A stretch of 64,000 bases of DNA from Escherichia phage 4MG. How positions within the stretch are numbered: position 1 is the stretch's first letter; the number at the start of each line of letters is the position of its first letter. A program made the translations under genes and the position numbers. Below, piece after piece: positions 1-64,000 of the stretch. The notes under the pieces were generated by a model. That model made no database searches and was not told where the DNA came from. It worked only from the letters and a program-made list of their open reading frames with translations. The stretch lies in the sequence record NC_022968.1; one strand, 5' to 3'.

Positions 1-213
1 CGAATTCGCGATTCGATAGATTTCGGCAGAGTTGTGGTCTGCGGAAACATACGTTAAGTATCATCACCTATATGATTAAGTTCGAGGCAGTTTAACCTCC
101 AGCCTCGGCAGAGGCAAGATGTTTCCAACTTCGCTAACCAAAAACAGCATTTAAAAACTTTATCAGTTAACAGTGGGAATTACAAGATGTTTTTCATAAT
201 TCCCAAAGTTATT

Positions 214-861
214 TTAGATTGATCCCTCAATCTCTACTTCAGTCTTCGCGTTAGACTCGGACAACACAAAGTCAACGTTGGATTTGAAGTCTTCGATCTC
301 TGTTTCCAGAGCGCGAATTTTGTCTACCAGACCCAGCGGGTCAACGATAGAAGGAGTCCCCATGCTACGAACTGGACCTTCTACAACCGCCAACTGTGCA
401 GCGTCAGGCGCTTTATCACGTTGGATGTATCCGGCGCGAGCTGCTTCAAGCTTCGCTTCGAATTCCTGCGTATCGCGGTTCAGGCGAACCTGAGCGCTGT
501 TATACTGAGACTTCAACTTGCCAAGCAGAAGCTCTTTGAAAACGATAGTACGTTTACGCTCAATTGCCTGAGCAACAGTCATGGACTGGCCTGCGATCTC
601 AACGGTTGTTACCGCGTTAGACTGAACAACTTTCGCCTTCAGGTCGTCGCGAACAGCCAGAAGATCCTGAACACCCTGGAAGTCTGCCTGAGCAGCTTTC
701 TCGAATTCCTCAACGCTCTGGATAGAGCCTGGGATCTGACGGTTTGCGTCAGTGCCTTTCGCGATGTGGATCGTGTTCAGCGCTTCGATACGCTTCTGAA
801 TCTTTTCCTCAACCTTAGTCAGGGTAGCCAGAGCGCGGGTTACAGACATCTTAGTAGTCAT
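214..861 (-). CDS. hypothetical coiled-coil protein (215 aa)
   Basis: Track ORF; GAGGAGA SD upstream of ATG; Ala/Glu/Lys/Gln-rich heptad-like sequence, no catalytic motif seen. Confidence 0.5.
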   Translation of the reverse strand: MTTKMSVTRALATLTKVEEKIQKRIEALNTIHIAKGTDANRQIPGSIQSVEEFEKAAQADFQGVQDLLAVRDDLKAKVVQSNAVTTVEIAGQSMTVAQAIERKRTIVFKELLLGKLKSQYNSAQVRLNRDTQEFEAKLEAARAGYIQRDKAPDAAQLAVVEGPVRSMGTPSIVDPLGLVDKIRALETEIEDFKSNVDFVLSESNAKTEVEIEGSI

Positions 862-936
862 AGAATTCTCCTCTCATGAAATTTAAAATTTAAGTTACTT
901 CAAATATTTGCCGACATCCGTGTCGGCACAGCGGTA

Positions 937-1548
937 TTAGTTTTTGCCAGTGTTGACAACAACGCCTTGGCGGTTTGCATCAGCTTTCGCGATTTCCAGA
1001 CGGGTTTCGCGTTCTGCTTTCAGATCTTCACGGGCAGCTTCAAGCTGTTCGGTCAGCATTGCGATACGATCTTTGTCTGCCTTGGTATTGGCATTCAGTT
1101 CAGCAATTGCAACCTTGTGAGATGCTTCCAGATTCGCCTTAACAGCGTTCAGTTCAGCATATACTTTCTGTTTTGCATCTGCAACAGCGGTGTTGATTGC
1201 ATCTTCGTTGCTGTCCTTAGCAACAGCCAGTTCGTTACGCAGACCATCAACGACACCCGGTTCGATAGCGACGAGGCCACGAGCCTTCAGCAGTGCGTTC
1301 AGAACGCCGTCTTCATTTTCCAGAACCTTGATCTTCAGCTTAGACTTTTCTTCAGCGAATTTCTCATCAAACTGAGCTTCAATCTGACCAAGCTCTTGCT
1401 GTTTAAACTGAATTTCCTGACTGATGCGCTCAGAACCATCTGCCAGAGATTGCAGGTCAGCGACGACCTTACTCAGACCAGAGGCAGCGGTTGCAACAGC
1501 TTTGGTAGCACGTTCAGTTACAGAAATTACAGTTTTAGAATCAGACAT
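937..1548 (-). CDS. hypothetical coiled-coil protein (203 aa)
   Basis: Track ORF; AAGGAGA SD upstream; composition similar to neighbour 214-861. Confidence 0.5.
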   Translation of the reverse strand: MSDSKTVISVTERATKAVATAASGLSKVVADLQSLADGSERISQEIQFKQQELGQIEAQFDEKFAEEKSKLKIKVLENEDGVLNALLKARGLVAIEPGVVDGLRNELAVAKDSNEDAINTAVADAKQKVYAELNAVKANLEASHKVAIAELNANTKADKDRIAMLTEQLEAAREDLKAERETRLEIAKADANRQGVVVNTGKN

Positions 1549-1588
1549 TAAGTTCTCCTTTGCATTAAATTGAGTTTAGATACTACAC

Positions 1589-1726
1589 TTACACGTTTTG
1601 TTTGTCAAGCGAATCTTTAATTATTTCTTCGGTTGTTGGATTGTTTTCAAACCACGACCAATAATACCAGGCAATAATCAAAGAACAAATCACCGACATA
1701 ACAACAAAAATTACACCACCGCTCAT
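1589..1726 (-). CDS. small hydrophobic peptide (45 aa), putative membrane protein
   Basis: Not in track (<60 aa); ATG overlaps stop of 1723-1911 (ATGA coupling); hydrophobic core VIFVVMSVICSLIIAWYYW. Confidence 0.35.
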   Translation of the reverse strand: MSGGVIFVVMSVICSLIIAWYYWSWFENNPTTEEIIKDSLDKQNV

Positions 1727-1911
1727 CGTACAACGTCCTTGATTGAATCACAGACTTCGCCAACAGCATCGGCAGTTGGAGATACGATCATCTCATCAGC
1801 AGCATTGATTGCTTCACCTGCAAGCTCCACAAATGGGGTAGCTACAGCGGCAGTCACTTCAACTGCGGTTCCAACAACATCACCAGCCATGCGTAACAGA
1901 GATCCGAACAT
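1723..1911 (-). CDS. hypothetical small protein (62 aa)
   Basis: Track ORF; AAGGAGA SD about 7 nt upstream of ATG. Confidence 0.4.
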   Translation of the reverse strand: MFGSLLRMAGDVVGTAVEVTAAVATPFVELAGEAINAADEMIVSPTADAVGEVCDSIKDVVR

Positions 1912-1927
1912 TTTGTTCTCCTTTTAA

Positions 1928-2011
1928 TGGTGGACGGAGGTAAGGATTCGAACCTTACGTGATGCGCCCCTAAGCTGGGGGTCCAGGGATTCCTCACCTG
2001 TAATTAAGCAT
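1928..2011 (-). other. tRNA-like element (pseudo-tRNA or unusual tRNA), isotype unresolved
   Basis: Minus-strand T-arm TAAGG-TTCGAAT-CCTTA and 3' terminal ACCA directly downstream of tRNA-Lys; no 5' acceptor strand complementary to the 3' strand found by hand. Confidence 0.3.
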
Positions 2012-2031
2012 TACTCCCAAAGTCCATTGTT

Positions 2032-2107
2032 TGGTGGGGCATGAAGGATTCGAACCTTCGACCTTCGGCTTAAGAGGCCGCTACTCTAACCGCTGAGTTA
2101 ATACCCC
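2032..2107 (-). tRNA. tRNA-Lys (anticodon CUU)
   Basis: Hand-folded 76-nt cloverleaf: acceptor GGGGUAU/AUGCCCC, D-stem ACUC/GAGU, anticodon loop CUCUUAA, T-arm GAAGG-UUCGAAU-CCUUC, encoded CCA. Confidence 0.8.
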
Positions 2108-2220
2108 GAAATTTGGCCAGTGTTTTTCAAGACGTTGCACGGAATCGTCACGGTTGCCGCAGCCCTTTATTTTAAGACGCATCGCCGCAGCCAGCTTCGT
2201 CTATCCCCATGCCGGAGGAA

Positions 2221-2550
2221 TTACTTCTTCTTACCTTTCGGCGCTACGGCTTCAACAACCTTAGCGTCTTTAGCTTTACCAGCGCGTTCACGCTTGGTCT
2301 TGCCAGTGCGAACACGGTGTGAGGCAGAAATCACCTGACCGCCTTCAACGCGGGAAACAGATTCCCATACGAATACAACGTTGCCGTCTTCATCACGACG
2401 CTTCTTGCGAATGGAAACGGTTTTTGTAACACCGCCCAGGCGAACATCGTGTGGTGCAGAGTGAGTCTGCGTTGACTTCGACTCAAACTGGAAAGGCTGT
2501 TTGATTGCGTCGATTGCAGAAACTTTCTTAGTTGCGTTTTTCTTAGCCAT
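2221..2550 (-). CDS. hypothetical basic protein (109 aa)
   Basis: Track ORF; AGGAGA SD upstream; Lys/Arg-rich termini, no motif recognised. Confidence 0.5.
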   Translation of the reverse strand: MAKKNATKKVSAIDAIKQPFQFESKSTQTHSAPHDVRLGGVTKTVSIRKKRRDEDGNVVFVWESVSRVEGGQVISASHRVRTGKTKRERAGKAKDAKVVEAVAPKGKKK

Positions 2551-2619
2551 GTTGTATTTCTCCTCTATTTGCTAATGCCTTGTTGACGTTGGTAATACTA
2601 AACTTTCGTACTTCCTTTG

Positions 2620-2787
2620 TCAATCGTTTTTTAAATCTTTTTTCGGTTCTTTGTGAAGGCCGCGTGAAATGTCGTAACGGTCATACACAGAGTTGCTGTT
2701 GCCTACAGATGTTACCTTTCTGGAATCCCAGTTGAAGAACATTCTGTTTGGTTTGCTCATTCCGAAAAACTCATAAATCTTGTTCAT
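2620..2787 (-). CDS. hypothetical small protein (55 aa)
   Basis: Not in track; GGAGAG SD then ATG immediately downstream of tRNA-Met on the same strand; low-complexity-free sequence. Confidence 0.3.
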   Translation of the reverse strand: MNKIYEFFGMSKPNRMFFNWDSRKVTSVGNSNSVYDRYDISRGLHKEPKKDLKND

Positions 2788-2801
2788 GGTCTCTCCTCGT
2801 T

Positions 2802-2878
2802 TGGTAGTTCTGGCAGGGATTGAACCTGCGACCTCTTCCTTATGAGGGAAGCGCTCTAACCAACTAAGCTACAGAACC
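2802..2878 (-). tRNA. tRNA-Met (anticodon CAU; elongator Met or lysidine-type Ile2 cannot be distinguished)
   Basis: Hand-folded 77-nt cloverleaf: acceptor GGUUCUG/CAGAACU (G1-U72 wobble), D-stem GCUU/GAGC, anticodon stem CUUCC/GGAAG with loop CUCAUAA, T-arm GCAGG-UUCAAUC-CCUGC, encoded CCA. Confidence 0.8.
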
Positions 2879-3083
2879 ATCTCGTCTTGTTGAGGTGAAT
2901 ACTACGCACTATCTTTTCTATTGTCAACGTCTTTTTCATTATTTTCGCAAATAAAACAAAACGTCGCTCTTTTAGGCCCTATGTACTCTTTACCGCACTG
3001 CTTGCAAGCCCTGTGGTGATACATTCCACGAAGGCTTTCATGGGGCCAATCCCTCTCTGAGAAAGCAATACACTGGTCCATCT

Positions 3084-3203
3084 TTAAACGCCCCAGTTTT
3101 CTTCAGAGGAAATACCCTCTCCGAAACCAACGAAAACATCTACGTCTTCAGCTTGGCGAATTCCTTCACCGTAACCAATAAAGCCGTCAAATTCGTCTTT
3201 CAT
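3084..3203 (-). CDS. hypothetical small acidic peptide (39 aa)
   Basis: Not in track; AAGGAG SD 7 nt upstream of ATG; weak support. Confidence 0.25.
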   Translation of the reverse strand: MKDEFDGFIGYGEGIRQAEDVDVFVGFGEGISSEENWGV

Positions 3204-3266
3204 CGTTTTGCTCCTTTTCGTTTTGAACGTGTAATCGCCGCTTCAGCACGGCGCTGTTTGCGGTTT

Positions 3267-3512
3267 TTAGACTGTCCGGAAGATTCGGAGAGCGTACTTG
3301 ATCGTGGAATCACCGTCAACGGGGTAGAAATAGTATAAGCCGCCTTCTTCTCCGAAGGATGCAACATATTTCCAGGTTTCAATGCCGTAGCCAGTCGTAG
3401 TAAAAGCGATATCATCAGCTTCTTCAGTCGCTTCGTCCAGGGTTGGGTGATGTGATTCGTGCTCAAGATACTCTCCATTATCAGATTTGTGTACAAGTTT
3501 AAGTTTAAACAT
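3267..3512 (-). CDS. hypothetical acidic protein (81 aa)
   Basis: Track ORF on the block strand; no motif recognised. Confidence 0.4.
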   Translation of the reverse strand: MFKLKLVHKSDNGEYLEHESHHPTLDEATEEADDIAFTTTGYGIETWKYVASFGEEGGLYYFYPVDGDSTIKYALRIFRTV

Positions 3513-3591
3513 AATGACCTACCGTTAGTTAATTAAGAAATCGAGTTGTTTCGATAACTTAGATCTTATCAGCGGTCACTATTTTTGTCAA

Positions 3592-3837
3592 TCAAACAAT
3601 GCCAGAGTCCTTGACACCCCGCGAATACTCTGCTATAGCCAGCTTTTGCTCTGGCGTTAGCTCTTCTTCATCCTCTTTCGGGTTCTCGATCTCAAGGAAA
3701 TGTTCCTCAAGTCCGTCAAGAACATCTGGTTCCCACGCTTTCTTCTGGTCTGTGTGTACAGAAGCACGATTAAAATCGTTTTTTGCAACGTAATTACGCA
3801 CTGAAATCAGACCCCTTAATCTGTTTTTCGGTTTCAA
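3592..3837 (-). CDS. hypothetical protein (81 aa)
   Basis: Track ORF on the block strand; overlaps end of 3794-4105. Confidence 0.4.
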   Translation of the reverse strand: MKPKNRLRGLISVRNYVAKNDFNRASVHTDQKKAWEPDVLDGLEEHFLEIENPKEDEEELTPEQKLAIAEYSRGVKDSGIV

Positions 3838-4105
3838 CGAGGTCTACATTCCCCGTTTTCGTGTTTACCCAGCGGGTTTCTGTCTTTGTTGCGTGCATTG
3901 TATGTCCACAACCAAAGGAAATGATGCAAACACCTGGGCCGTGGGCTTCAAGATCAGCTTCAAATTCCTGTTTACAGACTTTACACTCCATCATCACTGG
4001 TCCAAACATCTTAGGCTCCTTAATATAATATGGATTTGTTGGTGTGTTATTACACGTAAGGCAATCTCGTACTGGGACTTCATGCCACTTGCATGGATTT
4101 TCCAT
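3794..4105 (-). CDS. hypothetical Cys-rich protein, zinc-ribbon-like (103 aa; true start may be internal Met)
   Basis: Track ORF; CKVCKQ ... CGH cysteine pairs. Confidence 0.4.
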   Translation of the reverse strand: MENPCKWHEVPVRDCLTCNNTPTNPYYIKEPKMFGPVMMECKVCKQEFEADLEAHGPGVCIISFGCGHTMHATKTETRWVNTKTGNVDLVETEKQIKGSDFSA

Positions 4106-4144
4106 AGCCTACCTATCAGAAAAGCCCCCGAAGGGGCTTGTGGA

Positions 4145-5827
4145 TTACAGTTGAGCGGCTGCTCGTTCACGAATCGTTGTCAGGTCTTCATCGACAATCA
4201 GTTTGCCGTTGTAGAACACACGACGCAGTTCGTTATCGTCAGACTGTACATCTTCAAGCTGACAATTGTCAATCAGTTCTAGCTGACCAAACATATTGCG
4301 AACAACCTTCAGGAAACCTTTTGCAGACTTCTTACCGAGGTCAGTCTTAGGTTCTTTGACAACCATGATCTGCTGACCATCAATAACCGCACCAGTTGCC
4401 TTCACAGCCATACCCAGTGAATCGCGGGTTGTGTACTGGGTAGTAAAGGAACCAACACCGTACACGATATTGCTGGATGCAAAGCCTTTATCTTTCAGAC
4501 GTTCAAAGATGTCTTTTGCACGAGCAACAGTGATAGAGTCACCGTAGATCAGGCCAACATGACTATCCAGAACTTTGTAACCCTTGGAGTTAACTTCACC
4601 ACCAAAGATTTCCCACAGACACTGGATTGCACCTTTGACTTCATGGTCTTGCAGATCGGAAGGCTCAAGATCAAGGTAATCCGTATCTTCATCGAATTCG
4701 ATGTTGTAATACTTACCTTTGACTGATACAACTTCACCTTTCTCGCTTTCCCATGCTGCGTCTTTGGCTTCAGACAGCGTTTCGAAATCACCAATATAAC
4801 GATACCCCGCAATGATATGTTCCGGAATGCCTGAATCAGGACGGAACACAACACGACCGTCACGAGCCATGATTTCTTCTTTCAGAATCAGTGCTGCACG
4901 GGTAATAATCGCCCAGAAGTCATAGCTGTCTGCTACGTAGGAAACAAAACCTTTCGGGAAAATTTCCGTGATGTAGCGTTTCAGGAATTCAACTTCAGCC
5001 AGGAAACGCAGTTCATCCAGGGACAAATCAGGATTTTCAGTTTTCAGGCGACCGACGATAAAGCCAATGTTAGTTGTTGCAACACTGTGTTCTGATGCAG
5101 GAATAGAACCAGCAACGAACTTACCTTTCATGTTGTAATAACGGTTCGCATACAGAATCGCAGGAATGGTATCTGTACCCATTGAGTTGATCAGTTGACC
5201 AAACTCACTCTGTGCCGCGTCGTGAGTACCAGATTCACCGCGATAAGCGAAGCAGTGGTTCTGGAACGGAACATGCAGGTTGTTATCACAAGTTTCGGCA
5301 GCGTATGCTTCAGACAGTTTGCGATACTGCCAGAAGGTAGTTGCAGTTGTGATGGTTTTCCATGTCTCTGCGGAGATCACGCTTTCCAGGAAGTTCGGCA
5401 ACCAGTAAAAATCAGGGTGCGTGTTCTGAATGGTGAACAGCGGAACCTGTACCGGGGACAGAGTGCCTTCAGGAATCGAACGGATTTCCAGTGGCAGGTA
5501 ACCAAGGTCATGCAGCTTTTCAAAGCCCCAGGTTTCAACCATGTCCGGGCCGATGCTCAGTTCACAAATTTCTTTGTACTGTGCGATAGCCGCTTTCTTT
5601 TTCATTTTGAAAAAGTTTTCGTTGAACAGGTCGATCAGGAACCATTTGATGAAACCTTGCAAGCCAGCCATCATCACACGCTGATCGTTATCAGCGAAGT
5701 GAATGAAGTGCTTTGCATTGCGTGGTGTCATGTTGTCCTGAACAATTTCAGAACGTCGGTCATACATGGAGATGTGTGAAGGTTTGTAAAAGTCAGCGAA
5801 TACGAGTGGGCTTTCTTTATGCAGCAT
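4145..5827 (-). CDS. nicotinamide phosphoribosyltransferase (NAMPT) family protein; candidate nicotinamide ADP-ribose transferase of an NAD+ reconstitution pathway
   Basis: 560-aa track ORF with AAGGAGA SD; NAMPT motif set FADFYKPSH, PLEIRSIPEGT, FTIQNTHPDFYWLPNF, AYRGESG, ASEHSVATT, VADSYDFW, FRPDSGIP. Confidence 0.88.
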   Translation of the reverse strand: MLHKESPLVFADFYKPSHISMYDRRSEIVQDNMTPRNAKHFIHFADNDQRVMMAGLQGFIKWFLIDLFNENFFKMKKKAAIAQYKEICELSIGPDMVETWGFEKLHDLGYLPLEIRSIPEGTLSPVQVPLFTIQNTHPDFYWLPNFLESVISAETWKTITTATTFWQYRKLSEAYAAETCDNNLHVPFQNHCFAYRGESGTHDAAQSEFGQLINSMGTDTIPAILYANRYYNMKGKFVAGSIPASEHSVATTNIGFIVGRLKTENPDLSLDELRFLAEVEFLKRYITEIFPKGFVSYVADSYDFWAIITRAALILKEEIMARDGRVVFRPDSGIPEHIIAGYRYIGDFETLSEAKDAAWESEKGEVVSVKGKYYNIEFDEDTDYLDLEPSDLQDHEVKGAIQCLWEIFGGEVNSKGYKVLDSHVGLIYGDSITVARAKDIFERLKDKGFASSNIVYGVGSFTTQYTTRDSLGMAVKATGAVIDGQQIMVVKEPKTDLGKKSAKGFLKVVRNMFGQLELIDNCQLEDVQSDDNELRRVFYNGKLIVDEDLTTIRERAAAQL

Positions 5828-5880
5828 GTTTTGTTTCTCCTTTGTGTGTTTTGATGGGGTGATTCTACACCCCGTTTCGT

Positions 5881-6414
5881 TTAGATGTCAAGTGAAAAAT
5901 CTAAAGATTTAGATTCTTCTGTTACAACCGTTGTTTCTTTAACCAGACGACAGCCTTTCACCTTGATTTCTTTGGCTGGTGACCACTTAGTCGCACGGAT
6001 ATAGAATGTGTTTGCACGAATAACCATGAACCGGGCTACATCTTCAGGTGGTTCCTCGTTAATAAAAATCGCAACACTTTCGTATGCAGGCCACTTCATA
6101 GGGTTTTCATCGGTAACATCGGAATGTATACCATTACCGTTGTTAGTGCGACCCGGTGTAGGCCAGATAGTACAAGGTCGATAGCAGGCGTGGTCATCAG
6201 GAACCTGAATAACGTGATTTTCTAACCACGAGCAAATTTTTTCCAGGTCAAAATCATAATGGTCTTCTTTCAGGTCTTCAATATCTGTACGATATTCAGC
6301 CCCAACACCACACTCACCGATTTGCCCGGTAATATGAGCGCACATGTCACGCTCAAAGTTTCCTGCGTATGAGTCAGTATCGACAACAAAAATAAAACGA
6401 GTTGATTCAGTCAT
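5881..6414 (-). CDS. hypothetical protein (177 aa) embedded between the NAMPT-like and Prs-like genes
   Basis: Track ORF; stop/start abuts 6414-7214; no motif recognised (no Nudix box, no P-loop). Confidence 0.5.
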   Translation of the reverse strand: MTESTRFIFVVDTDSYAGNFERDMCAHITGQIGECGVGAEYRTDIEDLKEDHYDFDLEKICSWLENHVIQVPDDHACYRPCTIWPTPGRTNNGNGIHSDVTDENPMKWPAYESVAIFINEEPPEDVARFMVIRANTFYIRATKWSPAKEIKVKGCRLVKETTVVTEESKSLDFSLDI

Positions 6415-7214
6415 TAAAAATTCTCCGTCCAGTCATGGTATGCGTAGATTTCATCAACCCCGCCATCGAGGATGATTTGTTTCCCGAATGAGAAAATGCC
6501 GTGCGTAACGTAAAGGATAACACGTTTTGCACCATTCTCTTTCAGGGCTTTAGCCAGGGCGATGAAGGTACGACCACCATCACAGATATCATCGACGACA
6601 ACGCATTCGCGTCCTTCAACATCACCAAAGATTGCTGTCCCCGTAATTTCGTTTGTTTTCAGGTCACGAACCTTACCAGCTTCAACCAGAGGGAGTCGCA
6701 TACGGTCGGCAACCTTCTGTGCCTTCTTGCGAGCGCCTGCGTCTGGTGCAACAATGGTCACATCTTTCCCGGCAAGTTGATCATGGAATTCTGCAACAAG
6801 AATCTCTTGTCCACGAATCTGAACATTGTCCAGCAGTGCAGCAGAAACATCACTGTGTGGGTCATCAACAATCACTTTGTCGAAGCCAAGCGAGTTGACG
6901 AGGTTTGCAAAAACCTTGATAGATAGTGACTGTCCAGGTTGCATCACGCGATCCTGACGGGCATACGGGATGTATGGCAGGTGCAGGGTAAACTCAGCAT
7001 GGTTATGCAGCCCTTCAAGACGGGAACATGCATCCACCAACATAGCTAATGCCATGACATCGGTGGAGTTTTTGATTTTTGCAGTGATATCGACGAAACC
7101 AATACCGCCTTTTGGGGCATGTTTCAGATCAATCTCAACCTGTTCCTCACCACCCTTGAAGGTGAAGTGGTTAACAGGCACTTCCAGTTTGTTCAAGCGT
7201 AATTCAATACTCAT
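6414..7214 (-). CDS. ribose-phosphate pyrophosphokinase (Prs) family protein; candidate ADP-ribose pyrophosphokinase
   Basis: 266-aa track ORF, AGGAGA SD; Prs motifs PYIPYARQDR and VVDDICDGGRTF, GAKRV; shorter than cellular Prs. Confidence 0.88.
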   Translation of the reverse strand: MSIELRLNKLEVPVNHFTFKGGEEQVEIDLKHAPKGGIGFVDITAKIKNSTDVMALAMLVDACSRLEGLHNHAEFTLHLPYIPYARQDRVMQPGQSLSIKVFANLVNSLGFDKVIVDDPHSDVSAALLDNVQIRGQEILVAEFHDQLAGKDVTIVAPDAGARKKAQKVADRMRLPLVEAGKVRDLKTNEITGTAIFGDVEGRECVVVDDICDGGRTFIALAKALKENGAKRVILYVTHGIFSFGKQIILDGGVDEIYAYHDWTENF

Positions 7215-7215
7215 T

Positions 7216-7533
7216 TTATTTCTCCTCTATCCAATCGTGAATTTCGTAAACCGTTTTGTTGTGGCCCATATTGGTGCGTGTTGTATCCTTTGTCAACCAT
7301 TTTATTTTCTCAAGGTTACCCACACACCGGGCAACAGTCGCCCTCGATAATCCTGTGGCATCAGCGATACTATCAAGTGACTCATGGTAAGTTTTCCGGA
7401 GAGACTTGAAGTAATGATACTGATGACGCATGTAGAGGTACACAATCTTGTCGTTGGACGAGGCGCAGGTCACCGACAGCAACTTCAGTTCGAAGTTACC
7501 GTAGATGTGCTTACCTGACGCGATGTACCCCAT
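7216..7533 (-). CDS. helix-turn-helix DNA-binding protein, putative transcriptional regulator (105 aa)
   Basis: Track ORF, GGAGGAGAG SD; HTH-like segment SIADATGLSRATVARCVGNL; first gene of leftward block next to divergent control region. Confidence 0.5.
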   Translation of the reverse strand: MGYIASGKHIYGNFELKLLSVTCASSNDKIVYLYMRHQYHYFKSLRKTYHESLDSIADATGLSRATVARCVGNLEKIKWLTKDTTRTNMGHNKTVYEIHDWIEEK

Positions 7534-7757
7534 GTCTCTCCTCCATAGCCTATACTCAAATTGACACTAAGCCTAGTCTCAAATTGATAACAGAAATAAA
7601 TACTATATAAAATAAATAAAACAATACTCTTTTAAAAAACAATAAAACATAAGATCTAAAAACAAGATCTTTTAGTATGATCTATATATTCTACTATCAA
7701 AGAGTCGCTGACTCGATGGAACGCAGTATGAATGAACAAAAATGTGCTGTCAAGTGG

Positions 7758-7785
7758 TTGACTTGAGATTTTGTTCATGTAGAAT
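7758..7785 (+). promoter_or_regulatory. sigma70-like promoter TTGACT-N16-TAGAAT for rightward block
   Basis: Hexamers read directly; 26 nt upstream of first + gene; coordinates +/-2. Confidence 0.5.
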
Positions 7786-7811
7786 GCTCGTATTGTTAAA
7801 GGAGATTGTTA

Positions 7812-8135
7812 ATGTTGTCAAGTAAACAAACAAAAGATATTGGTGATATGGTATGTGGAAAACCTCGTCGTAAACCTGAACAGACTGACGAGGAGAAGTC
7901 AAGACTTATGTTAATTCGTGATGTTTTTCATGAAACAATGAAAGAACAAAATGTGTGTGTTGTGTTACCAGATGGTAAGTCCGAGCAGGAAGTGTTCGGA
8001 GATTACCTCACGTCATTGCGTGGTCGATTAAGACGTAGAAATGTGACTGTGGTGTGGTATAAAGACTTGACAGTGGAACACATCGAGAGTAATAATTGTG
8101 TGGTGGATCTCAGTGAGATTCGTATAACGCTCTAG
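7812..8135 (+). CDS. hypothetical protein (107 aa)
   Basis: Track ORF (ATG at 7812 after AAAGGAG SD); no motif. Confidence 0.5.
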   Translation: MLSSKQTKDIGDMVCGKPRRKPEQTDEEKSRLMLIRDVFHETMKEQNVCVVLPDGKSEQEVFGDYLTSLRGRLRRRNVTVVWYKDLTVEHIESNNCVVDLSEIRITL

Positions 8136-8252
8136 GAAGCGTTGTAAGACGTTTTTATTGTGTGGTAGTACACTTGGGTTACCAACACCTGTTTAATTCA
8201 ATACAGGGCCGCTCAGAGGCTCTGAGGGCTATTGTGGAGGGTTAATTTGGAT

Positions 8253-8522
8253 ATGAAAAGCATTAGCAGTGAAAACTCCATCTACAAAGATGCGTATGAC
8301 GCTTTGGTGGGGTTCATGAAAGCTGCTGAGAAGCGGTATGGTGTGAAACTATACCTTGACAGCAAGGTTGACTGGGGTAAGACATGGATGGACTCCAGTG
8401 TGTACATTCATGGTGATCGCCATGTGGTTAATTTGGTGTGCATGAAACTGATTGTGTGGCAACACCAACAGAAGATTCTGGACGGTATTCTGTACGCTTA
8501 CCCGGCATCGGAGATGAAATGA
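8253..8522 (+). CDS. hypothetical protein (89 aa)
   Basis: Track frame, ATG after GGAGGG SD. Confidence 0.45.
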   Translation: MKSISSENSIYKDAYDALVGFMKAAEKRYGVKLYLDSKVDWGKTWMDSSVYIHGDRHVVNLVCMKLIVWQHQQKILDGILYAYPASEMK

Positions 8523-8803
8523 AAAAGGATATCAAGAAACCAGTTCGTGAGAAGTTCGATACCGAGGCGTTTGTGTTCACAACCGATATTGGTGTGATCA
8601 AAGAGGCGCTTCAGCGACTACATGACCAGGAGGCAGATCCTGAAGCAGAACCACTGACCAAAGACCAGATCTACTGGATGGGTTGGTGGGAGCTTAACAT
8701 GCCGGAGGTTGATCGTCGTAAGATCGAAAAGGTACTCACCTGCGCTAAAGAGAATGCGGCCTTGGGCCTGTATAAGAAAACCACAAAGAGGAAGAAAAAA
8801 TGA
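8519..8803 (+). CDS. hypothetical protein (94 aa), Lys-rich C-terminus
   Basis: ATGA overlap with upstream stop; frame of track ORF 8438-8803. Confidence 0.45.
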   Translation: MKKDIKKPVREKFDTEAFVFTTDIGVIKEALQRLHDQEADPEAEPLTKDQIYWMGWWELNMPEVDRRKIEKVLTCAKENAALGLYKKTTKRKKK

Positions 8804-9039
8804 GCAGACTTTCAAAGCTTCACAGACGAAAGAACATGCTGAAAGAAAAGCAGAAAAATATCACCGCAACTTTCCAAGTGTGCCGTGAAGCTATGAAGGC
8901 AAATCTGATAACGCCTTCACAGAGGCAGATTATCCGTGATATACTCCGGCCTGTGCTGCACGACCTGGAGGGCGAGGTTCGTGATGTTTTATGCCACATT
9001 CAAGAAGAACTTGAAAAATTAAATCAGGAGAATACATGA
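8800..9039 (+). CDS. hypothetical protein (79 aa)
   Basis: Track ORF; coupled start. Confidence 0.45.
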   Translation: MSRLSKLHRRKNMLKEKQKNITATFQVCREAMKANLITPSQRQIIRDILRPVLHDLEGEVRDVLCHIQEELEKLNQENT

Positions 9040-9629
9040 TCGACCACGTTACATCAGACACGCATTGGTGGCACACCAATATTCTGGGTTTTCCCTCGTG
9101 TGATAAATTCCGGAAAAACCTGTACGGTCCAAAGGAAGTCCGTGAAAGTCTGTATGCCATGAATGCTGGCATGATTGAAATCTGGAATAAGCACGTCAAA
9201 CCAGATGATGTCGTAGCACACCTCGGTGATTTCGTGATTGCTTACGGACGCTACATGGAGCCTCGCGTTCGTGACATCTTGGAAAAGATCAACGGAAAGA
9301 TCATTCTGGTTGGTGGAAACCATGACAACCGAGATACGAAACGTATCTTCCGTGAGTTTGGTCACGAAGTTGTTGATTATAAAGAGATTAACTTCAGCAC
9401 TGGAAAAGAGAAGGTGCATGTGTGTATGTCTCACTATCCGTTTGCATCGTGGAATAAAGCTCACCACGGGTCAGTTATGCTGCACGGTCATAGCCACGGC
9501 TCCTATACAGCCCCTGGTGGACGTATTCTGGATGTGGGTTGGGATGTACATGGTCGTCCTCTGACGATGCGTGAAGCCGTCCTGATGTGCCTTGAAAAAC
9601 CAATTTACACTGCTGATCACGGAGAATAA
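9036..9629 (+). CDS. calcineurin-like metallophosphoesterase (candidate RNA/DNA-end phosphatase)
   Basis: Track ORF 197 aa; motifs HLGDFV, GGNHDNRD, HGHSHG typical of metallophosphatases. Confidence 0.7.
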   Translation: MIDHVTSDTHWWHTNILGFPSCDKFRKNLYGPKEVRESLYAMNAGMIEIWNKHVKPDDVVAHLGDFVIAYGRYMEPRVRDILEKINGKIILVGGNHDNRDTKRIFREFGHEVVDYKEINFSTGKEKVHVCMSHYPFASWNKAHHGSVMLHGHSHGSYTAPGGRILDVGWDVHGRPLTMREAVLMCLEKPIYTADHGE

Positions 9630-9630
9630 T

Positions 9631-9987
9631 ATGCACAACAAAGTACGTAATTTCTTACCTAAGAAAACATCTAAGTCTTTTTATGCTACGATACACATTG
9701 CTGGGGATCTGGAATCAGCAAGACCATTGCTCCGTCAATGGACTATGCGTGGTGCTTGTGTACAACTAGTCGGGTGTGATTACATCTACACTGGCGGCTC
9801 TGAACGGGGTATGACAGTTCGCATCATGCAGTATCCTCGTTTTGAACGACCGGAGCACGAGATCCTTGAAATGGCGGTTGAACTTGCTAACTTTTTAGCT
9901 CAGGAACTCTGCCAGATCAGTTTCAGCATTGAAACTCCTTACAATACAACGTATTACCAAGCAGAAGGTTACGAAAAGCGATCATGA
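9631..9987 (+). CDS. hypothetical protein (118 aa)
   Basis: ATG after GGAG SD; frame of track ORF. Confidence 0.4.
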   Translation: MHNKVRNFLPKKTSKSFYATIHIAGDLESARPLLRQWTMRGACVQLVGCDYIYTGGSERGMTVRIMQYPRFERPEHEILEMAVELANFLAQELCQISFSIETPYNTTYYQAEGYEKRS

Positions 9988-10187
9988 AAATTCACAACAT
10001 AACCAAGGACAGGATTCATTTCATAATGGATTCAGGGGCTTACGGTTCAATTTCAAAGGTGGATGCCATGAAGTTTCTGTATGCTTCAAATATTCCTCAG
10101 GCAAAGCTTGACTCCCGTTCAGGAGAGTGTATTATTGACTCTATTACGAATACACAAGAACTGTGGGAGATATATCATGAAATTTAA
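9984..10187 (+). CDS. hypothetical protein (67 aa)
   Basis: Track ORF; coupled start. Confidence 0.4.
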   Translation: MKIHNITKDRIHFIMDSGAYGSISKVDAMKFLYASNIPQAKLDSRSGECIIDSITNTQELWEIYHEI

Positions 10188-11097
10188 CGTAGATGATCTG
10201 GTTGCTAAAAAGCTGGTAACCAAAAAGACTTACACCGAAGGCCCGTTCGCGGGTCTGTCTGTACTGAAATATAAGAACAATGTGTTCTGGGATAACCTGT
10301 GGCACACAGATGCGCGTCTGCTTGAGTGCCGTGGCATGGTTGTTGATGCAGAGGACAACGTTGTTATCTGGCCTTTCACGAAGATTTTCAATCGCTTCGA
10401 GAACAACACTGATGTCCCACAGGACAAGTTGGTGTGCGTACCTCGTAAAGTCAATGGCTTTATGGCAGCAATGAGTGTTTACAATGGTGAAGTAATTGTG
10501 TCTACCACAGGAACACTTGATTCTGAGTTTGCACAAATGGCAAAAGATAAGATCACTGGTTCCATGCCTGAAGGGATGCTTGACTATTTCGTGAAGAATG
10601 CTGGACCTTGCACACTTATCTTTGAAATATGTGATGAGAGTGATCCCCACATTGTCGCAGAAGAAGCGGGTGCTTATCTGATTGGTTGCCGGGTCCACTT
10701 AAGTGGTGGTATGCTTCCAGAGTGGGACCTTGATAGAGTTGCAAATCGTTATGGTTGGAAACGTGCTGACTGGGACAACATGATCTTCAGCGATGTTGTT
10801 AAGGCTTCCAAGTCAGTTAATCATGAAGGTTTTGTTGTTCGTGATGTTGACACCAATGAGCTACTGCTGAAAATTAAGTCTCCACATTACCTGGCGAAGA
10901 AGTTCCTGATGCGTGGTAGCCAGAACAAGTGGGACCTGATTTGGGACAACCCGAAAGAAGCCAAAAAACGTATCGACGAAGAGTTCTACGAACTTCTTGA
11001 CTGGCTGCGCTGGGCTTACGAAAAAGATGAGTGGGCGGCTAAGGACTCTCAGTATCGTCGTATGATTATTGAAAAATATTTTGAGGATCGCAAATGA
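10177..11097 (+). CDS. RNA ligase-like nucleotidyltransferase (Rnl2-like)
   Basis: 306 aa; covalent nucleotidyltransferase motifs KVNG (motif I), NHEGFVVRD (motif IV), LKIKSPHY (motif V). Confidence 0.55.
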   Translation: MKFNVDDLVAKKLVTKKTYTEGPFAGLSVLKYKNNVFWDNLWHTDARLLECRGMVVDAEDNVVIWPFTKIFNRFENNTDVPQDKLVCVPRKVNGFMAAMSVYNGEVIVSTTGTLDSEFAQMAKDKITGSMPEGMLDYFVKNAGPCTLIFEICDESDPHIVAEEAGAYLIGCRVHLSGGMLPEWDLDRVANRYGWKRADWDNMIFSDVVKASKSVNHEGFVVRDVDTNELLLKIKSPHYLAKKFLMRGSQNKWDLIWDNPKEAKKRIDEEFYELLDWLRWAYEKDEWAAKDSQYRRMIIEKYFEDRK

Positions 11098-11330
11098 CAC
11101 TCATGTCAATCAAGAACAAACTTGACCGGGCTGTTTCCATAATTACCAGACTTATCATTGGGTTATCTGTGTTTATCTTCTTATTTGCACTGATAATCTT
11201 TGTGAATTGGGTTATCGAAACTCTGGGTGGTAAAGTAATATTCGGTGGAATTCTGCTCATCATTGCGGTGATTGGCTGTTATGGTGTTGGATGTTCCATC
11301 TACCCACACAAAGAAAAGGGTGAAAAATGA
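11094..11330 (+). CDS. small membrane protein (78 aa)
   Basis: Track ORF; two hydrophobic helices. Confidence 0.45.
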   Translation: MTLMSIKNKLDRAVSIITRLIIGLSVFIFLFALIIFVNWVIETLGGKVIFGGILLIIAVIGCYGVGCSIYPHKEKGEK

Positions 11331-11671
11331 TCATCTGGCTTGATGACTTGAGAGACCCAAAAGACTACGGGTATCCTGATGCCTTGTGGTTCAAGACCTC
11401 TCAGAAGTTTATGGATTTTCTTGATAATCGGTCAAAGTTCTATCGTTATGTCACAGAGTGGCATTTTGATAATGACCTAGGTGAAGATTCAGAAAAGGAG
11501 GGCTATGACTGCCTACTGGCCTTGGAAGAGAAGCTTGTGTATGGGAAACTTCCTGTGCATGATGCTAAACTCTATGTCCATACGTCTAACCCTTCTGCGG
11601 CACAAAAGTTCATGCTTGCAAAAGAGAGCTTCTTGAAGTATCGTATCACGATCTTAAGAAACAATTACTGA
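11327..11671 (+). CDS. hypothetical protein (114 aa)
   Basis: Track ORF; coupled start. Confidence 0.45.
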   Translation: MIIWLDDLRDPKDYGYPDALWFKTSQKFMDFLDNRSKFYRYVTEWHFDNDLGEDSEKEGYDCLLALEEKLVYGKLPVHDAKLYVHTSNPSAAQKFMLAKESFLKYRITILRNNY

Positions 11672-11680
11672 GGAGAAGAG

Positions 11681-12088
11681 ATGGAAAAGACTCTGATCAT
11701 CCTGCGTGGTGTGTCTGGTGCTGGTAAGTCTACAGTAGCAGATATGCTGGCAGAGGATTTGTGGCCTGTCTATGAAGCAGATAAATTCCACTACACAGAA
11801 GATGGCGTGTACGACTGGAAACCTGAAAACATGCAGGCTGCACACGCATGGTGTCAGTCAGAGGTCAAAGATATGATGGGGTGGAATATCAGCAGGATCA
11901 TCGTATCTAACACCTCTACCAGTGAAAAAGAACTGAAGCCGTATCTTGATCTCGCAGCGGAGAACGGGTATCGTGTCATCAGCTTGGTGGTAGAAAACCG
12001 TCATGGCAATGACTCCATTCACAGCGTTCCGCAGGAAACCCGCGATGCTCAAGAGCGTCGTCTGCGTAACTCATTGAAATTACAGTAA
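11681..12088 (+). CDS. P-loop kinase, polynucleotide 5'-kinase-like
   Basis: 135 aa; Walker A GVSGAGKST at N-terminus; sits between RNA ligase-like and Sir2-like genes. Confidence 0.55.
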   Translation: MEKTLIILRGVSGAGKSTVADMLAEDLWPVYEADKFHYTEDGVYDWKPENMQAAHAWCQSEVKDMMGWNISRIIVSNTSTSEKELKPYLDLAAENGYRVISLVVENRHGNDSIHSVPQETRDAQERRLRNSLKLQ

Positions 12089-12098
12089 GGGGAAACAA

Positions 12099-12875
12099 TT
12101 GAGGCGTTTAATTGTTATTAGTGGTGCAGGCTTCTCTGCTGAAAGCGGTGTTCGTACATTCCGTACTGATACAGACTCCGGAAAGGCTTTGTGGGATGAG
12201 TACGACCTTGAAGAGGTCTGTAATATCCATGCTTTCCGTGGTAATTTCTATCACAAAACGCACATGTTTTATAACAAGCGTCGTGTAGAACTGCAAACTG
12301 TGCATCCGAATGCTGCACATATGCGTGTTGCTGAGTGGTATAAAAACTACCCAAAACAGGTTGTTAATCTGACGACAAACGTAGATGACCTGCTGGAACG
12401 TGCTGGTGTTCCTAAGGAAGATACTCTGTATATCCACGGATATCTGAAAGAACTTCGGTATAAACTTCACGAAGATTCTGAAGAGCAGTTAGTTGACATT
12501 GGTTACAATGAAGTAGATCCTGATGAATTTCACTGGTGCAAACCAAATGTGGTCTTCTTTGGTGAGGCTGCTCCAGCATATAACGACCTATACTCAACCC
12601 TAGATAGCCTGACATCTGAAGACATGGTGATTGTTGTTGGATGCTCAAACACAGTTATCAACTTCAACTGGGAGCTTTTCCCAGCATCAAGGATGGGTAC
12701 TAAGATTGTTGTGGTTAACCCTAATGTTCGCTACGATGAACAGTTGATGTACGAAGACGCTGGTGTTGTTGTATACCGAACTGGTGCTGTAGATGCGTTC
12801 AGCAACCCTGGTCTCATCAAAATGGTTGAGGATCACCTTGAAGGTAAAACCTCATTGCAGAAGAAGGAGAAATAA
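12099..12875 (+). CDS. Sir2-family (sirtuin-like) NAD+-dependent protein
   Basis: 258 aa, TTG start after AAGGGG SD; GAGFSAESGVRTFR NAD-binding signature, YIHGYL, VVGCSNTV, VVVNPN; no Cys4 zinc module. Confidence 0.7.
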   Translation: MRRLIVISGAGFSAESGVRTFRTDTDSGKALWDEYDLEEVCNIHAFRGNFYHKTHMFYNKRRVELQTVHPNAAHMRVAEWYKNYPKQVVNLTTNVDDLLERAGVPKEDTLYIHGYLKELRYKLHEDSEEQLVDIGYNEVDPDEFHWCKPNVVFFGEAAPAYNDLYSTLDSLTSEDMVIVVGCSNTVINFNWELFPASRMGTKIVVVNPNVRYDEQLMYEDAGVVVYRTGAVDAFSNPGLIKMVEDHLEGKTSLQKKEK

Positions 12876-14179
12876 TGTCAATTAGTTTAGACACACCAAC
12901 ACTATACGCCATTAACAAGGACGGATCGTATCAAGTTTGGAATGTAACCACAGAAGGTGATGAGGTTGTCGTTTCTTTCGGTAAGGAAAATGGAAAGATT
13001 CAACAAAAGCGCACCAAGTGTGAAATGAAAAACATTGGTCGTTCCAATGAAACCACCGCTGAGTTCCAGGCCGTCCTGGAGGCCCGGTCTAAGTGGGAGA
13101 AACAGGTCCGTTTAGGTTATCGTGAGACCAAAGAGGAGTTACAGACGGAAGAGAACTTCTCTCCTATGCTGGCACACGATGCGATCAAACGGTCAAAGTC
13201 AATCGTCTATCCTGCGTATATTCAGCCAAAGCTCGATGGTGTTCGTGCTCTTGTGACGCTTGACAAGGACGGCATCCCGGTGTTTAATAGCCGTGGCAAC
13301 AAAACATACCCAGTACAGGGCGCTTTATTGCAGCAAGTTAAAGAACTTGCAGAGCACACAGGGTTTGACAAGTTCGATGGTGAACTGTATATTCATGGTC
13401 TAAGCCTTCAGAAGATTGTTGCTTTGGCTAAGAAGTGGCGCACCCCTGAACAGATTGAAGCTGAGATCGAGAAAGACTATCAGGCTGATATCAAGCGCTG
13501 TAATAAGGCGGTTGCCGATGGTGAGCATCTCTGGAAAGACTTTGATGGTAATGTGTGGGCTGTTTCCACGTATAAACCAGTAAAAGACGTTGACCGCTTC
13601 AGTGGTTATTCCAGTCTTGACCTAGAGTATCACATCTTTGACATTCCTGTGAATGCACAAAGCCCTTGGTACTCTTATGAGCATGATAAGACCAGACATC
13701 AAGATCTGTTGGTGGTTGCCGATGCTGTTGAATGTGAACTTAACGTACCTATGGTGAAAGTTATCCACGGGATCGTGGTATCTTCTGAAAGGGAAGTTAA
13801 ATGGTCCATCGGTAAATACATGGAGCAGGGATTTGAAGGTTCAATCATCCGAAACTTCAAAGGTGTCTACGAATTTGGTCAACGATCCTCTGATCTCCAA
13901 AAATGGAAACAGTTCCAGGATGGTGAGGCAAAAGTTCTTGATTCTGTAGAGGATAAGAACGGTGAGGGTGTCCTGCTCTGTGAAGAAAGAGATGGTACTC
14001 GATTCAACTGCAAAATGAAAGGCACTCACGCAGAGCGTTCTCAGGCGAAGATGCTATTGTTGGTTGGCGATTTCATCAACTTTACATTCCAGTCGCGTAC
14101 TGATGATGGTGTACCTCAGTTCCCGGTGGGGCAGAGTGTACGTGAACTTGATACATTAACATGGGAGCCAGTATACTAA
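12875..14179 (+). CDS. ATP-dependent DNA ligase
   Basis: 434 aa; motif I KLDGVR, motif IV-like FEGSIIR; size typical of phage ATP ligases. Confidence 0.8.
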   Translation: MSISLDTPTLYAINKDGSYQVWNVTTEGDEVVVSFGKENGKIQQKRTKCEMKNIGRSNETTAEFQAVLEARSKWEKQVRLGYRETKEELQTEENFSPMLAHDAIKRSKSIVYPAYIQPKLDGVRALVTLDKDGIPVFNSRGNKTYPVQGALLQQVKELAEHTGFDKFDGELYIHGLSLQKIVALAKKWRTPEQIEAEIEKDYQADIKRCNKAVADGEHLWKDFDGNVWAVSTYKPVKDVDRFSGYSSLDLEYHIFDIPVNAQSPWYSYEHDKTRHQDLLVVADAVECELNVPMVKVIHGIVVSSEREVKWSIGKYMEQGFEGSIIRNFKGVYEFGQRSSDLQKWKQFQDGEAKVLDSVEDKNGEGVLLCEERDGTRFNCKMKGTHAERSQAKMLLLVGDFINFTFQSRTDDGVPQFPVGQSVRELDTLTWEPVY

Positions 14180-14625
14180 TGGGATTCTATAAACGTAAAC
14201 CTCAGGAAGTTGAAGCACACGTATTCAACGGATCGAGCACAGGGGTTGGTCAGGTGACCAAGTGGATCGAGACCGGGGTCTGGAAAGACGCTGAGATCCA
14301 CACACGGGATATCCGAAATATGGACGTGAATGGCGTTCAGGCGTTTCCTGGTGATTACATAGTAAAAGTGGGTGACCAGTTCACAGCAATGTCCCCACAA
14401 GCGTTCAGCGACCTTTATGAGGCTGTTAGCGATGAAGATCGTCTTCCAGGGGACTACAAAGCAAAGAACGTAGTGATGGGTGACAAAGTTGAGATGTGGG
14501 GTAAAGACTACATCGTAAAAGGTCACAAAATCAGTGGTGACGATATTATCCTCACCCTTGATGACGGATCTAACATTCAGCTTCGCGGCGAAGCAACCGT
14601 GAAGGTAACAGAGGTACGTGCATAA
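14179..14625 (+). CDS. hypothetical protein (148 aa)
   Basis: ATG after GGGAG SD in frame of track ORF. Confidence 0.45.
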   Translation: MGFYKRKPQEVEAHVFNGSSTGVGQVTKWIETGVWKDAEIHTRDIRNMDVNGVQAFPGDYIVKVGDQFTAMSPQAFSDLYEAVSDEDRLPGDYKAKNVVMGDKVEMWGKDYIVKGHKISGDDIILTLDDGSNIQLRGEATVKVTEVRA

Positions 14626-14996
14626 TGATCTGGTACTGGCTGGCGCTCTTAGGCGCAACACTGGTCACAGGGGGCGGTATTTATACCGCTTTCCGTTTCC
14701 GGAAAGACAAGCTCGATGACTTTATCGACTGGATTCAGGGTAAAGTAAAACGACTGCTGTTGATTTGGGCTGTGGTGTTGGGCCTGGTAACGCTGGCCCT
14801 TACCAAACCGTTGTGGAACACCATGACCTGTCAGTTCGACGGCATGGCCTACAAGGTGAATACGTCTTATTCTTGGTATAAGAATGGGACATATGGCGAC
14901 AAATGCCTGTTCGTTGCTAAGAACGGTGCTCTTTTGCCATTACGAATTATCCGTGACCAACCGGAAGGTGATCACGCAACAGATGTAATTAATTAA
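14625..14996 (+). CDS. membrane protein (123 aa)
   Basis: Track ORF; two predicted TM helices. Confidence 0.45.
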   Translation: MIWYWLALLGATLVTGGGIYTAFRFRKDKLDDFIDWIQGKVKRLLLIWAVVLGLVTLALTKPLWNTMTCQFDGMAYKVNTSYSWYKNGTYGDKCLFVAKNGALLPLRIIRDQPEGDHATDVIN

Positions 14997-15005
14997 GGAG
15001 AATCA

Positions 15006-15695
15006 ATGAGTAAGGTTTACGAAACACTTTTAGCGATGACAAAACCAACAGATCTGTACGCATATGCGGAGCATGTTATCGAATGGAACCATGTTGCATA
15101 TCGTGCTCGCAATAATGTGGCAACACCATTCGATCTGCAATGGGGCTTTATTCGTGAAGAATTCAACGAACTCGTTGACGCACTCCGTGTTGGTGACCGT
15201 ATCGAAACTGTTGACGCTGCCTGTGATCTCTTTGTTGTAGCTTCATACGCTTGCCAGTTGAAGAGTCCTGAGTATCTTCGTGAAGCCTGTATTCCTTCAC
15301 CGACACTGACGTTCACTATTGGCGATCTTGAGCACAACCTGTATGGCAATATGCGAGACCCGGTTTATGTTCTTAAGCTGGTAACTGCATTATGTTATCG
15401 CCTTGATATTAATCTTGACTACAATATGCGACAGGTGTTACATTCAAACGATACCAAATACCCATATGTGCAAGATATCCTTGCCTTGTGGCCTGGTAAG
15501 GCGAAAGCCGAAGCTTTACGTCAAGAATGTAAGGCAATCGAAGATCGTTCCAATGGTCGTTATGAGGGTGTTGGTTTCCGCGAGGTAATTGATATCCGCA
15601 ACCCGGATGTTAAAGGTTCACGCCTTGTCTTCTTCGATAGAAACGGAAAAATCATGAAGCCAAGCACTTTCGAAAGTCCGAAAATTATTGCTTGA
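15006..15695 (+). CDS. mazG: MazG-like nucleoside triphosphate pyrophosphohydrolase
   Basis: 229 aa; EExxE-type motif REEFNELVDA followed by ETVDAACD. Confidence 0.55.
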   Translation: MSKVYETLLAMTKPTDLYAYAEHVIEWNHVAYRARNNVATPFDLQWGFIREEFNELVDALRVGDRIETVDAACDLFVVASYACQLKSPEYLREACIPSPTLTFTIGDLEHNLYGNMRDPVYVLKLVTALCYRLDINLDYNMRQVLHSNDTKYPYVQDILALWPGKAKAEALRQECKAIEDRSNGRYEGVGFREVIDIRNPDVKGSRLVFFDRNGKIMKPSTFESPKIIA

Positions 15696-15719
15696 CAATG
15701 GATAAGGGGTCTGTATAAT
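15692..15719 (+). promoter_or_regulatory. strong sigma70-like promoter TTGACA-N16-TATAAT
   Basis: Consensus hexamers read directly, 30 nt upstream of 15750 ORF; coordinates +/-2. Confidence 0.55.
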
Positions 15720-15749
15720 GGCCCCTATCAAGACAGAGAGGAGAAAGCA

Positions 15750-15971
15750 GTGGAAGAAATTATTGATTACCCAGAGATTATTGCGTTAGCTAATCGCCTC
15801 GGCATTACTATCGTCAGTCGTGGTCCAAATACACGTTATCTGATCCGCTTCACCATGAAACGTCGCTGGGGTGGCGCTAAGAAGTACGCTTACGAATGTA
15901 CGCTTGGCACACTGACAGCGTATGTTGACCAGATTGAGCGCTCTGGTGGAAAGATTGTCGGCATTGATTAA
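15750..15971 (+). CDS. hypothetical protein (73 aa)
   Basis: Track ORF. Confidence 0.45.
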   Translation: MEEIIDYPEIIALANRLGITIVSRGPNTRYLIRFTMKRRWGGAKKYAYECTLGTLTAYVDQIERSGGKIVGID

Positions 15972-15977
15972 AAGTGT

Positions 15978-16005
15978 TTGACAAAAAGAATTAAAAAGCT
16001 ATACT
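15978..16005 (+). promoter_or_regulatory. sigma70-like promoter TTGACA-N16-TATACT
   Basis: Hexamers read directly upstream of 16039 ORF; coordinates +/-2. Confidence 0.5.
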
Positions 16006-16038
16006 GAACAGACTAAATAAACAGAGGAGAAACAAAAC

Positions 16039-16401
16039 ATGGCACGTACCGCAAAAATCAAAGTAGCACTGATCACCTCCCTGCCTTCTGACCCGGCATC
16101 CCGCGAGCGTCTGAAGTCAACCGTTAACGAAATCGTTGATCTACAGCGTCAAATCGCTGACCTGAAAGACCAGATCAAGGACATTCGTGCTGTGGAAAAA
16201 GAAAACCACAACATCTCTCCTAAGTTCCTGAATTCTCTGGTAAAACGTGAGTACGATGTGCGTTATGAAGCAGAGAAGAAGACTGCTGCACTCGATGCAG
16301 AGCAAGAGATCTTCACCGAAGCGGATATCCTGTTCGGTCGCGGCAAGCCTGCAAATGTCGCACAAACCGAAGAAGATGACGGTGCTGAGGACGCTGAATA
16401 A
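16039..16401 (+). CDS. hypothetical protein with acidic C-terminal tail (120 aa)
   Basis: Track ORF, GAGGAGA SD; coiled-coil-like, tail EEDDGAEDAE. Confidence 0.5.
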   Translation: MARTAKIKVALITSLPSDPASRERLKSTVNEIVDLQRQIADLKDQIKDIRAVEKENHNISPKFLNSLVKREYDVRYEAEKKTAALDAEQEIFTEADILFGRGKPANVAQTEEDDGAEDAE

Positions 16402-16592
16402 TGAAACACTACCTTAACGCTGTTGGTATCTTCCTGTTTATCTGCATCACCTTTGGCGTCGGTGTTCCGACGCTGGTGTCAGCGAAAGATACCCTGATGC
16501 TGTGTGCTGGTTTTGCATGGATCATCGCAACACCTGCAATCGTGTGGTATTGGGCGAGAAAAGCGTTCTTCCCTAAAAAATCGGAGGCGTAA
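16401..16592 (+). CDS. small membrane protein (63 aa)
   Basis: Track ORF; two hydrophobic segments. Confidence 0.45.
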   Translation: MKHYLNAVGIFLFICITFGVGVPTLVSAKDTLMLCAGFAWIIATPAIVWYWARKAFFPKKSEA

Positions 16593-16756
16593 TGTTACTA
16601 AACCTGAAAGCGTCTACCTGGGAAAAGTTGCAGCACTTAGCGCGAGTTAAGAATAAGTCTGCTGCTGCCCTTGTAGCAAAAATTGTTGACGAACATGTTG
16701 ACGAGAAAGTAAAAACTACCTATAAAATTGAAGAGGAGAACCAAACCAATGCTTAA
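16592..16756 (+). CDS. ribbon-helix-helix-like small DNA-binding protein (54 aa)
   Basis: Not in track; TAATG coupling; N-terminal pattern LNLKASTWEKLQHLARVKNKSAAALVAKIV resembles Arc/CopG RHH fold. Confidence 0.4.
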   Translation: MLLNLKASTWEKLQHLARVKNKSAAALVAKIVDEHVDEKVKTTYKIEEENQTNA

Positions 16757-17639
16757 GAATATCAAACGTGTGATTTTTGCTGGCCTGATCGCTCTGGGTG
16801 CCGTTGGCCTGACTGGTTGTGAACGTGCAACTGTCCCGGCAGGTTATGTGGGTGTGAAGGTTGACCTGTATGGCGACGAAAAGGGTGTTCAGCAGCAGGA
16901 AGTGGGTGTTGGTAAATACTGGCTGACCTGGAACGAAGAAATCTATCAGTTCCCTACATTCAACCAGTTAAACAACTACGACCAACCGTTTAACTTCCAG
17001 ACCAAGGATTCTATGACGGTCTCTGCGAAGGTTGGTGTTGAGTATTACGTTGACCGCTCCAAGGTCACCAAGATCTTCCAGACCTACCGTAAAGGTGTTC
17101 AGGAAATCACTGATGTCAACATTCGTCAGAACATCTCTGATGCACTGATCAAAGAAGCGGGTACGATGGATATCGGTACGCTGGCTGGCGATGGTAAATC
17201 TCAGCTTCTGGATCGTGTGACGAAGACCCTGAAAGCGAAGCTTGACCCGATTGGTATCGTGATCGTGAAACTGTCTTACACTGATGATCTGCGTTATCCA
17301 CCACAGGTAACCGCATCCATCAACGCGAAGATCGAAGCGACTCAGAAAGCGCTGCTGCGTGAAAACGAAATCCAGCAGACCAAAGCTGAAGCTCAGAAAC
17401 AGATCGAAGCCGCTCGCGGTGAAGCTGAATCTAAGCGACTGCAAGCTCAGGGTGAGGCAGATGCTAAAGTAGCACTGGCAAAAGGTGAAGCAGAATCCAT
17501 CCAACTGCGTGGTGATTCTCTCCGCAAAAACCCAGAAATTATGCAACTGGAAGCGATCAACAAGTGGAACGGTGTGACCCCGGTCTATATGACCAGCGGT
17601 TCTCAGACCCCATTCGTTACCCTGCCAGCAGGTAAATAA
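16749..17639 (+). CDS. SPFH (band-7/prohibitin-like) domain lipoprotein
   Basis: 296 aa; lipobox LTGC after hydrophobic signal; SPFH-like core followed by long Ala/Glu/Gln coiled coil. Confidence 0.7.
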   Translation: MLKNIKRVIFAGLIALGAVGLTGCERATVPAGYVGVKVDLYGDEKGVQQQEVGVGKYWLTWNEEIYQFPTFNQLNNYDQPFNFQTKDSMTVSAKVGVEYYVDRSKVTKIFQTYRKGVQEITDVNIRQNISDALIKEAGTMDIGTLAGDGKSQLLDRVTKTLKAKLDPIGIVIVKLSYTDDLRYPPQVTASINAKIEATQKALLRENEIQQTKAEAQKQIEAARGEAESKRLQAQGEADAKVALAKGEAESIQLRGDSLRKNPEIMQLEAINKWNGVTPVYMTSGSQTPFVTLPAGK

Positions 17640-17702
17640 GAGTTGACAAAAGGCCCGGTGATAGATTATCATCGGGTCTCAACTTAACAAAGGAGATACA
17701 AA

Positions 17703-17897
17703 ATGATCCGCACAACAATTCTTTTAGCAGTAGCTCTGCTCTCTTCTCCGGCGTTCGCCACAGTTAATACACTCTCTTTGGTAGATGAATACACCGATGG
17801 GAGTTCTAAAGTATGCATCTACAGCGACGGTAACCGTACCGAAAGCGTTGTGAAAGAAGGTGCTGGCTCATGTCCGTCTAAAAAGACGTTCCACTAA
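17703..17897 (+). CDS. small secreted protein (64 aa)
   Basis: Track ORF; signal peptide ending AFA. Confidence 0.45.
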   Translation: MIRTTILLAVALLSSPAFATVNTLSLVDEYTDGSSKVCIYSDGNRTESVVKEGAGSCPSKKTFH

Positions 17898-17908
17898 GAG
17901 GATGAACC

Positions 17909-18415
17909 ATGAGAGTAACTGATCAGCATGTTTTCTTCTTCACTTATCGTGATATGTTCAGCAACCACTTTCGACAGATAATTCCTATTCGTTGTGGTGG
18001 CTATGAGTTCTTCACGGTGGAGCACTTTATGATGTTCCAAAAAGCAATGCTCTTTGATGACAAAGAGATTGCTGCACGTATTGCCACAGTTGATAATCCA
18101 AACGAGGCAAAAGCGCTGGGTCGTAAAGTCAGGGACTTTGACAACAGTGTTTGGGAAGAAAACAGAATGGACATTGTAACAAACGGTCTTGTTCTGAAAA
18201 TGAAGGCTAACCGCTCTATTCTGGAGTCTGCACTGACTCACAGAGATGCTGGGCGGCGATTTGTAGAGGCATCCCCGTATGATGCAATCTGGGGTGTAAA
18301 ACTGAATGAATATGATCCACGCATTGATGATCCTGCTAACTGGCAAGGTCTTAATCTTCTCGGTGAGTGCTGGGAAAGAGCAATTGATGTTGTGATCGCA
18401 GCTTCGTGGAGGTGA
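17909..18415 (+). CDS. NADAR-domain (YbiA-like) protein
   Basis: 168 aa; motifs MFSNHF, TVEHFMMFQKA, DAIWGV, GLNLLGECWERA matching the YbiA/NADAR pattern. Confidence 0.75.
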   Translation: MRVTDQHVFFFTYRDMFSNHFRQIIPIRCGGYEFFTVEHFMMFQKAMLFDDKEIAARIATVDNPNEAKALGRKVRDFDNSVWEENRMDIVTNGLVLKMKANRSILESALTHRDAGRRFVEASPYDAIWGVKLNEYDPRIDDPANWQGLNLLGECWERAIDVVIAASWR

Positions 18416-18416
18416 G

Positions 18417-18854
18417 TTGAAATTAGAGATTGAACTTGTTCCAAAAACAGCTTGGTTTACTAACTTACGCTCTCACCTCACTAAATCCCAATGGGATGTC
18501 GTAAGAAAGAAATGCTATGCCAAAGCCAATTACAGATGTGAGATTTGTGGTGGTAAAGGGAATAAGCACCCTGTTGAGTGTCACGAAATCTGGGACTTTG
18601 GTAATGGTAAGATCACGCTGAAAGGTCTTATCGCGCTCTGCCCGTCATGTCACGAAGTAAAACATATCGGCCTTGCTGGTATTCGTGGAAGAGGAGAGAT
18701 TGCCCTTCGTCACTTCATGAGGGTCAACAATGTCTCCCGACAGGTTGCAGAGAAATACGTGAGCGAGGCATTTGCCTTGTATCATGAACGGAGTAAGCGA
18801 GAGAAATGGGAACTGGATGTCCGGTATTTGGACGAGTATTTGAGTAACGATTGA
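18417..18854 (+). CDS. HNH endonuclease (homing-endonuclease-like)
   Basis: 145 aa; CEICGG ... HPVECHEIWDF ... CPSCHEVKH HNH/zinc motifs. Confidence 0.7.
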   Translation: MKLEIELVPKTAWFTNLRSHLTKSQWDVVRKKCYAKANYRCEICGGKGNKHPVECHEIWDFGNGKITLKGLIALCPSCHEVKHIGLAGIRGRGEIALRHFMRVNNVSRQVAEKYVSEAFALYHERSKREKWELDVRYLDEYLSND

Positions 18855-18862
18855 GAGGGCTA

Positions 18863-19984
18863 GTGGGATATCCGTATGATAAAGATTGGAAAAATAAAGT
18901 CACGAATGACTGTGTGATCGCTTTAGACCTTGACCAGACTTGCTTTGTGTCTGCTGCTGGCGCTGAGAAGCGCACAATTAAGGCAACACACATCGCCTCT
19001 GGCAGGGAAAAGATCTTCAAAAACAGAACAGAATTCTGGGGTTCCACCAAAAGGGTGGTGGGCGGTTGGCTAAAAGACCAAAACGCCAATATGGAAATTA
19101 AGGCAAAATCCGAGGGTCGTGAATTCACACCTTGGGGACGCGATGACTTCCTGATTGAGGATATTCAGACTCCGGAACCTGTTGAAAACTGTCTGCACAT
19201 CCTGAAAACAAAGATCAACGCGATCTTTGAGCACTTAGAGATGGACAGCCAGTATGGTATGGGCGTGTTGGGTGGGGAAAATAACTTCCGTCTACTACTG
19301 CCTGCACCAGAACGCTATAAGGGTAACCGTGAGGACACCCTACGTCCTAAACTGTTACAGGAAACGCGTGATTACGTCAAGAAGAAGTACAAGGCAAAGG
19401 TAATTGACGGAGTAGAGGCAGATGATTATCTTTCTGTCCTGATGAATACCGGGTGGGAGTTCTACCAGGCGACTGGCAAGTTCAACTACATGGTTGCATC
19501 CTTCGACAAAGACCAGAAAGGAACGCCGGGGCTTCTGTTCGACACCATGCGGGACAGTGAAGAGAGATCATGGAAACATCCTATCCCTATGGTCATTGAT
19601 GACTCTATGGGTGAGATTTGGATGGAAGGTAATAAGGTTAAGGGTTGGGGACGTAAGTTCTTCGGCTACCAGATGCTCTGTGGCGATAGCTCAGATAACA
19701 TCAAGCCTTATCAGTGCTTTGACATCTCCGGACGATTTGGTGATACCGCCGCATTCAACCTAATCGGTCATTTACAGACTGAAAAGGATATGTGGACAGC
19801 TATTGTTGACCAGTATAAGACCTGGTTCCCTCAGGGTGTGGAGTTTACATCGTGGGATGGAACACAGCGTAAAATGAGTGCTGGTCAGTGGGCTTCGATC
19901 ATCTTCCAGATGGTATACATGAAGCGCACAGCCAACGATCCAACAACTCTGGCAACAGAACTGCGTCGTGTGGGGGTTTTATGA
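18863..19984 (+). CDS. 5'-3' exonuclease / flap endonuclease (RNase H-like)
   Basis: About 373 aa; N-terminal CVIALDLDQT, catalytic GVEADDYLSVL and helix-3-turn-helix CGDSSDNIKP motifs; GTG start after GAGAGGG SD. Confidence 0.8.
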   Translation: MGYPYDKDWKNKVTNDCVIALDLDQTCFVSAAGAEKRTIKATHIASGREKIFKNRTEFWGSTKRVVGGWLKDQNANMEIKAKSEGREFTPWGRDDFLIEDIQTPEPVENCLHILKTKINAIFEHLEMDSQYGMGVLGGENNFRLLLPAPERYKGNREDTLRPKLLQETRDYVKKKYKAKVIDGVEADDYLSVLMNTGWEFYQATGKFNYMVASFDKDQKGTPGLLFDTMRDSEERSWKHPIPMVIDDSMGEIWMEGNKVKGWGRKFFGYQMLCGDSSDNIKPYQCFDISGRFGDTAAFNLIGHLQTEKDMWTAIVDQYKTWFPQGVEFTSWDGTQRKMSAGQWASIIFQMVYMKRTANDPTTLATELRRVGVL

Positions 19985-20286
19985 TTGATGGGATGATCAT
20001 GGAAGCAGTAATGAGGGACTCCAAGGCCCTCGCTGTTTCTTCTCTGAAGCCTAAGTTCATAGTTGGAACAGGTATTTGGCGTATGCTTGAGACAGACCAC
20101 GGTGACTACGTGGTCTTCACAGATGACTTTATTGACCCGGATAAGGCCTTCACGGTACTTCTTCTTGAAGATTGTGAGCTTGTTGAAGGTGAGAAGTTGC
20201 TGTTGTTGACAAGCGTTGCCTATGGAGACCTTGAATGCTCCCTTGTTCTTTTCCGTGAAAATGCTGTGGATGGGAATGATGAGTGA
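19981..20286 (+). CDS. hypothetical protein (101 aa)
   Basis: ATGA overlap with upstream stop; frame of track ORF 19888-20286. Confidence 0.4.
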   Translation: MIDGMIMEAVMRDSKALAVSSLKPKFIVGTGIWRMLETDHGDYVVFTDDFIDPDKAFTVLLLEDCELVEGEKLLLLTSVAYGDLECSLVLFRENAVDGNDE

Positions 20287-20914
20287 TTTCCCATATGTAC
20301 TGATGTCTGTTGACCAGTCGCTATCCCATTGTGCTGTTGTTATCTGGCGCGATGGGGTGCCAATCTACAGGGAGATGATCAGGACAGGGTCTACAAAGAG
20401 TAAAGGGAAGCAAAGCCCGGATGTCTACTACTTTGACACTGTTTATGAGCAGATAGAGCACATCTGTAAGCGCATAAATGAACTCTGTGAAGAGTATTCA
20501 CCCGATGACTATGTGATGGAAGCACTAAGTCTTGGATCGATTGGTAGCGCAACAAGGGACCTTGCTGGACTGTTTTATTGTATTGCTCTCAGTCTGGATG
20601 ATTGCGGTAATCATTTTATTGAATACTTCAATATCCACACTGTTGCACCAACTTCTGTTAAGTCTTTTGCCCGTAGTCTGCTCCCGGAAGATGAGCAATG
20701 GGAAGTTAAGGAAAAGCTTGACAAAAAGAAGAATAAAATGGTATCATCCAAGTCCAAAGTTAAGATGGACAAAGCCATGATGGTTAAGGCTGTCAATTAC
20801 GACTGCCCTGGCTGGTTGGATGGTGTTACTCTTGCAGCAGGAAAGGCTGACTATGCAGATGCATATTTGATTGGGAAAAAGTTCTTGGAGGACCTATCCG
20901 CAGGAAAAGAGTAA
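20276..20914 (+). CDS. hypothetical protein, possible RuvC-like resolvase fold
   Basis: Frame of track ORF; acidic residues in LMSVDQS, VMEALS, ADYADAYLIG resemble RNase H-like resolvase layout; weak. Confidence 0.4.
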   Translation: MMSDFPYVLMSVDQSLSHCAVVIWRDGVPIYREMIRTGSTKSKGKQSPDVYYFDTVYEQIEHICKRINELCEEYSPDDYVMEALSLGSIGSATRDLAGLFYCIALSLDDCGNHFIEYFNIHTVAPTSVKSFARSLLPEDEQWEVKEKLDKKKNKMVSSKSKVKMDKAMMVKAVNYDCPGWLDGVTLAAGKADYADAYLIGKKFLEDLSAGKE

Positions 20915-20955
20915 AGAGTCCTGCATCTAAACCCAAGGCAAGGAAGAAACCTGTC

Positions 20956-21444
20956 GTGGTGCCATTGACGGCAGAACTTTGGGTTAAGGATGCAAGACAG
21001 ATAGCAGCATTCAGGGAGAAGTTAATTCTGGAACAAGGCGGTCTTGATCCTGTACTTGGTGAGCCACTTCGCAAACCATGTCTCGATCATGATCACTTCG
21101 ACGGAAAGTGTCGAGGAGTCCTTAGCCAGTGTGTGAATACGTTTGAAGGATATGTCCTGAAGGCTTGGATGAAGTACGTTTCTGCTTACACAGAGACCTC
21201 GTTGTCCACAGCGCTTAGAAATCTTGCTGACTACTTGGAACAAGATTTCAGTGGGTATCCTATTCATGCTGGCTACAAGGACGACATGCTGAAGTTTTTG
21301 AGAAGATGTACCAATGAGAAGATCATTGAAAGGGCTGAGTCGGATCTCGGCCTCATCATTCCGAAAGGAACTCAGAAGCATGACAGCATCACACTTTACC
21401 TTACGGAGTTTGTCAGACAGACGGAGGAAAGATTTGCTGAATAA
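20956..21444 (+). CDS. endonuclease VII-like Holliday junction resolvase
   Basis: 162 aa; PCLDHDHFDGKCRGVLSQCVN matches the T4 endonuclease VII H-N-H/zinc core. Confidence 0.7.
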   Translation: MVPLTAELWVKDARQIAAFREKLILEQGGLDPVLGEPLRKPCLDHDHFDGKCRGVLSQCVNTFEGYVLKAWMKYVSAYTETSLSTALRNLADYLEQDFSGYPIHAGYKDDMLKFLRRCTNEKIIERAESDLGLIIPKGTQKHDSITLYLTEFVRQTEERFAE

Positions 21445-21646
21445 TTTGAGTAAGCCCCTGAAGTTCTATTACAAGAACTGGCGCGGGGAATACGGTTACC
21501 GTACCGTGGTGGACCCGGTGATGTGGTATGGGTCTACAGAGTTTCACAAAAAGCCTCAATGGATGATCAAGGCATATGATGTCGAGAAAGATGCCGTGCG
21601 AGACTTTGCTGTGAATGATATCGTTGAATTTATCCGAGAGGTGTAA
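21380..21646 (+). CDS. hypothetical protein (about 88 aa)
   Basis: Frame of track ORF 21314-21646; ATG with AAAGGA SD; overlaps end of 20956-21444. Confidence 0.35.
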   Translation: MTASHFTLRSLSDRRRKDLLNNLSKPLKFYYKNWRGEYGYRTVVDPVMWYGSTEFHKKPQWMIKAYDVEKDAVRDFAVNDIVEFIREV

Positions 21647-22620
21647 TGCTGAGTGCAGAAGAAATCCTTGATTTAAAAGCTAAAGGCCTGAGTAACCGTG
21701 AAATTGCTCGTCGTTATCTGGGAAAAGAAAGCAAGGAATCCCACATCCGTCTTATTCTTAAGGCGCATGAGTATAACAAGGAAGCTGAGAGAGTGATCAG
21801 TGATGTTATTGAGCAGCATCCCGGTGCTAAGATCTTCCTCGGTGACGTAGAAGTATCACCAACACTGGCTTGGGTCTTTAACCGATTCAAGGCGTTTGTA
21901 ACACCTTCCCACGTAGAGCATGAACCTTACATGTACACATGGGCTGGTAAGTGGTTACATAACCCTGCGATCATCAGTCGCAAACTTCCTGACTACGAAA
22001 CGTTCAAAACAGATATCCACGACGACCGTGAACTGGTTGAAGAACTGTGGCATATTTTGGATGAGTGTGATATCTTCATCGCACACAACGCTCGCTTCGA
22101 CAAAGGTTGGGCTAACCAGCGTTTCGCGTTCCACGGAATGAAACCGCCATCTCCGTACATCGTGATCGATACGCTTGCAGAACTCAAGTCAGCATTCTCC
22201 TTGCCTTCTAACGCTCTGGAAGCTGCGTGTAATTACTTCCAACTGGACGCTCGTAAGCGCCACCACGAAGGTATCACGCTGTGGATTCGTTGTTTCCACG
22301 GAGAGATTGAAGCATTCGAAGAAATGGAATACTACAACATCGGGGATATCCCGACACTTGAAGGTATCTACTTGAAAGTCCGTCCTTTCATGAAGAAACA
22401 CCCTAACGTGACCCTGTACAATGATGAAGACGAAAACACGGTCCTGCGCTGTGTCCGTTGTAACTCTGATCAGGTTGTTGAGATGCCGGGTAAGGTCGGT
22501 ACTACGTACCTGTCTAAGTTCCAGGCATACCGTTGTGAGTGCTGCGGTTCTGTGATGCGTGACCGCCGTAACATCCGTACTAAGGAAGAAATGGCTAACA
22601 CGCTTGTGAATATCATTTAA
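21646..22620 (+). CDS. DEDD-family 3'-5' exonuclease with C-terminal zinc ribbon
   Basis: 324 aa; Exo I LGDVEV, Exo II IAHNARFD, C-terminal CVRC ... CECC. Confidence 0.55.
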   Translation: MLSAEEILDLKAKGLSNREIARRYLGKESKESHIRLILKAHEYNKEAERVISDVIEQHPGAKIFLGDVEVSPTLAWVFNRFKAFVTPSHVEHEPYMYTWAGKWLHNPAIISRKLPDYETFKTDIHDDRELVEELWHILDECDIFIAHNARFDKGWANQRFAFHGMKPPSPYIVIDTLAELKSAFSLPSNALEAACNYFQLDARKRHHEGITLWIRCFHGEIEAFEEMEYYNIGDIPTLEGIYLKVRPFMKKHPNVTLYNDEDENTVLRCVRCNSDQVVEMPGKVGTTYLSKFQAYRCECCGSVMRDRRNIRTKEEMANTLVNII

Positions 22621-22637
22621 GGGCTTCGGCCCTTTTG
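22621..22637 (+). terminator. intrinsic terminator (GGGCTTCGGCCC + TTTT)
   Basis: UUCG tetraloop hairpin and T-run immediately after stop at 22620. Confidence 0.6.
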
Positions 22638-22651
22638 CAAAGGAGAGAAGA

Positions 22652-23257
22652 TTGGATATTATTGTTCTTAACGCCCCGCCACAAAGCGGTAAAGATGAGA
22701 TCTCTGCGTATCTGTGCAAAGGTAATCCCAACATCAACCACGAAGAGGTAAAGGAACTCCTGTTTGAGGTTGCTATTCGTTCAGCGGGGATTTCCCGTGA
22801 GTTGTGGGATGCAATGTATACTCGTCGGTATAAAGAGATCCCAAGCCCATATCTGATGATTGATGGTGTGAATGTATCTCCACGTCAGTGGATGATCCAT
22901 TGCTCTGAGAAGGTTATCAAGCCGTTGTTTGGTAAGTCTGCATTTGGTAAGGCCGCTGTAGAGCACCTGAAAAAGACCTATGCGAATGATGAAGTCATTG
23001 TGTATTCTGATGGTGGTTTCAGGGAAGAAATCAAAGAGTTATCCGATTACGCATATTCAACTGGTGGTGAATTCTTCCTTGCACGTATCCACCGAAAAGG
23101 TTATGATTGGGGTAATGACAGTCGTAACTGGTTGTACCTTGATGGTATCAGAGGCCACGAACGTGACTTTGACAACAAAGAGGGCGGCATGATAGACTGT
23201 GCTGAAGAGGTTCTCGAATGGGCGAGAACTATTAGCTACGGAGAAGAGAATGCGTAA
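22652..23257 (+). CDS. P-loop protein, deoxynucleoside monophosphate kinase-like
   Basis: Track ORF (TTG start); N-terminal LNAPPQSGKDE resembles T4 dNMP kinase P-loop. Confidence 0.45.
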   Translation: MDIIVLNAPPQSGKDEISAYLCKGNPNINHEEVKELLFEVAIRSAGISRELWDAMYTRRYKEIPSPYLMIDGVNVSPRQWMIHCSEKVIKPLFGKSAFGKAAVEHLKKTYANDEVIVYSDGGFREEIKELSDYAYSTGGEFFLARIHRKGYDWGNDSRNWLYLDGIRGHERDFDNKEGGMIDCAEEVLEWARTISYGEENA

Positions 23258-23852
23258 ACCGCTAAATATCGGTATTGATGTTGACCTGACTTTTGTCGAT
23301 TCAGGGTCCCCTTGGATTCTATGGATGGAACAGGTGTATGGTGTGAGTGCTGACTACAAGCTTCCACCACCAAACCCACAAGGGAAACTCTACTACAACG
23401 TTTCCAAGTATTTTCCACCTGCAAAGGTAAATCAGGTTCCACCATACGAGTTCTGGGAAGACCCATACCTCTATGACAAACTGAAGCCTCTGCCTGGTGC
23501 AGTTGAAGCAGTAGCGGCTTGGGCCGAAGCTGGACACTTCAACCAGTTTGTGTCTTACTGTAAGAAAGGCCACTTCTCGTCTAAGGTGCGATTCCTGAAA
23601 CGTGAAACGGAAGAGTTTTTCAGTATCGAGCCAGGCTCAGGCCACGGGTTCTATGCAACGAAAAACAAAGCTGGTATCAAACTCGATGTCATCATTGATG
23701 ACCGCAACGAGTTCCTGAATCAGTTCGGTCCTGAAGTGATCAAGATTAAGTTCAAGACACCTTACGATCAGTCCGAAGAACTTCGTGTCTCGATTGACCT
23801 TGAGACCGATAACTGGGACGACATCCGGAAGTTTGTTCTGGACATTGCATAA
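23250..23852 (+). CDS. HAD-family phosphatase, 5'(3')-deoxyribonucleotidase-like
   Basis: ATG after GGAGAAGAG SD; HAD motif I GIDVDLT and motif IV VIIDDR. Confidence 0.55.
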   Translation: MRKPLNIGIDVDLTFVDSGSPWILWMEQVYGVSADYKLPPPNPQGKLYYNVSKYFPPAKVNQVPPYEFWEDPYLYDKLKPLPGAVEAVAAWAEAGHFNQFVSYCKKGHFSSKVRFLKRETEEFFSIEPGSGHGFYATKNKAGIKLDVIIDDRNEFLNQFGPEVIKIKFKTPYDQSEELRVSIDLETDNWDDIRKFVLDIA

Positions 23853-24046
23853 TGAAGAGATGCCCCACAGGAGACTTCGTTGTCCACTATGGGGATTGGG
23901 TGGAGGTTTTCACCGAGGACGGAACCTTCCTCATATCCTTCAAAGCAACAAGCGACATGTGTCAGGACATCCTGACACGTTATCTGGTGTTTAAAGCAGG
24001 AATGAACCCTGAGACACCATATCGAATCAAAAGGAGAGGCAAATGA
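23852..24046 (+). CDS. hypothetical protein (64 aa)
   Basis: Track ORF; coupled start. Confidence 0.4.
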   Translation: MKRCPTGDFVVHYGDWVEVFTEDGTFLISFKATSDMCQDILTRYLVFKAGMNPETPYRIKRRGK

Positions 24047-24366
24047 CATTAAAACAAGAATCTTTCGACATCCTGAAAAATGAATTGCAACGCCGTGTGG
24101 ATAAGGTTCCACAGGTTATGGGGTTTGATGCCTATGGTATCACCGCCGCAGATATGGGTCTCGATGCCGATTTCATTAACCGACTGATCACTGAAGCCTA
24201 CCTTGGTATCTTCACTGCCGAAGAAGCTGAAGAAATGATCGCATTCCAGCAACGCTTTGCTGATCGCACCGCGATCCTTGAAAAGGTTGTGGAAGAAGCT
24301 GTTGGAAAGGTAATGGAAGCCAACAAAGAAAACATCCTGAAAAAACTGCAAGAAGGGGTTAAGTAA
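24043..24366 (+). CDS. hypothetical protein (107 aa)
   Basis: Track ORF; coupled start. Confidence 0.45.
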   Translation: MTLKQESFDILKNELQRRVDKVPQVMGFDAYGITAADMGLDADFINRLITEAYLGIFTAEEAEEMIAFQQRFADRTAILEKVVEEAVGKVMEANKENILKKLQEGVK

Positions 24367-25331
24367 TGACAGAAGCTGTAATCGCTCGCGTAGTAGCGGA
24401 TAGTGTTTCTCCGCAGGGACAACGTATTACAACTTTTGAGCTTGAATACCCGCGTATCATCCACAGTGAGTTGATGACGCACCGACTATTCAGTCGTAAT
24501 GCTATGAGTAGCCGTGCAATTCCGATCAAGAAGATGATCGAGCAGGTTCAGCAAAATCCAGCAATGCCTGTTAAGTTCGGGAAGAACCAGCCCGGTATGC
24601 AAGATGCAGGTGACCATAACCAGTTGATCGATGCGGGTTATGAACCCGCAACTTGGTGGGGACTAGCAGGGCTGAGTGCAGCACGATTTGCTGAGGCATT
24701 TGCAGAAGCTGGGTATCATAAGCAGATTGCAAACCGCCTTCTGGAGCCATTCCAGCGTATGAAGACGGTCCTGACTGCTACCGACTTCGAGAACTTCTGG
24801 TGGTTGCGTGTGGATAAGGATGCAGATCCTACCATCTTCGCACTGGCTGAAGCCATGAAGAAGGCCTTTGATGAGTCCTTACCAGAACTTCTGGAACCGG
24901 GACAGTGGCATACGCCGTATGTTGATCACGTCTACGAATACGAAGACATTGACGACAAAGAATGTGTTGTGTTTGTTGGGTATTGTGTTCTTGACGAGAA
25001 CGACAAGCCTGTTATGCTTACCGTTGAGGAAGCAAAGGCAATATCTGCCTCGTGTTGTGCTCAGGTCTCTTACCGTGTCCTGAACAACACAAAAGATAAG
25101 GCGCTGGACATTTATGGGAAACTTTTGAGCGGTAATAAGGTTCATGCTTCTCCGTTCGAACACCAGGCTACGCCACTTGTTCATGCTTCCTGTGATGAAC
25201 TGGAGAATGGGGCATTCGCTTGGGAAGAGGGCGTTACCCACGTTGACCGGAATGGGATGTTCTGGAGTGGTAATTTCCGTGGTTGGTCACAACACCGCCA
25301 GTTAGTTCCCAACAACGTAGTTTCAGGTTGA
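24366..25331 (+). CDS. thyX: flavin-dependent thymidylate synthase (ThyX)-like
   Basis: 321 aa; signature MTHRLFSRNAMSSR fits the ThyX RHR-x2-S-x-N-x3-S-x-R pattern with Thr in place of first Arg. Confidence 0.65.
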   Translation: MTEAVIARVVADSVSPQGQRITTFELEYPRIIHSELMTHRLFSRNAMSSRAIPIKKMIEQVQQNPAMPVKFGKNQPGMQDAGDHNQLIDAGYEPATWWGLAGLSAARFAEAFAEAGYHKQIANRLLEPFQRMKTVLTATDFENFWWLRVDKDADPTIFALAEAMKKAFDESLPELLEPGQWHTPYVDHVYEYEDIDDKECVVFVGYCVLDENDKPVMLTVEEAKAISASCCAQVSYRVLNNTKDKALDIYGKLLSGNKVHASPFEHQATPLVHASCDELENGAFAWEEGVTHVDRNGMFWSGNFRGWSQHRQLVPNNVVSG

Positions 25332-25357
25332 CAAAGGTTCCAGTAATCCGTATCTTG
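25329..25357 (+). promoter_or_regulatory. sigma70-like promoter TTGACA-N17-TATCTT
   Basis: Hexamers read directly between thyX-like stop and next ORF; coordinates +/-2. Confidence 0.4.
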
Positions 25358-25412
25358 GTTGTATGAATTGCGGGGAGAGTTTCTCCCCGATTATAGGCAG
25401 AATGGAGAATAC

Positions 25413-25889
25413 ATGAGTAAAACAAAACGCAAACCTACCCAACACATTTCGGTCACTTTGGACTTCCTGAGAACCGTTCCTGGATTCGATGTGACACAAG
25501 AAAGTGGACTCCGCGCTGCCCTTTATGCAGTAGGATTCCAAGTCTCCGACAGTGAGGGTAATCCTAAGCAAGTAACTATGCTTAACAACAAAAATGTACG
25601 ATGTGCTAATTTGCCATATTTGTACCGTAAGACCACGATCTTTGTCGGTGACATGCGTCCGGACTATCCGTATGCAAAAATTTATAACGGCGTTGACATC
25701 CTTGATGTCGGTGTGTATTCAGAGCGCGACATGGAGTTCGTTATCGACTTGCCTTATGACATCCCGGTAAACGAAAAAGTCAACACCCGTAAGTACACAA
25801 AACGCGGTGACCGCCCAGACTCGTTCGATATTACGTTCAATAGTGAAGATGAAGCACGTCTGAGTGACGCATTTGGTCTGGGGGACTAA
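25413..25889 (+). CDS. hypothetical protein (158 aa)
   Basis: ATG after GGAG SD in frame of track ORF. Confidence 0.45.
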   Translation: MSKTKRKPTQHISVTLDFLRTVPGFDVTQESGLRAALYAVGFQVSDSEGNPKQVTMLNNKNVRCANLPYLYRKTTIFVGDMRPDYPYAKIYNGVDILDVGVYSERDMEFVIDLPYDIPVNEKVNTRKYTKRGDRPDSFDITFNSEDEARLSDAFGLGD

Positions 25890-26119
25890 TGAGTAAAGAG
25901 AAGACCAAGTGGAAAGACCGTGGCTTTGATGATAAGCATCACTACGCCGGGTGGCTCTACTTCAATGATTTGACCGATGACAGTAAGATGTACGATGATG
26001 TTTACTATGATCAATATTCTGGTAAAATAATCAATGTCACTGCTCCGTCTGAAGAAACACCTCAAGACGAGGAAGTTGACGAAGCCGATAAATATCTTGC
26101 TCAATTCGAAGAGAAATAA
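25889..26119 (+). CDS. hypothetical acidic protein (76 aa)
   Basis: Track ORF; coupled start. Confidence 0.4.
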   Translation: MSKEKTKWKDRGFDDKHHYAGWLYFNDLTDDSKMYDDVYYDQYSGKIINVTAPSEETPQDEEVDEADKYLAQFEEK

Positions 26120-26128
26120 GGAGAAAGT

Positions 26129-28444
26129 TTGATCAATACAGTTGTAAAGAGTGATGGAACAGAAGTTGTGTTCGAGCCGGAACGTCTTAACAAAGCAGCA
26201 ATCTTTGGTGATGACGGCAATGGCAACTGGTCACATATCTCAATGGACGCTTACAAGCGTCTGTATGACGGTTGCACCACTCGTGAAGTAAACCAGGCAT
26301 TGATCGACGCTTGTGTAAGTCGTAAAGATGAAGCTCACTCCCGCATGGCTGGACGTGTTCTCATCGGGCAGATCTACAAAGAGGCGTATGGTGGTTTTAC
26401 AAAGATCCCTACGCTGTTTAACTTCTACCACTACATGACCAATATCGGCTACTGGGAAGATATGGGTTATGACTCTTTCGACCTGATTAAGCTGGAAGAA
26501 GCTATTGATCACTCGAAAGACCTGAGTTATGGTTATGCGGTTCTGAAACAGTTCCGCGATAAGTACGGTATCAAGGACAACATCAACGATGTTCTGTTTG
26601 AATCTCCGCAGATGATGTTCATGGGTATCGCAATGGCAGTAATGAAACGTATGCCGAAGGAACGCCGTATCAATGACGTTATCCAACTGTACACGTACCT
26701 GTCTGATCTGAAGATCAATGCTCCAACGCCGTACCTGAATGGTCTGCGTACTGGTCGCACTGGCTATGCGTCATGTTGCATCATCAAAGCAGACGACACA
26801 GCTAAGAGCATCGGTGTTGCTCGTGAAGTTGCGTACACAATGACGGTTGCACAGGCCGGGATTGGGTATTACCTGTCCTCCCGTTCAATCGGTGATGGTG
26901 TCCGTGGCAATACGATCAAACACATGGGTAAAATCCCATATTACCGTGGGATTGACTCTGGTGTGAAAGAGAACCGTCAGTCAACTCGTGGTGGCTCTGC
27001 AACAGTTTCGTTCTTGGCTATCGACCCACAAGTCGAAGACCTGATGAAGCTGAAGAACCCGCTCACAGTGACCTCTAAACGCCTGAACACAATGGATTAC
27101 TCCATCGGTATTAACCAGTCGTTCATGAACCGTGTGGCTAAGAACCTTGACTGGATGCTGGTCTCTTACAAGGATGCACCTCAGTTACACGAGGGTATGT
27201 TTAAGATGACCATGCAGGAGTTCGATGCGGAAGTTGCTCGTATCGCAGCGGATAAGAAGATCCCTAAGACTTGGGTTAAAGCCCGTGACTTAGCTCTGGA
27301 GATCATCACACAACGAGCAGAAACAGGTCGCCTGTACGTGTACTGGCCTGATGAGATGAACCGACACACGCCGTTCCTGGAGACAATTTACTCCTCTAAC
27401 CTGTGTCAGGAAATCTGTCTGCCGACCAAGGGCTACAAAGATATGCGTAATATCTTCAACCCTGTTGCAGACGATGGTGAGGTTGCGCTATGCTTCCTGT
27501 CCTCTTTGGTTGCTGGTCGTGTTACTCCTGAAGAGTACGAGGATGTTGCTTACTACACCGTCCTGATGATCGATAACGTTATGGATATCATGGAATATCC
27601 GTATGAGAACATGAAGCACACAGCCGAATCTCGTCGTTCGATTGGTGTTGGCCTGACTAACCTTGCTCACTACATCGCGAAACACAAAGTCGCGTATGGT
27701 TCTCCGGAAAGCAAGCAGTTGGTTCACGATCTGGCAGAACTGCACAGCTACAGCCTGCACAAGGCAAGCTTGCGACTGGCGAAAGAGCGTGGTGTGGCAC
27801 CGTGGATGCATAAGACCAAATACCCTCAGGGTTGGTTGCCTATCGACACCTATAACAAGGCAGTTGATAGTGTTGTGAAGAATCCGAGTCTGAAGCAGGA
27901 CTGGGAAACTCTGCGACAGGAAATCATCAAGAATGGTGGTATTCGTAACAGTGTTCTGGAAGCGTATATGCCGAACGAAAGTTCCTCATTGGCTACCAAC
28001 ACAACCAACGGTCTGTATCCGGTACGTGATCATGTGATCTTCAAGAAATCGCCTCAAGGCTCTGTGCTGTTTATTGTGCCTGAGTATGAAGAACTGAAGG
28101 ATTACTACACCTCTGCGTGGGATATCAACACAAACGACCTGATTGACATTTACGCCATCATTCAGAAGTTCGCAGGCCAGGCAATCAGTGCTGACCTCTA
28201 CATCGACTACACCCAGTTGAAAGACGGGAAGATTTCGATGAAAGACCAGATTGGTTATCTGATCCGTGCGACGAAGATGGGGATGAAGACCTGGTACTAC
28301 CTGAACTCGAAGGTTGGTGCTGGCGACTCCCTCACCGCAGAACTTCAGGCGAAGAAAGAAGCAGAAGAGGCCACCCGCAAGGATTATCCTCTGATCGCTG
28401 ACAACTCTGTCGAAGATCCGTACTGTGAAGGTTGTGCATTGTAA
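26129..28444 (+). CDS. nrdA: ribonucleotide reductase large subunit (class I, NrdA)
   Basis: 771 aa; TTG start after AAGGAGAAAG; active-site region SNLCQEICLP and overall class I alpha layout. Confidence 0.88.
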   Translation: MINTVVKSDGTEVVFEPERLNKAAIFGDDGNGNWSHISMDAYKRLYDGCTTREVNQALIDACVSRKDEAHSRMAGRVLIGQIYKEAYGGFTKIPTLFNFYHYMTNIGYWEDMGYDSFDLIKLEEAIDHSKDLSYGYAVLKQFRDKYGIKDNINDVLFESPQMMFMGIAMAVMKRMPKERRINDVIQLYTYLSDLKINAPTPYLNGLRTGRTGYASCCIIKADDTAKSIGVAREVAYTMTVAQAGIGYYLSSRSIGDGVRGNTIKHMGKIPYYRGIDSGVKENRQSTRGGSATVSFLAIDPQVEDLMKLKNPLTVTSKRLNTMDYSIGINQSFMNRVAKNLDWMLVSYKDAPQLHEGMFKMTMQEFDAEVARIAADKKIPKTWVKARDLALEIITQRAETGRLYVYWPDEMNRHTPFLETIYSSNLCQEICLPTKGYKDMRNIFNPVADDGEVALCFLSSLVAGRVTPEEYEDVAYYTVLMIDNVMDIMEYPYENMKHTAESRRSIGVGLTNLAHYIAKHKVAYGSPESKQLVHDLAELHSYSLHKASLRLAKERGVAPWMHKTKYPQGWLPIDTYNKAVDSVVKNPSLKQDWETLRQEIIKNGGIRNSVLEAYMPNESSSLATNTTNGLYPVRDHVIFKKSPQGSVLFIVPEYEELKDYYTSAWDINTNDLIDIYAIIQKFAGQAISADLYIDYTQLKDGKISMKDQIGYLIRATKMGMKTWYYLNSKVGAGDSLTAELQAKKEAEEATRKDYPLIADNSVEDPYCEGCAL

Positions 28445-28451
28445 TTCTTAT

Positions 28452-28470
28452 GGGGCTTCGGCCCCGTTTT
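28452..28470 (+). terminator. intrinsic terminator-like hairpin (GGGGCTTCGGCCCC + GTTTT) between nrdA and nrdB
   Basis: UUCG tetraloop stem-loop followed by T-run, 12 nt before nrdB start. Confidence 0.5.
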
Positions 28471-28481
28471 AGAGGGGAATA

Positions 28482-29570
28482 ATGGCTGTATTTAACGTTG
28501 AGAACACCGCTCATAAAACTGGTGACTATCCGCTGTTCTTAGGGCAGCAAATGGGGATGTATGACTCCATCAACAAAAAGTACCCGCAACTGTTCGACCT
28601 GTACAAAAAGCAGAAAGAGCAGGACTGGTCTGAAGATGAAGTTGAACTGAACCAATCCATTACCGATTTCGCGACCTGTAGCAAATCAACCTACGATGTC
28701 ATGGTCCAGACGATCATGTGGCAGTGGGAAGCCGACAGCGTTGCAGCACAGGCGATTATTTGTCTGTTCGCACCATTCATCACCAATAGTGAACTGTTTG
28801 CTATGATGATGAAGCAATCTGAGATTGAAGTTCTTCATGCTTTAACGTATTCTGATATTGTCCGTCAGTGTCTGCCAAACTCACGACAGATCATTGAAGA
28901 CATTCAGAATAACCAAGCTGTTCTCGAACGCTCTGGTGTAATCGTGAAGTATATGCGTGAACTGGAAGTTCTCGGTGCAAAATACCGTATCGATCCTGAG
29001 TCCGTGGACAAAGAAGAGATTCGCCGTGGTATTCTGCGAGCGCTGTTCTCTCTGCTTGGTCTTGAAGGTATCGAGTTCATCTCCAGCTTTGCATGTACCT
29101 TTGCACTGGCAGAACAGGGTGTGTTCGTTCAGGTCGGTCAGCTTGTCCAGAAAATCATGCTGGATGAAATGCTGCACACCAAGATGGACTTCGGTGTTAT
29201 TGACATTCTCCTGAAAGACCCTGTGTGGAAAGATAGTTTCTACGCTATCAAGTCAGAACTGAAGGCGATCCTCGATGAGGTACGTACAAACGAGTATGCA
29301 TGGGGTGATTACCTGTTCAGTGAAGGCCGTGCGATCATCGGGCTTAACGCTCCATTACTGAAGGACTGGACAGACTGGAACTGCGCCCCGATCTACGATT
29401 ACTACGGTATCGAACGTGACTTCGAAGCACCAAAACGCGATCCTCTTCCGTTCATGGACACTTGGATGAACCCAAGCAAACAGCAGAATGCGAATCAGGA
29501 ACAAACCAACACCGATTATCGTGTCAACGCGGCAATTGATGACACTGAAGGCGAAACCTGGGATTTCTAA
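28482..29570 (+). CDS. nrdB: ribonucleotide reductase small subunit (NrdB)
   Basis: 362 aa; di-iron/radical region IEVLHALTYSDIV, ferritin-like layout; directly follows nrdA. Confidence 0.85.
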   Translation: MAVFNVENTAHKTGDYPLFLGQQMGMYDSINKKYPQLFDLYKKQKEQDWSEDEVELNQSITDFATCSKSTYDVMVQTIMWQWEADSVAAQAIICLFAPFITNSELFAMMMKQSEIEVLHALTYSDIVRQCLPNSRQIIEDIQNNQAVLERSGVIVKYMRELEVLGAKYRIDPESVDKEEIRRGILRALFSLLGLEGIEFISSFACTFALAEQGVFVQVGQLVQKIMLDEMLHTKMDFGVIDILLKDPVWKDSFYAIKSELKAILDEVRTNEYAWGDYLFSEGRAIIGLNAPLLKDWTDWNCAPIYDYYGIERDFEAPKRDPLPFMDTWMNPSKQQNANQEQTNTDYRVNAAIDDTEGETWDF

Positions 29571-29580
29571 GGAGAAAAAT

Positions 29581-29937
29581 ATGACAGTGCAAGACAACGT
29601 TCCACTTAAACCGCTACGCTTAGTGGCTTACGACCCACAGAAACTCCATCTTTTCCTTGGTGGCGAACGGGTTAGTGGATTCATGCCATACCGTAAGATT
29701 TCCTTGCGCCGTGGTCTGAACGGCACGTTTGAAATGGAAATTTTCCTAAGTGGGGTGTCTTCTTGGGTCCCTAAGTTGCGTCAACTTTTAGGTTATGAAA
29801 TGGCTATCAGTGTTCAGTATCCAAATGAATTTGCTGATAATCTTGGTTTTGAGGATGTTGGTGTCCTCTCCGGATTCGACCTGCACTTCACCAACGAAGT
29901 TCCGGAAATTGTGTTCTACTTTAAAAATAAGGATTGA
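29581..29937 (+). CDS. hypothetical protein (118 aa)
   Basis: ATG after AAGGAGAAAAAT; frame of track ORF. Confidence 0.45.
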   Translation: MTVQDNVPLKPLRLVAYDPQKLHLFLGGERVSGFMPYRKISLRRGLNGTFEMEIFLSGVSSWVPKLRQLLGYEMAISVQYPNEFADNLGFEDVGVLSGFDLHFTNEVPEIVFYFKNKD

Positions 29938-29938
29938 T

Positions 29939-30205
29939 ATGAGTATCAAAGACAATACCTTCGTGATCTATGGCAAAGATAGCTGCCCTCACTGTGTTCG
30001 TGCGAAAGAATTCGCAAAGTCAAAAGGTCTTGACTTCCTGTACATGACCCTTGACAAGAACTATACAAAGGAAGAACTGGTTGCCAAATGTGCTCCAGTG
30101 ATCCCGACAACCGTCCCACGCGTATTTATGGAAGTAGACGGTACTGAGCGTTATGTAGGGACCGCAGATGAGTTTATCGCATTTGTGAAATCTCATAACA
30201 TCTGA
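29939..30205 (+). CDS. glutaredoxin/NrdH-like redoxin
   Basis: 88 aa; CPHC active site in thioredoxin-fold context, adjacent to nrdAB. Confidence 0.7.
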   Translation: MSIKDNTFVIYGKDSCPHCVRAKEFAKSKGLDFLYMTLDKNYTKEELVAKCAPVIPTTVPRVFMEVDGTERYVGTADEFIAFVKSHNI

Positions 30206-30234
30206 TTGACAGTCGTCTAAAAACCATATAAGAT
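30206..30234 (+). promoter_or_regulatory. sigma70-like promoter TTGACA-N17-TAAGAT
   Basis: Hexamers read directly after redoxin stop; coordinates +/-2. Confidence 0.4.
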
Positions 30235-30282
30235 TAACTAAGCCCATCCTCATGTTGTTGGTGGGCCACAAAGGAGAAAAGA

Positions 30283-30423
30283 ATGAGCAAACGTACTCTG
30301 CGTAAGGCATATCAAAAGGAACTGGCACTGGAACTGCGTGGTAAAAAGCGTAAGACTAAACGTGCCACTGAAGACGAACTCCTGCAACTGGTAGCTGACG
30401 CTGCTGCCCGTAGCACATACTGA
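30283..30423 (+). CDS. small basic protein (46 aa)
   Basis: Not in track; AAAGGAGAAAAGA SD then ATG; Lys/Arg-rich. Confidence 0.35.
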   Translation: MSKRTLRKAYQKELALELRGKKRKTKRATEDELLQLVADAAARSTY

Positions 30424-30431
30424 GGTAACCC

Positions 30432-30857
30432 ATGACTGACGTTATCAATGATGAAGGACAAACATTCGTCCCAATGCCACAATCAGAGCTTGACACTATT
30501 CTGTTTGGTGACCACGAGCAACTGGCCCGTGACTTTGTTGGTCTTGTATTCCCACGACTGATTAATCAGTTCAGTGAACAGACTCAATACCAGATCGAGG
30601 CAATGCGCCAGATGAAGTCTAGTTCAAAAGACCCGGCTTTCGAAAAGGAACTGAATGCCGCTCAGGTTCGCCTGAAAAAGGCTCTTTCCGAAGAGGTTAT
30701 GCAAAAAGTTATGGATAAGATGGTCTATCTCCTGAAAGAAGAGCTTGCGCCACATGAGCTGGCCTATGCTATCTACCAGGAACGTATTACCATCAAGATC
30801 TCTGGGATTGCCGCCCAACTTGAAACGGCTTTTGAAGAGGCGCTAGGAGAGGGTTAA
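30432..30857 (+). CDS. hypothetical protein (141 aa)
   Basis: Track ORF. Confidence 0.45.
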   Translation: MTDVINDEGQTFVPMPQSELDTILFGDHEQLARDFVGLVFPRLINQFSEQTQYQIEAMRQMKSSSKDPAFEKELNAAQVRLKKALSEEVMQKVMDKMVYLLKEELAPHELAYAIYQERITIKISGIAAQLETAFEEALGEG

Positions 30858-30876
30858 TCCGTAAGGAGGTCTTCTT

Positions 30877-31431
30877 TTGAAACTAACGCTTGAACAACTC
30901 AACAAGATTTTTCCAGTAGGTGCATCCGCTGGGCGTAACGCAAAGTTCATTGATGCACTGAACGACTTGTTTGAGAAGGGTGGTATTAATACTGTCAACC
31001 GTATCGCCGGATTCCTCTCCCAAATTGGTGTGGAGTCTGCCGAGTTCCGTTACGTCAAGGAGCTTGGGAAGGATTCGTACTTTGATAAGTATGATACTGG
31101 CTCTATCGCAAAGCGTCTTGGTAACACCCCAGAGAAGGATGGGGATGGGGCCAAGTACAAGGGGAGAGGCCTGATTCAGGTAACCGGACTTGCAAACTAC
31201 AAAGCTTGCGGTAAGGCACTTGGTCTGGACCTCGTTAACCACCCAGAATTGCTTGAACAGCCTAAGTATGCAGTTGCCAGCGCTGGTTGGTATTGGAACA
31301 TGAGAAACATCAACGCCGCTTGCGATGCTGATGATATCGTTAAGATTACCAAGCTGGTAAACGGTGGTACAAACCACCTGGCCGAGCGCACAGCCTATTA
31401 CAAAAAGGCAAAATCTGTTCTAACCTCGTAA
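30877..31431 (+). CDS. endolysin, glycoside hydrolase family 19 (chitinase-like) fold
   Basis: 184 aa, TTG start after AAGGAGG; GRGLIQVTGLANY and ASAGWYWNM resemble GH19 catalytic signatures. Confidence 0.6.
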   Translation: MKLTLEQLNKIFPVGASAGRNAKFIDALNDLFEKGGINTVNRIAGFLSQIGVESAEFRYVKELGKDSYFDKYDTGSIAKRLGNTPEKDGDGAKYKGRGLIQVTGLANYKACGKALGLDLVNHPELLEQPKYAVASAGWYWNMRNINAACDADDIVKITKLVNGGTNHLAERTAYYKKAKSVLTS

Positions 31432-31442
31432 GGAGAACCAAT

Positions 31443-32243
31443 ATGGGAAGAAGCAAAGAGGCTCGTGCAACAAAACTGAGCGCCCGTCAACAGCAACGTG
31501 CTGAACGTCAGGCCGCTAGTCAGGCAAAGCACCACCCGAAATTCGATGAGGAACGAAAAAGCGCACCACCGCTAGTTGCTCTGAATGAAAAGCAGCAGGA
31601 TTACCTTCACAAGTTGCAGACATGCAACATTATCATCGCGAAGGGGATCTTCGGAACAGGTAAAACCTACCTTGCATCCGCTCATGCTGCCGACTTGCTG
31701 CGTAGAAACGAACTCGACAAGATCATTGTCGCTCGTCCATACGTGCAGACGGGTAAAACCTCCGGCTTCAAACCGGGTACTTCACTGGAAAAGCTGTTCC
31801 CTTACGTCCGAAATATGCTGGATACCATCCGTAAGCGTATGGGTGATGGGGCTTACTACAATGCCCTGAAGGACGGCTTGAATGGGCGTATCGAAGTTCA
31901 GGAACTGGAAAGCATCCGTGGTCGTTCATTCGACGAAAAGAGCTTCCTGCTGATCGACGAAGCGCAGCAGAGCACCCCGGAAGAAATGCTGAGTATCATC
32001 ACTCGTATTTCTGATAACTGTACGCTCGTAGTCATGGGTGATGCAAGTCAGAAAGATATTCATGGTCAGTCAGGCCTTGAATGGTTGATCGAGTTCACTC
32101 AGCGTCACAATCTTGCAGGCGTGGGATCTGTTTCCTTTGATGACCCGAATGAGGATATCGTTCGTGGTGGTATGGTTCGCGACATCGCTCTTGGCCTCAT
32201 GGCTGACCGCGAAGAGAAGCGCTATACCCCGATGGCTTCTTAA
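31443..32243 (+). CDS. phoH: PhoH-like ATPase
   Basis: 266 aa; Walker A GIFGTGKTY and PhoH-like layout. Confidence 0.7.
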   Translation: MGRSKEARATKLSARQQQRAERQAASQAKHHPKFDEERKSAPPLVALNEKQQDYLHKLQTCNIIIAKGIFGTGKTYLASAHAADLLRRNELDKIIVARPYVQTGKTSGFKPGTSLEKLFPYVRNMLDTIRKRMGDGAYYNALKDGLNGRIEVQELESIRGRSFDEKSFLLIDEAQQSTPEEMLSIITRISDNCTLVVMGDASQKDIHGQSGLEWLIEFTQRHNLAGVGSVSFDDPNEDIVRGGMVRDIALGLMADREEKRYTPMAS

Positions 32244-32253
32244 CAGGAGGATT

Positions 32254-32886
32254 ATGGCATATTACACTGGGGTAGGATCTCGCGAAACACCCCCAGAGGT
32301 TATCAGCGTCATGGAAGACGCTGCTTTCCGATTAGCAAGACTTGGATTCACACTGCGAAGTGGAAAAGCCGGGGGTGCTGATGAGGCATTTCAGGTAGGA
32401 ATGCAAAAATATTACGAATCTCTTGACAATGGAAAACAAGAAGAGTATCGTACACGCTTGGCAGAGATTTACATACCGTGGGACGGGTTTGCAGCAGATA
32501 ATGACAAGCTCTGGGATTATTGGGATTATCCTTTGAGTTATGTCGATTACCTAATGCCGGAGCAAAAAGTGGTCAGGGACTCACTGGTCGAGGAAATTCA
32601 TCCTAATTTCGAGGCACTTAAGAAGAAGCGTGGTGCTTTTGCACTTCACTCTCGCAACGTGCATCAGGTTTTGGGTGCAAATATTCTTGAGCCGCGCCCC
32701 TCTGCGTTTTGCCTGTACTATGCATCCGAGGATAAGCATGGTAATCCGAAAGGTGGTACGGCTACTGCGGTAAATCTTGCCAAAAAATATGGCGTGAGAA
32801 CGCTTAATCTAAACACTCCGGAGCGCTTGGCCTTACTTGAGCAGTTCCTGACCAATCTTGAGAGGAAAAGAGGTGTCCAGGTTTAG
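32254..32886 (+). CDS. DprA/Smf-like Rossmann (SLOG) domain protein
   Basis: About 210 aa; GVGSRETP ... RSGKAGGADEAFQVG matches DprA Rossmann-domain motifs; lacks DprA flanking domains. Confidence 0.45.
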   Translation: MAYYTGVGSRETPPEVISVMEDAAFRLARLGFTLRSGKAGGADEAFQVGMQKYYESLDNGKQEEYRTRLAEIYIPWDGFAADNDKLWDYWDYPLSYVDYLMPEQKVVRDSLVEEIHPNFEALKKKRGAFALHSRNVHQVLGANILEPRPSAFCLYYASEDKHGNPKGGTATAVNLAKKYGVRTLNLNTPERLALLEQFLTNLERKRGVQV

Positions 32887-33181
32887 AGATAAGCTGAATC
32901 AGTCCTATTGTCTCGTGAAATATGACAAAAAGGGCTGGGTTCTGGCTAAAAAGACAGGAAAACGGATTTATGTCACTGAAAGTAATGGTGAAATCCGCTA
33001 TATCTGCACCACAGATGATACTGACCAGTTCAAACATCTTACCGAGTCCTTGGAATATGAGTCAAGGAAGACCCTTGTAGTGGGTGATGTGGTGAGATTG
33101 GACAATTTTGGGCCATATCATGTGGTTGATTCCGGTTACCGTGGGGATGACGGTGAAGTGAAATATCTGATAGCTCGATAG
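32873..33181 (+). CDS. hypothetical protein (about 102 aa)
   Basis: GTG after GAGAGGAAAAGAG in frame of track ORF. Confidence 0.4.
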   Translation: MSRFRDKLNQSYCLVKYDKKGWVLAKKTGKRIYVTESNGEIRYICTTDDTDQFKHLTESLEYESRKTLVVGDVVRLDNFGPYHVVDSGYRGDDGEVKYLIAR

Positions 33182-33188
33182 GAGGAGT

Positions 33189-33671
33189 ATGACAGTTAGT
33201 ATTCATGGGGTTATCTCCCATCGAAAACTGATGGAGTTGAAGAATTGTGGGGTTGTTTCTCCGGGGCTGTTTGATGCTGAAGCGGAAAGCCTCTTCAATT
33301 TTTATCGTAAGGTTGTGGCTCAGTCTCTGTATGAGATGAACGATGGGTTCTTTACCCGAATGATTTATAACACTGCCGCAGCAGAACGCGATGCACGGTG
33401 GATGTTCCCGGATCGTCGTGATTTGCTGAATCACCTGATCTACCTGGATGGTAAATCCAAGTATGTGACTGTCGAAAAGGAAGAACTTGACAAGTTCACA
33501 ATGCTGCACACCGCAGCCGTAGCCTCTGAAAGGGCGAGAAAAGTTCTCGTGACATTCAAGTACAGCGACCAGGTACTTGTCGATGACGAAACAGGGTATT
33601 ACATCGACTGGCTGATGAAGAATGCATACATTCTGAAAGGCTATATTGCAAACGCTCGTGAGGAGGATTAA
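33189..33671 (+). CDS. hypothetical protein (160 aa)
   Basis: Track ORF. Confidence 0.45.
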   Translation: MTVSIHGVISHRKLMELKNCGVVSPGLFDAEAESLFNFYRKVVAQSLYEMNDGFFTRMIYNTAAAERDARWMFPDRRDLLNHLIYLDGKSKYVTVEKEELDKFTMLHTAAVASERARKVLVTFKYSDQVLVDDETGYYIDWLMKNAYILKGYIANAREED

Positions 33672-33672
33672 T

Positions 33673-34596
33673 ATGGAACAGAACAAGAACTTTTTCGGAA
33701 TGCCGGGATTCAGTGGCAACGTGTACAGCTACCCTGTCCACTCTCACGATCATGTTATCTACATTGATGACCTGTCATGGTTAGAAGATCATCAGGACCG
33801 CTTGCAGGTAATTCGCCAGGCATCTCCTGATGATACCATTCGTGTGGTAATTAACAGTCCTGGTGGGGTTGTTTCTATCGCAATGGCTTATGTAAGTGCT
33901 ATTCGTGAAAGCCAGGCGTCGATTGTTACCCACGCAGAAGGTAACGTGTGTTCTGCTGGTACTGTTCTGTGGCTTGCCTGTAAGGATCGCACGGTCTCTC
34001 CCCTGACTATGTTCATGTTCCACAACTACCAGGGCGGTACGTATGGTGACGGTGCAAACATGTACAGCCAGATTGCCTTTGAAAAGCACTACTTTGATCG
34101 CCTGATGGATACCTTCTACACCGGGGTTCTGACAGAGACTGAAATTGCTACGATCAAAGGTGGTGGTCAGGTGTGGATGGATGAAGTTGAGATCCTGAAG
34201 CGCACCCCAGCGGTTCTGCTCGATGAACGAAACATTAAGCGTATGCAAGAGGGGCAGCGTCCGATCATCTCCGGTGAGAAGCCGAAAGAAAAGACCGTGG
34301 TCGAGAATGTTGATCTGAATAACCTCCCTGAAGACGGCGTGCCAGAAAGCATTTTCCTGAGAATTGAAGTTGAGGGTGAGACCTTTAAGTTCGACGTATC
34401 GACTCTCCAGGCAAAAGACTTTGATCCTTTCAACGTTGCTGAACTGCAAACCATCTACTCTCAGATTGGTGCAATCGCCTCAGGGTCAGAGGAAGCCTTG
34501 ATTGTGAATACTCGAAACCGTCAGGACCTGATCGATGCGATTCTCGCCGCTTCTGAAGAGATTATGGCTGATGTGCTGGAGAAAATGGGGAAATAA
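33673..34596 (+). CDS. ClpP-like (S14 family) serine peptidase
   Basis: About 307 aa; VVINSPGGVVSIAMAYVSAI and CSAG nucleophile-like motif; C-terminal extension. Confidence 0.55.
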   Translation: MEQNKNFFGMPGFSGNVYSYPVHSHDHVIYIDDLSWLEDHQDRLQVIRQASPDDTIRVVINSPGGVVSIAMAYVSAIRESQASIVTHAEGNVCSAGTVLWLACKDRTVSPLTMFMFHNYQGGTYGDGANMYSQIAFEKHYFDRLMDTFYTGVLTETEIATIKGGGQVWMDEVEILKRTPAVLLDERNIKRMQEGQRPIISGEKPKEKTVVENVDLNNLPEDGVPESIFLRIEVEGETFKFDVSTLQAKDFDPFNVAELQTIYSQIGAIASGSEEALIVNTRNRQDLIDAILAASEEIMADVLEKMGK

Positions 34597-35276
34597 TGTC
34601 TGCGCCTTTGAAGAAGAAGGGGGAACGTAGGGATTATGACGTGTATGAGACACCAGAATGGGCTGTCACGGCCCTTTTGGATGTTATCCCTATCAACCCA
34701 CACTGGAAATATTTAGAGCCGTGTAGAGCGTCTGGGAGATTCTACAACCACATGCCAATAGGTTCAGCCTGGGGTGAAATCCGTCATGGTGTGGATTATC
34801 TCAACACAGAGTACAAGCATGTGGATTGTATCATCACAAACCCGCCTTATTCTTTGGCTCAGGAGTTCGTTACAAAGGCCCTTGAAGATGCGGATGTGGT
34901 AATTATGCTCCTCAGGTTAGGATTCCTTGAAAGCCAGATCCGGAACAAGTGGTGGCAGGACAATAAACCGTCCAGCCTGATGGTCTTATCACAAAGGCCT
35001 TCATTCACCGAAGACGGTAAGACTGATGGTTCTGGGTACGCTTACTTTGTGTGGGATAAGAAGAACCGCCTTAACCTTGAACCATTCTATTTCTTGGAGG
35101 GTCAAAGCGATGAGTGTCGCAAACAAGATGCGAGAGATCGCAAACAACGCAGAAAAGCAAACGCCAGCAGAAATGAAGGACATCTTCGAACAGATAGTGA
35201 GCGGGATAGCTCAGTGTGCGAGGAAGGGGATGTACGGGATGGGACTCTCAATGGACTTCCCGGTGGAGATGAGTGA
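34596..35276 (+). CDS. DNA methyltransferase (N6-adenine/N4-cytosine type)
   Basis: 226 aa; catalytic IITNPPY motif; C-terminal 55 aa look non-globular. Confidence 0.7.
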   Translation: MSAPLKKKGERRDYDVYETPEWAVTALLDVIPINPHWKYLEPCRASGRFYNHMPIGSAWGEIRHGVDYLNTEYKHVDCIITNPPYSLAQEFVTKALEDADVVIMLLRLGFLESQIRNKWWQDNKPSSLMVLSQRPSFTEDGKTDGSGYAYFVWDKKNRLNLEPFYFLEGQSDECRKQDARDRKQRRKANASRNEGHLRTDSERDSSVCEEGDVRDGTLNGLPGGDE

Positions 35277-35388
35277 TTACCTGCCTCATATTGTTGGGGA
35301 TCTTCGTAATGGAGGTTTCACAGTTGACATCATCGGATACCAGCCGACAATGCAAGGCACTTCGATAAACTTCTTTGTTACCTGGTAA
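35110..35388 (+). CDS. hypothetical protein (92 aa) overlapping 3' end of methyltransferase ORF
   Basis: ATG after GGAGGG SD; different frame from 34596-35276. Confidence 0.4.
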   Translation: MSVANKMREIANNAEKQTPAEMKDIFEQIVSGIAQCARKGMYGMGLSMDFPVEMSDYLPHIVGDLRNGGFTVDIIGYQPTMQGTSINFFVTW

Positions 35389-35393
35389 ATTAA

Positions 35394-35413
35394 CCCGCTT
35401 CGGCGGGTTTTTT
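35394..35413 (+). terminator. intrinsic terminator (CCCGCTTCGGCGGG + TTTTTT)
   Basis: UUCG tetraloop hairpin plus T-run right after stop at 35388. Confidence 0.6.
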
Positions 35414-35424
35414 CGTTTTTGTGC

Positions 35425-35453
35425 TTGACATCAATTTTACCGAGGATTATTAT
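35425..35453 (+). promoter_or_regulatory. sigma70-like promoter TTGACA-N17-TATTAT
   Basis: Hexamers read directly, just downstream of terminator; coordinates +/-2. Confidence 0.5.
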
Positions 35454-35474
35454 CTACCCAACAAAGGAGAACAC

Positions 35475-35747
35475 ATGAAATTTTTCATCTATTACCGACC
35501 ACTGGAAACGATTCGATTCAAAGAGTACATGGGTGACTTGATCCATCTCTCCACTGAAGAGAAAGAATATTCCCCGGATGGGAAAGTTTGGAAAATTAGA
35601 CGTTGCAATCGTCCACAGAGTGTGTATACTCGTTTAGTAAAGATGCTGGCACATGGTGGGATGGAGAGTGACATGGTTTACCCTCTTGACGGCAAACGGT
35701 CAGTAAGAGATCTTGTTAACTACATGAATAAATGGGAGAACAAATAA
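35475..35747 (+). CDS. hypothetical protein (90 aa)
   Basis: ATG after AAAGGAGAAC; frame of track ORF. Confidence 0.45.
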   Translation: MKFFIYYRPLETIRFKEYMGDLIHLSTEEKEYSPDGKVWKIRRCNRPQSVYTRLVKMLAHGGMESDMVYPLDGKRSVRDLVNYMNKWENK

Positions 35748-35965
35748 TGTCAAAACGCCTTACGAAAGAGCAAGCGATTATCATCACCGGGTTTACAGGG
35801 CGCACAGCTTGTGGTTTTAGCCTTTTTCACGAGGATGTTGAAAAGCGTCTTGGGCGTCCTGTTTGGACGCATGAGTTTGCCAACAAACAATTCTCTGAAG
35901 AGCTTCGCGATCTCTATCGTGAAGATTACCTGGCGATCTGTTACAGTGAGGAGGAAGCAGAATGA
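35747..35965 (+). CDS. hypothetical protein (72 aa)
   Basis: Coupled ATG in frame of track ORF. Confidence 0.4.
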   Translation: MSKRLTKEQAIIITGFTGRTACGFSLFHEDVEKRLGRPVWTHEFANKQFSEELRDLYREDYLAICYSEEEAE

Positions 35966-36351
35966 GCGAACTGAATGCTCGTGAAAAGCTGTTAGCCATT
36001 GCTGACTGGTTGGGTTGGCAGAATGAAGATCTATCTTTCGGCCTGAAGTCTCCTGAAGATGCAGTCAAGCTGTACAACTACTGGCAGGAACGTGCCGACA
36101 CCCTACCTGAAATGGCAGACGAGGTAGAGGACGACGAAGGTCGTTATGTGTTCATGTTCCGTAAACATGCCTTGGGCTATGACCCGCTTGGACAGGATGT
36201 TGAGATCCTTGCAAGCCTTGCACGGGACAAGTATGAAGAGAACAACGAAACACCGTGCTGTGATTTCAATGGACTCCGTAAACACGTTCGTACAATGTAC
36301 ATGAACGATGCCGAGTGGAAACTGCAAAAGGAGTATGGCCTTGTTCGATGA
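35962..36351 (+). CDS. hypothetical acidic protein (129 aa)
   Basis: Track ORF. Confidence 0.45.
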   Translation: MSELNAREKLLAIADWLGWQNEDLSFGLKSPEDAVKLYNYWQERADTLPEMADEVEDDEGRYVFMFRKHALGYDPLGQDVEILASLARDKYEENNETPCCDFNGLRKHVRTMYMNDAEWKLQKEYGLVR

Positions 36352-36493
36352 AAAATTTGAAGCGTGGTTCAATGAGAACTACCCTCATGTGACCGATCCA
36401 ATCACTCGTGCCATTGCTCACTGTGCGTGGGATGCCCGGTGGGAGCTTCTGGTTGAAGAATTCCGTGAAGTTCACGGGGAGAAACAAAAATGA
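36335..36493 (+). CDS. hypothetical small protein (52 aa)
   Basis: ATG after AAAAGGAG in frame of track ORF. Confidence 0.35.
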   Translation: MALFDEKFEAWFNENYPHVTDPITRAIAHCAWDARWELLVEEFREVHGEKQK

Positions 36494-36741
36494 ACGGGGT
36501 CTCCATCAAGTATCGAGCATACTGGGGTGGGACTCGAAAACAACCGCTCGCAGGGTTCTCTGTAGGCAACAAACCCTGGGTGACTGTTCGCGAGAACTAC
36601 GAAAAGCCTCTGCTTGTTCTCTGCACATGTGGGGCAAACGACTGGACCGATAACGGTCGCACAATGAATGAATACGAATGTGGCTGTTGTGGCGAATTCG
36701 TACTAACAGAACCTAAACAGGAGAAACACAATGACCAATAA
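36490..36741 (+). CDS. hypothetical Cys-rich protein (83 aa)
   Basis: Track ORF; CTCG ... CGCCGEF cysteine cluster. Confidence 0.4.
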   Translation: MNGVSIKYRAYWGGTRKQPLAGFSVGNKPWVTVRENYEKPLLVLCTCGANDWTDNGRTMNEYECGCCGEFVLTEPKQEKHNDQ

Positions 36742-37042
36742 AACGTACACCGTTGTAAAAGACCAGTGCCATGAAAACATGGGTACTCCGTCTACCGTGG
36801 GTCAGTCAGTGACCACAATTGTGGCAGTTCCTTCTGGAACACAGATCGTGATAGTAGACCAAAACGGAGCCAAAGGCTTTTCACGGGTTCGTCGTGATGT
36901 TTATCTTACTCTTGGCGGTACATCACGAATTGCAGACAGATTCGGAAATGTTTCAGATTGTACATTCTCTGTGTACATTGGTGGGGTCGCCTATAATGGT
37001 AACGATGTGTACACCGCAGAGGAACTGGGGATCACCGAATGA
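36731..37042 (+). CDS. hypothetical protein (103 aa)
   Basis: Track ORF. Confidence 0.4.
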   Translation: MTNKTYTVVKDQCHENMGTPSTVGQSVTTIVAVPSGTQIVIVDQNGAKGFSRVRRDVYLTLGGTSRIADRFGNVSDCTFSVYIGGVAYNGNDVYTAEELGITE

Positions 37043-37305
37043 AAGTAACCGCGTTTTTAAAGTACGATTTATACCCGTACTACATTGTTCTTGAAGGGGA
37101 ACTCCAAGAGAACTTTGATGTGAAAACCAGTTGTGGAACCTATTCCCACACAAAAGTTCTGCGTGTTAAGCCTTTCTCTGAGTACGATTTACACTCTAAA
37201 ATACACAGAGATATCAAACAACAGCATGATCGTTGTCTTCGTAAATTAAAAGTTGACTTGTTGAAGCAAAATGGTATAGACTTCATCAACACAGAAAATT
37301 TCTAA
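37039..37305 (+). CDS. hypothetical protein (88 aa)
   Basis: Track ORF. Confidence 0.4.
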   Translation: MKVTAFLKYDLYPYYIVLEGELQENFDVKTSCGTYSHTKVLRVKPFSEYDLHSKIHRDIKQQHDRCLRKLKVDLLKQNGIDFINTENF

Positions 37306-37314
37306 GGAGAAAAG

Positions 37315-38568
37315 ATGAAAGTATATCTGGTAGGTGGCGCAGTACGTGACGGTTTGCTTGGTCGTGAAGTTCATGACCGTGACTACGTGGTTGTGGGTGC
37401 AACGCACGAAGAAATGATCAATAAAGGTTTCACCCAGGTTGGCGCTGCTTTTCCAGTATACCTGCATCCTGAAACCAACGAAGAGTATGCTTTGGCCCGT
37501 ACCGAGCGCAAGACGGGCAACGGTCATACAGACTTCGAAACATTCTTCAGCCCGGACGTGACTTTGGTTGAGGATTTGTCTCGTAGAGACCTGACGATCA
37601 ACGCTATGGCTAAAGATTTGGAAACAGGAGAGATCATCGACCCGTTTGGTGGTCAGTATGATATCGAAAAGAAAATTCTGCGTCATACAACGCTGGCATT
37701 CCTTGACGATCCTCTCCGCATCCTGCGTGTGTACCGATTCAAAGCACAACTGGGCAAAGACTGGGAAATCCATGCCGACACTAAAGCTCTGTGCTTTAAT
37801 AACCGTTATGGGCTGTCCCACATCAGCGGTGAGCGTAAGTGGAAAGAGATGGAGAAAGCCCTTGGTTCTGACAACTTCCGGGCATATGCTGAAGCAATGG
37901 CAGAGCTTGGTGAGTTGCCAGAACTGGATGCCCTGCGTGGAGTAGCACAACCACCAGAACACCACCCGGAAGGTGATGCTTTCGTTCATACACTGCTGTG
38001 TTTGGATGTGGCTGACCTTTACGAGGCTAACCCGTATACCAAATTTGCAGTGCTGTGCCATGACTTCGGTAAGGCGATCACTTTCCGTAAATACGGCAAT
38101 CTGATCGGGCATGAAGAGGCAGGTCTGGAACCAGTACGTACATTGTGTGAGCGTATCCGTGTGCCTAACGACTTCCGTGATGTTGCACTGTACGTAACAG
38201 AGCACCACACCCGTGTTCACTGTATCGCCCCTCGTGGCGGCAATAAGGGTGCAAAGCCACGGTCACTGATGAAACTGTTTGAGGCAGCAGGTAATGTGGC
38301 GAGCGCCAAAACAGCGATGAAGGTTGGTTCTTTGGCAGATGCGTGTTTCTGCGATGCAAAAGGTCGTGGTCCAACAAAAATTGCAGAGCCGTATCCGCAG
38401 GGTTATGTTCTGATGGATGCTTTCCGTTGCATGAAGGCTGTTGACACTAAGGTGATCTCTGCTGAGTGCCTTGCAAAAGGTAAGAGCGGTATCGAGATTG
38501 GTGAAGCTATTCGTGTTGCACGTATTGATGCTATCCGTAGCATCACCCAGCGTGAAATTAAGTGGTAG
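37315..38568 (+). CDS. tRNA nucleotidyltransferase (CCA-adding enzyme) with HD domain
   Basis: 417 aa; class II head MKVYLVGGAVRDGLLGREVHDRDYVVVG, RRDLTINAMA, and HD-type CHDFGK motif. Confidence 0.85.
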   Translation: MKVYLVGGAVRDGLLGREVHDRDYVVVGATHEEMINKGFTQVGAAFPVYLHPETNEEYALARTERKTGNGHTDFETFFSPDVTLVEDLSRRDLTINAMAKDLETGEIIDPFGGQYDIEKKILRHTTLAFLDDPLRILRVYRFKAQLGKDWEIHADTKALCFNNRYGLSHISGERKWKEMEKALGSDNFRAYAEAMAELGELPELDALRGVAQPPEHHPEGDAFVHTLLCLDVADLYEANPYTKFAVLCHDFGKAITFRKYGNLIGHEEAGLEPVRTLCERIRVPNDFRDVALYVTEHHTRVHCIAPRGGNKGAKPRSLMKLFEAAGNVASAKTAMKVGSLADACFCDAKGRGPTKIAEPYPQGYVLMDAFRCMKAVDTKVISAECLAKGKSGIEIGEAIRVARIDAIRSITQREIKW

Positions 38569-38576
38569 GAGAGACT

Positions 38577-39038
38577 ATGACCCTATTTGATTTTCCAAAA
38601 CCGAATGGCAAGACGGTGCAGGAGAAGTACGAATATGCCAAGTTCCTAGTGTTGTGCAAGGAGCCTACACTGGAACTTCTGCGATTCCTTGAAAGGGAGA
38701 AAGATAATTTTACGTACCGTCATCTTATGGTTGGTGGTTACACGTTTAGCTATGACCTTGTGTGGAGCAAAGGACTGCTCTTTGATAATCTTTCCCGGCA
38801 GGATACTACCTATCCACACTACGGTGTGGGCGGGTATGTAAGCAATGTCACCAGCAGGTACTATGGTTTTTCGTGGGCGAACCCTTATGAGGCATCTTTG
38901 TTGGAAAAGGCTGTTGACAACCTTATATTGTGGTCGGAAGAGCGTACAAGACTGGCAGAGATCCAGAGGGAAAAGGATATTCAAAATGCTCACCGAACTC
39001 GTGTCAAAGAATGGTTGAATACCCATGAAGAAAGCTGA
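38577..39038 (+). CDS. hypothetical protein (153 aa)
   Basis: ATG after AGGAGAG in frame of track ORF. Confidence 0.45.
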   Translation: MTLFDFPKPNGKTVQEKYEYAKFLVLCKEPTLELLRFLEREKDNFTYRHLMVGGYTFSYDLVWSKGLLFDNLSRQDTTYPHYGVGGYVSNVTSRYYGFSWANPYEASLLEKAVDNLILWSEERTRLAEIQREKDIQNAHRTRVKEWLNTHEES

Positions 39039-39231
39039 CAAGGAAGAGTACACATACGAGAAACACCATTTCTACGCAGACAAACATGCAGGGAAGCAGG
39101 TCTGCGCCTGGTGCGGCCTTGTAGCCTTGAGAAACAAGGCAAGTGACTGGTGCGTTGACAAGGGGTGCAACTACAAACTGCACCCGTCTTATCGCAGCGC
39201 CATGTACAAATTTACGCAATTCTTCAAATAG
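39025..39231 (+). CDS. hypothetical Cys-containing small protein (68 aa)
   Basis: Track ORF; CAWCG ... C ... C pattern. Confidence 0.4.
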   Translation: MKKADKEEYTYEKHHFYADKHAGKQVCAWCGLVALRNKASDWCVDKGCNYKLHPSYRSAMYKFTQFFK

Positions 39232-39239
39232 GAGAGCAT

Positions 39240-39560
39240 ATGTTCTGGTGGATTGATAATGTTGTAGGGCCATATATGTTCTTCGTGAACGAGTGGTTTG
39301 AGTGGCTGACGCTTGGTGTACTGATCGTGTCTTCTGCATTGATAGGTAAATTCTTCCATCCAAGAAGTTTTGATAGCTGGGAGGACTATTTCTGGCCCGT
39401 GTTGTTTATCACGGTGGCGACAGTGCTTATTCCAACTGCATCGGTACTGATAATGTTTATACTTCCGATAATCGCCGTTGTCCTCTTGATCGCAGCGGTA
39501 GGTGGTGGAATATTCTGGGCTGTGCAGAATAACTTCTGGATAAAAAGGGGAAAACAATGA
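39240..39560 (+). CDS. membrane protein (106 aa)
   Basis: ATG after AGGAGAG; three hydrophobic segments. Confidence 0.45.
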   Translation: MFWWIDNVVGPYMFFVNEWFEWLTLGVLIVSSALIGKFFHPRSFDSWEDYFWPVLFITVATVLIPTASVLIMFILPIIAVVLLIAAVGGGIFWAVQNNFWIKRGKQ

Positions 39561-39775
39561 CTATTGAACTTGTAATTTACCTGTGCATCGGTATACTGTG
39601 CATGGTCGCTGTAATAGCTGCTGATTGGTTCTTGGCAGATAGATTATCTGGACAAGGAATTGGTATTGGGCTGCTGGCTGTTGTGTTCTGGCCTTTATTT
39701 GGGATTTGCCTTATTGGTGGCCTGATAGCTGCCCTGTTTGAAGAAGATTTTGTAATCGCAAGGAGAAAGAGATGA
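39557..39775 (+). CDS. membrane protein (72 aa)
   Basis: Track ORF; two hydrophobic helices. Confidence 0.45.
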   Translation: MTIELVIYLCIGILCMVAVIAADWFLADRLSGQGIGIGLLAVVFWPLFGICLIGGLIAALFEEDFVIARRKR

Positions 39776-40260
39776 AGACACGCATGTACTGCGTAGTAAA
39801 CCAATATATTGCTGGCATCCATGCCGGGATTCAGTCGGCACACGCGATGTCGGAGATGTTCCTTGATTACTCTCAGCGCCGTAACAATGCCGGAAACCTG
39901 TTGTGGGACTGGGCTGATCGCGACAAGACCGTAATCGTGCTCAACGGTGGCTACCAGTCTTCATTGCAGGAACTATGTGAGAAACTGAAGCCTCTGAGCG
40001 GCACTTACCCTTGGGCTTCCTTCTGTGAGGAACAGGATGCCCTGAACGGTGCGATGACCGCAGTTGCTGTTGTGCTGCCTGAGTATATGTACTCACCGCA
40101 ATACGCAGAAGTTGTTGACTTGGTGAAATTACCAGGTTACAATCCACCACAAGTTGCTAATCAGTATCGTGACGAGATGGGAAATACCATCCACAACTAT
40201 ACGCAACCTGAAAAAGACCTGATCACAATGATCAAATCATTCCGACTGAAAGGAGAATAA
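39772..40260 (+). CDS. hypothetical protein (162 aa)
   Basis: Track ORF; no motif recognised. Confidence 0.45.
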   Translation: MKTRMYCVVNQYIAGIHAGIQSAHAMSEMFLDYSQRRNNAGNLLWDWADRDKTVIVLNGGYQSSLQELCEKLKPLSGTYPWASFCEEQDALNGAMTAVAVVLPEYMYSPQYAEVVDLVKLPGYNPPQVANQYRDEMGNTIHNYTQPEKDLITMIKSFRLKGE

Positions 40261-40262
40261 AT

Positions 40263-40598
40263 ATGATCTACACTATCTTTTTACTCTGGACCCTCTTTGG
40301 CCTTGGCATCTGTACATATTCTTGGCTGAAAGGCGAAGATACCGTTGCCGACCCGAAATCGTTTGGTGTATTCGTTGTTCTGGCAATGGTCGAGGGGCTG
40401 ATGTTGGTAACAACCCTGATCCCACCAAGCGCGGGTCTGTTTGCAGGGTGCTTGTTTGGTTTCTGGCTGTTCCGTCACCTGGTGGCAGCAAAAGCAATTC
40501 TCACCGGGAAGACCTGCAAAAACAAGAATATGGGTTATGGCATTCTTGTTAACGCCGTGTTCCTTGGCCTTGTGACCATCTCTTACTTCGGAGGGTAA
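40263..40598 (+). CDS. membrane protein (111 aa)
   Basis: Track ORF; multiple hydrophobic helices. Confidence 0.45.
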   Translation: MIYTIFLLWTLFGLGICTYSWLKGEDTVADPKSFGVFVVLAMVEGLMLVTTLIPPSAGLFAGCLFGFWLFRHLVAAKAILTGKTCKNKNMGYGILVNAVFLGLVTISYFGG

Positions 40599-40599
40599 T

Positions 40600-40776
40600 A
40601 TGAAAGTTGAAGAACTGAACCCGGAAATCCTTGTAGCCATGATAAATGCAGCGAGCAACATCGCCGCTGCTAAAATCAGGACAATTGGTGACGAATTCAA
40701 CCGTGACCACAACTTTTTTAGCCGGGAATTTGGACGTGTTATCGAAGGCGTAATGAAAGAGGTCAACAAAGAATGA
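40600..40776 (+). CDS. hypothetical small protein (58 aa)
   Basis: Not in track; fills gap with coupled start and ATGA overlap with next gene. Confidence 0.35.
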   Translation: MKVEELNPEILVAMINAASNIAAAKIRTIGDEFNRDHNFFSREFGRVIEGVMKEVNKE

Positions 40777-41114
40777 AAGACGTTCGTGGTGAAACCCTGA
40801 ATGTTGGTGATGAGGTTTATATCTACTGGGGGTATAACCAATTGCGCCCAGCCGTGGTAAAGCAGATCACTAAAAACAAGGCCAAAGTGTTTTGTGACGG
40901 GTCACTCTCCAAATGGAAGTCAGGTGAGTGCATGATCAAGGCAGAAGAACCAACAGGCTACTACCCTGACGAGGTGATCATGCTTCTTGAAGAGATTCGT
41001 CGTATTCGGGATGAGGCTCCGATGAATAAAGAGGGTCTTCCAACAAAACAACTGTGCCAGGGGCTTCTGAATTTTTGGGATATGAAGCGCCCAATGAAAC
41101 TGGTTACCTCTTAA
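40773..41114 (+). CDS. hypothetical protein (113 aa)
   Basis: Track ORF. Confidence 0.45.
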   Translation: MKDVRGETLNVGDEVYIYWGYNQLRPAVVKQITKNKAKVFCDGSLSKWKSGECMIKAEEPTGYYPDEVIMLLEEIRRIRDEAPMNKEGLPTKQLCQGLLNFWDMKRPMKLVTS

Positions 41115-41122
41115 GGAGAGAT

Positions 41123-42196
41123 ATGAAAACTTTTGATATGATGCGATGCTACTCAGGTAGCCTCGCGTATGGGACTAATCTCCCAACATCGGATGTTGAT
41201 ATCCGTGGTCTGTTCTGTGCGGAACCTAAGTTCATCCGTACTCCATTCTTCAATATCAAAGAGCAGACGCTCGCTGATGAAGAGGATGGTAAGATCTACG
41301 AACTGACAAACTTCATGAAGTTGTTTGTGGAGATGAACCCCAACATCATCGAACTGATGTTTGTTGATGAAAAAGATATCATTTCCAGTTCAGACGCTTA
41401 CGCATACCTGCGTACAATGGCACCTGAGCTTATGTCAAGTAAGGTTGCATTTAGCTTCTCTGGTTATGCTATGGCACAGCTTAAGCGTATCCGTGGTCAT
41501 GATAAGTGGATCACCAATCCGCAACCGGAGGAAAAGCCAACGCAAAAGGACTTCTTCCGTTTAGTCCACAACTACAGTGAGCACCCTTTCCTTGCTGGTG
41601 TAATTAAGCACGAACGCTTCATGGAGGCCATGACAAATCTGAACGATATGTGCGTCCTCGTTCCTTATGGCAACGACATCTATGGTGTGATGGAGAACTT
41701 CAGTAGCTCAGGTATGTTCAACGCAGATGGTTCTATTCGTCATGTTGACTACCAGCAACTGTCTGATACAGACAAGCGCCGGAAACCTGTGTTCATTGTA
41801 AAGTATCTGGCAGAAGAGCACAAACAGGCAAAGGAGAAGCACCGTAACTACTGGGCCTGGAAGCAGAACCGTAACGAAGTGCGTCATCAGCTTGAAGTGA
41901 ACTTTGGGTACGACACCAAACACGCCATGCATCTTGTACGTCTGATGCGCATGGCTGAAGAGATCCTGACTGATGGAAAGGTTCTGGTGAAGCGTCCTGA
42001 CGCTCAAGAACTCTTAGATATCCGTGGTGGCAAGTGGACTCTTGACGAGCTTCTTAAATGGGCTGATGAAAAAGATCATTACATTCGCGAAGTTCTGTAC
42101 AAAAAGACAGACCTGCCGAAGTACACCGATCTTGAGTTAGCTTCTCGTGTTCTCATGACAGCGCAGGATATCTGCTGGGCGAGTATGGATGTTTGA
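41123..42196 (+). CDS. polymerase-beta superfamily nucleotidyltransferase of unknown specificity
   Basis: About 357 aa; GSLAYGTNLPTSDVDIRGL fits the G[SG]-x(9-13)-D-h-[DE] nucleotidyltransferase signature; helical C-terminal domain. Confidence 0.6.
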   Translation: MKTFDMMRCYSGSLAYGTNLPTSDVDIRGLFCAEPKFIRTPFFNIKEQTLADEEDGKIYELTNFMKLFVEMNPNIIELMFVDEKDIISSSDAYAYLRTMAPELMSSKVAFSFSGYAMAQLKRIRGHDKWITNPQPEEKPTQKDFFRLVHNYSEHPFLAGVIKHERFMEAMTNLNDMCVLVPYGNDIYGVMENFSSSGMFNADGSIRHVDYQQLSDTDKRRKPVFIVKYLAEEHKQAKEKHRNYWAWKQNRNEVRHQLEVNFGYDTKHAMHLVRLMRMAEEILTDGKVLVKRPDAQELLDIRGGKWTLDELLKWADEKDHYIREVLYKKTDLPKYTDLELASRVLMTAQDICWASMDV

Positions 42197-42401
42197 GGCA
42201 ATCGTAGGCATAATTGGGGTTGCATATGCTGTGATTGCTGTGGTATACTCCGTGAAGATGGAGAACGATAAGGTTCTTAAGCAGGTATATAAAGCAAAGT
42301 CAGATCATGACTGGTCAGAAATATGCTTTGCGGTCGGGTTCGCCTGGCCGCTGGCTACTTTGCTCCACTATGTTATGAGGAGAAGAAATGCGTCAGCTTG
42401 A
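42189..42401 (+). CDS. small membrane protein (70 aa)
   Basis: Track ORF; hydrophobic N-terminus. Confidence 0.4.
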   Translation: MFEAIVGIIGVAYAVIAVVYSVKMENDKVLKQVYKAKSDHDWSEICFAVGFAWPLATLLHYVMRRRNASA

Positions 42402-42564
42402 ATTTTCAGGAAAAATGCTTGAGCTTGTTGCTGAGTGGATGGATGACTATAAACGTCAACGTAGCTTCAGCGACGAGCCTGAGAACTGGCCTTATGAGCG
42501 CACCCAAGAAGACTGGATGAGTGACTTCTTTGTGTGGCTCCAGTGTAAGGGGTATCCGGTATGA
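42388..42564 (+). CDS. hypothetical small protein (58 aa)
   Basis: Not in track; coupled to neighbours. Confidence 0.35.
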   Translation: MRQLEFSGKMLELVAEWMDDYKRQRSFSDEPENWPYERTQEDWMSDFFVWLQCKGYPV

Positions 42565-42791
42565 GCTTCGGGACACTAACAGCAGAGCAGGCACAGATCC
42601 TGCAAGACCGTTATAAAGAACAGCAAGGTATTGAGAAGGTCGTATGGCCCTCACCAGGTAACTCCGGTGTTATCAAATGCCTGCATGACCAATGTCCTAA
42701 TTGCGGGGGAACAGGTGTTCGCAAAGACGGCTTAGGACTGTGCTTCCACGGGATAGCCTGTCCTTGCCCTAAATGCAGTTTTACTTGCTGA
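42561..42791 (+). CDS. zinc-ribbon-like Cys-rich protein (76 aa)
   Basis: Track ORF; CPNCGG ... CPCPKC. Confidence 0.4.
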   Translation: MSFGTLTAEQAQILQDRYKEQQGIEKVVWPSPGNSGVIKCLHDQCPNCGGTGVRKDGLGLCFHGIACPCPKCSFTC

Positions 42792-42798
42792 GGTATTA

Positions 42799-43449
42799 AT
42801 GGAAGAGATGCTATTGGTTGGTGGTGGAAAATCACCTGGGGTCACTGTCCTTGATATTGACCCATCAAAACAAACCCTTGGACAAACAAACCTTGTAGAT
42901 GTCTACGGGCATCCGTTTACAAAGGTTGGGGCTGGCAATGCCATAATTCAGGATGTCTCTGGTCAAGGAAGGGTCATGTCCTTCCCAGGATCAGCATACT
43001 TCGAGACACCAATGACGGCAGACATAAGCATGGCAGTAGGTAAATTTGAAGTTCGTTCTGAGTTTTATCTCAACAATACCGCAACTATGGCAGTATGGGG
43101 TACAGGGGATTATGTCTCTACAGGAAATATTGTTGGTGGGGTATTGCAGGTGGCGAACCTGTCTGGAGGTTCTCAGTATTTTGTTACAGACAATATTGGA
43201 AACTTTGTGAGGGCATTCTTCAGTCCGGCTGCTCCGGGGTGGAATGATTTCTCAATGATTTGGGACTCAACAACCAAAGTTATGAAAGTAGTGAATAACA
43301 ACAATCCTTTAGCGACACAACAATACATAATTCCATATGGCTTTGGAAACGGGACAAAGTTGAGTGTCGGGGGAAGCTATCCACGAGGAGTCGGTTCTTA
43401 TACCCTACAGGGATACCTGAAGCGGTTGCGGATCATTAAGTTATCATGA
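42799..43449 (+). CDS. LamG/concanavalin-like beta-sandwich protein (paralogue of 47782-48435)
   Basis: 216 aa; beta-rich, Gly/Thr-rich; shares N-terminal M-x-E-M-L ... GKS-P and C-terminal Y-L-K-R-L-R-I pattern with 47782 ORF. Confidence 0.35.
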   Translation: MEEMLLVGGGKSPGVTVLDIDPSKQTLGQTNLVDVYGHPFTKVGAGNAIIQDVSGQGRVMSFPGSAYFETPMTADISMAVGKFEVRSEFYLNNTATMAVWGTGDYVSTGNIVGGVLQVANLSGGSQYFVTDNIGNFVRAFFSPAAPGWNDFSMIWDSTTKVMKVVNNNNPLATQQYIIPYGFGNGTKLSVGGSYPRGVGSYTLQGYLKRLRIIKLS

Positions 43450-43522
43450 TTCATCCTGTCTCCTATATAATATCTTGACTAACCATGATAAAATGGAGGT
43501 TAATAATATGATAGGAGGTAGT

Positions 43523-44011
43523 ATGTTTCAGAAATTAGTTCGTGAACACCCTACCCTACAAGAACACTGGCAGACCCTGCTGGAAAAGGGGTTCATAGAG
43601 AACTCTAAGGGTTGCATCGCGCTTGTACGCAAGTACGCCGCTGATGAAAGAGTGCTTATTATCAGGGATGCTAAAAACAGTATCCTTTATACCATTCGTG
43701 TAGGGCGATTGGAAGTTACTCGTGGCGTAGACACACAAAACCCGGTGACGTATACATTCCGTGTGGGTGATATGGGGAAGCTCGACCCAGAGCATCTGGA
43801 AGAGGCATTTGACCAATATGAGGGTTTTGAGACTTCCATCCGTGATCTCTATCGTACAATCGACAGGATCATTAACGAGTATAAGAAGTCTCTTGGATGG
43901 GGATACAGAATCAAAGATTGGTTCAGAAACCCGCCGAACAAGGTGTTCTTTGCTGTATTCGTTATCTATGCAATAATTAGCATGGTTGTGTATTTCTATC
44001 CACTTTTCTGA
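43523..44011 (+). CDS. hypothetical protein with C-terminal transmembrane anchor
   Basis: ATG after AGGAGG; hydrophobic C-terminus VFFAVFVIYAIISMVVYFYPLF. Confidence 0.45.
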   Translation: MFQKLVREHPTLQEHWQTLLEKGFIENSKGCIALVRKYAADERVLIIRDAKNSILYTIRVGRLEVTRGVDTQNPVTYTFRVGDMGKLDPEHLEEAFDQYEGFETSIRDLYRTIDRIINEYKKSLGWGYRIKDWFRNPPNKVFFAVFVIYAIISMVVYFYPLF

Positions 44012-44016
44012 GGAGA

Positions 44017-44418
44017 TTGTCTATGAGGGACAGAGGAGATTATTACCGTAAGTACGCCGAGCGGAGGCGAATGATAGACCGTGAGCGTCGTTCTACGCCA
44101 GAAGGAAAGGCAAGGCAGTTACAGATCAGGCTTGAGCGTATCGAGGCTGAGAAACGTGCAACCATGCACAGTGAGTGGGACATCTTTGTAAGAGAAGAGG
44201 CCAACCATCTTTGCAACGTGAGGATGTGTGAAACTGGCATCCGTTGGGAGCCAGACCACATGCTGCCCCTCCGGGCAAAGATTGTCTCCGGCCTTAACTG
44301 TGGTGATAATATCCAGGTAATCCCTGCAAAGATGAATCGTAGCAAAAAGAACCACATGATTTATACCAACCGCTTTGAGTGGATTAAGGATTTGGAGACC
44401 GTATGCAGGATGAAATGA
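44017..44418 (+). CDS. HNH endonuclease
   Basis: 133 aa; HLCNVRMCE ... EPDHMLP ... NCGDNIQVIPAKMNRSKKNH HNH-type motifs. Confidence 0.6.
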   Translation: MSMRDRGDYYRKYAERRRMIDRERRSTPEGKARQLQIRLERIEAEKRATMHSEWDIFVREEANHLCNVRMCETGIRWEPDHMLPLRAKIVSGLNCGDNIQVIPAKMNRSKKNHMIYTNRFEWIKDLETVCRMK

Positions 44419-44897
44419 TTAGACTGTTTGTAAAAGACACCAGCCACGAGGTGATAAGCAAACTCCCCGGAATATCTAGTGCTGTTGCACAGGTAAAGTC
44501 CGGGGTTTGTGGGGCAATTGTTTTTGTCGTGAAGTCAAAACACAACATTGATTCTGAAGGCATACTCAATCCAAGATTGGTTATCACAAAGAGTGCTGGT
44601 AAGAATGAGCAGATATTTATGATAGCCACGAGTAAGGATGAGAAGATTTGGATTCATCCGGACGAAGTTTTCATTGGTAACACCCAGGTCTACAACCGGG
44701 ACATGTTCTTTGATGCTTCTGCTCCAACTGAGGAAGAAGTCCAAATGCTGAGAATGGCTAAAGGTGCGGATTTGGATGCCCTTATGAAGGCATTTGGGAA
44801 AGTCCCCGGAAGGATTATGGAAAGGATAATGTCCGGGACTTTTGTGGAAGAGTACACAGCGGTAACCAAAGAAAAGGTAATCGTTTTAATGGGATAA
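44403..44897 (+). CDS. hypothetical protein (164 aa)
   Basis: Track ORF. Confidence 0.45.
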   Translation: MQDEMIRLFVKDTSHEVISKLPGISSAVAQVKSGVCGAIVFVVKSKHNIDSEGILNPRLVITKSAGKNEQIFMIATSKDEKIWIHPDEVFIGNTQVYNRDMFFDASAPTEEEVQMLRMAKGADLDALMKAFGKVPGRIMERIMSGTFVEEYTAVTKEKVIVLMG

Positions 44898-44923
44898 CCC
44901 GCCTTGAGCGGGTTTTCTTTTAT
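44896..44923. terminator. bidirectional intrinsic terminator (AACCCGCCTTGAGCGGGTT flanked by A-run and T-run)
   Basis: Hairpin sits between convergent genes 44403-44897 (+) and 44920-45234 (-). Confidence 0.5.
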
Positions 44924-45234
44924 CTGTCTTTTGACATTTTCTCAATAACGAGCCTGTCAGAATCATCCAACAGCATGAGGTGCTCTAAAGGAATGTCAAT
45001 TGTTACTGGCATACCCCTAACGTGACATTCAAACCAGATGTCGTCTGGTGGGTATGGGATACGATCAGGTCCAAACTTTGATCGTTGGATCACAAAGCAT
45101 TCACGACCATTAAGTTGCCCGGTAAGAGGGTTTTTAGGGCTGAATCCGTACAGAAGGCAAATGGTGTCCTCGCGTACACGGTTATCTGGTTCATTGCGGT
45201 CTGGACGACCACCCTTATCTTCGAGTAATTGCAT
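44920..45234 (-). CDS. hypothetical protein (104 aa)
   Basis: Track ORF on minus strand inside the + block. Confidence 0.45.
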   Translation of the reverse strand: MQLLEDKGGRPDRNEPDNRVREDTICLLYGFSPKNPLTGQLNGRECFVIQRSKFGPDRIPYPPDDIWFECHVRGMPVTIDIPLEHLMLLDDSDRLVIEKMSKDR

Positions 45235-45539
45235 TATTTGACTCCAAAGTTGAGTTTGCCATTGAGCTTCTGCACACGATGCGGCAGTATTTCTTCATAC
45301 CACCAATCTTTCTCATGAAGACGGTATGATACGTGGGTCCCATAAGTATCTTCCTGACCGTTCTCACCCTTGATGCGGTAAGTCCTGGTGAAGATGTCAC
45401 GGATTGTTGCTTCAAACTGACCATCGATCAAGACGATCTCATTGTATTTGTACTTATCTTGTTCTAAGATTTCTTGAGACATTATGTTTCTCCTTTGTGT
45501 TGGTAAGGTAAGATTATCAGTGAAATTATTTTTAGTCAA
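45234..45539 (-). CDS. hypothetical protein (101 aa)
   Basis: Track ORF; AAGGAGAAACA SD; coupled to 44920-45234. Confidence 0.45.
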   Translation of the reverse strand: MTKNNFTDNLTLPTQRRNIMSQEILEQDKYKYNEIVLIDGQFEATIRDIFTRTYRIKGENGQEDTYGTHVSYRLHEKDWWYEEILPHRVQKLNGKLNFGVK

Positions 45540-45543
45540 TAGT

Positions 45544-45572
45544 TGACATCATCTTTATTCCTGCCATAATGG
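45544..45572 (+). promoter_or_regulatory. sigma70-like promoter TTGACA-N16-CATAAT
   Basis: Hexamers read directly in divergent gap before 45602 ORF; coordinates +/-2. Confidence 0.45.
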
Positions 45573-45601
45573 TTGAACACAAACCGTTTCAAGGAGAAAC
45601 C

Positions 45602-46750
45602 ATGAAAAGCATTAAACTGAGCATTGCACCAACCTACGTAGCCCATTGGTCATGGTGGGAGGGCGTTCGTGAACTCATTCAGAACGCCATTGACGCTGGT
45701 GACCACGAAGTTGTGTTCATTAAGGACACCATTTCAATTGCATCCTACGGTGGTAAGCTGCCTATCCAATCCCTCCTGATGGGTAAGACCACTAAGGAAG
45801 ATGATGATACCAAGATCGGTAAGTTTGGCGAGGGGATGAAGGTAGGTTTCCTGTGCCTGTTACGTGAAGGTGCAGACATTACCATGTACAACGGTCGAGA
45901 TCTGTGGAAACCAGAGCTTGCGATGGATGATGTGTTCGACGAGAAGGTTCTCTCTGTCAATATCGAGGAGGGGCGTTTCCCTAATCGCTCTGAGGATTGT
46001 GTTACCATCCATATCAAGAATGTTCCTGAACACGCCATACGTGAAATAAAGAACAACTATGCCCCGGAACGTGCTAATCTTGAGGTGGTGTTTGAAGCAG
46101 AGGGCTATGGTAAGGCCTACGCGAAAAAGAACGAGCGTGATTACAAGGATTGCCGTCTATACGTTAATGGCCTGTACGTAACCACCGTTGAGGGTAAGTA
46201 CAAGTTCGATTATGACTTCCCGGCAGACCGATTCACTCTGGATCGTGACCGTAACCAGGCAAGTGAGTTCGAAGTTCGCTGGAATGCAACCCGTCTTCTG
46301 TCACAATCTGACGATGTGCTTATGCTGGCAGACCTGGGTGTTGGTCAGTACGATGACCTTGAGCACTTCGATAGTCAGAACGAGTCAAGCTATTATGTTC
46401 GTGGTTATGAACAGGACACTCTCGAAGAACGGGCGGTATCCATCTTCCGTGAACAAAATGGTTGGAAGGCATTCCCTATCAATGCCAATTGGTCTGATAG
46501 TCGTAAACGATTAGTTACTGAAATGGCGATCAGCCACGGCAAAACTCCGGTGACAGTCAAGAAAGCAGCCTACCAGATGCTGAAACACGAGTTTTCTGTG
46601 CCTGAGGAGATCAACGAAATGGTTGAATTCAAGGCTCTTAGCTACCTTGAGAAATTCCTTGCAAAACACGGTCGAAAACTGTACAGTAAGCCGCGTAAGG
46701 ACCTGGAAAAAACAATCCATATGCTAAAAGTGGCTAAAGGGGAAGCATGA
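45602..46750 (+). CDS. GHKL-type (histidine kinase/MutL/Hsp90-like) ATPase-fold protein
   Basis: About 382 aa; N-box ELIQNAIDAG and G2-box-like GKFGEGMKVGF; the D-x-G-x-G box is not evident. Confidence 0.45.
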   Translation: MKSIKLSIAPTYVAHWSWWEGVRELIQNAIDAGDHEVVFIKDTISIASYGGKLPIQSLLMGKTTKEDDDTKIGKFGEGMKVGFLCLLREGADITMYNGRDLWKPELAMDDVFDEKVLSVNIEEGRFPNRSEDCVTIHIKNVPEHAIREIKNNYAPERANLEVVFEAEGYGKAYAKKNERDYKDCRLYVNGLYVTTVEGKYKFDYDFPADRFTLDRDRNQASEFEVRWNATRLLSQSDDVLMLADLGVGQYDDLEHFDSQNESSYYVRGYEQDTLEERAVSIFREQNGWKAFPINANWSDSRKRLVTEMAISHGKTPVTVKKAAYQMLKHEFSVPEEINEMVEFKALSYLEKFLAKHGRKLYSKPRKDLEKTIHMLKVAKGEA

Positions 46751-46908
46751 CATACTCGATCTACGGCAGAATGTCAAAAGACTCGGCCTCCCGCGAGGGG
46801 GCCTGGTACTGTTTGAAAACTAAGGTTTCTGTTGACAATGTTCAGCAGGTTATGGAATACTACGCTAAGACATGGCGATATGTGGAGAAAAGAAATGAAA
46901 TTGAGTGA
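46747..46908 (+). CDS. hypothetical small protein (53 aa)
   Basis: Not in track; ATGA overlap with upstream stop. Confidence 0.3.
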   Translation: MTYSIYGRMSKDSASREGAWYCLKTKVSVDNVQQVMEYYAKTWRYVEKRNEIE

Positions 46909-47143
46909 AATCAAAAAGGTCCTTGAGCAGTCCCGCTCTAATGGTATTTATTTTCACGATAAGGGTTGGAATCAGGACCCAGGAAGTGTTCGTGGACTGG
47001 CCTACCTCTCTAAGGATGGTCATTTGTTCATGACCTACTTACACCCACTTAAAAATAGGCGTGTGGTACGTCCATTCACGCCGGACATGGAAAACATGCT
47101 CAGACCGTCAGAGGGCCTTGTCATCTGGGAGGGTTCTGTATGA
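46895..47143 (+). CDS. hypothetical protein (82 aa)
   Basis: ATG in frame of track ORF 46832-47143. Confidence 0.4.
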   Translation: MKLSEIKKVLEQSRSNGIYFHDKGWNQDPGSVRGLAYLSKDGHLFMTYLHPLKNRRVVRPFTPDMENMLRPSEGLVIWEGSV

Positions 47144-47334
47144 AAATTTCAAGCAATATGAAGAACTTCCTCATCGGCTTTCCGGTAGTGATTTTCGTTC
47201 TGGTAACTCTCGGCTTCCTGATCTCAACTTTCGGCCCAGGCTCCCTATTAATCCTTGGATTTTTGGCATTTTTCGGGATGATCGGGATTGTTGTTGGGGA
47301 TTTTATTCGTGATAAGTTCGGGGTCTGGAAATGA
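47140..47334 (+). CDS. small membrane protein (64 aa)
   Basis: Track ORF; two hydrophobic helices. Confidence 0.45.
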   Translation: MKISSNMKNFLIGFPVVIFVLVTLGFLISTFGPGSLLILGFLAFFGMIGIVVGDFIRDKFGVWK

Positions 47335-47507
47335 CAGAACAAGAACTACGTGTGCAACAGGCAGGTGACCTGTTGCATTACATTGAGAAAACGCTGCTGT
47401 TTGAGGCGGTTTTTAATTACTGGGAAGACCGTTGTCGGGTTGCAGACAAGATTAAAGAGCTTCACGAAATGGCTGTAGAGCCACGGGAGCCGTATGCAAA
47501 GTCGTGA
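47331..47507 (+). CDS. hypothetical small protein (58 aa)
   Basis: Not in track; ATGA overlap with upstream stop. Confidence 0.3.
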   Translation: MTEQELRVQQAGDLLHYIEKTLLFEAVFNYWEDRCRVADKIKELHEMAVEPREPYAKS

Positions 47508-47742
47508 TTATCGTGAGCTACTGAAAGAGATCCACGGGGATTCTATTGATAACTGGTATCTCCCAGAAGAAGAGTGGGGAAAGGAGAACGCTATGGGCGG
47601 TGAAAATATTCTGGAGTTCATTAACCACGAGGTGTGGAAAGACACCGACACAGGGCAATGGCGATTCAAGGACAAGCTTTTCAAGCGAGAGGGTCAGGCC
47701 CGTAAAGCGGCACGTCTGTACTTTCGCAAGAAATTCTCCTGA
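47494..47742 (+). CDS. hypothetical protein (82 aa)
   Basis: Track ORF. Confidence 0.4.
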   Translation: MQSRDYRELLKEIHGDSIDNWYLPEEEWGKENAMGGENILEFINHEVWKDTDTGQWRFKDKLFKREGQARKAARLYFRKKFS

Positions 47743-47781
47743 TTTTGTGATAAAATAAAGGTTTACAAATAGGAGGAAATA

Positions 47782-48435
47782 ATGTTAGAAGCGATGTTAA
47801 CAGCGGGTAAGAGTGCCCCAGTTGTGGGTAATAAGACTCTTCTTCTGCTACAGGCAGATAAAGGCGGTGTCGATCAGGCAAAAAGTGACAGGGTGTTCTC
47901 TAAAGTGGCGACAGTTAGTACCACAACCACAGCAAAGTTCAACAACAAGCAGTTTGATTGCCTGTCTGCGGCAAGTTATTTTGAAATAATGGCGGCAAAC
48001 AAAACAGACCTTGTTTTTGGGTCAACAGATGACTACACTATCGAATTCTGGTGTAAGAACTCCAGTGTTGCATCCTCGTGGTGGTTGTATTTTGGAACCG
48101 GAACACAAAGTTGCTTGAAGGTATATCAGAGCGTTGTCTACTTACAGGATCAACTGAGGTATCTAAGTTTTAACTCAAACTTCTGGCCTTTATCAACATG
48201 GGCGCATATAGCAATTGTTAACAAGGACGGTATAACAAAGCTTTATATCAACGGGTCAACCGCTGTGACTGGGGCTGGTTTTGCTTCTGGGGGTTGGAGT
48301 CTCCCATCTGTCTATGCGCGAATTGGGTATGGTGAGGCTACAGCGTTTGCATACATGGACCAAATCAGGATCAGTAAGGTTGCCAGGTATAGCGGTAACT
48401 TCTCTGTTCCAACAGCACCCTTTATTCTTGATTAA
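47782..48435 (+). CDS. LamG/concanavalin-like beta-sandwich protein (paralogue of 42799-43449)
   Basis: 217 aa; beta-rich; AGGAGGAAATA SD. Confidence 0.35.
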   Translation: MLEAMLTAGKSAPVVGNKTLLLLQADKGGVDQAKSDRVFSKVATVSTTTTAKFNNKQFDCLSAASYFEIMAANKTDLVFGSTDDYTIEFWCKNSSVASSWWLYFGTGTQSCLKVYQSVVYLQDQLRYLSFNSNFWPLSTWAHIAIVNKDGITKLYINGSTAVTGAGFASGGWSLPSVYARIGYGEATAFAYMDQIRISKVARYSGNFSVPTAPFILD

Positions 48436-48456
48436 GGCCCTTAGGGGCCTTTTTTG
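48435..48456 (+). terminator. intrinsic terminator (AGGCCC-TTAG-GGGCCT + TTTTT)
   Basis: Hairpin and T-run immediately after stop at 48435. Confidence 0.6.
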
Positions 48457-48459
48457 TTG

Positions 48460-48488
48460 TTGACATCCAGAAAAATAGCTGGTACGCT
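48460..48488 (+). promoter_or_regulatory. sigma70-like promoter TTGACA-N17-TACGCT
   Basis: Hexamers read directly after terminator; coordinates +/-2. Confidence 0.4.
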
Positions 48489-48515
48489 CTTGGTAGATAA
48501 CTAACAGGAGAAACT

Positions 48516-48632
48516 ATGGACACTATTTTAACAATCATCTTCCTTCTTGTGATGGTAGGTGTTGGTTTACGAGGACTGCCCTTCTGGGCCTGGGTTGTTT
48601 TGGCACACGAATCTAAAAGGAGGGATCGATGA
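48516..48632 (+). CDS. tiny membrane peptide (38 aa)
   Basis: Not in track; AGGAG SD; hydrophobic ILTIIFLLVMVGVGL. Confidence 0.3.
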   Translation: MDTILTIIFLLVMVGVGLRGLPFWAWVVLAHESKRRDR

Positions 48633-48823
48633 AGCGAAGATACCGAGTTGTTACAGCAATTTCAGAGGGCGGCACTGAAATGTTTGTGCTACAGACCCGG
48701 AATATCTTCTGGCCCTTCTGGGCTGATGTGAGTCGGCATATGTACGAGGAATATGCTACAAGGGCCTTAGAGACAGAGAAGAAAAAAGATGCCTACAAGG
48801 GACGTGTCGTTCGCTTAGGCTGA
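48629..48823 (+). CDS. hypothetical protein (64 aa)
   Basis: Track ORF; coupled start. Confidence 0.4.
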   Translation: MKRRYRVVTAISEGGTEMFVLQTRNIFWPFWADVSRHMYEEYATRALETEKKKDAYKGRVVRLG

Positions 48824-48871
48824 TATTTGCTGCCGTCAGGCAGCGCCGCAAAAATCCAATAGGAGATTTTC

Positions 48872-49039
48872 GTGAAAAGAGGTGTAACTTTTGAGAAAGC
48901 GGTAGCCCTCGTTGAGGACACGCTTTCCAAAACAGGGGCCGGAAAATACATTAACGAGTACGTGGTGAAAATTATGGAGATCACGTATGATATGGGCTTC
49001 AAAGCCGGGGCAAAGACCTTAGAGAAGGAGAGGAAATGA
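48872..49039 (+). CDS. hypothetical small protein (55 aa)
   Basis: Not in track; GTG after AGGAG SD; ATGA overlap with next gene. Confidence 0.3.
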   Translation: MKRGVTFEKAVALVEDTLSKTGAGKYINEYVVKIMEITYDMGFKAGAKTLEKERK

Positions 49040-49281
49040 ACATTTTTATTGACGAGCGTCGTGGAACGCCGATCACCCAGGAAGAGCGCGAGTGGATCGA
49101 GAAAGAGATCCGTGAACTCGAAGCGTACCGTGTAGATGAGGATGCGCTAGCCGCTGAAGCGCAGTCTATGAGGGAGGAAGGCATGTCTGCTTTTGATCGT
49201 GACGTGATCATTATGTGTATTGATGCTGATATCTACGGAATGAAACGAACCCTCGAACAGGGTCGTGTTATTTTGTGGTAA
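49036..49281 (+). CDS. hypothetical acidic protein (81 aa)
   Basis: Track ORF. Confidence 0.45.
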   Translation: MNIFIDERRGTPITQEEREWIEKEIRELEAYRVDEDALAAEAQSMREEGMSAFDRDVIIMCIDADIYGMKRTLEQGRVILW

Positions 49282-49286
49282 TTCGC

Positions 49287-49315
49287 TTGACAGCCAGTTA
49301 ATGCTGGCTTAAAAT
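49287..49315 (+). promoter_or_regulatory. sigma70-like promoter TTGACA-N17-TAAAAT
   Basis: Hexamers read directly upstream of membrane-peptide cluster; coordinates +/-2. Confidence 0.5.
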
Positions 49316-49354
49316 CACTGCATACAAAACAAATCCATAAAGGAGAAATAAAAC

Positions 49355-49522
49355 ATGCTGTCATTAACCACTATCGCTTTTACCCTGAACCTTATCGCGG
49401 CGGTACTAAATACCTACATCGGTTTCCAGGGAAAGTCTACGTTCAATCTCGGCCTTGCGATGTTTAACTGGCTCCTGACAGGGGCATTTCTGGCTGCGTT
49501 GGCACACGAGACAGGGTTATAA
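49355..49522 (+). CDS. tiny membrane peptide (55 aa)
   Basis: Not in track; AAGGAGAAATA SD; hydrophobic; coordinates +/-1. Confidence 0.35.
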   Translation: MLSLTTIAFTLNLIAAVLNTYIGFQGKSTFNLGLAMFNWLLTGAFLAALAHETGL

Positions 49523-49662
49523 TGAAAGCTCATCGCTGGAACGTACCAAAAACGAAAAAGATGACAGACATTCAGTACCTGTTCGGCGTTGCCGGGGTGC
49601 TTATGTGTGTGGTAGCATTCATTGGTTTTTGGTTGCTCATCCTTGCGGCGCTGCTGTCATGA
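49522..49662 (+). CDS. tiny membrane peptide (46 aa)
   Basis: Not in track; coupled start; hydrophobic C-terminal half; coordinates +/-1. Confidence 0.3.
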   Translation: MKAHRWNVPKTKKMTDIQYLFGVAGVLMCVVAFIGFWLLILAALLS

Positions 49663-49760
49663 AGCCGATGAGCGAGTACCTGCTGTGCTTCCTGTACTTC
49701 GTTATGGTCTTTGCCATTGGAAGCGTTGTCTGGGGCATGTTTATTTTCCTTACCAACTGA
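49659..49760 (+). CDS. tiny hydrophobic peptide (about 33 aa)
   Basis: Not in track; coupled start; my reading of this stretch was ambiguous by one nucleotide. Confidence 0.2.
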   Translation: MKPMSEYLLCFLYFVMVFAIGSVVWGMFIFLTN

Positions 49761-49769
49761 GGATAAAAG

Positions 49770-49952
49770 ATGACACATGAAGATTATGTAAAAGATATGG
49801 ATGACAAATCCCTGCGACAGCATGTTGAGCATGGAAGACAATTCCTCATTGACCACCCTGAGCCGGAGGCCCTGAAAGGTCGTAGTCAGGTCCGTAAGTG
49901 GGTTGAGTGTGCAGAGCGTGAACTGAAACGGCGATTCCCTGATGAATCGTAG
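49770..49952 (+). CDS. hypothetical protein (60 aa)
   Basis: Track ORF. Confidence 0.4.
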   Translation: MTHEDYVKDMDDKSLRQHVEHGRQFLIDHPEPEALKGRSQVRKWVECAERELKRRFPDES

Positions 49953-50250
49953 CATCACCTATGCCGATATCAGCGCGTTGACCAGAGACCTTCTTCAAAG
50001 AACCTATCCTAAAGGGAAGGCTCTTTGCATTCGTGCTGACTCTGACTTCTTCCGTGTTGGGGAGTCTTACGATATCGTCCGTATCGATCACTGGGAAGAT
50101 ACAGTCCACATAGCCACCGGGAATTATTTTGACGATGTTCTGGTCTGCGGAAGAACAATGTACGAAGGCATTGTTGCGGCTAAGGTCGAGAACGAAGAAA
50201 ATGTTTACGTGTTTGATATTTGTGAGAGGAGACAAAAACGTGAAAGTTAA
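49942..50250 (+). CDS. hypothetical protein (102 aa)
   Basis: Track ORF. Confidence 0.45.
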   Translation: MNRSITYADISALTRDLLQRTYPKGKALCIRADSDFFRVGESYDIVRIDHWEDTVHIATGNYFDDVLVCGRTMYEGIVAAKVENEENVYVFDICERRQKRES

Positions 50251-50470
50251 TGTAACACAGAAGAACAAAGCCAGAGCGATCATTGGTGAACTGGAGGCTG
50301 GCGACGGATTCCTTTTTGACGGGTATCCATATATGGTTTGTGAGAACGGCTTGCTGGTGAACTATAAAGGCTACGTGCCTGCGGTTTGCCTTCGTAATGC
50401 AAGAATTGTGACCATCCGATTTGAAACGGAGGTCCAGTTAACGCAGATCGATGTGGAGTACACCGTATGA
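50238..50470 (+). CDS. hypothetical protein (77 aa)
   Basis: GTG start in frame of track ORF 50129-50470. Confidence 0.35.
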
Positions 50471-50859
50471 GTGAAATGCGAATAACCGATGACCCTATCA
50501 AGGCCATTGAGGGGACAGTTGGTGATATTACCATCACAGGGACTGGGGTTTACTACCCAGCACACAGAACGATCAGCATCAGCCAACCGAATGCAAATCG
50601 GCCAGACGACGAAGATTTTGTCCTGATGTGCGACGTTTCAGATTTGCCTAAACTGATCGCTGCCCTGAAAGAAATCCAGAAAGCATATGAGGGGCCGATC
50701 TCCTATAGTGGAGAACGATCTGCACACTACGCTAGTGGCTGGGATGATTGCATGAGACATCACAGAGGCCCACAACTACCAGACGGTTACCGTGGACCCT
50801 TGGGTGTTGTAAATAGCGAATATGATGAAGGCTGGAATGATGCCTGGGATTTCTTATAG
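50467..50859 (+). CDS. hypothetical protein (130 aa)
   Basis: Track ORF; coupled start. Confidence 0.45.
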   Translation: MSEMRITDDPIKAIEGTVGDITITGTGVYYPAHRTISISQPNANRPDDEDFVLMCDVSDLPKLIAALKEIQKAYEGPISYSGERSAHYASGWDDCMRHHRGPQLPDGYRGPLGVVNSEYDEGWNDAWDFL

Positions 50860-50867
50860 GAGATGCC

Positions 50868-51287
50868 ATGATTGATTATGATATGCTGAATGAGTATTTC
50901 CTCCATGAACGCCATGAGCGGTTGATGGTTGTTTACAAAGAGGGCAGTGTTTCACAGGCAGAGCTATATCGCAGACAAAAGTACCTGAAGGCTTACTACT
51001 TCGTCAGTGATAAGCGAGAACTGCGGATGATGATCTGCGGAATCCGGTTCAGTGGTGTCATCATTGAGCCTGGTGCAGACCTGACCTACGAGAATTTCCG
51101 TTACTCGATGAGCCGTATGCGGTCAGAAGATGATGACCTGTTATTTGTGATGGACGATAAACATAAGGAACGTCTGGACGATATCATGGAAGAGTTCTGG
51201 GAAAGTTCCAGCAACAAAGAACTCATGGATAAATTCAAGGAGCGGATCAAGTTTGTAAAAATGGAGGATACGAAATGTCAGCATTAA
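50868..51287 (+). CDS. hypothetical protein (139 aa)
   Basis: Track ORF. Confidence 0.45.
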   Translation: MIDYDMLNEYFLHERHERLMVVYKEGSVSQAELYRRQKYLKAYYFVSDKRELRMMICGIRFSGVIIEPGADLTYENFRYSMSRMRSEDDDLLFVMDDKHKERLDDIMEEFWESSSNKELMDKFKERIKFVKMEDTKCQH

Positions 51288-51466
51288 TGGTTGTGCTCTG
51301 GGTATTGTGGTTTGTGATCGCCGTGCGACTGAACTTCGAATTCGTTGGAATGCGGAGCATGGTTCAGTTCTTCCCGGAAGGCTGGCGTTGGTGGATGTTG
51401 CCAGTACAACTGTTGACACTCTTCAACTTCGCCATGTGTGTACTCTTCAATCCGTTTTCGGGGTGA
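51275..51466 (+). CDS. small membrane protein (63 aa)
   Basis: Track ORF; hydrophobic helices. Confidence 0.45.
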   Translation: MSALMVVLWVLWFVIAVRLNFEFVGMRSMVQFFPEGWRWWMLPVQLLTLFNFAMCVLFNPFSG

Positions 51467-51470
51467 TACC

Positions 51471-51899
51471 ATGATAAAACATTGCCACAATTGCAGTGCC
51501 TGTTGTGAAGTTATCGCTATAGACAACATCACACACGAAGACTTCCACGAAAAGATCAGGACCGGAAGAATATCCGCTATCCACGGGGAGATGATGAAAC
51601 CAATCTCCAGGGATGAGGCCTACAAACGGAATCCTCTTGTTGTTACAGGTCGTGAGGAAGTTGGTAAAGGAACAAAACACTTCACCAGCTACTTTACCTG
51701 CACAAAGCTGAAAGACAACAAGTGCTCAATGTACGAGGATCGCCCGTACATGTGCAGCGGGTATCCGTTCTATGACCGGGAGCCTGTTGACACACAATCC
51801 CACGCTTCTCTGTGCAAGACACAGCTACGCAGGAAGGACACCCCGTACTCACCAACATGTACGTATGTCCCAACACTAATCGCGGTCAGAAATATCTAA
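51471..51899 (+). CDS. Cys-rich protein, putative metal-binding (CxxCxxCC)
   Basis: ATG in frame of track ORF; CHNCSACCEV plus later Cys pairs. Confidence 0.4.
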   Translation: MIKHCHNCSACCEVIAIDNITHEDFHEKIRTGRISAIHGEMMKPISRDEAYKRNPLVVTGREEVGKGTKHFTSYFTCTKLKDNKCSMYEDRPYMCSGYPFYDREPVDTQSHASLCKTQLRRKDTPYSPTCTYVPTLIAVRNI

Positions 51900-51923
51900 C
51901 CCACACAATAATGGAGCTTAAAG

Positions 51924-52481
51924 GTGACTAAGAAAAGAACAGAACTCAAGTTGTATAGACTAGTTTTCATGCTGGACCATATCAAAGAGTGCGATGTTGA
52001 TGAGACTGGGTATTTGATATATCCAACAACAGACAATAAGTTGTACGACATATACATACTTGCTGAAAATAAAGAAAGTGTCATATTCAGGGCGGGAAGC
52101 TCCATAGCGGATCGCCAATCCTATTTTGGGATTGGTAATTTTTGGGGTGATGTAGAGGTCCTGAAAGTGGAAGAGATCCCCAGTGAAGACTATAAGGAAT
52201 ATATCATCACCGACACCCCTTTTGAAGGGGGTGGATTAAAGGTCTGGTGTTCAGGACCTGGTTATGAAAAGAGTAAATGGGAAGAGCTATGCGATGTCAA
52301 AGAAGGTACTAATATGCTCCGTGTATCAGACCTCAATGCTCACGCCGGGTGTGGTGCAGTACCTGCCAAAACGATAGAGGCTGCGCTTGAGAGATACAGG
52401 CTAGAAAGGGCAGAGCAAGAGCGCAGACACAAGGAGCGGGAGGAACGGAAGCTCAAGAGGCAGGCAAAGAAAGTAAAGTAA
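51924..52481 (+). CDS. hypothetical protein with basic coiled-coil C-terminus (185 aa)
   Basis: Track ORF. Confidence 0.45.
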   Translation: MTKKRTELKLYRLVFMLDHIKECDVDETGYLIYPTTDNKLYDIYILAENKESVIFRAGSSIADRQSYFGIGNFWGDVEVLKVEEIPSEDYKEYIITDTPFEGGGLKVWCSGPGYEKSKWEELCDVKEGTNMLRVSDLNAHAGCGAVPAKTIEAALERYRLERAEQERRHKEREERKLKRQAKKVK

Positions 52482-52491
52482 CACACAACAA

Positions 52492-52519
52492 GGGAGCCTG
52501 AAGAGGCTCCTTTTCTTTT
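52492..52519 (+). terminator. intrinsic terminator (GGAGCC-loop-GGCTCC + TTTTCTTTT)
   Basis: Hairpin and T-run right after stop at 52481. Confidence 0.55.
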
Positions 52520-52603
52520 ATCTAAAGTGGCACATCAATTTCCCTTGACCTGAAGTGTCCCGTCGATTATACTCCATCTATCAATTACACGAGGAGAAAT
52601 TTT

Positions 52604-52717
52604 ATGACTGGACTTGAATTTTTAGTGCTAAGTGCGTGGGTGTGCTTCATGCTGTTCGGAAGCATTGGCCTGCTTCTGTGGGTATCTGTTGGTCCAGTGG
52701 CTAAGAAGGACGAATGA
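52604..52717 (+). CDS. tiny membrane peptide (37 aa)
   Basis: Not in track; GAGGAGAAATTTT SD; hydrophobic. Confidence 0.3.
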   Translation: MTGLEFLVLSAWVCFMLFGSIGLLLWVSVGPVAKKDE

Positions 52718-52893
52718 TGGAACTGATTATCTTGTGGGGACTGCTGATCCTCTGTGTTGTCCTGATAGTGCTTGCTATCTGCGCCATCTTCAGCGATGAC
52801 GATGACGACACGCCTTCCTCCGGCTCAGGCACTGTTGATACCGCTATGCTGATCACCACACAACAGGCTATGGTTGTCACCATGATTTTATAA
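52714..52893 (+). CDS. small membrane protein with acidic tail (59 aa)
   Basis: Not in track; coupled start; hydrophobic N-terminus then DDDDD. Confidence 0.3.
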   Translation: MMELIILWGLLILCVVLIVLAICAIFSDDDDDTPSSGSGTVDTAMLITTQQAMVVTMIL

Positions 52894-52905
52894 GGAGAAC
52901 ACAAC

Positions 52906-53133
52906 ATGTTTATATTCAGCAAAGAAGTGGTCAACACCCTTCTGAAAGAGGCCCACCAGGAATTAACAAGGGTTGAGGATGCCCTGCTTGCACTTCACGA
53001 CAGGGGGTACGGAATGTGCTCTGAAGAGTTCGTTTCCCTGATGGAGTATCGCAGACTGACAAAGAATTCCATTGAAGATCTGGAGAAGAAGTTCAAAAGA
53101 CTTGGGCTGATTGAGGAGATCCTGAAGAAATGA
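52906..53133 (+). CDS. hypothetical protein (75 aa)
   Basis: Track ORF; AAGGAGAACACAAC SD. Confidence 0.45.
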   Translation: MFIFSKEVVNTLLKEAHQELTRVEDALLALHDRGYGMCSEEFVSLMEYRRLTKNSIEDLEKKFKRLGLIEEILKK

Positions 53134-53369
53134 AAGAGCACGAGTTCAAAATACGTTTCGACAAAGCCACAGGTGAGTGGCGTGTATGGGTGAAGGTTCC
53201 GTTCCTGTTCTTCTGGACCTGCTGGCAGGTTGTTTTCAAAACCCAGAATGGCATATACGGAAATCCGTTCTTTGATAGCGAAAGAGACTGCGAGAAAGGC
53301 ATCGAGAAGTGGAAGCTGGAAAACGCACCGGACTATGAGCGTTACAACACAACCCACCGCAAACTCTAA
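53130..53369 (+). CDS. hypothetical protein (79 aa)
   Basis: Track ORF; coupled start. Confidence 0.45.
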   Translation: MKEHEFKIRFDKATGEWRVWVKVPFLFFWTCWQVVFKTQNGIYGNPFFDSERDCEKGIEKWKLENAPDYERYNTTHRKL

Positions 53370-53378
53370 GGAGAACAC

Positions 53379-53666
53379 ATGGCTTTCCACAAGGTTGTAA
53401 AAGCGCCTGCGAAACGGGCGCATATAAAGAATTACCCACACAAGAAGTCTGAAGCGAGAGACCGAAGAGTGAAGTGGTTATGGGACTATACAAAATCACT
53501 TCTTGGGGTTATCCTCGTAAACAGCGGCTATCATAAGTTTCACTTCTACGAACAATGGAGTGCTGTGAAAAAAGAGCTTAAAGAACTCGATGCTTACGAT
53601 GAGCGAAACACCTGGCTCATTATCTCAGATGTTAAGTGGGAGCACAACAGATTTTATCGGTGGTGA
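53379..53666 (+). CDS. hypothetical basic protein (95 aa)
   Basis: Track ORF; AAGGAGAACAC SD; last gene of rightward block. Confidence 0.45.
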   Translation: MAFHKVVKAPAKRAHIKNYPHKKSEARDRRVKWLWDYTKSLLGVILVNSGYHKFHFYEQWSAVKKELKELDAYDERNTWLIISDVKWEHNRFYRW

Positions 53667-53679
53667 CCACACAAAAGGG

Positions 53680-53708
53680 TTGACGTAAACTGTCAGCCCT
53701 GTTATAGT
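53680..53708 (+). promoter_or_regulatory. sigma70-like promoter TTGACG-N17-TATAGT firing into the ORF-free island
   Basis: Hexamers read directly 14 nt after last + gene; no ORF with SD follows; coordinates +/-2. Confidence 0.45.
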
Positions 53709-54433
53709 CATTATACGCCACATCTCCTGAAGCGGGAGGATACAATCACCAGACCTGCGTGAAAGGTTGTACACCCTGTTAACATTCTGTCATGTCGATA
53801 AAACACCATTTCATAAACATATACCCCACAACATGTCGATGCTATAAACATGTCTGAAGTGACCCAGCAAATTAGCCGGGGACTAATCGCCTTGCGATAT
53901 ACCCACCCCTCCCCCGCCCGGAGGGAAACGTAAACAGGCCCCTCTCTTTGTGTTTTCTGGCACGAAAATATCCTGAAGAGGCAGGGCCTCGAAGACAGGT
54001 GTTTCTGGGCGCAATCTCTATGTCTGATGTGTTAGACGGACAATCACAGCCCCTCCGGGTTGTCAAGGATCTTTACAAAATATCTGAGAGGTCTGACCAC
54101 GAGACCCTATCGAGTTTTTGGCACGATGATTGCATGATGATTACGTGGCGCAACTAATGATTACAAGTGCAACTATTAGCAATGTGACAGTTTACACCTG
54201 TTACAGCACGATTTGCTCTTGACTTGCTTATATTTGTGTGAATGAGCCTATTTAACATAATACACGTTATGCGAACCACAGATCACCGGGAGACAGGCCA
54301 TATAGTCACATATGTTATCATTGCATCAGTGAACCATACCACAAGGCAACCAATAGCCTGCTACATGTTACCACCACGACAGTTTCACGCTGTTATTATT
54401 CATTTTGTGGGGTGTTTTGTCGATGAGAATACA

Positions 54434-54446
54434 AATGATAATCATT
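54434..54446. promoter_or_regulatory. Fur-box-like palindromic 13-mer AATGATAATCATT
   Basis: Identical to the central 13 nt of the E. coli Fur consensus GATAATGATAATCATTATC; second identical copy at 54584-54596. Confidence 0.4.
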
Positions 54447-54583
54447 CTGAATACGATTTCGATTTCAGTTTCGAAATGAAAACCATTCTCAAATGGAAAA
54501 TATTTTGTAAATCTGCCATAAAAAGCTTGACACAGAGGGAAAAATGTGTTTAGCATTTAAGCCTATCTTGAGCATCCAACCGC

Positions 54584-54596
54584 AATGATAATCATT
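54584..54596. promoter_or_regulatory. Fur-box-like palindromic 13-mer AATGATAATCATT (second copy)
   Basis: Exact repeat of 54434-54446, 150 bp away. Confidence 0.4.
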
Positions 54597-54782
54597 AACG
54601 TTAAGCCTTGCTACGCCTGGCTTTAATAGACTTTTCCTATCAATAAAAAGCTTGACAGTTTACACCTTTTCATGCTCAAGAAAACCGCTTTTCATCGGGC
54701 ATCTAGCCCGGTTTACAACATGATTAATCATGATTTGTCAATCATTAAACATGATTAAACCGCTTTTGATCTTCATAACCTG

Positions 54783-54802
54783 GCGACACAATAACACGAG
54801 GG
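54783..54802. repeat. left arm of perfect 20-bp inverted repeat GCGACACAATAACACGAGGG
   Basis: Exact reverse complement of 54976-54995; arms 173 bp apart with nested 11-bp inverted repeat. Confidence 0.7.
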
Positions 54803-54975
54803 CGATCATGCGATAGCGTGATCGGTGTTATCGTGGCGAGGTTATAAAATACTTCAACTATGCAATAGTTGCATTATGAATTATTCATTGTTCTAGTCAT
54901 CTTGTCTGTTAACGCTTAGGCGCTAACGAGCCACGATAACGCGAACGAAAACGATATTTATTATCGTTTGAGTTA

Positions 54976-54995
54976 CCCTCGTGTTATTGTGTCGC
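54976..54995. repeat. right arm of perfect 20-bp inverted repeat CCCTCGTGTTATTGTGTCGC
   Basis: Exact reverse complement of 54783-54802. Confidence 0.7.
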
Positions 54996-55131
54996 TCGCT
55001 CCGCTCGCGCCACTCACCCCGATAACGCGAACGATATTTTTATTTGACAAAAGATGATTACTATGCTCAAAAAAGACAGTTCACACAAAGGGTTAGATGA
55101 GAAAAGTTATCATTTCAGGGCTTTTGCTTCG

Positions 55132-55327
55132 TATTCACTCAATTTGCATAAAAACACGGTGTTTATTCACTTGATAACCTGCGTTATCATTTTTGGGGTG
55201 TGAGTGAGTCAAAGGCGGGTAATGATACACGATTAAACGCAATATAACGCGTTTTGAGAGGGTTTATCTGTTAGGCTTGCCGTTGTATGGCTTCAAAGAG
55301 ATCTCTTTAAATTCACTTTTTTGCATA
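55132..55327 (-). promoter_or_regulatory. regulatory cassette C: two conserved boxes (ATTCACT-N-TTGCATA type) about 179 bp apart, with AAAGAGATCTCTTT palindrome
   Basis: Boxes at about 55132-55150 and 55311-55327; paralogous to cassettes at 56538-56732 and 61218-61414. Confidence 0.5.
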
Positions 55328-55376
55328 AAGACGGGTAAAGATTTAGTGTTTTGTTTGGGGTGTTGGTATGATATGC

Positions 55377-55400
55377 AAAAAGCCGGGGATTATCCCGGCC
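55377..55400 (-). terminator. intrinsic terminator of leftward block (GCCGGGGA-UUA-UCCCGGC + UUUUU on minus strand)
   Basis: Hairpin and U-run immediately downstream of last minus gene (stop at 55420). Confidence 0.6.
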
Positions 55401-55419
55401 TTACTTGGTGTGACTTTGA

Positions 55420-55635
55420 TCAGATAAACATTGCAGCATAATGATCGTAAAGGTCTTGCGCTTGTCTGGCAGGCCAGCGGCTTTCATCCACCGGGACACG
55501 TAGATCAATCGGGCGGCGATCTTTCAATCCGTTAACATGAAAAAATGTTTCACCTGTAAGCTGTACGATCTCCAGTTTAACGAGGTTGTCAGAATCTTTT
55601 ACGGTCTGCTGAATGAGAATAGTAGTCATTTGCAA
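55420..55635 (-). CDS. hypothetical protein (71 aa)
   Basis: Track ORF; coupled to upstream gene. Confidence 0.45.
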   Translation of the reverse strand: MQMTTILIQQTVKDSDNLVKLEIVQLTGETFFHVNGLKDRRPIDLRVPVDESRWPARQAQDLYDHYAAMFI

Positions 55636-56001
55636 TTACTCCACAATTGTGATGGTTTGACCTGGTAACAGGAAATTCCCGGTTTTATCGTCAAAAATTC
55701 CGGTTGCACTTGTTACGGTGACCGTTTCGCCTGATGTCACGATCATAACTTGGGATTCAGTTGGATAATCAAAGGTGTAAAGGCGAGGTGTTAACGGCTT
55801 GCCGCTTTCTTTCGAATAGTTAACATCATAATCATAAACGGCTTGACATTTGATCGCTACCGTTTCGGCCTTGTAATAGTGGTTATCATAGCCATAGCCA
55901 CGCATAAACGGCGCGGATATTTCCAGGACTTCACACAGCGAACCACGAAACAACATATCGCCTTTTTTCAGGTCTAAAAGGTTGATTTTCTTAAGATCCA
56001 T
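55636..56001 (-). CDS. hypothetical protein (121 aa)
   Basis: Track ORF; GAGAGG SD after stem-loop. Confidence 0.45.
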   Translation of the reverse strand: MDLKKINLLDLKKGDMLFRGSLCEVLEISAPFMRGYGYDNHYYKAETVAIKCQAVYDYDVNYSKESGKPLTPRLYTFDYPTESQVMIVTSGETVTVTSATGIFDDKTGNFLLPGQTITIVE

Positions 56002-56024
56002 TTTGTTTACCTCTCAAAGTGTAA

Positions 56025-56043
56025 CGGGGCGACTAGCGCCCCC
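56025..56043 (-). repeat. intergenic GC-rich stem-loop (CGGGGCG-ACUAG-CGCCCCG)
   Basis: Lies between stop of 56052-56429 and SD of 55636-56001. Confidence 0.5.
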
Positions 56044-56051
56044 GATGATTA

Positions 56052-56429
56052 TTACTGATAAGCGGGATCGTTGGTGATGTCGATCCAATGAGTTAAATCA
56101 ATTTTGCCTTTTTCTTTCATTTTCTCGATCAGGCGGTCGGCTAATGTCTCAGAACGAACATAAACATTCTCGCTAAAATCCTGGCCTGTTTCATCGTCGA
56201 TCATTTCGCAATATTCGATTTTACCGATGAAAGCATGATTCAAGGCGTAAGTTTTACCAGTAAACCAGTTGTGTAAATGAATCTCGCATTTATAATCATC
56301 GCTACGGCCTTCAGTAGTCATAACGTCGATCAGATCACCTTTGAAAACTGAAAGATTCCACATGAGATCTTTAGTTTTACCGCCAAAATCTTTAGTTTCT
56401 ACGGTTGAAGCCAGGTTAATGATCGACAT
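56052..56429 (-). CDS. hypothetical protein (125 aa)
   Basis: Track ORF; AAGAGG SD; first gene after cassette D. Confidence 0.45.
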   Translation of the reverse strand: MSIINLASTVETKDFGGKTKDLMWNLSVFKGDLIDVMTTEGRSDDYKCEIHLHNWFTGKTYALNHAFIGKIEYCEMIDDETGQDFSENVYVRSETLADRLIEKMKEKGKIDLTHWIDITNDPAYQ

Positions 56430-56485
56430 TTGATTTACCTCTTAGTCTGTTTTGTTTGATTTCGTTTGTTTGCCCTACGAGATAA

Positions 56486-56514
56486 ATATTACTATAGGGG
56501 GATCAGCACGTCAA
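56486..56514 (-). promoter_or_regulatory. sigma70-like promoter on minus strand, TTGACG-N17-TAATAT
   Basis: Read on reverse complement; about 50 nt upstream of ATG at 56429 and about 25 nt downstream of conserved box. Confidence 0.5.
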
Positions 56515-56537
56515 TAGCTCTTTACATAACTTTACAC

Positions 56538-56732
56538 TATTCACTGTTTGCATCTTTATGCATCGCTATGCAATTCATTTCATGGTGAAATTACTTTTTA
56601 GGCGTTTTTCCGTGTCAAGCTATTTTTATATAGCCTTTAAACGTCCTGTAACGCGTTTTAAGCGGTTTTGCGTCCAGGCTGTACCCTAGCCCGTTTTAAC
56701 GGAGATCTCCCCATATTCACTATTTTGCATAG
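56538..56732 (-). promoter_or_regulatory. regulatory cassette D: two conserved boxes about 175 bp apart, with GGAGATCTCC palindrome and Fur-box-like motifs nearby
   Basis: Boxes at about 56538-56553 and 56713-56732; internal segment shares AACGCGTTTTAAGCGG-like motif with cassettes C and E. Confidence 0.5.
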
Positions 56733-56884
56733 GATTTGAGGGTGTAGTGATAATCATTCTCATCGCCCAGCGATTAGCCCCCGGCTAACTATCTAAATGA
56801 TAGTGATTCTCATTACCGGAATAACAGGCACCTCCGGTGGCTTTCCTCCGGTGTCCATCGTTGCCGCTTCCACAAAAGAATAAC

Positions 56885-56912
56885 AAAAACCGGGACAGAA
56901 AACAAGCCCCGG
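56885..56912 (-). terminator. candidate intrinsic terminator on minus strand (CCGGGG...CCCGG hairpin + UUUUU)
   Basis: Immediately downstream of stop of 56926-57243; loop is long (about 13 nt), so weaker call. Confidence 0.35.
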
Positions 56913-56925
56913 AATTGTAAAGATT

Positions 56926-57243
56926 TTAGCGGATATTTATCCCGGCGGGTAGCCAGTAGCCAGAATAATGATCATGAGGTGTGAACCCGTGGGACGGCTT
57001 TATATATGTAACTGATAACCATTCTCGATCATCCAGATAAAGCGCCTCATCTATTGCCACCACAAAACACAATTCACCTTCACGATCTTTAACGGTTGCG
57101 ATAGCGTGTTTTTCTATCGCCTTTTCAAGTGCAGCCAGGCCGCGCCGGAATTGTTCCGGGCGTGTGCGGTAACCTAAGTTATCCTCAGGGCAAAGTCTGT
57201 TTAAGGTAGCCCAGCTAACCGCAATCATTTTTTGAAGTGTCAT
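56926..57243 (-). CDS. hypothetical protein (105 aa)
   Basis: Internal ATG of track ORF with AAGAGG SD; abuts stop of upstream gene. Confidence 0.4.
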   Translation of the reverse strand: MTLQKMIAVSWATLNRLCPEDNLGYRTRPEQFRRGLAALEKAIEKHAIATVKDREGELCFVVAIDEALYLDDREWLSVTYIKPSHGFTPHDHYSGYWLPAGINIR

Positions 57244-57253
57244 TGTCTGCCTC

Positions 57254-57730
57254 TTATCTGTAACGGTGCATTGATTCACGATAGACCGATCCGCCGTCGA
57301 ACTTCTCCGCACTTCTCAGGGCGTCCACTAGCTCGCACATTTTGCGGAGTACATACGAACAATGATCATTAAAGTCAATGGCTTTTTTAATCATTTCCTC
57401 TTTACTCTCCCCATCAATAAAGACAAGTTGATCAAGGGCGTTATAGTGATCAAGCCAGGCGCGGATCGCGTCATGCTCCAGGGGGCGATCTGTCTGGCTA
57501 AAACTTGACAGGCCGAAAGATTCAAAAGTGTTTACATTGTCCATTAATTCATCATAAGCGGTTTCCCAGCTACTAGCCCAGAACTCAACCGCATCAGATT
57601 GAAAATCAGGATCATCAGGGTCAATAAAACAGATTGAAAAAAGTTGCAGGCCTTCACGCTTTGTTAAGGTATAGCGAGCACTATCAAGGGCGCGTGTTTT
57701 GGTGTCTTCTGGGGTGATTTCATATTTCAT
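57254..57730 (-). CDS. hypothetical acidic protein (about 158 aa)
   Basis: Frame of track ORF; start chosen at MKYEITPED; start uncertain. Confidence 0.4.
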   Translation of the reverse strand: MKYEITPEDTKTRALDSARYTLTKREGLQLFSICFIDPDDPDFQSDAVEFWASSWETAYDELMDNVNTFESFGLSSFSQTDRPLEHDAIRAWLDHYNALDQLVFIDGESKEEMIKKAIDFNDHCSYVLRKMCELVDALRSAEKFDGGSVYRESMHRYR

Positions 57731-57872
57731 TCTTTGATACCTATAAACGGAAAATGTGAGAGATCTGCGGGGCGTAAGTGTTGACTTTGAACCCATTCAC
57801 CAGACATCAGAGCCAGGACACGGGAACCGCGCCAGCGGTAGCGATTCCCATTCAAAAGGTTAACGTAAATGA

Positions 57873-58100
57873 TCATGCGCCGTAAAGACCATCACTATTA
57901 AAATCATCCTCAAAAGAGGCCAAGTATTCGAAAAATTCAAACTCCATCGCGACAACATGTTTAACCAAATCAGCATTTTTGTATTCAGCCGGGGACAGGC
58001 GGATCGGCGCGTCACTATATAGATCCGTAAGTTCGATGTATTCCCCGACCTTTTGAGCGGTTACCGTGTTTTTCTTGTTGTCGAAAATTACTTGTTTCAT
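57873..58100 (-). CDS. hypothetical protein (75 aa)
   Basis: Track ORF. Confidence 0.45.
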   Translation of the reverse strand: MKQVIFDNKKNTVTAQKVGEYIELTDLYSDAPIRLSPAEYKNADLVKHVVAMEFEFFEYLASFEDDFNSDGLYGA

Positions 58101-58321
58101 GATATACGCTCAATAATAATGATTGCTTGCGGGATAGAATCAGGAGTAACGATCAGGGCTTTTGATTGACGAATTTTAAAGCCTAGTTTCGCTTTGCACA
58201 CCGTGGCGGTCATTTTCCGCATTTCAGGATCTACGTTTGCACCTTCACAGAACCATACAGCCTTTTCACCTGCGATAAGGTTGCGTAAAAATTCAGTTTG
58301 CCCGGTTTGATTCTTTAACAT
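58097..58321 (-). CDS. hypothetical protein (74 aa)
   Basis: Track ORF; AAAGGTAAAC SD after stem-loop. Confidence 0.45.
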   Translation of the reverse strand: MLKNQTGQTEFLRNLIAGEKAVWFCEGANVDPEMRKMTATVCKAKLGFKIRQSKALIVTPDSIPQAIIIIERIS

Positions 58322-58342
58322 TTCGTTTACCTTTCAAAGTAT

Positions 58343-58361
58343 GCCGGGGACGTTCCCCGGC
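58343..58361 (-). repeat. intergenic stem-loop GCCGGGGA-CGU-UCCCCGGC
   Basis: Perfect 8-bp stem, about 20 nt upstream of ATG at 58321. Confidence 0.55.
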
Positions 58362-58368
58362 TTGCTGA

Positions 58369-58629
58369 TTAGATTGATTTTTCGATATCGGCTAAAATCT
58401 CTTTTGCAAGAGTATAGTTTACATTCAGATCCCGCGCTATGTCTTCGGCTAACAGTTTACGACCTACGTTACCGAAACTTAACATTCTTTTAACTTCTGG
58501 TAACCCTTTGCCCCAATAGTTATAGCAGGAATCACCGATATATTTTGAGTAAAACGCGTTATCGTTGCGAACTCCACCTAAAACAGCGACATTAACAGAG
58601 ATAACGTGTTTAAAATTGTGCTTTTCCAT
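58369..58629 (-). CDS. hypothetical protein (86 aa)
   Basis: Track ORF; AAAGGTAAAC SD after stem-loop. Confidence 0.45.
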   Translation of the reverse strand: MEKHNFKHVISVNVAVLGGVRNDNAFYSKYIGDSCYNYWGKGLPEVKRMLSFGNVGRKLLAEDIARDLNVNYTLAKEILADIEKSI

Positions 58630-58649
58630 TTTGTTTACCTTTTCGGCTT

Positions 58650-58670
58650 GCCGGGGAGGTATTCCCCGGC
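58650..58670 (-). repeat. intergenic stem-loop GCCGGGGA-GGUAU-UCCCCGGC
   Basis: Perfect 8-bp stem, about 20 nt upstream of ATG at 58629. Confidence 0.55.
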
Positions 58671-58714
58671 CTCAAAAAGATATTAACCGATCCGCGCCTT
58701 GCTTGCAAGCGTTT

Positions 58715-59059
58715 TTATTCATCTTCCCCGTAATCATCGCCAATGTTGAAAATGTCCAGCATATCACCAGCAGCGATCCACAGCAGGTACATTTCCAGGG
58801 TATGGCGATCCATATTATCGATCCCGTCTACCCCTTCACGCTCGATCCCGGTTTCAGCCAGATAATCCCGGATCATTTGATCGGTGTAGGCGCTAAACTG
58901 TAAACCGTCCCGGAAATAGGGCAGGGCTTCAACGGTGGAGGCTTCACAATCCCCAGAGTGGGCGATCTCTTCTACCTGGTCACGGTCACGGAAAATCAGA
59001 CACAACCGACCACAGGAGGAAGACCAATAAACGTTTTTCTTTTTCATGATTAAGCCCAC
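58715..59059 (-). CDS. hypothetical acidic protein (114 aa)
   Basis: Track ORF. Confidence 0.45.
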   Translation of the reverse strand: MGLIMKKKNVYWSSSCGRLCLIFRDRDQVEEIAHSGDCEASTVEALPYFRDGLQFSAYTDQMIRDYLAETGIEREGVDGIDNMDRHTLEMYLLWIAAGDMLDIFNIGDDYGEDE

Positions 59060-59283
59060 ACTTTAGCATAAGAGAAGAGATCGGAAATATAGCCACGATA
59101 CCCGCCGCGCTTGTGATTGCTTGCGTTATTCTTCCAGGCAACAACCACAGATCCCGAACGTTTTACACCACAGAAGATCCCGCGATCCCCACCTTTTCCG
59201 GCTTCTACCCATTGCCCCGGCTGCAATTTTGCAACGTTGGTTTGAGCGTCCCAGATATCCACGGTTTTAGTGTATCGTGCCAT
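59050..59283 (-). CDS. hypothetical protein (77 aa)
   Basis: Track ORF; AAAGGTAAAT SD after stem-loop. Confidence 0.45.
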   Translation of the reverse strand: MARYTKTVDIWDAQTNVAKLQPGQWVEAGKGGDRGIFCGVKRSGSVVVAWKNNASNHKRGGYRGYISDLFSYAKVWA

Positions 59284-59303
59284 AATATTTACCTTTCATT
59301 ATG

Positions 59304-59323
59304 ACCGGGGACAATCCCCGGCC
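59304..59323 (-). repeat. intergenic stem-loop CCGGGGA-CAA-UCCCCGG
   Basis: About 20 nt upstream of ATG at 59283; followed on minus strand by CATAAT. Confidence 0.55.
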
Positions 59324-59335
59324 TGTTAGAATACT

Positions 59336-59677
59336 TTAGCCGATCTGGTTTTCAGAGTCAACCGGGAAAACATCATTTACAATCTCAACAACTACCGCGA
59401 AAACATCCAGAGCATCACGGATCGGCAGGCTATCCGCTTGCTTTACATAGCCTTTCACGCTTTCAAGCTGATAAGAGATGTAATGAGCTTTGCAGGGTTT
59501 TTGTGTGCCGTGATCAATGCTGTTTTCCGTGCGGATCATGATATCCAGGCGATCCCCGTTCACAGCGTCATTGATATGACAAAAACGCAATAACGTTTTA
59601 TCATCGAAACGACGAAAATCACATTTTGCTTTGTCAGTAACGCCAGCCAGGAAGAAAAATTTATTTGCCAGTTCCAT
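59336..59677 (-). CDS. hypothetical protein (113 aa)
   Basis: Track ORF; GAGG SD. Confidence 0.45.
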   Translation of the reverse strand: MELANKFFFLAGVTDKAKCDFRRFDDKTLLRFCHINDAVNGDRLDIMIRTENSIDHGTQKPCKAHYISYQLESVKGYVKQADSLPIRDALDVFAVVVEIVNDVFPVDSENQIG

Positions 59678-59692
59678 TTTTAAAACCTCGTT

Positions 59693-59809
59693 TTAGAATA
59701 AAGATAATAACAGCAGGAAGATCACGAAAGACCACACCAGACGACACATGATCCGCGCCTCAGTGTAAACCGGGTTTTCGGTAGTGTATTCTACTTTGTA
59801 ACCTTTCAT
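59693..59809 (-). CDS. tiny membrane peptide (38 aa)
   Basis: Not in track; GAGGTG SD; hydrophobic C-terminus LVWSFVIFLLLLSLF. Confidence 0.3.
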   Translation of the reverse strand: MKGYKVEYTTENPVYTEARIMCRLVWSFVIFLLLLSLF

Positions 59810-59826
59810 GATTCACCTCACCAGGT

Positions 59827-59847
59827 GACCGGGAACCGCTCCCGGCC
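59827..59847 (-). repeat. intergenic stem-loop CCGGGA-ACCGC-UCCCGG
   Basis: Between 59889-60185 and the 59693-59809 peptide ORF. Confidence 0.5.
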
Positions 59848-59888
59848 TTGTCTGATAATTATTGATCAACCGTTCCCCGTTGTCAAAT

Positions 59889-60185
59889 TTATTTTTTGGC
59901 CTCTTGTGTGGCGTACATTTCAACCAAACTTTGAGCGCTCAAATTATCCACAAAAAAGGATGTCACGGCAACCGCCGGATCACCTTCCACGGCTTCACCT
60001 TCCGGCATTGGTTCGACTTCCGGCGATGGTATGCAAGCCGGATTAATCCAGCGGCGATCCTCGGAATAGCCACGCGCTACAATGTAGCAGGTTAGCGGAT
60101 CGTCGTATGATTCAACAATAAAATCATCACACTGTTTAAGCGCAAGGGCGCTATAAAAACACATTCCGGCGAATACTTCAAACAT
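59889..60185 (-). CDS. hypothetical protein (98 aa)
   Basis: Track ORF. Confidence 0.45.
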   Translation of the reverse strand: MFEVFAGMCFYSALALKQCDDFIVESYDDPLTCYIVARGYSEDRRWINPACIPSPEVEPMPEGEAVEGDPAVAVTSFFVDNLSAQSLVEMYATQEAKK

Positions 60186-60194
60186 GATCTTTAC

Positions 60195-60413
60195 CTACTT
60201 TTTGAGGGTGAGGATAGGGCGTTTATCGCCTTCTTTAACTCCGGGATCTAGCTCATCACAGATCCCGATCTGCTCGCCTTTGCCTAACGTGTATTCGTTT
60301 TCGTACACGTTGCAAGCCTGCTCGGTGGGGAATGTTTTTTTAACATCCCAGCTACATTCTAACTTCATTGAAGTTAGCGAGATATGGCAGGCCATAACGA
60401 TAAACCCGAACAT
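60195..60413 (-). CDS. hypothetical protein (72 aa)
   Basis: Track ORF. Confidence 0.45.
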   Translation of the reverse strand: MFGFIVMACHISLTSMKLECSWDVKKTFPTEQACNVYENEYTLGKGEQIGICDELDPGVKEGDKRPILTLKK

Positions 60414-60649
60414 TACGCCACCTCTTCAAAAGTCGATTCCCAGGCCCCGTGATAATCAACGCCGTTTTCGGTGTCCTCATCACAAGAGTGGATATTATCA
60501 AAAAGTTCGCCGGATGTATAGCCCTCATTCAACATTTCGAAAATTCTTTCTTGTGCTGATTCTTCTAAAAAATCCGCGTGGCGGTCTAATACTTCACCGT
60601 TATTATCTGACTTTTTCCACCAATAAGAGATTTTGATTTCGCGTTTCAT
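60413..60649 (-). CDS. hypothetical acidic protein (78 aa)
   Basis: Internal ATG (MKREIKISYWW) of track ORF with GGAG SD. Confidence 0.4.
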   Translation of the reverse strand: MKREIKISYWWKKSDNNGEVLDRHADFLEESAQERIFEMLNEGYTSGELFDNIHSCDEDTENGVDYHGAWESTFEEVA

Positions 60650-60756
60650 TTTTCGGACTCCAGAATGATATGGATAGCGACAACAGAGCAAGCCGCTACG
60701 ATGAAAGATACCAGCGCCGCCACACACCAAAGGTTTGTATAATCTAACATTTTCAT
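60646..60756 (-). CDS. tiny membrane peptide (36 aa)
   Basis: Not in track; AGAGAGG SD; ATGA overlap with downstream gene. Confidence 0.35.
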   Translation of the reverse strand: MKMLDYTNLWCVAALVSFIVAACSVVAIHIILESEK

Positions 60757-60826
60757 TACCTCTCTTTAAGTGGTGGCATTATTGCCGCCTATGAATAAAG
60801 ATACCATAAGCGGCGCAGATTGCAAG

Positions 60827-61117
60827 TTATTTTTTGATCTGGTTTGTGCGGTTATAGTCCTCATACCGTACACGGGACACGGTGACCGATTGAGGGAGGA
60901 GGCAACGCACACGATCCGCGCGGTTGTCATATTTCTGGATATGTGCCGGGGTATTGTTGCGGGTAAACTTCACGCGTAAACGTAATTTTGTTGGATCACG
61001 GTCATCGATCCCGGTGACCACACCGAACCCAATTTGACCATAATTATGATAAACCATTTTGCCCAAGTATTTGTTTTCAAGAGCATTTTTAGTCAGAGCA
61101 TTCATTACTTTACACAT
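60827..61117 (-). CDS. hypothetical protein (96 aa)
   Basis: Track ORF; AAAAGGTAAAT SD; first gene after cassette E. Confidence 0.45.
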   Translation of the reverse strand: MCKVMNALTKNALENKYLGKMVYHNYGQIGFGVVTGIDDRDPTKLRLRVKFTRNNTPAHIQKYDNRADRVRCLLPQSVTVSRVRYEDYNRTNQIKK

Positions 61118-61168
61118 GATATTTACCTTTTGGTTGTGTGGGCTTCACTATGTCGCCCTACGTGTTAA

Positions 61169-61196
61169 ATATTAACAGATTCACGCCAGGACGCAA
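61169..61196 (-). promoter_or_regulatory. sigma70-like promoter on minus strand, TTGCGT-N16-TAATAT
   Basis: Read on reverse complement; about 50 nt upstream of ATG at 61117, downstream of conserved box. Confidence 0.45.
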
Positions 61197-61217
61197 GAAA
61201 ATTATTAAATCTTTACA

Positions 61218-61414
61218 ATATTCACTGTTTTGCATAAGTATTCAATGATATGCAAATAGTTTCACGTTGTTACTAAATTTAAGCCCTTTTGAGCGTGGCG
61301 CGGTTTCGTGATACCGCTTTAAAGCTCCTGTAAGCCTCTCTAAGCGCTTCAACGTCGAACCCTGGCAAGTGCATCACCTCGCGGAGAAGTCCCCAAATTC
61401 ACTTTTTTGCATAG
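61218..61414 (-). promoter_or_regulatory. regulatory cassette E: two conserved boxes about 177 bp apart
   Basis: Boxes at about 61218-61236 and 61395-61414; paralogous to cassettes C and D. Confidence 0.5.
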
Positions 61415-61440
61415 AAAAAAGGCCGGGGATCGTCCCGGCC
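61415..61440 (-). terminator. intrinsic terminator on minus strand (GGCCGGGACGAUCCCCGGCC + UUUUUU)
   Basis: Hairpin and U-run immediately downstream of stop at 61446. Confidence 0.6.
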
Positions 61441-61445
61441 TCTTG

Positions 61446-61649
61446 TTAGTCAGTTTGTACGGCTTGCCACTGTAAAGCACGTTTGCGATCCGCCAACCGT
61501 TTATTGAGATTTGGATCATAACGGTCTGGCGTCCAGGTTTTGGCAACGCGTTCCGGCTTGTGTAATTTGTCGTTACGTTGGCGGCGCTCGTTTACTTCAC
61601 CATAAGCCAGGCGATCACGCTTGCTTGTCATCTTCTCAATATTTCGCAT
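61446..61649 (-). CDS. hypothetical basic protein (67 aa)
   Basis: Track ORF. Confidence 0.45.
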   Translation of the reverse strand: MRNIEKMTSKRDRLAYGEVNERRQRNDKLHKPERVAKTWTPDRYDPNLNKRLADRKRALQWQAVQTD

Positions 61650-61663
61650 TCTAAACCCTCGTT

Positions 61664-62011
61664 TTATTTTCGTTTGTTGTATACATGTTCAATGATCCGG
61701 CCTTGCTGTTCTGCTAGCTCATTAGCTCGCCATTCTATGATCTCGGTTATCTGCTCTTTTGTGCCTTCTTTGTGATACGTGATAAACCCGCCACGCTTTT
61801 TCACTTCACACAATAGCCCGTTACCCTCAAGATCATTTAATGCCCCAGATCGCCGGGTGTGGTAGTGCTTACCGTGGAACCTATATTCAATATAATGATA
61901 CACTTTCCCGATCCTGTATTCGTAGTAAATCCAGAGCACTCCCCGCCATAGCCTGGCGGGGATCTTCCAGTAAATAGCAGCAGCAGCTACCAAAAACAGG
62001 ATTTTAAACAC
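61664..62011 (-). CDS. hypothetical protein with N-terminal hydrophobic segment (115 aa)
   Basis: Track ORF. Confidence 0.45.
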   Translation of the reverse strand: MFKILFLVAAAAIYWKIPARLWRGVLWIYYEYRIGKVYHYIEYRFHGKHYHTRRSGALNDLEGNGLLCEVKKRGGFITYHKEGTKEQITEIIEWRANELAEQQGRIIEHVYNKRK

Positions 62012-62013
62012 TG

Positions 62014-62580
62014 TTAATAATCCTCTAACATTTCGCGCAGGGCTTCCAGTTCCTCACCTGTAAAGATCTTGCGGAGTTCCTCGCCTGTTTTCTGGCAAGC
62101 AAGATAAATCTCTAAACCTTTGCGGCTATCCTCATCATAACCCATGTTAGCGCAAAAATCAGCATGAGTTTCTGATCCACAATCAGCATCAGCTAGCAGG
62201 CAGTAAAGCACGTTTGCGGCGCAAGGTGTCGCAACATATACACGGTAACCGAAAGACATTGCTTTATTATTGTTGCGTTTGTAATCGTCGCGTGTCCAGT
62301 TTTTCTGATCCACTTGTGCAACTTTCGCGCCAACTTTCGCAAGCTCTCGCGCATCAGTCGGAGTTACGCCACCGTTACGGCCTACACGGTGCCCGGTTCC
62401 CGTTTTAAATTCAGTGCGGTAAACGTTAGCGCCCTTTTCGAAACTCACAAAAAACAGATCCGCTTCCCACTTAGGATCATTGTTAACGCCGCCATATTGA
62501 GCATTAAAAGTAATGCCCTTTTCTTTCAGGAAGTTAGAAACGGCTACGTCTTGATCGTTGAAAGTGATTTTGTTATTCAT
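62014..62580 (-). CDS. hypothetical protein (188 aa)
   Basis: Track ORF; largest gene of the right block; no motif recognised. Confidence 0.5.
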   Translation of the reverse strand: MNNKITFNDQDVAVSNFLKEKGITFNAQYGGVNNDPKWEADLFFVSFEKGANVYRTEFKTGTGHRVGRNGGVTPTDARELAKVGAKVAQVDQKNWTRDDYKRNNNKAMSFGYRVYVATPCAANVLYCLLADADCGSETHADFCANMGYDEDSRKGLEIYLACQKTGEELRKIFTGEELEALREMLEDY

Positions 62581-62675
62581 GATATTTTACCTTTTGTTTG
62601 GTTTGGCATTATTGCCGGGTTATTTCTCTTACTTGGTGGAGCTATCTTAAAGCCCCACCTATTAAGAGTCAACAA

Positions 62676-62861
62676 CTATTTAATAATTTCTTTGCCGAAA
62701 GAATCAAAAGAGGCGATCACTTTTAGATTATCATCTAACAGCTTGCCGGGGATCTTTAGATTGTTGATCCGTTGGCTAGCCTCTTGTTTAACGTCCTCAA
62801 TAGTGCGGCTTGCCGAATTGAAGATCGTTAAAACTTGCCCGTTATCCATGCTTACAACCAT
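62676..62861 (-). CDS. hypothetical protein (61 aa)
   Basis: Track ORF. Confidence 0.4.
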   Translation of the reverse strand: MVVSMDNGQVLTIFNSASRTIEDVKQEASQRINNLKIPGKLLDDNLKVIASFDSFGKEIIK

Positions 62862-62862
62862 T

Positions 62863-63258
62863 TCACACCGCCTTTAAATAATTGTTAGTTACTCGGTAAA
62901 CGTGGCGATAAGCTTGTTTTTTGGTGTGCGGCGCATAGGTCATAGACTGATAAGCCAGATCATAACCGATTTTTTCAAGCCAGTAAAGCGCGGCGCTTTG
63001 CCCTTCATTGTGTGATTGTTCCCGGCGGCGTGGCGATTCCAGGACGGTGACGCCGAACCCGGTATAACCATTTTGCACGGACAGAAGATCCCCACGGTGA
63101 AGCGTGGCGCGGTATTTGTTGATCGTGTTACCGTTGACATCTCGCCCAAAATCAAAGGAATCAATGACCACGAAAAAATCCCCGGTTGTCTGGCGTGAAA
63201 CTTCTTTCAGGCGGTTAACAGCGTCATACAGATTGATTGAGGTTTTAAACTTTGCCAT
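62863..63258 (-). CDS. hypothetical protein (131 aa)
   Basis: Track ORF; AAAGGTAAAG SD after stem-loop. Confidence 0.45.
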   Translation of the reverse strand: MAKFKTSINLYDAVNRLKEVSRQTTGDFFVVIDSFDFGRDVNGNTINKYRATLHRGDLLSVQNGYTGFGVTVLESPRRREQSHNEGQSAALYWLEKIGYDLAYQSMTYAPHTKKQAYRHVYRVTNNYLKAV

Positions 63259-63288
63259 TTTCTTTACCTTTAGTCAGTGCCGGGAACC

Positions 63289-63306
63289 GTCCCGGCTTGA
63301 GTAGAA
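63289..63306 (-). repeat. intergenic stem-loop GCCGGGA-ACCG-UCCCGGC
   Basis: About 25 nt upstream of ATG at 63258. Confidence 0.5.
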
Positions 63307-63337
63307 TTATCGGCTTTTCTTGCCGGGGTGTCAATAC

Positions 63338-63631
63338 TTACAGAAGATTTTTTAATTCTTCGTAAGTGGCGGCGCTAATCTCGGTTACAGATTTAACACG
63401 TACAACATGAGCGCCACAATCAGACCAATAACCGCTTTCGTTCACTTCGTCGATATCATCGAAAGAATAATGGGCGGCGGCGCAACGGTTTTCCGCTTCG
63501 TTGGTTGCATCTTCCAGGGAGTGATCAACAATAAGATCCACGGTCGGGAATTCTTTCCCATCATACATGCAATAGATACGGGCAAGGAAAAATTTTGCTG
63601 GGGCGGTAGTGGTTTTGTTTGTAGTAGTCAT
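63338..63631 (-). CDS. hypothetical acidic protein (97 aa)
   Basis: Track ORF; AAAAAAGGTAATAC SD after stem-loop. Confidence 0.45.
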   Translation of the reverse strand: MTTTNKTTTAPAKFFLARIYCMYDGKEFPTVDLIVDHSLEDATNEAENRCAAAHYSFDDIDEVNESGYWSDCGAHVVRVKSVTEISAATYEELKNLL

Positions 63632-63652
63632 TTTGTATTACCTTTTTTGTGT

Positions 63653-63671
63653 GGCGGGAACTATTCCCGCC
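63653..63671 (-). repeat. intergenic stem-loop GGCGGGA-ACUAU-UCCCGCC
   Basis: About 20 nt upstream of ATG at 63631. Confidence 0.5.
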
Positions 63672-63711
63672 TTGATTTGTAATATAATCGATCTAGCTTA
63701 GGATTGCAAAT

Positions 63712-63909
63712 TTATTTTGCAACATAATCCGGGTTAGGTGTACGGCGTTCAATGATCCGGGCTTCGTACCCGTTGCGGCGATAATCTTTCTTTGTTGCTC
63801 TCGCATCAGACCAATTTGCCTCGGCGCAGGAATCCTCCCAGCCGTTGCAGGTTCTTTCCTGTACGATGATTTCATAAAGCCATTTATTAACACGCGGAGC
63901 CTTTGCCAT
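63712..63909 (-). CDS. hypothetical protein (65 aa)
   Basis: Track ORF; GAGGTAAAC SD. Confidence 0.45.
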   Translation of the reverse strand: MAKAPRVNKWLYEIIVQERTCNGWEDSCAEANWSDARATKKDYRRNGYEARIIERRTPNPDYVAK

Positions 63910-63940
63910 TTCGTTTACCTCGTTTTGTTTCGGTTTTGGT

Positions 63941-63970
63941 ATTATGCGCCGGATTCCCGGCGCTTGTCAA
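63941..63970 (-). promoter_or_regulatory. candidate sigma70-like promoter on minus strand (TTGACA-N18-CATAAT) with stem-loop GCGCCGGGAAUCCGGCGC in the spacer
   Basis: Read on reverse complement at right edge of window, about 30 nt upstream of ATG at 63909. Confidence 0.4.
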
Positions 63971-64000
63971 ATTTATTTTCTTGCCATATGAGCAGCAAGC

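Follow-up and report, generated by a model that had tools for sequence, protein, structure and literature searches.

A CobB-like, zinc-ligand-free sirtuin in an RNA-repair gene block of Escherichia phage 4MG: a candidate NAD-dependent remover of RNA phosphates

Escherichia phage 4MG (sequence record NC_022968.1) encodes a Sir2-type enzyme within the 64,000-nt stretch of DNA that we analysed, hereafter the window, and the question raised by this locus is what such an enzyme acts upon. As a discovery the gene is ordinary. The initial annotation had presented it as a fresh oddity, a view that we do not retain: the family is routinely annotated, and both its zinc-free finger (PMC5107563) and its gene neighbourhood (PMC9503650) are in print. 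The interest lies in its biochemistry, on which removal of a 2'-phosphate from RNA and deacylation of lysine are two concrete, mutually exclusive predictions; the initial annotation's functional proposal was a much broader one, covering ADP-ribosylation, deacylation and the processing of NAD-derived signals. We give the first of these, in which the sirtuin would be an NAD-dependent, Tpt1-like remover of RNA 2'/3'-phosphates, a probability of about 0.4, and place it slightly ahead of ordinary lysine deacylation; Iyer et al. 2022 had already made this prediction in print (PMC9503650). Carriers of the gene include the model phage T5 and many therapeutic-candidate phages of Klebsiella, Salmonella and E. 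coli.

The ORF and the Sir2 motifs first quoted for it are all present in the sequence (Table 1): GAGFSAESGVRTFR at residues 9-22, YIHGYL (with H113), VVGCSNTV at 179-186 and VVVNPN (with N207). A Shine-Dalgarno sequence, AAGGGG, lies 6 nt to the 5' side of the start codon, and the stop codon overlaps the ATG of the DNA ligase gene as TAATG. PF02146 (SIR2), the sole Pfam family to match this single-domain protein, aligned over profile positions 1-178 of 180 (E=2.3e-23; 83.5 bits, cutoff 24), and PHROG 2162 matched with E=1.5e-111, so that the assignment is far beyond chance. The top NCBIfam models were those of CobB-type deacylases, at 47-118 bits against equivalog cutoffs of 221-395; NF001753 scored highest (118 bits, cutoff 243) and the CobB equivalog NF040867 reached 97 (cutoff 320). 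Since these scores fall far under every equivalog cutoff, the protein is not a CobB orthologue. It is acidic (pI 5.2), a property that does not discriminate, as the RNA and DNA ligases of the block are equally acidic (pI 5.4-5.5).

The initial annotation had proposed a fold search on a predicted structure as a check, and this search returned a sirtuin fold. In Foldseek, the AlphaFold (AF2) model (pLDDT 84.3, pTM 0.84) matched 285 PDB chains at E<=1e-3, with CobB as the top match (E=2e-17; TM 0.75/0.85, the latter normalised to CobB), and the top 50 structural matches were all CobB, Af-Sir2, SIRT5 or Sir2Tm deacylases. By sequence (HMMER), CobB was again closest (E=4e-20), followed by Af-Sir2 and SIRT5. 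Residue invariance was scored in 26 clade members at 59-86% identity, with 150 representatives as the broader set. The NAD-binding and catalytic set (GAGxS, F21-R22, N94, D96, H113) was invariant in the former and near-universal in the latter; the residues invariant in the clade are G9, A10, G11, S13, F21, R22, C41, Y58, R61, R62, N94, D96, H113, G114, F153, F154, E156, G181, S183 and N207. Judged by sequence and model, the gene product is a full-length Sir2-type enzyme, and almost certainly an active one; Pfam, PHROG and the model alike bear out the Sir2 fold and the NAD binding first ascribed to it.

With E. coli CobB (PDB 1S5P, 6RX*) the phage protein has in common 28% sequence identity, domain lengths, the N/D/H residues, the FYNxRR motif and the acyl pocket. 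The class III Tyr-x-x-Arg pair is present (F-Y58-N-K-R61-R62, as against FYNARR in CobB) and invariant in the clade, and the CobB pocket residues A76, Y92, I131, V162 and V187 correspond to C41, Y58, V95, L131 and V151, which are conserved or conservative swaps. Segment lengths are those of CobB, the active-site architecture shows no remodelling, and the FGE substrate loop is kept in the clade. In contrast to CobB, the phage protein has an invariant Cys41 in place of A76, a conserved D-I-G-Y hairpin motif and a C-terminal extension of ~50 residues; C41, at the pocket, and D133-x-G135-Y136, on the former zinc hairpin, are clade-specific invariants. The V-x-P peptide-staple proline is mostly lost in phage sirtuins. 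We rejected the idea that this loss tracks loss of zinc, the proline being ~40% conserved in both groups. The clade is phage-specific and descended from CobB/SIRT5-type (class III) sirtuins.

The protein had also been described as lacking the zinc module, which holds for the Cys4 set and not for the segment that bore it. In the HMMER alignment the CobB cysteines (RC...KCHCC) fall on Y121, F144, W146 and C147, the last being variable (C/V/A) in the clade; the ligands alone are gone. Matching its CobB counterpart in length, the ~40-residue segment was modelled with confidence (pLDDT 88-93) as a three-stranded sheet (114-122, 130-133 and 146-151). According to the model, the ribbon persists as a beta-hairpin module that is free of metal and held together by aromatic residues. 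About one-third of 137 family representatives have a Cys-free zinc segment, with at least 7 state changes on a neighbour-joining tree, and a zinc-free finger was noted in 2016 in the Sir2 of Vibrio schizoT4-like phages (Skliros et al., PMC5107563).

Sirtuin homologues occurred in 975 of 50,697 phage records (~2%), the top identity being 89.5%, and no identical protein is on record. Some relatives have a ~25-residue insertion after position 48. The Vequintavirinae-type orthologues, from Klebsiella phage DP (89.5%), KpS8 and Ro1 (80-86%), Enterobacter phage EC152 and Salmonella phage PVP-SE1 (gp109, ~75%), agree with the 4MG protein in length, motifs and the slot between P-loop kinase and ATP DNA ligase genes, and differ by sequence divergence only (top identity 86-89.5%). 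T5.102, which like PVP-SE1 gp109 carries a Sir2 annotation, and the other T5-like (Demerecviridae) sirtuins are ~62% identical, zinc-ligand-free and alike in the invariant residues. T5.102 likewise adjoins an RNA-repair-type phosphoesterase gene; unlike the 4MG gene, it shares a separate unit, running from promoter to terminator, with HAD_SAK_2 and a pair of DUF7415 genes, and in the T5 genome we found no homologue of RNA ligase, kinase, cREC, KptA or NARP1. The Sir2/CobB proteins of Vibrio schizoT4-like phages (KVP40, phiSt2, phiGrn1) belong to the same clade (40-44% identity, zinc-free finger), yet their locus consists of hypothetical genes and topoisomerase II, with a metallophosphoesterase 4 kb off. 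In the literature searched, neither T5.102 nor any Vequintavirinae sirtuin came with a functional study, a knockout or expression data, and no biochemical assay of any phage member of the family was found.

Table 1. Features of the 4MG window discussed in the text
Feature	Coordinates	Strand	Evidence or remark
NARP1-like NAD-reconstitution unit	4145..7214	-	Divergent from sirtuin block; Pfam
NAMPT-like/Namat-like gene	4145-5827	-	NAPRTase E=1.6e-27
177-aa ORF of NARP1-like unit	5881-6414	-	
Prs-like/Adps-like gene	6414-7214	-	Pribosyltran + Pribosyl_synth
Calcineurin-like metallophosphoesterase, candidate RNA-end/nucleotide phosphoesterase	9036..9629	+	PF00149 E=2.7e-6; PHROG 547 E=3e-50
Conserved protein, PHROG 4848	9592..9987	+	E=1.2e-48 from residue 14; true start probably near 9631
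T4 Rnl1-type RNA ligase	10183..11097	+	PHROG 562 E=3e-64; KxNG motif RKVNGF
cREC (cyclic-phosphate processing receiver-like) domain protein	11327..11671	+	PF20274 E=6.9e-18
Small P-loop kinase (AAA_33; polynucleotide-kinase-like)	11681..12088	+	PF13671 E=5e-8
Sirtuin (Sir2/CobB-like, class III-derived, zinc-ligand-free)	12099..12875	+	TTG start, 258 aa
ATP-dependent DNA ligase	12875..14179	+	PF01068 E=1.6e-11; PF14743 E=3.7e-7
MazG/PRA-PH-like pyrophosphatase, last gene of co-directional block	15006..15695	+	PF01503 E=1.8e-4
NADAR gene	17909-18415		Pfam

Pfam and PHROG agree with the initial annotation that the sirtuin gene lies between RNA-repair genes and that of a DNA ligase. The metallophosphoesterase gene, the first recognisable one of the block, accompanies the cassette in related phages. 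The ORF that follows it gave no match in a Pfam scan and is conserved in related loci (L001-L007). The Rnl1-type ORF is open from 10081, with its likely start as tabulated; PHROG 562 bears the label 'RNA ligase and tail fiber protein attachment catalyst', a homologue is annotated as RNA ligase 1 in phage EC152, and the protein had no Pfam match and no PDB sequence match. The cREC protein, whose function is a predicted one, had 59 phage homologues, every one single-domain, and the small kinase matched PHROG 2071 (E=3e-57) and PHROG 505, polynucleotide kinase (E=7e-8). Within the co-directional block (~8.1 to 15.7 kb) there was no convincing terminator; a perfect TTGACA-16-TATAAT sequence follows the MazG-like gene at 15692-15719. 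The NAD+ rebuilding module and the NADAR protein that the initial annotation mentioned are likewise recognisable, the former as a NAMPT-like/Prs-like pair which adjoins the cassette in two phage groups and is a possible recycler of sirtuin by-products.

Taken as a whole, the locus has the composition of the type 2 sirtuin neighbourhood of Iyer et al. 2022 (PMC9503650, section 3.7.3; 'Escherichia phage V5 / Proteus phage Mydo'), in which a sirtuin is found with a T4-like RNA ligase, cREC, a nucleotide kinase and a MazG-family protein, and sometimes with a calcineurin-like phosphoesterase; in 4MG all of these, the phosphoesterase included, are encoded on one strand between 9036 and 15695. Across phages, RNA-end-processing neighbours accompany the sirtuin in ~8 independent lineages. 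The Vequintavirinae-type cassette recurs in ~13 loci, and HAD_SAK_2 stands beside the sirtuin in ~33 T5-like loci and on its opposite side in Erwinia phage KEY. A 607 kb megaphage has Rnl1 two genes upstream of a 40%-identical sirtuin, a T4-like contig (L091) has RlaP-Sir2-NADAR with Sir2 and NADAR adjacent, another locus (L094) has overlapping Sir2 and PTH2 genes, and a 355 kb Asteriusvirus has Sir2, Nudix and cREC consecutively. Sir2 also overlaps a NadR-like NMNAT/kinase gene (L095), precedes a nucleoside 2-deoxyribosyltransferase-like gene (L056), or lies 4 kb downstream of an Acb2/Tad1-hairpin gene (ECO340P2). RNA-repair genes were absent from the sirtuin contexts of the Vibrio schizoT4-like phages and of two further loci (L092, L096). 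To see whether cREC/Rnl1 cassettes devoid of a sirtuin carry KptA in its stead, we searched with E. coli KptA; neither the window nor ~90 related loci yielded a homologue, and PTS_2-RNA was absent from the 25 commonest Pfam families among 127 neighbours of 13 distant cREC loci.

The reactions of sirtuins and of Tpt1 are alike, in that a nucleophile attacks C1'' and attack by the 2''-OH then gives a 1'',2''-cyclic species. The Tpt1 mechanism is treated in PMC6097658 and PMC6333775, and some Tpt1 enzymes also take off terminal 2'/3'-phosphates (PMC6573784). In our narrowly favoured proposal, which follows Iyer et al. 2022 and our own survey of gene contexts, NAD+ would be spent on freeing damaged RNA of a phosphate that blocks its repair, the RNA being probably tRNA that anticodon nucleases of the host have cleaved. 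The cut would leave a 2',3'-cyclic phosphate and a 5'-OH; the former would be opened by cREC or the metallophosphoesterase, and the 5' end phosphorylated by the P-loop kinase. The leftover 2'- (or 3'-) phosphate would then attack C1'' of sirtuin-bound NAD+ with release of nicotinamide, and the ribose 2''-OH, activated by H113, would attack the phosphorus. Rnl1 or a host ligase would seal the RNA, the ADPR by-product may be processed by cREC, Nudix or HAD enzymes, with the NARP1-like pair as a possible means of remaking NAD+ from ADPR and nicotinamide. The conserved catalytic set, the tight gene block and the recurrence of RNA-end-processing neighbours, with different partners in distant phages, argue for this scheme. 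The recurring partner of the sirtuin is a phosphoesterase (cREC twice, HAD, Metallophos), which fits a phosphate-bearing substrate or product and not O-acyl-ADPR; and, as KptA/Tpt1 homologues are absent from the window and the ~90 loci, the phage leaves the 2'-phosphate step otherwise uncovered. The proposed likeness to Tpt1/KptA comprises NAD+ dependence, two steps by way of 1'',2''-cyclic ADP-ribose, and a pathway with RNA ligase, cyclic phosphodiesterase and kinase. Tpt1/KptA, however, has the ADP-ribosyltransferase fold (PTS_2-RNA), and the phage protein has an unrelated Rossmann fold, so that it is at most a functional analogue of Tpt1/KptA and not a member of that family.

Several considerations count against removal of RNA phosphates. 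The narrow lysine tunnel would be awkward for an RNA 2'-phosphate, and the CobB-like acyl pocket is retained with no extra basic residues specific to the clade among its 26 aligned members. T4-type Rnl1 leaves no 2'-phosphate at the junction that it seals, and end phosphates could be hydrolysed by metallophosphoesterases or HAD phosphatases. T5 keeps its sirtuin without an RNA ligase, and linkage to the cassette is not obligatory, since ~149 kb phages keep a cREC-Metallophos-Rnl1-kinase-ligase-MazG cassette that lacks the sirtuin, the latter lying ~32 kb away. We know of no sirtuin that acts on nucleic acid, and we regard it as rather unlikely that the phage protein is the first, with Tpt1-like action on the 2'/3'-phosphates of nuclease-damaged tRNA. 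If it were, sirtuin chemistry would reach nucleic acids, the NAD+ arms race would gain a link to the repair of tRNA by phages, and RNA repair would be NAD-neutral even in NAD+-depleting hosts. A less likely variant, to which only the Sir2-PTH2 pair points, is removal of GNAT-toxin N-acetyl groups from aminoacyl-tRNA.

The principal alternative to RNA phosphate removal, to which we assign a somewhat lower and still tentative likelihood, is that the protein is an NAD+-dependent lysine deacylase like CobB and SIRT5, possibly preferring acidic acyl groups (succinyl, malonyl) by virtue of Y58/R61. An acyl-lysine would enter the hydrophobic tunnel, its carbonyl oxygen would attack NAD+ C1', and H113 would drive the formation of 2'-O-acyl-ADPR and free lysine. 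Early in infection, such an enzyme might rid proteins of the host or the phage of inhibitory acyl groups, candidate targets being the translation apparatus, aminoacyl-tRNA synthetases, Acs and enzymes with reactive catalytic lysines, among them the flanking RNA and DNA ligases; phages would then edit the host acylome. All of the closest sequence and structure relatives and the top NCBIfam models are deacylases, as described above, and the invariant Tyr/Arg pair, the conserved acyl-pocket positions and the FGE loop point the same way. A cellular gene beside that of a lipoate-protein ligase belongs to the nearest Cys4 outgroup, and the sirtuin persists in T5 and the ~149 kb phages unlinked to RNA ligase. 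Deacetylation of the Acs type was proposed by Skliros et al. 2016 (PMC5107563), and a passage in PMC3102665 gives a precedent for cooperation with a ligase, that of mycobacterial Sir2 with Ku/LigD. Yet the NCBIfam scores are not those of a CobB orthologue, the clade-specific invariants imply a changed specificity, the staple proline is mostly lost, and the hosts already possess CobB. Furthermore, the product of a deacylase carries no extra phosphate, which leaves unexplained why in unrelated phages the sirtuin is repeatedly paired with cREC, HAD_SAK_2 or Nudix on the one hand and Rnl1, RlaP or PTH2 on the other.

A distinctly improbable third explanation places the protein in the NAD/ADPR arms race, where it would act on a small molecule or transfer ADP-ribose and serve counter-defence or host take-over and not repair. 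It might catalyse glycosyl (base) exchange, pass ADP-ribose to a metabolite, nucleotide or NAD-capped RNA, or turn over NAD+ so as to feed or drain ADPR-derived signals, with the adjacent phosphoesterase, Nudix and NAD-synthesis genes completing the pathway. In its favour, the window has a NARP1-like pair 5-7 kb upstream of the sirtuin and, 5 kb downstream of it, NADAR, to which are added the NADAR, NadR-like, Nudix-cREC, deoxyribosyltransferase-like and Acb2/Tad1-hairpin neighbours found elsewhere; accessory genes around NARP1 have repeatedly proved, in the NARP literature, to process ADPR derivatives, and CobB was first described by a phosphoribosyl-transfer activity, according to a passage citing that work in PMC9503650. 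Against it, consumption of NAD+ runs contrary to the phage's own investment in NAD reconstitution, no sirtuin partner features in the NARP papers, and the proposal names no specific substrate. Conservation extends to the whole deacylase-type catalytic set with its acyl pocket, which counts against a simple NADase, as such an enzyme would not need the pocket, and similarity to NADase-type SIR2 is lacking. The NADAR and NAD-rebuilding genes have anti-defence roles of their own, established by experiment in related phages, those of AdfN against DarTG1 (PMC11825919) and of NARP1. Their presence can be understood without a sirtuin.

Defence SIR2 NADases (ThsA, DSR1/2, SIR2-HerA, SIR2-pAgo) are NAD+-binding members of the Sir2 superfamily that often have no zinc ribbon. 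The kinship with them that the initial annotation implied is rejected: no PADLOC family matched at E<=1, neither SIR2_2 nor any such protein in the structural top 50 was found, and, unlike those systems (SLOG, HerA, APAZ-pAgo, TIR, large C-terminal sensor), the phage sirtuin has no fused or adjacent sensor or partner, and its gene belongs to the core of the early region in virulent phages. SirTM, the Macro-linked ADP-ribosylating sirtuin, was rejected as well, there being no Macro domain among the scanned neighbours and no Macro-like fold in the 177-aa ORF of the NARP1-like unit. The long members of the family (311-528 aa) were considered for extra fused domains, and these proved to be tandem Sir2 or WG repeats only.

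The sirtuin ORF was confirmed as a frame of 258 codons with a TTG start, a Shine-Dalgarno sequence that we judged to be good (AAGGGG, 6 nt to the 5' side of the start) and a stop codon overlapping the start ATG of the gene that follows (TAATG), and it contains all of the sirtuin motifs quoted in the initial annotation. Matches to Pfam PF02146 (E=2.3e-23; score 83.5 bits, cutoff 24; positions 1-178 of the 180 in the profile) and to PHROG 2162, 'Sir2 (NAD-dependent deacetylase)' (E=1.5e-111), are far above chance and assign the predicted protein to the sirtuin family. The nearest solved structure by sequence was E. coli CobB (E=4e-20), with Archaeoglobus Sir2 and SIRT5 next, and the CobB-type models of NCBIfam, whose cutoffs are 221-395 bits, scored no more than 47-118; judged by these scores, the phage protein is CobB-derived, yet no CobB orthologue. 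The AlphaFold2 model, for which 26 clade sequences formed the alignment input, was confident (pLDDT 84.3, pTM 0.84) except in the cofactor-binding loop, which is mobile in apo sirtuins. A Foldseek search with this model, a check proposed earlier, returned the sirtuin fold with CobB as best match (E=2e-17; TM 0.75 normalised to the query and 0.85 to CobB), and all of the top 50 matches were CobB, Af-Sir2, SIRT5 or Sir2Tm deacylases. No PADLOC profile matched the protein at E<=1, and a defence-type SIR2 identity was therefore ruled out.

Residues G9, A10, G11, S13, F21, R22, N94, D96, H113, G114, F153, F154, E156, G181, S183 and N207 were invariant among clade members (59-86% identity), and these catalytic and NAD residues were near-universal among 150 wider-family representatives. 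The class III Tyr/Arg pair was also invariant (FY58-N-K-R61-R62 in the phage protein, FYNARR in CobB). Acyl-specificity positions were taken from engineered CobB variants, A76, I131 and V162 being read from differences among PDB sequences and Y92 and V187 from PDB titles; they align with phage C41, V95, L131, Y58 and V151, respectively, so that the acyl pocket is conserved by alignment, with an invariant Cys in place of A76. By these residues, the phage sirtuin is probably catalytically competent.

The protein had been described as lacking the zinc module, which proved correct for the ligands only. In the HMMER alignment, the CobB cysteines (RC...KCHCC) correspond to phage Y121, F144, W146 and C147; the clade has Y, I or V at 121, F or Y at 144 and C, V or A at 147, with W146 conserved in at least 90% of members, so that the metal-ligand set is absent. 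The segment itself, however, is ~40 residues long, the length found in CobB, and was modelled as three strands with pLDDT 88-93, from which we conclude that the module is retained as a predicted metal-free hairpin with an aromatic mini-core. In the wider family, sampled as its 150 best representatives at 50% identity, Cys4 and Cys-free versions were both present, and an I-G-Y motif within the segment was conserved in both alike. On a neighbour-joining tree of the 137 representatives of at least 200 aa, classed by segment Cys as three or more (n=87) or at most one (n=50), parsimony gave at least 7 changes of Cys state, and the query's group was purely Cys-free (at least 16 representatives).

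The gene order bears out the placement of the sirtuin between RNA-repair genes and DNA ligase, and the NAD+ rebuilding module and the NADAR gene that had been reported for this phage are likewise present. Promoter-like sites at 8067 and 15692 flank the sirtuin block, and no convincing terminator was found between them. The second is a perfect sigma-70 consensus (TTGACA, 16 nt, TATAAT) directly 3' of the MazG-like gene, and by its sequence is predicted to start the next transcription unit and hence to mark the 3' boundary of the block. The Prs-like and NAMPT-like genes of the divergent unit to the 5' side match the published NARP1 Adps/Namat pair.

Features of the window in and around the sirtuin block
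Feature	Position	Strand	Evidence
tRNA-Lys(CTT)	2032-2107	-	
tRNA-Met(CAT)	2802-2878	-	
Prs-like / uncharacterised ORF / NAMPT-like	7214-4145	divergent	
Metallophosphoesterase	9036-9629	+	Pfam, PHROG matches
PHROG 4848 gene, no named function	9592-9987	+	PHROG match
Rnl1-type RNA ligase	10183-11097	+	PHROG 562, E=3e-64
78-aa ORF, hydrophobic, no family	11094-11330	+	ORF call
cREC	11327-11671	+	PF20274
P-loop kinase	11681-12088	+	Pfam, PHROG
Sirtuin	12099-12875	+	ORF call, Pfam
ATP-dependent DNA ligase	12875-14179	+	Pfam
Two genes without named function	14161-14996	+	ORF call, PHROG search
MazG/PRA-PH-like protein	15006-15695	+	Pfam
Sigma-70 promoter consensus	15692-15719	+	
SPFH/Band_7	16728-17639	+	
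NADAR	17909-18415	+	E=6e-34

The window derives from a Vequintavirinae-like myovirus (megablast identity 83-85% to Enterobacter phage EC152, a Seunavirus, and E. coli phage LNA4). Orthologues annotated 'Sir2-like' or 'NAD-dependent deacetylase' occur in PVP-SE1 (gp109), SSE121, KpS8 and dozens more, and of 50,697 phage records searched by tblastn, 975 had a homologue (best, Klebsiella phage DP, 89.5%). The carriers form five groups: Vequintavirinae, Justusliebigvirus-like phages of ~149 kb, T5-like Demerecviridae (T5.102 among them), ~250 kb Vibrio schizoT4-like phages and a 355 kb Asteriusvirus. Skliros et al. (2016; PMC5107563) named T5 and Klebsiella phage JD001 as carriers of Sir2/CobB homologues, described the viral finger domain as without zinc ligands, and proposed Acs-type deacetylation. 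Iyer et al. (2022; PMC9503650) defined a separate viral sirtuin clade and proposed KptA/Tpt1-like removal of RNA 2'-phosphate; their 'Escherichia phage V5 / Proteus phage Mydo' neighbourhood of sirtuin, T4-like RNA ligase, cREC, nucleotide kinase and MazG, to which a calcineurin-like phosphoesterase is in some cases added, is exactly the locus seen here. The sirtuin annotation, the zinc-free peculiarity and the contextual hypothesis are already known, and our literature search found no experimental test of either proposal. The interest lies in a gene that about 2% of sequenced phages carry, among them T5, and in two sharp, cheaply testable predictions.

Our leading, still tentative, reading is a Tpt1-like removal of phosphate from RNA, a substrate that we infer (probability roughly 0.4). 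In a survey of 57 viral sirtuin loci, 29 cREC loci and, in addition, contigs from distant representatives, neighbours with roles in RNA-end processing recurred in many lineages, with partners that differ among phages. The full cassette accompanies the sirtuin in about 13 Vequintavirinae-type loci, some rearranged; HAD_SAK_2, a 'Swiss army knife RNA repair' phosphatase (E=4e-20), lies beside it in about 33 T5-like loci, and on the opposite flank in Erwinia phage KEY; a 607 kb megaphage contig has Rnl1 two genes 5' of a sirtuin only 40% identical; a T4-like contig (L091) has the order RlaP-Sir2-NADAR; and the overlap of Sir2 with PTH2 on L094, described below, belongs with these contexts. In the 355 kb jumbo phage vB_EcoM_JNE01, an Asteriusvirus, three consecutive genes annotated 'hypothetical' (L101:3965-5598; 34918-36551) encode the sirtuin, a Nudt16-like Nudix hydrolase (E=1.7e-19) and cREC (E=6e-23), by these matches a putative compact NAD/ADPR or RNA-end processing set. 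The most constant partner is a phosphoesterase (cREC, HAD, Metallophos or Nudix), which is easier to reconcile with a substrate or product that carries phosphate than with O-acyl-ADPR. Also in favour, the phage is without its own KptA, no KptA homologue being found in the window or any surveyed locus, and the sirtuin and Tpt1 reactions run formally parallel courses.

Against Tpt1-like activity, the linkage of sirtuin and cassette is broken in the ~149 kb phages, in which cREC-Metallophos-Rnl1-kinase-ligase-MazG adjoins the NARP1-like pair without a sirtuin (L068, L070-L072) and the sirtuin is found elsewhere on these contigs, at a distance of about 32 kb, among unnamed genes (L008-L010, L039). 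An Acb2/Tad1-hairpin gene (anti-CBASS/anti-Thoeris sponge-like) is located 4 kb 5' of a sirtuin of this group (L060:1940-2215). The absence of an RNA ligase from T5 also counts against it: homologues of Rnl1, P-loop kinase, cREC, KptA and NARP1 went undetected across the T5 genome, where unit T5.100-T5.107, with its own promoter and terminator, contains the sirtuin and HAD_SAK_2 together with two DUF7415 genes (T5.106 and T5.107, of two repeats each, constant companions of the sirtuin in T5-like phages). The HAD_SAK_2 gene is T5.105 (L059:7143-7649; NC_005859 57588-58094; PF18143, E=4e-20), and its RefSeq label, 'Sir2 (NAD-dependent deacetylase)', is wrong; the actual sirtuin is T5.102. Moreover, the hydrolytic phosphoesterases of the cassette could render an NAD-dependent step redundant, the active site and acyl pocket are CobB-like and unremodelled, no extra basic residues distinguish the clade, and we know of no sirtuin that acts on nucleic acid.

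Plain lysine deacylation, again with a substrate that we infer, is only slightly less probable: it accounts best for the sequence and structure, but worst for the gene contexts. Two metagenomic phage contigs hint at a possible connection with tRNA or with NAD, in that Cys-free sirtuins overlap the start of a PTH2 peptidyl-tRNA hydrolase gene (L094:6001-7100, with an AlkB-like gene nearby) and of a NadR-like NMN adenylyltransferase/kinase gene (L095:6001-7888); a nucleoside deoxyribosyltransferase-like gene is a further neighbour from NAD or nucleotide metabolism, and some further contexts were uninformative. A small-molecule, ADP-ribosyl-transfer or counter-defence role is unlikely, and the remaining probability falls to some other role. 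The data establish the identity of the sirtuin, its probable competence as an enzyme, the loss of its zinc ligands, its place in the operon and its distribution. The earlier interpretation is supported in part, with a functional proposal that was too broad.

The NADAR of related BASEL Vequintavirinae counters DarTG1 by experiment (PMC11825919), and that of the window is probably a counterpart of this AdfN(Bas60)-type anti-DarTG1 ADP-ribosylglycohydrolase. The SPFH/Band_7 gene lies just 5' of it, both being 3' of the sirtuin block, and a Band_7 ... Sir2-NADAR trio reappears on the unrelated contig L091. The two tRNA genes form the edge of an array that comprises ~25 tRNA genes in related phage EC152, and large tRNA sets were seen in the sirtuin-bearing groups that we looked at, T5 and Vequintavirinae.

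Follow-up and report, generated by a model that had tools for sequence, protein, structure and literature searches.

Genes for an SPFH-domain lipoprotein and a small two-pass membrane protein are paired in Escherichia phage 4MG and across diverse phages

The window analysed here is a stretch of 64,000 nucleotides of Escherichia phage 4MG (NC_022968.1), a virulent myovirus of the Seunavirus type (Vequintavirinae). On its plus strand, a sigma-70-type promoter (TTGACA-16-TATACT, positions 15978–16005, matching the consensus at 11 of 12 positions) heads an operon that opens with a gene for a 120-aa 'transcriptional regulator' (16039–16401; phrog_639, E=6.5e-22) and continues with genes for a 63-aa two-pass inner-membrane protein, hereafter mini-TM (16401–16592; phrog_1130, E=6e-25), a 54-aa probable ribbon-helix-helix (RHH) protein (16592–16756) and a 296-aa SPFH/Band-7 lipoprotein (16749–17639; Pfam Band_7, E=1.9e-21; phrog_200, E=7.7e-91). 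A 19-bp intergenic hairpin (17640–17686) follows, and beyond it lies the gene for a 64-aa protein that looks exported, hereafter sec (17703–17897; phrog_4641, E=9e-32). The stop codon of mini-TM overlaps the ATG start of the 54-aa ORF (TAATG), and the last 8 nt of that ORF overlap the ATG of the lipoprotein gene at 16749, bearing out the coupling of these two genes described in an earlier note on this DNA. The RefSeq annotation of GAP31, the closest record, places the starts of the 54-aa and 296-aa genes as we do, and the 54-aa protein is identical to gp234 of phage 4MG and the 64-aa protein to its gp232. Purifying selection acts on all genes (pN 0.01–0.34 versus pS 0.28–0.82), and an Rfam scan of positions 15000–19000, and of locus L098, returned no match in the cassette region.

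The 296-aa protein matches Band_7 (PF01145) over residues 28–215 with 77.3 bits, far above the gathering cut-off of 23.6, and the long coiled coil that the earlier note had seen beside an SPFH-like core corresponds to a single 76-residue helix at residues 185–260 in our AlphaFold2 (AF2) model (pLDDT 79.6). The protein is laid out as an SPFH domain (about residues 26–177), this long helix, a further helix at 262–272 and a conserved C-terminal tail (W-x-G-x-x-P...P-F). Searching with the model, Foldseek returned full-length HflC, prohibitin, stomatin, HflK, erlin, QmcA and flotillin (E 3e-14 to 1e-8), with alignments of 264–313 columns to all but flotillin (255–272 columns) and HflC as the top match. 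Membrane-attached cages are established for HflK/C, QmcA-YbbJ, prohibitin, stomatin, erlin and flotillin, and the modelled phage protein has the full-length architecture of such cage formers: an anchor, the SPFH domain, the long helix and a C-terminal cap segment.

By inspection against the criterion for bacterial lipoproteins, a signal peptide ending in a lipobox of the form [LVI][ASTVI][GAS]C, residues 1–24 (MLKNIKRVIFAGLIALGAVG-LTGC) comprise a positively charged n-region, a hydrophobic core and a lipobox at 21–24. This signal and a predicted periplasmic topology like that of HflK/C agree with the envelope-directed role proposed before. The lipobox cysteine is followed by Glu at +2 and Arg at +3, and the enterobacterial inner-membrane retention signal (Asp at +2) is absent. 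In E. coli the Lol rule sends lipoproteins lacking Asp at +2 to the outer membrane, and by this rule the Glu would direct the phage protein there, away from its inner-membrane mini-TM partner. Across the family the +2 residue is E, D, G or another, and some members have no lipobox; about one third carry an uncleaved hydrophobic anchor in place of the lipobox cysteine, so these members would be held at the inner membrane with their domain in the periplasm.

HflK and HflC are also the best named sequence relatives of the SPFH protein. With E. coli HflK/HflC, which form a periplasm-facing cage around FtsH, it shares the order of SPFH domain, long wall helix and C-terminal cap segment, and the bulk of it is likewise predicted to be periplasmic; it differs in carrying a lipid anchor rather than an N-terminal TM helix, and in being encoded in a phage by a single SPFH gene rather than by a K/C gene pair. 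We rejected an assignment as an HflK/C orthologue because its scores fall far below the equivalog cut-offs (TIGR01933, HflK: E=2e-11, 43.8 versus 159.4 bits; TIGR01932, HflC: 26.2 versus 134.4 bits) and because there is one SPFH ORF, not a K/C pair: no second paralogue was seen in this region of the window or in related loci.

The mini-TM protein is predicted to span the membrane twice, N-in/C-in by the positive-inside rule, with a conserved V-P-x-L-V-S-A-K-D-T motif on the periplasmic side. Its family shares a length of 55–75 aa, two TM segments and a basic C-terminal tail, and searches of Pfam and NCBIfam assigned it to no family at E<=0.1. An NfeD-type partner was rejected, as the 63-aa protein has no NfeD/OB-fold match and is too short for an OB fold.

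We found that a mini-TM-type gene lies near SPFH in all 27 dereplicated SPFH lineages, against a background of 2.4% for such ORFs. Among these lineages are an Aeromonas phage, an Acinetobacter plasmid relative and phage-plasmid-like contigs as well as prophages. In 23 of the 27, the SPFH start is abutted or overlapped by mini-TM; in the other four, mini-TM lies 140–780 nt upstream, and an RHH insert or an IS1 element explains the gap. An inserted gene or RNA was considered for the gap of about 770 nt in E. coli/Shigella prophages and rejected in favour of IS1, because the insert contains InsA/InsB-like ORFs and measures 768/777 nt. With jackhmmer, mini-TM adjoined SPFH in 74 loci, and the remaining loci had divergent equivalents at the same position; in the phiCbK-like phage CcrSwift a larger multi-TM protein overlaps the SPFH start, in the Bruynoghevirus DL54 mini-TM lies two genes upstream, and the Stx2a phage L103 carries an unannotated mini-TM copy. 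At least 414 phage records contain the pair, ranging from Vequintavirinae to N4-like, LUZ24-like, phiCbK-like and crAss-like phages. In the phage collection, the SPFH family is carried mostly by virulent phages.

Adjacency of this kind could reflect co-regulation of mini-TM and SPFH rather than a complex.

The earlier note had read the RHH-like gene, the lipoprotein gene and sec as one module, leaving out mini-TM, which lies just to the left of the region it described. Comparison of gene orders contradicts this grouping. Locus L109 has the order mini-TM-SPFH-sec and lacks the RHH gene, locus L112 has RHH downstream of SPFH and two other genes before sec, and phage SSBI34 keeps the regulator, RHH and sec genes while both mini-TM and SPFH are absent. 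In about 90 other SPFH loci outside 4MG's phage group we found neither the RHH-like gene nor sec. These variants indicate that mini-TM and SPFH travel together, whereas the RHH-like and secreted genes are independent of them. The 120-aa regulator, which has a weak, sub-cut-off match to Pfam Phage_DsbA (T4 DsbA; E=0.0039), is likewise context and stands outside the SPFH cassette.

The 54-aa ORF had been called Arc/CopG-like; the ORF itself is confirmed, and its membership of the RHH class is plausible from sequence, with all family matches below threshold. The protein matches RHH_4 at E=0.02 (7 of 9 orthologues match, the best at 0.006), its family also matches RHH_5 (best 7e-4), a RelB-like NCBIfam model (0.004) and RHH_7, and distant relatives have RHH_5, RHH_7, FitA-like and ParG matches, every one of them below cut-off. 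A PDB profile search with the close orthologues found nothing relevant and became informative only once distant relatives from an exhaustive search had joined the profile: the extended profile (A3) then matched HP0222 (1x93, E=0.006) and AvtR (4hv0, E=0.069) over residues 1–36. The first 36 or so residues may follow a beta-alpha-alpha pattern like that of Arc/MetJ/CopG, and the relatives carry a G-[KR]-S turn; the protein in the window differs in having N-K-S instead of G-x-S. Its AF2 monomer, built from a nine-sequence alignment, has low confidence (pLDDT 66) with two helices and no strand, and was left out of the fold search. The RHH strand forms only in the dimer, and the AF2 run was on a monomer.

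A type II toxin-antitoxin assignment (RelB-like) for the 54-aa ORF was rejected, its neighbours being a two-TM protein and an SPFH lipoprotein with no toxin family match. The AGATCT operators proposed for it fared no better: the motif occurs 24 times against 17.0 +/- 4.5 expected, which is not an enrichment because 8 of 100 shuffles reach 24, and a comparison of promoter regions revealed no common direct or inverted repeat that might serve as a shared RHH operator. The family is confined to Vequintavirinae-type phages, and the position and presence of the gene vary independently of SPFH. Judged by these comparisons, it is a lineage-specific gene that came to lie between the two cassette genes, both of which it overlaps.

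The 64-aa product of sec begins, as described before, with a signal-peptide-like N-terminus; by inspection this has the n-h-c organisation MIR, TTILLAVALLSS and PAFA, with an A-x-A site before the following T. The mature part of about 45 aa is conserved and has two invariant cysteines, while the N-terminal region of the orthologues is variable yet always hydrophobic; the product looks like an exported, small periplasmic disulfide protein. It has 48 homologues, their contigs reaching about 161 kb where length could be assessed, and the named sources are all 4MG-group phages. With this distribution, and with its presence in SSBI34, which lacks SPFH, sec counts as a backbone gene of 4MG's phage group that is independent of SPFH.

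The promoter-like sequence said to precede sec is present (TTGACA-18-TATCAT, 17643–17672, 11 of 12 consensus positions), but its role as a promoter is questionable. The hexamers lie within the very stable hairpin at 17640–17686 (dG -23.6 kcal/mol, z -7.2), so the site may work at the RNA level and not as a promoter. L011 and L083 also keep a hairpin at this place, in which a compensatory change has replaced A-U by G-C; both loci lack the promoter hexamers. At the 15978 promoter, by contrast, hexamers and spacing are kept in L001, L006–L011, L083 and L109 while the spacer sequence has diverged. Mini-TM and SPFH are predicted to be transcribed early from this conserved promoter as part of one tightly overlapping operon. 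In the Salmonella prophage L002 and in L103 the cassette has no promoter of its own and sits within early/replication (lytic) operons. Wherever neighbours were identified (the window and GAP31, L002 and L103) they are early or DNA-metabolism genes, and inspection of the loci showed none with a lysis gene next to the cassette.

Several known systems resemble this arrangement in part. QmcA faces the cytoplasm, whereas the phage SPFH protein is predicted to be exported. In SPFH-NfeD operons (QmcA-YbbJ, PDB 8z5g; PH1511-PH1510) an SPFH gene is likewise operon-coupled to a gene for a small membrane protein, but the phage partner is encoded upstream rather than downstream and is a 63-aa protein with no NfeD/OB-fold. 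Directly downstream of E. coli hflKC lies yjeT (DUF2065), whose 65-aa product is also a small two-TM protein linked to a periplasmic SPFH complex; here the gene order differs, the loop between the TM segments is longer in YjeT than in mini-TM, and hhalign detected no homology between the mini-TM family and YjeT/DUF2065 (probability about 1%). In the B. subtilis YdjG/YdjH-YdjI system (SamGHI), membrane proteins encoded in the same operon recruit an SPFH protein that tethers PspA, and the system functions in membrane stress and repair (PMC8581546; bioRxiv 10.64898/2026.02.06.704340). The SPFH protein of SamGHI is cytosolic, however, its partners are unrelated to mini-TM, and the phage locus has no PspA-like gene. 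Searches of the five proteins against Pfam and PHROG matched no known exclusion family (T4 Imm/Sp, Cor, Llp, SieA). The sole PADLOC defence match, SspF at E=0.035, was treated as noise.

We favour, with a probability of roughly 0.6, a reading in which the functional unit is the two-gene cassette of mini-TM and SPFH lipoprotein, with the RHH-like and sec genes as backbone genes, and in which an early-expressed, periplasm-facing SPFH cage and its small membrane partner condition the inner membrane. In this model, suggested by the architecture of the protein, the lipoprotein would use its long helix and C-terminal tail to assemble into a ring or cage on the membrane surface, as do all full-length SPFH proteins of known structure, probably on the side of the periplasm, like HflK/C. 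The mini-TM hairpin, co-translated with it, would be its membrane-embedded partner or client, and the P-x-L-[VI]-S-[SA] turn, at the periplasmic leaflet, could offer a docking place for SPFH domains. During lytic growth the two together may remodel or fence off part of the inner membrane. Cage formation and physical contact between mini-TM and SPFH are steps that we infer.

Other explanations of the locus have to be weighed against this one. That RHH regulates while the lipoprotein and the secreted protein form one envelope system is suggested by the adjacency of the three genes in the window and in about 60 close relatives and by the 8-nt overlap of RHH with SPFH, yet the gene orders in L109, L112 and SSBI34, the loci outside the phage group that have neither gene and the unenriched AGATCT largely refute it, and we consider it highly unlikely. 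More serious, if still rather improbable, is a role in modulating FtsH: the phage SPFH protein would mimic or invade the host HflK/C cage from the periplasmic side and so alter FtsH proteolysis of membrane and regulatory proteins of phage or host, with mini-TM in the part of an FtsH-directed pseudo-substrate or adaptor. That phages target FtsH is known, for instance, from lambda CIII, and the closeness to HflK and HflC in sequence, to HflC in fold and to both in periplasmic topology fits such a role. The authors of a paper on phage CSP3 speculated along similar lines (PMC10269572). Against it stand the scores far below the equivalog cut-offs and the single gene in place of a K/C pair; the family is moreover common in strictly virulent phages, in which lysogeny control is irrelevant.

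Of the functions suggested in the earlier note, lysis timing is the least favoured, because the cassette has early and DNA-metabolism genes as neighbours and no adjacent lysis gene. The mini-TM protein does resemble a class II holin (55–75 aa, two TM segments, N-in/C-in, basic C-terminal tail), and an SPFH cage might exert antiholin-type control by sequestering mini-TM or another holin; but the cassette is driven by an early sigma-70 promoter, a literature link between SPFH and holins was not found, and we give this idea very little chance. We give the least credence to a surface or lysogenic-conversion lipoprotein, exported to the outer membrane or its vesicles to change the host surface or virulence, with its TM neighbour incidental. 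The Glu at +2 predicts just such Lol export, and PM0222, a Pasteurella prophage protein described as HflK/C-like and the one such protein studied by experiment, was found in outer-membrane vesicles and affects virulence (PMC9872710). Such a role would not explain why SPFH is coupled so tightly and almost universally to an inner-membrane protein; it also sits poorly with the inner-membrane anchors of about one third of the homologues, with the mostly virulent carriers and with the two prophages examined, where the cassette lies within lytic operons.

As to what the favoured SPFH and mini-TM complex is for, our leading guesses are FtsH modulation and either superinfection exclusion or membrane protection. 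Of these we prefer, as a tentative guess that is less likely than not, protection of the infected cell's inner membrane by excluding superinfecting DNA or membrane-damaging effectors. The broader proposition, that the pair represents a widespread and unrecognised class of phage early genes whose SPFH cage on the host inner membrane either blocks entry of competitor DNA or neutralises membrane-targeting abortive-infection effectors, is more speculative and in our view doubtful.

SPFH proteins are universal membrane organisers, and those of bacteria have poorly defined functions. Phage-encoded members carry no annotation beyond 'lipoprotein' or the mistaken 'serine protease'; according to a 2026 paper it is unclear why they are present in phage genomes (PMC13239085), and in the literature we found no functional study of them and no description of the mini-TM pairing. 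Our analysis reveals that the phage SPFH gene is almost always accompanied by a gene for a tiny two-pass membrane protein, often unannotated. This near-constant pairing and the independence of the RHH-like and sec genes make the pair, not the trio, the unit for experiments. If a periplasmic cage does protect or fence the inner membrane, it would represent a new and widespread class of phage device for host takeover or exclusion, and the pair would offer a two-protein system small enough to serve as a model of SPFH cage biology. Should the broader proposition of an early-gene device hold, a viral SPFH protein would for the first time have a function assigned to it, and SPFH cages would gain a non-NfeD class of partner.

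The open reading frames at 16592–16756 (54 aa), 16749–17639 (296 aa, overlapping the first by 8 nt) and 17703–17897 (64 aa) are as the earlier note described them, and ATG 16749 is also the RefSeq start in Cronobacter phage GAP31 (Seunavirus) and agrees with homologue N-termini. Escherichia phage 4MG encodes 100% identical copies of the 54-aa protein, as gp234, and of the 64-aa protein, as gp232. The 296-aa protein belongs to the SPFH superfamily, and its description as a lipoprotein with a Band-7 core holds: it carries a lipobox (LTGC, residues 21–24), matches Pfam Band_7 (E=1.9e-21) and phrog_200 'lipoprotein' (7.7e-91), and finds QmcA, HflC and prohibitin in a sequence search of the PDB. 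Its AF2 model (pLDDT 79.6) comprises an N-terminal helix, an alpha/beta SPFH domain (26–177), a single continuous helix (185–260) and then a short helix, and ends in a conserved, disordered tail; Foldseek aligned it over its whole length with HflC, prohibitin, stomatin, HflK, erlin, QmcA and flotillin (E 3e-14 to 1e-8). The protein is not an orthologue of HflK/C, nor is its operon of the SPFH-NfeD type. Glutamate occupies the +2 position, which by the E. coli rule predicts the outer membrane; in about one third of homologues an uncleaved anchor replaces the lipobox, which would place those members at the inner membrane.

The left boundary at 16592 excluded the true partner of the SPFH gene, a 63-aa two-pass membrane protein (mini-TM) encoded at 16401–16592. 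In a Salmonella prophage, where SPFH is flanked by an ssDNA-binding gene and DNA polymerase A, and in an Aeromonas phage, where it lies among small genes without assigned function, a 63–70-aa ORF overlaps the SPFH start, and these translations align with mini-TM, not with the 54-aa ORF. Adding 98 further loci from viral and genome collections, local jackhmmer detected SPFH in 102 loci and the two-TM protein in 74; the RHH-like (ribbon-helix-helix), secreted, reg (120 aa, 16039–16401) and NADAR proteins occurred in only 8–10, each of Vequintavirinae type. All 28 loci lacking a jackhmmer two-TM match contain a divergent 58–64-aa two-TM ORF at the same position, sharing the motif [VIL]-P-x-[LM]-[VILMF]-[SN]-[SAMT] with an invariant proline. 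After dereplication at ~90% identity, the two-TM ORF abuts the SPFH start in 23 of 27 lineages and lies 140–780 nt upstream in the other four, three with the 54-aa gene and one with a probable IS1 insertion between the genes; the same criteria give a background of 2.4% among other small ORFs in these loci. SPFH lipoproteins are already known as phage annotations; we found no literature description of a tiny two-pass membrane protein near-obligately paired with phage SPFH, and mini-TM has no detectable homology to YjeT/DUF2065.

Phages further removed conform to this pairing too. In Bruynoghevirus DL54 mini-TM lies two genes upstream of SPFH, and in phiCbK-like CcrSwift a larger multi-TM protein overlaps a 'band 7 lipoprotein'. 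Stx2a phage Stx2_EH1846 (LC567840) has an unannotated mini-TM copy (3316–3504 of locus L103) overlapping an SPFH gene labelled 'serine protease'. SPFH proteins of phages and prophages repeatedly carry this mistaken label, whose probable origin is 'membrane protease subunit'. In chromosomal prophages of Shigella flexneri (L098, 3234–4000) and E. coli (L099), a 768/777-nt insertion, which we take to be IS1 by its size and minus-strand ORFs resembling InsA/InsB, separates the two genes and likely uncouples them.

Four natural gene orders among related phages separate this pair from its neighbors. The window has reg / mini-TM / RHH / SPFH / sec (RHH and sec being the 54-aa and 64-aa genes); the Escherichia phage 19-1-2 type lacks the RHH gene (reg / mini-TM / SPFH / sec); a metagenomic relative (L112) has reg / mini-TM / SPFH (ATGA overlap) / RHH (81 aa) / a 173-aa gene / sec; and Salmonella phage SSBI34 has reg / RHH / sec, without mini-TM or SPFH. 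Mini-TM and SPFH are thus both present or both absent, whereas RHH and sec are retained where the pair is missing and RHH is not fixed in position, so the three-gene module proposed earlier does not stand. Reg (phrog_639 'transcriptional regulator') stays the upstream neighbor throughout the Vequintavirinae-type variants, whether SPFH is present or not, and weakly matches T4 DsbA, a double-stranded-DNA-binding late-transcription factor, below threshold (E=0.0039). In SSBI34 (MZ520832; L107/L108) no CDS is annotated over the reg homologue or a 58-aa zinc-ribbon ORF (3568–3936 and 3360–3536, L107 coordinates).

The SPFH gene and all four small genes are real genes, since pN is far below pS in each. 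Because reg, mini-TM, the 54-aa gene and SPFH overlap or abut, they would form one early operon, headed by reg and read by host RNA polymerase; TTGACA-16-TATACT lies ahead of reg at 15978, its position conserved and its spacer diverged even where a relative's SPFH is only 50% identical. The promoter-like sequence noted before the 64-aa gene is there (17643–17672, TTGACA-18-TATCAT, 11/12), but its hexamers, both inside a 19-bp hairpin at 17640–17690 (dG −23.6, z −7.2), are absent from two relatives (L011, L083) that keep a hairpin at the same position with a compensatory change, which makes the hairpin the conserved element. A GC-rich inverted repeat spans the −10 hexamer of two sigma-70-like consensus promoters, at 15692–15730 (TTGACA-16-TATAAT) and 17640–17686 (TTGACA-18-TATCAT); these may represent a recurrent promoter/hairpin design of the phage group, or RNA processing or termination sites resembling promoters. 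The 64-aa protein fits its reading as a small secreted protein, with a predicted n-h-c signal (PAFA|T); orthologues vary in the N-terminal region, which stays hydrophobic, and conserve the mature ~45 residues and two cysteines.

For the 54-aa protein, noted as Arc/CopG-like, family models match below cut-off (Pfam RHH_4, E=0.02, with 7/9 orthologues matching; RHH_5, best 7e-4; NCBIfam RelB-like antitoxin, 0.004), and the AF2 monomer is uninformative. An exhaustive profile search retrieved relatives of 75–106 aa with the pattern N-[FL]-x-x-x-T-Y-x-K-L-x-F-L-A-x-x-E-G-[KR]-S-V-A-A-Y-V, which match several RHH models below threshold; with these added, the profile matched two RHH proteins of solved structure across residues 1–36, HP0222 (E=0.006) and AvtR (E=0.069). 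RHH membership is likely but not established. The suggested AGATCT operators found no support: the hexamer is not over-represented in the window (24 sites), and we found no repeat common to promoter regions. The sole clustered pair, 7652–7657 and 7665–7670, 13 nt apart, may be what was meant.

Nucleotide comparison of 16000–18500 matched 57 phage records at 80–95% identity, all Vequintavirinae-type myoviruses of ~135–172 kb, GAP31 being the best full-length match (85%). Against GAP31, identity falls to 61–73% at 16081–16670 (flanks 85–97%), an island that runs from the 3' part of reg through all of mini-TM into the 54-aa gene, of which it takes in the 5' half. Synonymous sites are saturated in the island alone and mini-TM protein identity is ~61% against 97% for SPFH, which suggests recombination or mosaicism and not a relaxation of constraint. 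The neighborhood encodes DNA metabolism (DNA ligase, MazG-like pyrophosphohydrolase, NADAR, HNH, exonuclease, endonuclease VII, ThyX). The NADAR-domain gene (17909–18415; Pfam E=6e-34) precedes HNH endonuclease (18417–18854), described as overlapping, and is missing from 19-1-2-type relatives. Since DNA ADP-ribosylation of the DarT type is undone by NADAR enzymes, a role in counter-defense is conceivable for this gene.

On function, the published accounts of phage SPFH that we found are speculative: the role 'remains unclear' (PMC13239085), and an HflC-like moron has been proposed (PMC10269572). A single experimental report located an HflK/C-like protein encoded by a prophage in OMVs (PMC9872710). 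In PhiSH19 an annotated superinfection-exclusion gene is close to SPFH, one gene position off in that paper's table of selected genes (PMC3220722).

Fold, export signals, linkage, early-type promoter and distribution are observed; for mechanism, analogy with HflK/C-FtsH and QmcA-YbbJ suggests that the SPFH lipoprotein would form a periplasm-facing ring or cage, and that the mini-TM hairpin, embedded in the membrane, would be its partner or client. Lysis timing is disfavored because the pair sits among early or DNA-metabolism genes wherever neighbors are identified. Modulation of FtsH is a rather unlikely reading, ranked behind the one we favor at a probability of about 0.3, that the mini-TM/SPFH pair conditions the inner membrane or serves exclusion. 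SSBI34 provides a natural SPFH-less comparator.

Follow-up and report, generated by a model that had tools for sequence, protein, structure and literature searches.

Escherichia phage 4MG carries a stand-alone NADAR gene with a predicted role against DarT1-type ADP-ribosylation

Introduction

An open reading frame on the plus strand of Escherichia phage 4MG (NC_022968.1) at nt 17909–18415 encodes a NADAR-domain protein, and the question raised by this locus is which substrate such an enzyme would have in the infected cell and against what it might protect the phage. A first-pass annotation had placed the product in the YbiA/NADAR family, and proposed that it is a counter-defence protein directed at ADP-ribosylating toxins. 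The stretch analysed here, referred to as the window, comprises 64,000 nucleotides. The family label, the concept of phage NADARs in counter-defence, the mechanism and a tested member of the same clade are already published or annotated, and the gene can be considered against that background.

Phage T4 counters DarTG1 enzymatically by means of gp30.3, named AdfN^T4 (Johannesman et al. 2025, PMC11825919). The same study covers a pair of divergent phage NADARs, AdfN^Bas32 and AdfN^Bas60. Each of them neutralises DarT1 alone in E. coli and restores the growth of RB69, T5 and Bas25 on DarTG1 hosts, but neither of them counters DarTG2, and the tested phage NADARs act on the DarT1-type guanine modification, not on the thymidine modified by DarT2 (PMC11825919). 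In the published studies, every NADAR assayed hydrolyses guanine-linked ADP-ribose (G-ADPr) in vitro, and the proteins assayed come from all four families (including PMC12945103, PMC11833690). Members of the Glu-type NADAR family and the YbiA types have a wider range, which takes in cytidine-ADPr and RNA, whereas T4-type and DarG1-type NADARs remove G-ADPr only (PMC12945103, PMC11833690). Enzymes that are active in vitro differ in the protection they give in vivo, and neither YbiA nor T4 gp30.3 protects from DarT1 when taken out of its own context. From genomic context, Iyer et al. 2022 argued that soluble ADPr derivatives are the main targets of phage NADARs.

Results and Discussion

The gene and its neighbours

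The gene is intact, with an ATG at 17909, 168 codons before the stop and a TGA at 18413–18415. It is preceded by the Shine-Dalgarno-like sequence AAGAGGA at 17896–17902 (+), read from the sequence 6 nt 5' of the ATG and kept in phage GAP31. All four NADAR motifs quoted in the first-pass annotation for a 168-aa ORF were found again, MFSNHF at residues 16–21, TVEHFMMFQKA at 36–46, DAIWGV at 125–130 and GLNLLGECWERA at 147–158. An antisense ORF of 150 aa (17894–18346, minus strand) has no PHROG match and is therefore treated as spurious. Against the GAP31 orthologue, with a product 95% identical, the gene shows a dN/dS of 0.045, and in the comparison with KpS8 (88% identical proteins) the synonymous sites are saturated; these alignments show strong purifying selection on the gene.

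The DNA of the region is 91–92% identical to Enterobacter phage EC152, Escherichia phage LNA4 and Cronobacter phage GAP31, and about 80–82% identical to many relatives among Klebsiella, Salmonella and Raoultella phages, with 55 of the 64 matching records covering at least 80% of a 3.3-kb query reaching from the SPFH gene to the exonuclease gene. By these identities the window belongs to a Seunavirus-like myovirus of the Vequintavirinae.

Upstream of the NADAR gene lies a gene for an SPFH/Band_7 lipoprotein (16728–17639; Pfam 77 bits, phrog_200 'lipoprotein'), followed by a 64-aa ORF (17703–17897, +) that matches phrog_4641 and has a hydrophobic N-terminus, signal-peptide-like by eye. Downstream there is an HNH endonuclease gene with a TTG start (18417–18854, +; phrog_5200 with E=1e-74, the Pfam HNH match being below cut-off), and after it an exonuclease gene (18851–19984). 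The neighbours named in the first-pass annotation, an SPFH lipoprotein and secreted-peptide pair on one side and an HNH endonuclease on the other, are correct by Pfam and PHROG. The TTG of the HNH gene is located 1 nt past the NADAR stop codon and a GGAGG is found inside the 3' end of the NADAR gene, which suggests that the translation of the two genes may be coupled; the annotations of GAP31 and KpS8 show the same stop/start arrangement.

The order SPFH gene, small ORF, NADAR gene and HNH gene is a conserved synteny in Seunavirus and Mydovirus (Vequintavirinae). The NADAR genes of phi92/Bas60 and of Phapecoctavirus are found in unrelated contexts, and since the vequintaviral synteny is not common to them, it gives no pointer to a functional link of NADAR with SPFH, the 64-aa ORF or HNH; a functional module of the four genes was accordingly rejected. 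The annotations of the equivalent GAP31 region and of the corresponding 49.5 kb of EC152 list no ADP-ribosyltransferase toxin, and because of the latter the gene is called an orphan here. The flanking positions, where a DarT1 operon partner would adjoin, are occupied by the 64-aa ORF and the HNH endonuclease gene, and this phage-encoded NADAR has no cognate DarT among its neighbours (SPFH, small ORF, HNH, exonuclease).

Promoters

A consensus scan detected a sigma-70-like promoter, TTGACA-18-TATCAT (11/12), at 17643–17672 (+), in the intergenic stretch that separates the SPFH gene from the 64-aa ORF. Both hexamers are kept in GAP31. Transcription of the NADAR gene probably begins here, in a putative unit of which the 64-aa ORF would be the first gene. 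Further perfect or near-perfect sigma-70-like promoters are located at 15692 and 15978, and the NADAR gene lies within a block of early/middle DNA-metabolism genes, behind conserved sigma-70-like promoters. The scan as a whole was not enriched over shuffled sequences (13 sites against 9.0 +/- 3.1), and early transcription by the host RNA polymerase is therefore something that we infer.

Family assignment and fold

The Pfam profile NADAR PF08719 (DUF1768) matches the protein with E=6.2e-34 and 118.1 bits, the gathering cut-off being 35.1, and residues 17–155 align with profile positions 13–155 of 163. This match is far beyond chance. PHROG 1017, a family of unknown function, also matches (E=1.6e-50). 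The protein has a single domain, which begins at its N-terminus. In a phmmer search of the PDB only two distinct sequences matched, the NADAR of Phytophthora nicotianae (PnNADAR, 8BAU) with E=4.9e-15 and E. coli YbiA (2B3W) with E=0.0024, and no DarG1-type NADAR chain was matched at E<=1. An AF2 model built from a 110-sequence alignment (mean pLDDT 97.5, pTM 0.92) shows the NADAR alpha+beta fold, and Foldseek gave significant PDB matches for it only to the same two structures, 8BAU with a TM of 0.82 and 2B3W with a TM of 0.76. Since the HMM, the predicted fold and the catalytic residues described below agree, membership in the NADAR superfamily is established at the levels of sequence, fold and active site, and the family call of the first-pass annotation is thereby confirmed.

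Other profiles say less about the type of NADAR. The NCBIfam model TIGR02464 ('riboflavin biosynthesis intermediates N-glycosidase', 'ribofla_fusion') gives 120 bits with a cut-off of 73.7, but the match is not discriminating because the model evidently covers the whole superfamily. The anti-phage NADAR model DS32_2 of NCBIfam was rejected, with 35.9 bits against a cut-off of 240. In PADLOC, the window protein and AdfN^Bas60 both match the candidate-defence model PDC-M42C, and neither of them matches a DarG model.

Active site

Residues were mapped by a phmmer alignment to 8BAU, in which the chain index equals the residue number + 2, and the roles of the residues were taken from the description of the ADP-ribose complex (Schuller et al. 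2023, PMC11543638). In PnNADAR, E43 and E125 flank the distal ribose of ADP-ribose, the pyrophosphate is held by K50, R79, W89, R93, W133 and, via water, D130, and D86 touches the adenosine ribose. K75 corresponds to K115 of the E. coli C7 NADAR, a residue that is dispensable in vitro and essential against DarT1 in cells (PMC11543638). The PnNADAR residues E43, K50, K75, R79, W89, R93, E125, D130 and W133 correspond to E38, K45, K68, R72, W82, R86, E120, D125 and W128 of the window protein. Eight of the nine mapped ADP-ribose ligands are identical, E125 (E120) among them, and the only changed position mapped, a minor difference, is D86, which is Asn79 here.

The conserved catalytic pair of glutamate and lysine, E43/K50 in PnNADAR and E88/K95 in EcC7, is present as Glu38 (codon 18020–18022, +) and Lys45 (codon 18041–18043, +). 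The former, equivalent also to E36 of T4 AdfN, is the catalytic distal-ribose ligand, and the latter, equivalent to T4 K43, is the essential phosphate ligand. Glu120 is encoded at 18266–18268 (+) and Lys68 at 18110–18112 (+). In the alignment of 110 homologues E38, K45, W82, E120 and D125 are invariant, and K68, R72 and W128 are conserved in at least 90%. The enzyme is predicted to be catalytically competent.

The position of PnNADAR E125 separates the families: the NADAR and YbiA types have Glu there, the T4 type has His, and in DarG1 an Asp two residues upstream is used (PMC11543638). The window protein has Glu120 at this position and Phe118 at -2, and is therefore a Glu-type NADAR. It is placed in the family of PnNADAR, SCO5665 and the sigma70-linked type, being closer to PnNADAR than to YbiA or T4. 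Read from its sequence, the ORF encodes a stand-alone Glu-type enzyme of the 'NADAR family', not of the YbiA, DarG1 or T4 type.

In an alignment of 13 sequences, the Lys68 column contains Ala in YbiA, Gln in T4 gp30.3 and Lys in both AdfN^Bas60 and PnNADAR. On these few data points, the residue in this column seems to track which NADARs neutralise DarT1 in uninfected cells, and the position may separate the NADARs that can do so from the others.

Relatives and annotation

The closest tested relative of the window protein is AdfN^Bas60, with 39% identity over the full length and E=2e-35. Its sequence was identified through the BASEL paper and tblastn. Bas60–62 are the phi92-like phages PaulScherrer, EmilieFrey and JohannJBalmer, and the NADAR is phi92 gp223, or bas60_0111. 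The BLASTP score is 109 bits for AdfN^Bas60, 71 for PnNADAR and 37 for YbiA, the most distant detectable reference relative (27% identity), and T4 gp30.3 gave no match. In a neighbour-joining tree of 31 sequences (163 columns, 200 bootstraps, AdfN^Bas32 left out) the Seunavirus clade is sister to a clade of AdfN^Bas60 and two metagenomic phage proteins, and the smallest clade with both the window NADAR and AdfN^Bas60 leaves out YbiA, PnNADAR and T4 AdfN in 198 of the 200 bootstraps. At 39% identity the relation to AdfN^Bas60 is best described as homology within a sub-clade, not as orthology. The genomic position of the Seunavirus NADAR gene differs from that of the phi92 and Phapecoctavirus genes.

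The RefSeq label 'NADAR family protein' is already found on the orthologues of GAP31, KB57 and Ro1. Several GenBank records of orthologues read 'GTP cyclohydrolase II', which is probably derived from RibA-NADAR fusion proteins, or 'hypothetical protein', and 'YbiA-like N-glycosidase' also occurs among the public labels. These labels are wrong or uninformative, and the assignment made here is of value for annotation.

Proposed role

For the substrate, the timing of expression and the biological role of the window NADAR we infer the following. The product is predicted to be a guanine-ADP-ribose N-glycohydrolase of the AdfN type, and we think it likely, with about two-thirds of our confidence placed here, that it is an early-expressed enzyme which removes guanine-linked ADP-ribose from nucleic acids and serves as an orphan antitoxin against DarT1-type defence. 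The gene would be transcribed early by the host RNA polymerase from the sigma-70-like promoter about 240 bp upstream. The enzyme would then bind ADP-ribose that is linked to guanine, at its exocyclic N2, in single-stranded DNA of the phage, with the pyrophosphate held by Lys45, Arg72, Trp82, Arg86, Asp125 and Trp128, and the distal ribose flanked by Glu38 and Glu120. Hydrolysis of the N-glycosidic bond between ribose and guanine would release free ADP-ribose and restore replicable DNA. Abortive infection by a DarT1-type (DarTG1) system would in this way be cancelled and the toxin itself left untouched, and since the target is the damage and not the toxin, the protein might be called an orphan type-IV-like antitoxin. 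Its spectrum may also be broader than this, as Glu-type relatives that have been tested act on RNA as well and take off cytidine-ADPr; by analogy, the marks that other ADP-ribosyltransferases leave on guanine and cytidine, in RNA or in DNA, may be among its substrates. The counter-defence role proposed in the first-pass annotation is supported; the direct experimental precedent is the action of the clade-mate AdfN^Bas60 against DarT1, and it is specific for guanine and DarT1. Membership in a clade with this validated AdfN is what the homology search and the tree show.

If this is true, the phages known to counter DarTG1-type DNA ADP-ribosylation with an enzymatic orphan antitoxin would come to include the Seunavirus/Mydovirus group. 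Its members are therapeutic candidates for Klebsiella, Enterobacter, Cronobacter, Salmonella and E. coli, and the prediction of host range on DarTG1-positive strains would therefore be helped. In itself this is an ordinary, well-conserved phage NADAR gene, with a role against DarT1-type defence as the most likely one.

Alternative explanations

In the widest form of the substrate spectrum considered above, to which we give a clearly smaller though still appreciable chance, the protein would, as a Glu-type NADAR, be a broad eraser of base-linked ADP-ribose (guanine-N2, cytidine) on phage DNA and RNA that protects against several unrelated ADP-ribosyltransferase defences or toxins (DarT1, pierisin/ScARP-like, YarT-like). 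It would then perhaps be tied to the NAD+ economy of the phage (NAMPT/PRPP synthetase salvage, Sir2-based RNA repair), for instance as a source of free ADP-ribose for salvage.

The protein might instead act on soluble ADP-ribose derivatives in the NAD+ network of the phage, where it would clear or recycle small ADPr by-products or host immune signals, and its partners would be the NAMPT/PRPP-synthetase salvage genes and the 'RNA repair' genes for Sir2, RNA ligase, kinase, MazG and phosphoesterase; this we regard as unlikely. The genes are present in the window, with NAMPT at 4145–5827 (-), PRPP synthetase at 6414–7214 (-), a metallophosphoesterase at 9036–9629, a T4-like RNA ligase at 10081–11097, a P-loop kinase-like ATPase at 11681–12088, SIR2 at 12099–12875 and a MazG-like protein at 15006–15695, and Iyer et al. 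2022 describe exactly such an rV5/Mydo-type sirtuin neighbourhood and favour soluble substrates. However, 5 kb separate the NADAR gene from SIR2, and NAMPT lies about 12 kb away on the opposite strand. No SIR2 was found in the corresponding 27-kb locus of GAP31, where the best tblastn hit (E=0.14) is a chance match, and yet GAP31 retains its NADAR at the identity and dN/dS given above, so that a dependence of NADAR on the phage SIR2 was rejected. NADARs are also inactive on the phosphate-linked (KptA/Tpt1-type) ADP-ribosylation of RNA and DNA ends (PMC11833690), riboflavin intermediates are the only soluble NADAR substrates demonstrated, and the clade-mate AdfN^Bas60 acts on DarT1 damage by itself (PMC11825919).

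A non-enzymatic or other anti-defence role, in which the protein would be an ADP-ribose-binding inhibitor of an NAD+-consuming defence and not a DNA repair enzyme, appears improbable to us. Inhibition of Retron-Eco1 by a phage NADAR has been reported, and reportedly needs no enzymatic activity (Carabias 2024), and the window protein retains the whole ADPr-binding pocket. Against this, the invariance of Glu38, Lys45 and Glu120 in the 110 homologues argues for selection on catalysis and not on binding alone, and the closest tested relative, AdfN^Bas60, is enzymatic against DarT1 (PMC11825919).

Least probable of these, and very improbable in our view, is a housekeeping YbiA-type N-glycosidase acting on the first intermediates of the riboflavin pathway as a damage-control or overflow enzyme: the TIGR02464 score, the analogous chemistry (in each case the substrate is an exocyclic-amine riboside) and the annotation labels of EC152 and Bas60 agree with it, but YbiA is more distant than AdfN^Bas60 and PnNADAR in BLASTP and in the PDB search, falls outside the window clade in the tree, no riboflavin genes (RibA/RibD) are annotated in the equivalent GAP31 and EC152 regions, and only one phage NADAR was found by Johannesman et al. 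to be distantly related to the YbiA group (PMC11825919). A DarG1-type antitoxin was rejected, as the protein is without a DarT neighbour, an N-terminal extension, the Asp at -2 and a PADLOC DarG match.

Comparison with known systems

E. coli YbiA has the same fold as the window protein, keeps the three residues E, K and E, and passes TIGR02464. It differs in its low identity and its position outside the window clade, is without an equivalent of Lys68, and gives no protection against DarT1 in vivo; its gene is a chromosomal, LexA-regulated housekeeping gene. AdfN^T4 (gp30.3) is, like the window protein, an orphan NADAR of a phage, and is used by T4 against DarTG1 (PMC11825919), but there is no BLASTP match between the two and gp30.3 has His at the equivalent of Glu120 and Gln at that of Lys68. 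It needs the infection context of a T-even phage, and alone does not neutralise DarT1 (PMC11825919).

The DarG1 proteins, for example those of E. coli C7 and Geobacter lovleyi, belong to the same superfamily with the same predicted hydrolysis of guanine-N2 ADPr, and the residue critical in vivo, EcC7 K115, corresponds to K68. DarG1 is associated with DarT1 and has an N-terminal extension, both of which are absent from the window NADAR, and its catalytic acid is a specific Asp at the -2 position (EcC7 D171), where the window protein has Phe118 and uses E120 instead. The best match among solved structures, the ADP-ribose complex of PnNADAR, is of a eukaryotic protein with about 30% identity and with D86 in place of Asn79.

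AdfN^Bas60 is the system most like the one described here. It differs in length (183 aa against 168 aa), has two insertions that are absent from the window NADAR, one of about 9 aa behind residue 24 and one of about 7 aa behind residue 62, and has Tyr where the window protein keeps Trp128. The phages belong to different subfamilies, Stephanstirmvirinae for Bas60 and Vequintavirinae for the window, and the gene order in phi92/Bas60 is FtsH-like ATPase, hypothetical protein and NADAR, against SPFH, small ORF, NADAR, HNH and exonuclease in the window. Both are stand-alone phage NADARs without a cognate toxin, and they share a sub-clade, the PADLOC model PDC-M42C, the same E, K and E, and the lysine that matters in vivo.

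Genes flanking the NADAR gene

The NADAR gene (17909-18415, plus strand) is preceded on the same strand by genes for an SPFH/Band_7 lipoprotein of 303 aa, with a weak similarity to HflK/HflC, and then for a 64-aa ORF belonging to phrog_4641 with a signal-peptide-like N-terminus (together 16728-17897). This pair is kept throughout Seunavirus and Mydovirus, and in phage SSE121 it is separated from the NADAR gene by an additional 67-aa ORF. A sigma-70-like promoter (17643-17672, plus strand) lies in the gap after the SPFH gene, ahead of the 64-aa ORF, and is overlapped by an imperfect inverted repeat, CCCGGTGAT...ATCATCGGG, around 17650-17680 that could be the terminator of the SPFH gene or an operator. 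Both the promoter and the repeat are kept in phage GAP31.

Downstream, an HNH endonuclease gene (18417-18854, plus strand) starts with a TTG codon 1 base past the NADAR stop. Its product scores 16.6 bits against Pfam HNH, below the cut-off of 21.4, and has a strong match to phrog_5200 (E=1e-74). The gene is a conserved resident of this phage clade, and phages AV124, KP12 and Ro1 carry extra homing-endonuclease or transposase insertions in this region.

Relatives of the NADAR protein

Orthologues and homologues of the NADAR in phages EC152 (L009:30531-31037, counted within the EC152 stretch) and Bas60 (L003:4001-4552, counted within the Bas60 stretch) and in other GenBank records are labelled 'GTP cyclohydrolase II', 'YbiA-like N-glycosidase', 'Dda-like helicase', 'DNA methyltransferase' or 'hypothetical protein'. 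The NCBIfam model TIGR02464 is of the equivalog_domain type and is named for riboflavin N-glycosidase; the NADAR of the window, which is not a YbiA, scores above its cut-off, and the model name therefore over-reaches. The PADLOC candidate-defence component PDC-M42C matches both the window NADAR (17909-18412, 97.6 bits) and AdfN^Bas60, the NADAR of Bas60 (L003:4001-4549, 117.4 bits), so bacterial relatives of this NADAR clade may belong to a candidate system, as yet uncharacterised, of the defence or toxin-antitoxin type.

In a single record, the 130-kb sequence of the E. coli O157:H7 phage vB_EcoM_EP57 (OR544956.1, 15998-16138), the match is confined to NADAR residues 116-162, with 43% identity and 28% coverage; this fragment may be what is left of the gene after loss of the NADAR in that phage lineage. 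BASEL phages of Vequintavirus are reported to be without a NADAR.

NAD+ salvage and SIR2 genes

An NAD+ salvage cluster at 4145-7533 lies on the minus strand, opposite to the NADAR gene, and encodes a NAMPT of 560 aa, a 177-aa ORF (phrog_23621, no match in Pfam), a PRPP synthetase of 266 aa and a small wHTH protein. Since the NAMPT is not accompanied by a recognisable NMNAT, the cluster would count as a complete NARP2 only with adenylylation provided by a host enzyme or by the 177-aa ORF.

A SIR2-family ORF of 258 aa (12099-12875, Pfam 83.5 bits, phrog_2162) is found also in EC152, KpS8, Ro1 and others; GAP31 is without SIR2 and has a 74-aa ORF in that slot. Its flanks in the window carry genes for a metallophosphoesterase (9036-9629), a T4-like RNA ligase (10081-11097), a P-loop kinase-like ATPase (11681-12088), an ATP-dependent DNA ligase (12875-14179) and a MazG-like pyrophosphohydrolase (15006-15695), all on the plus strand. 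The block at 9036-15695 is the rV5/Mydo-type sirtuin neighbourhood, predicted to be an NAD+-dependent RNA-repair system (Iyer et al. 2022).
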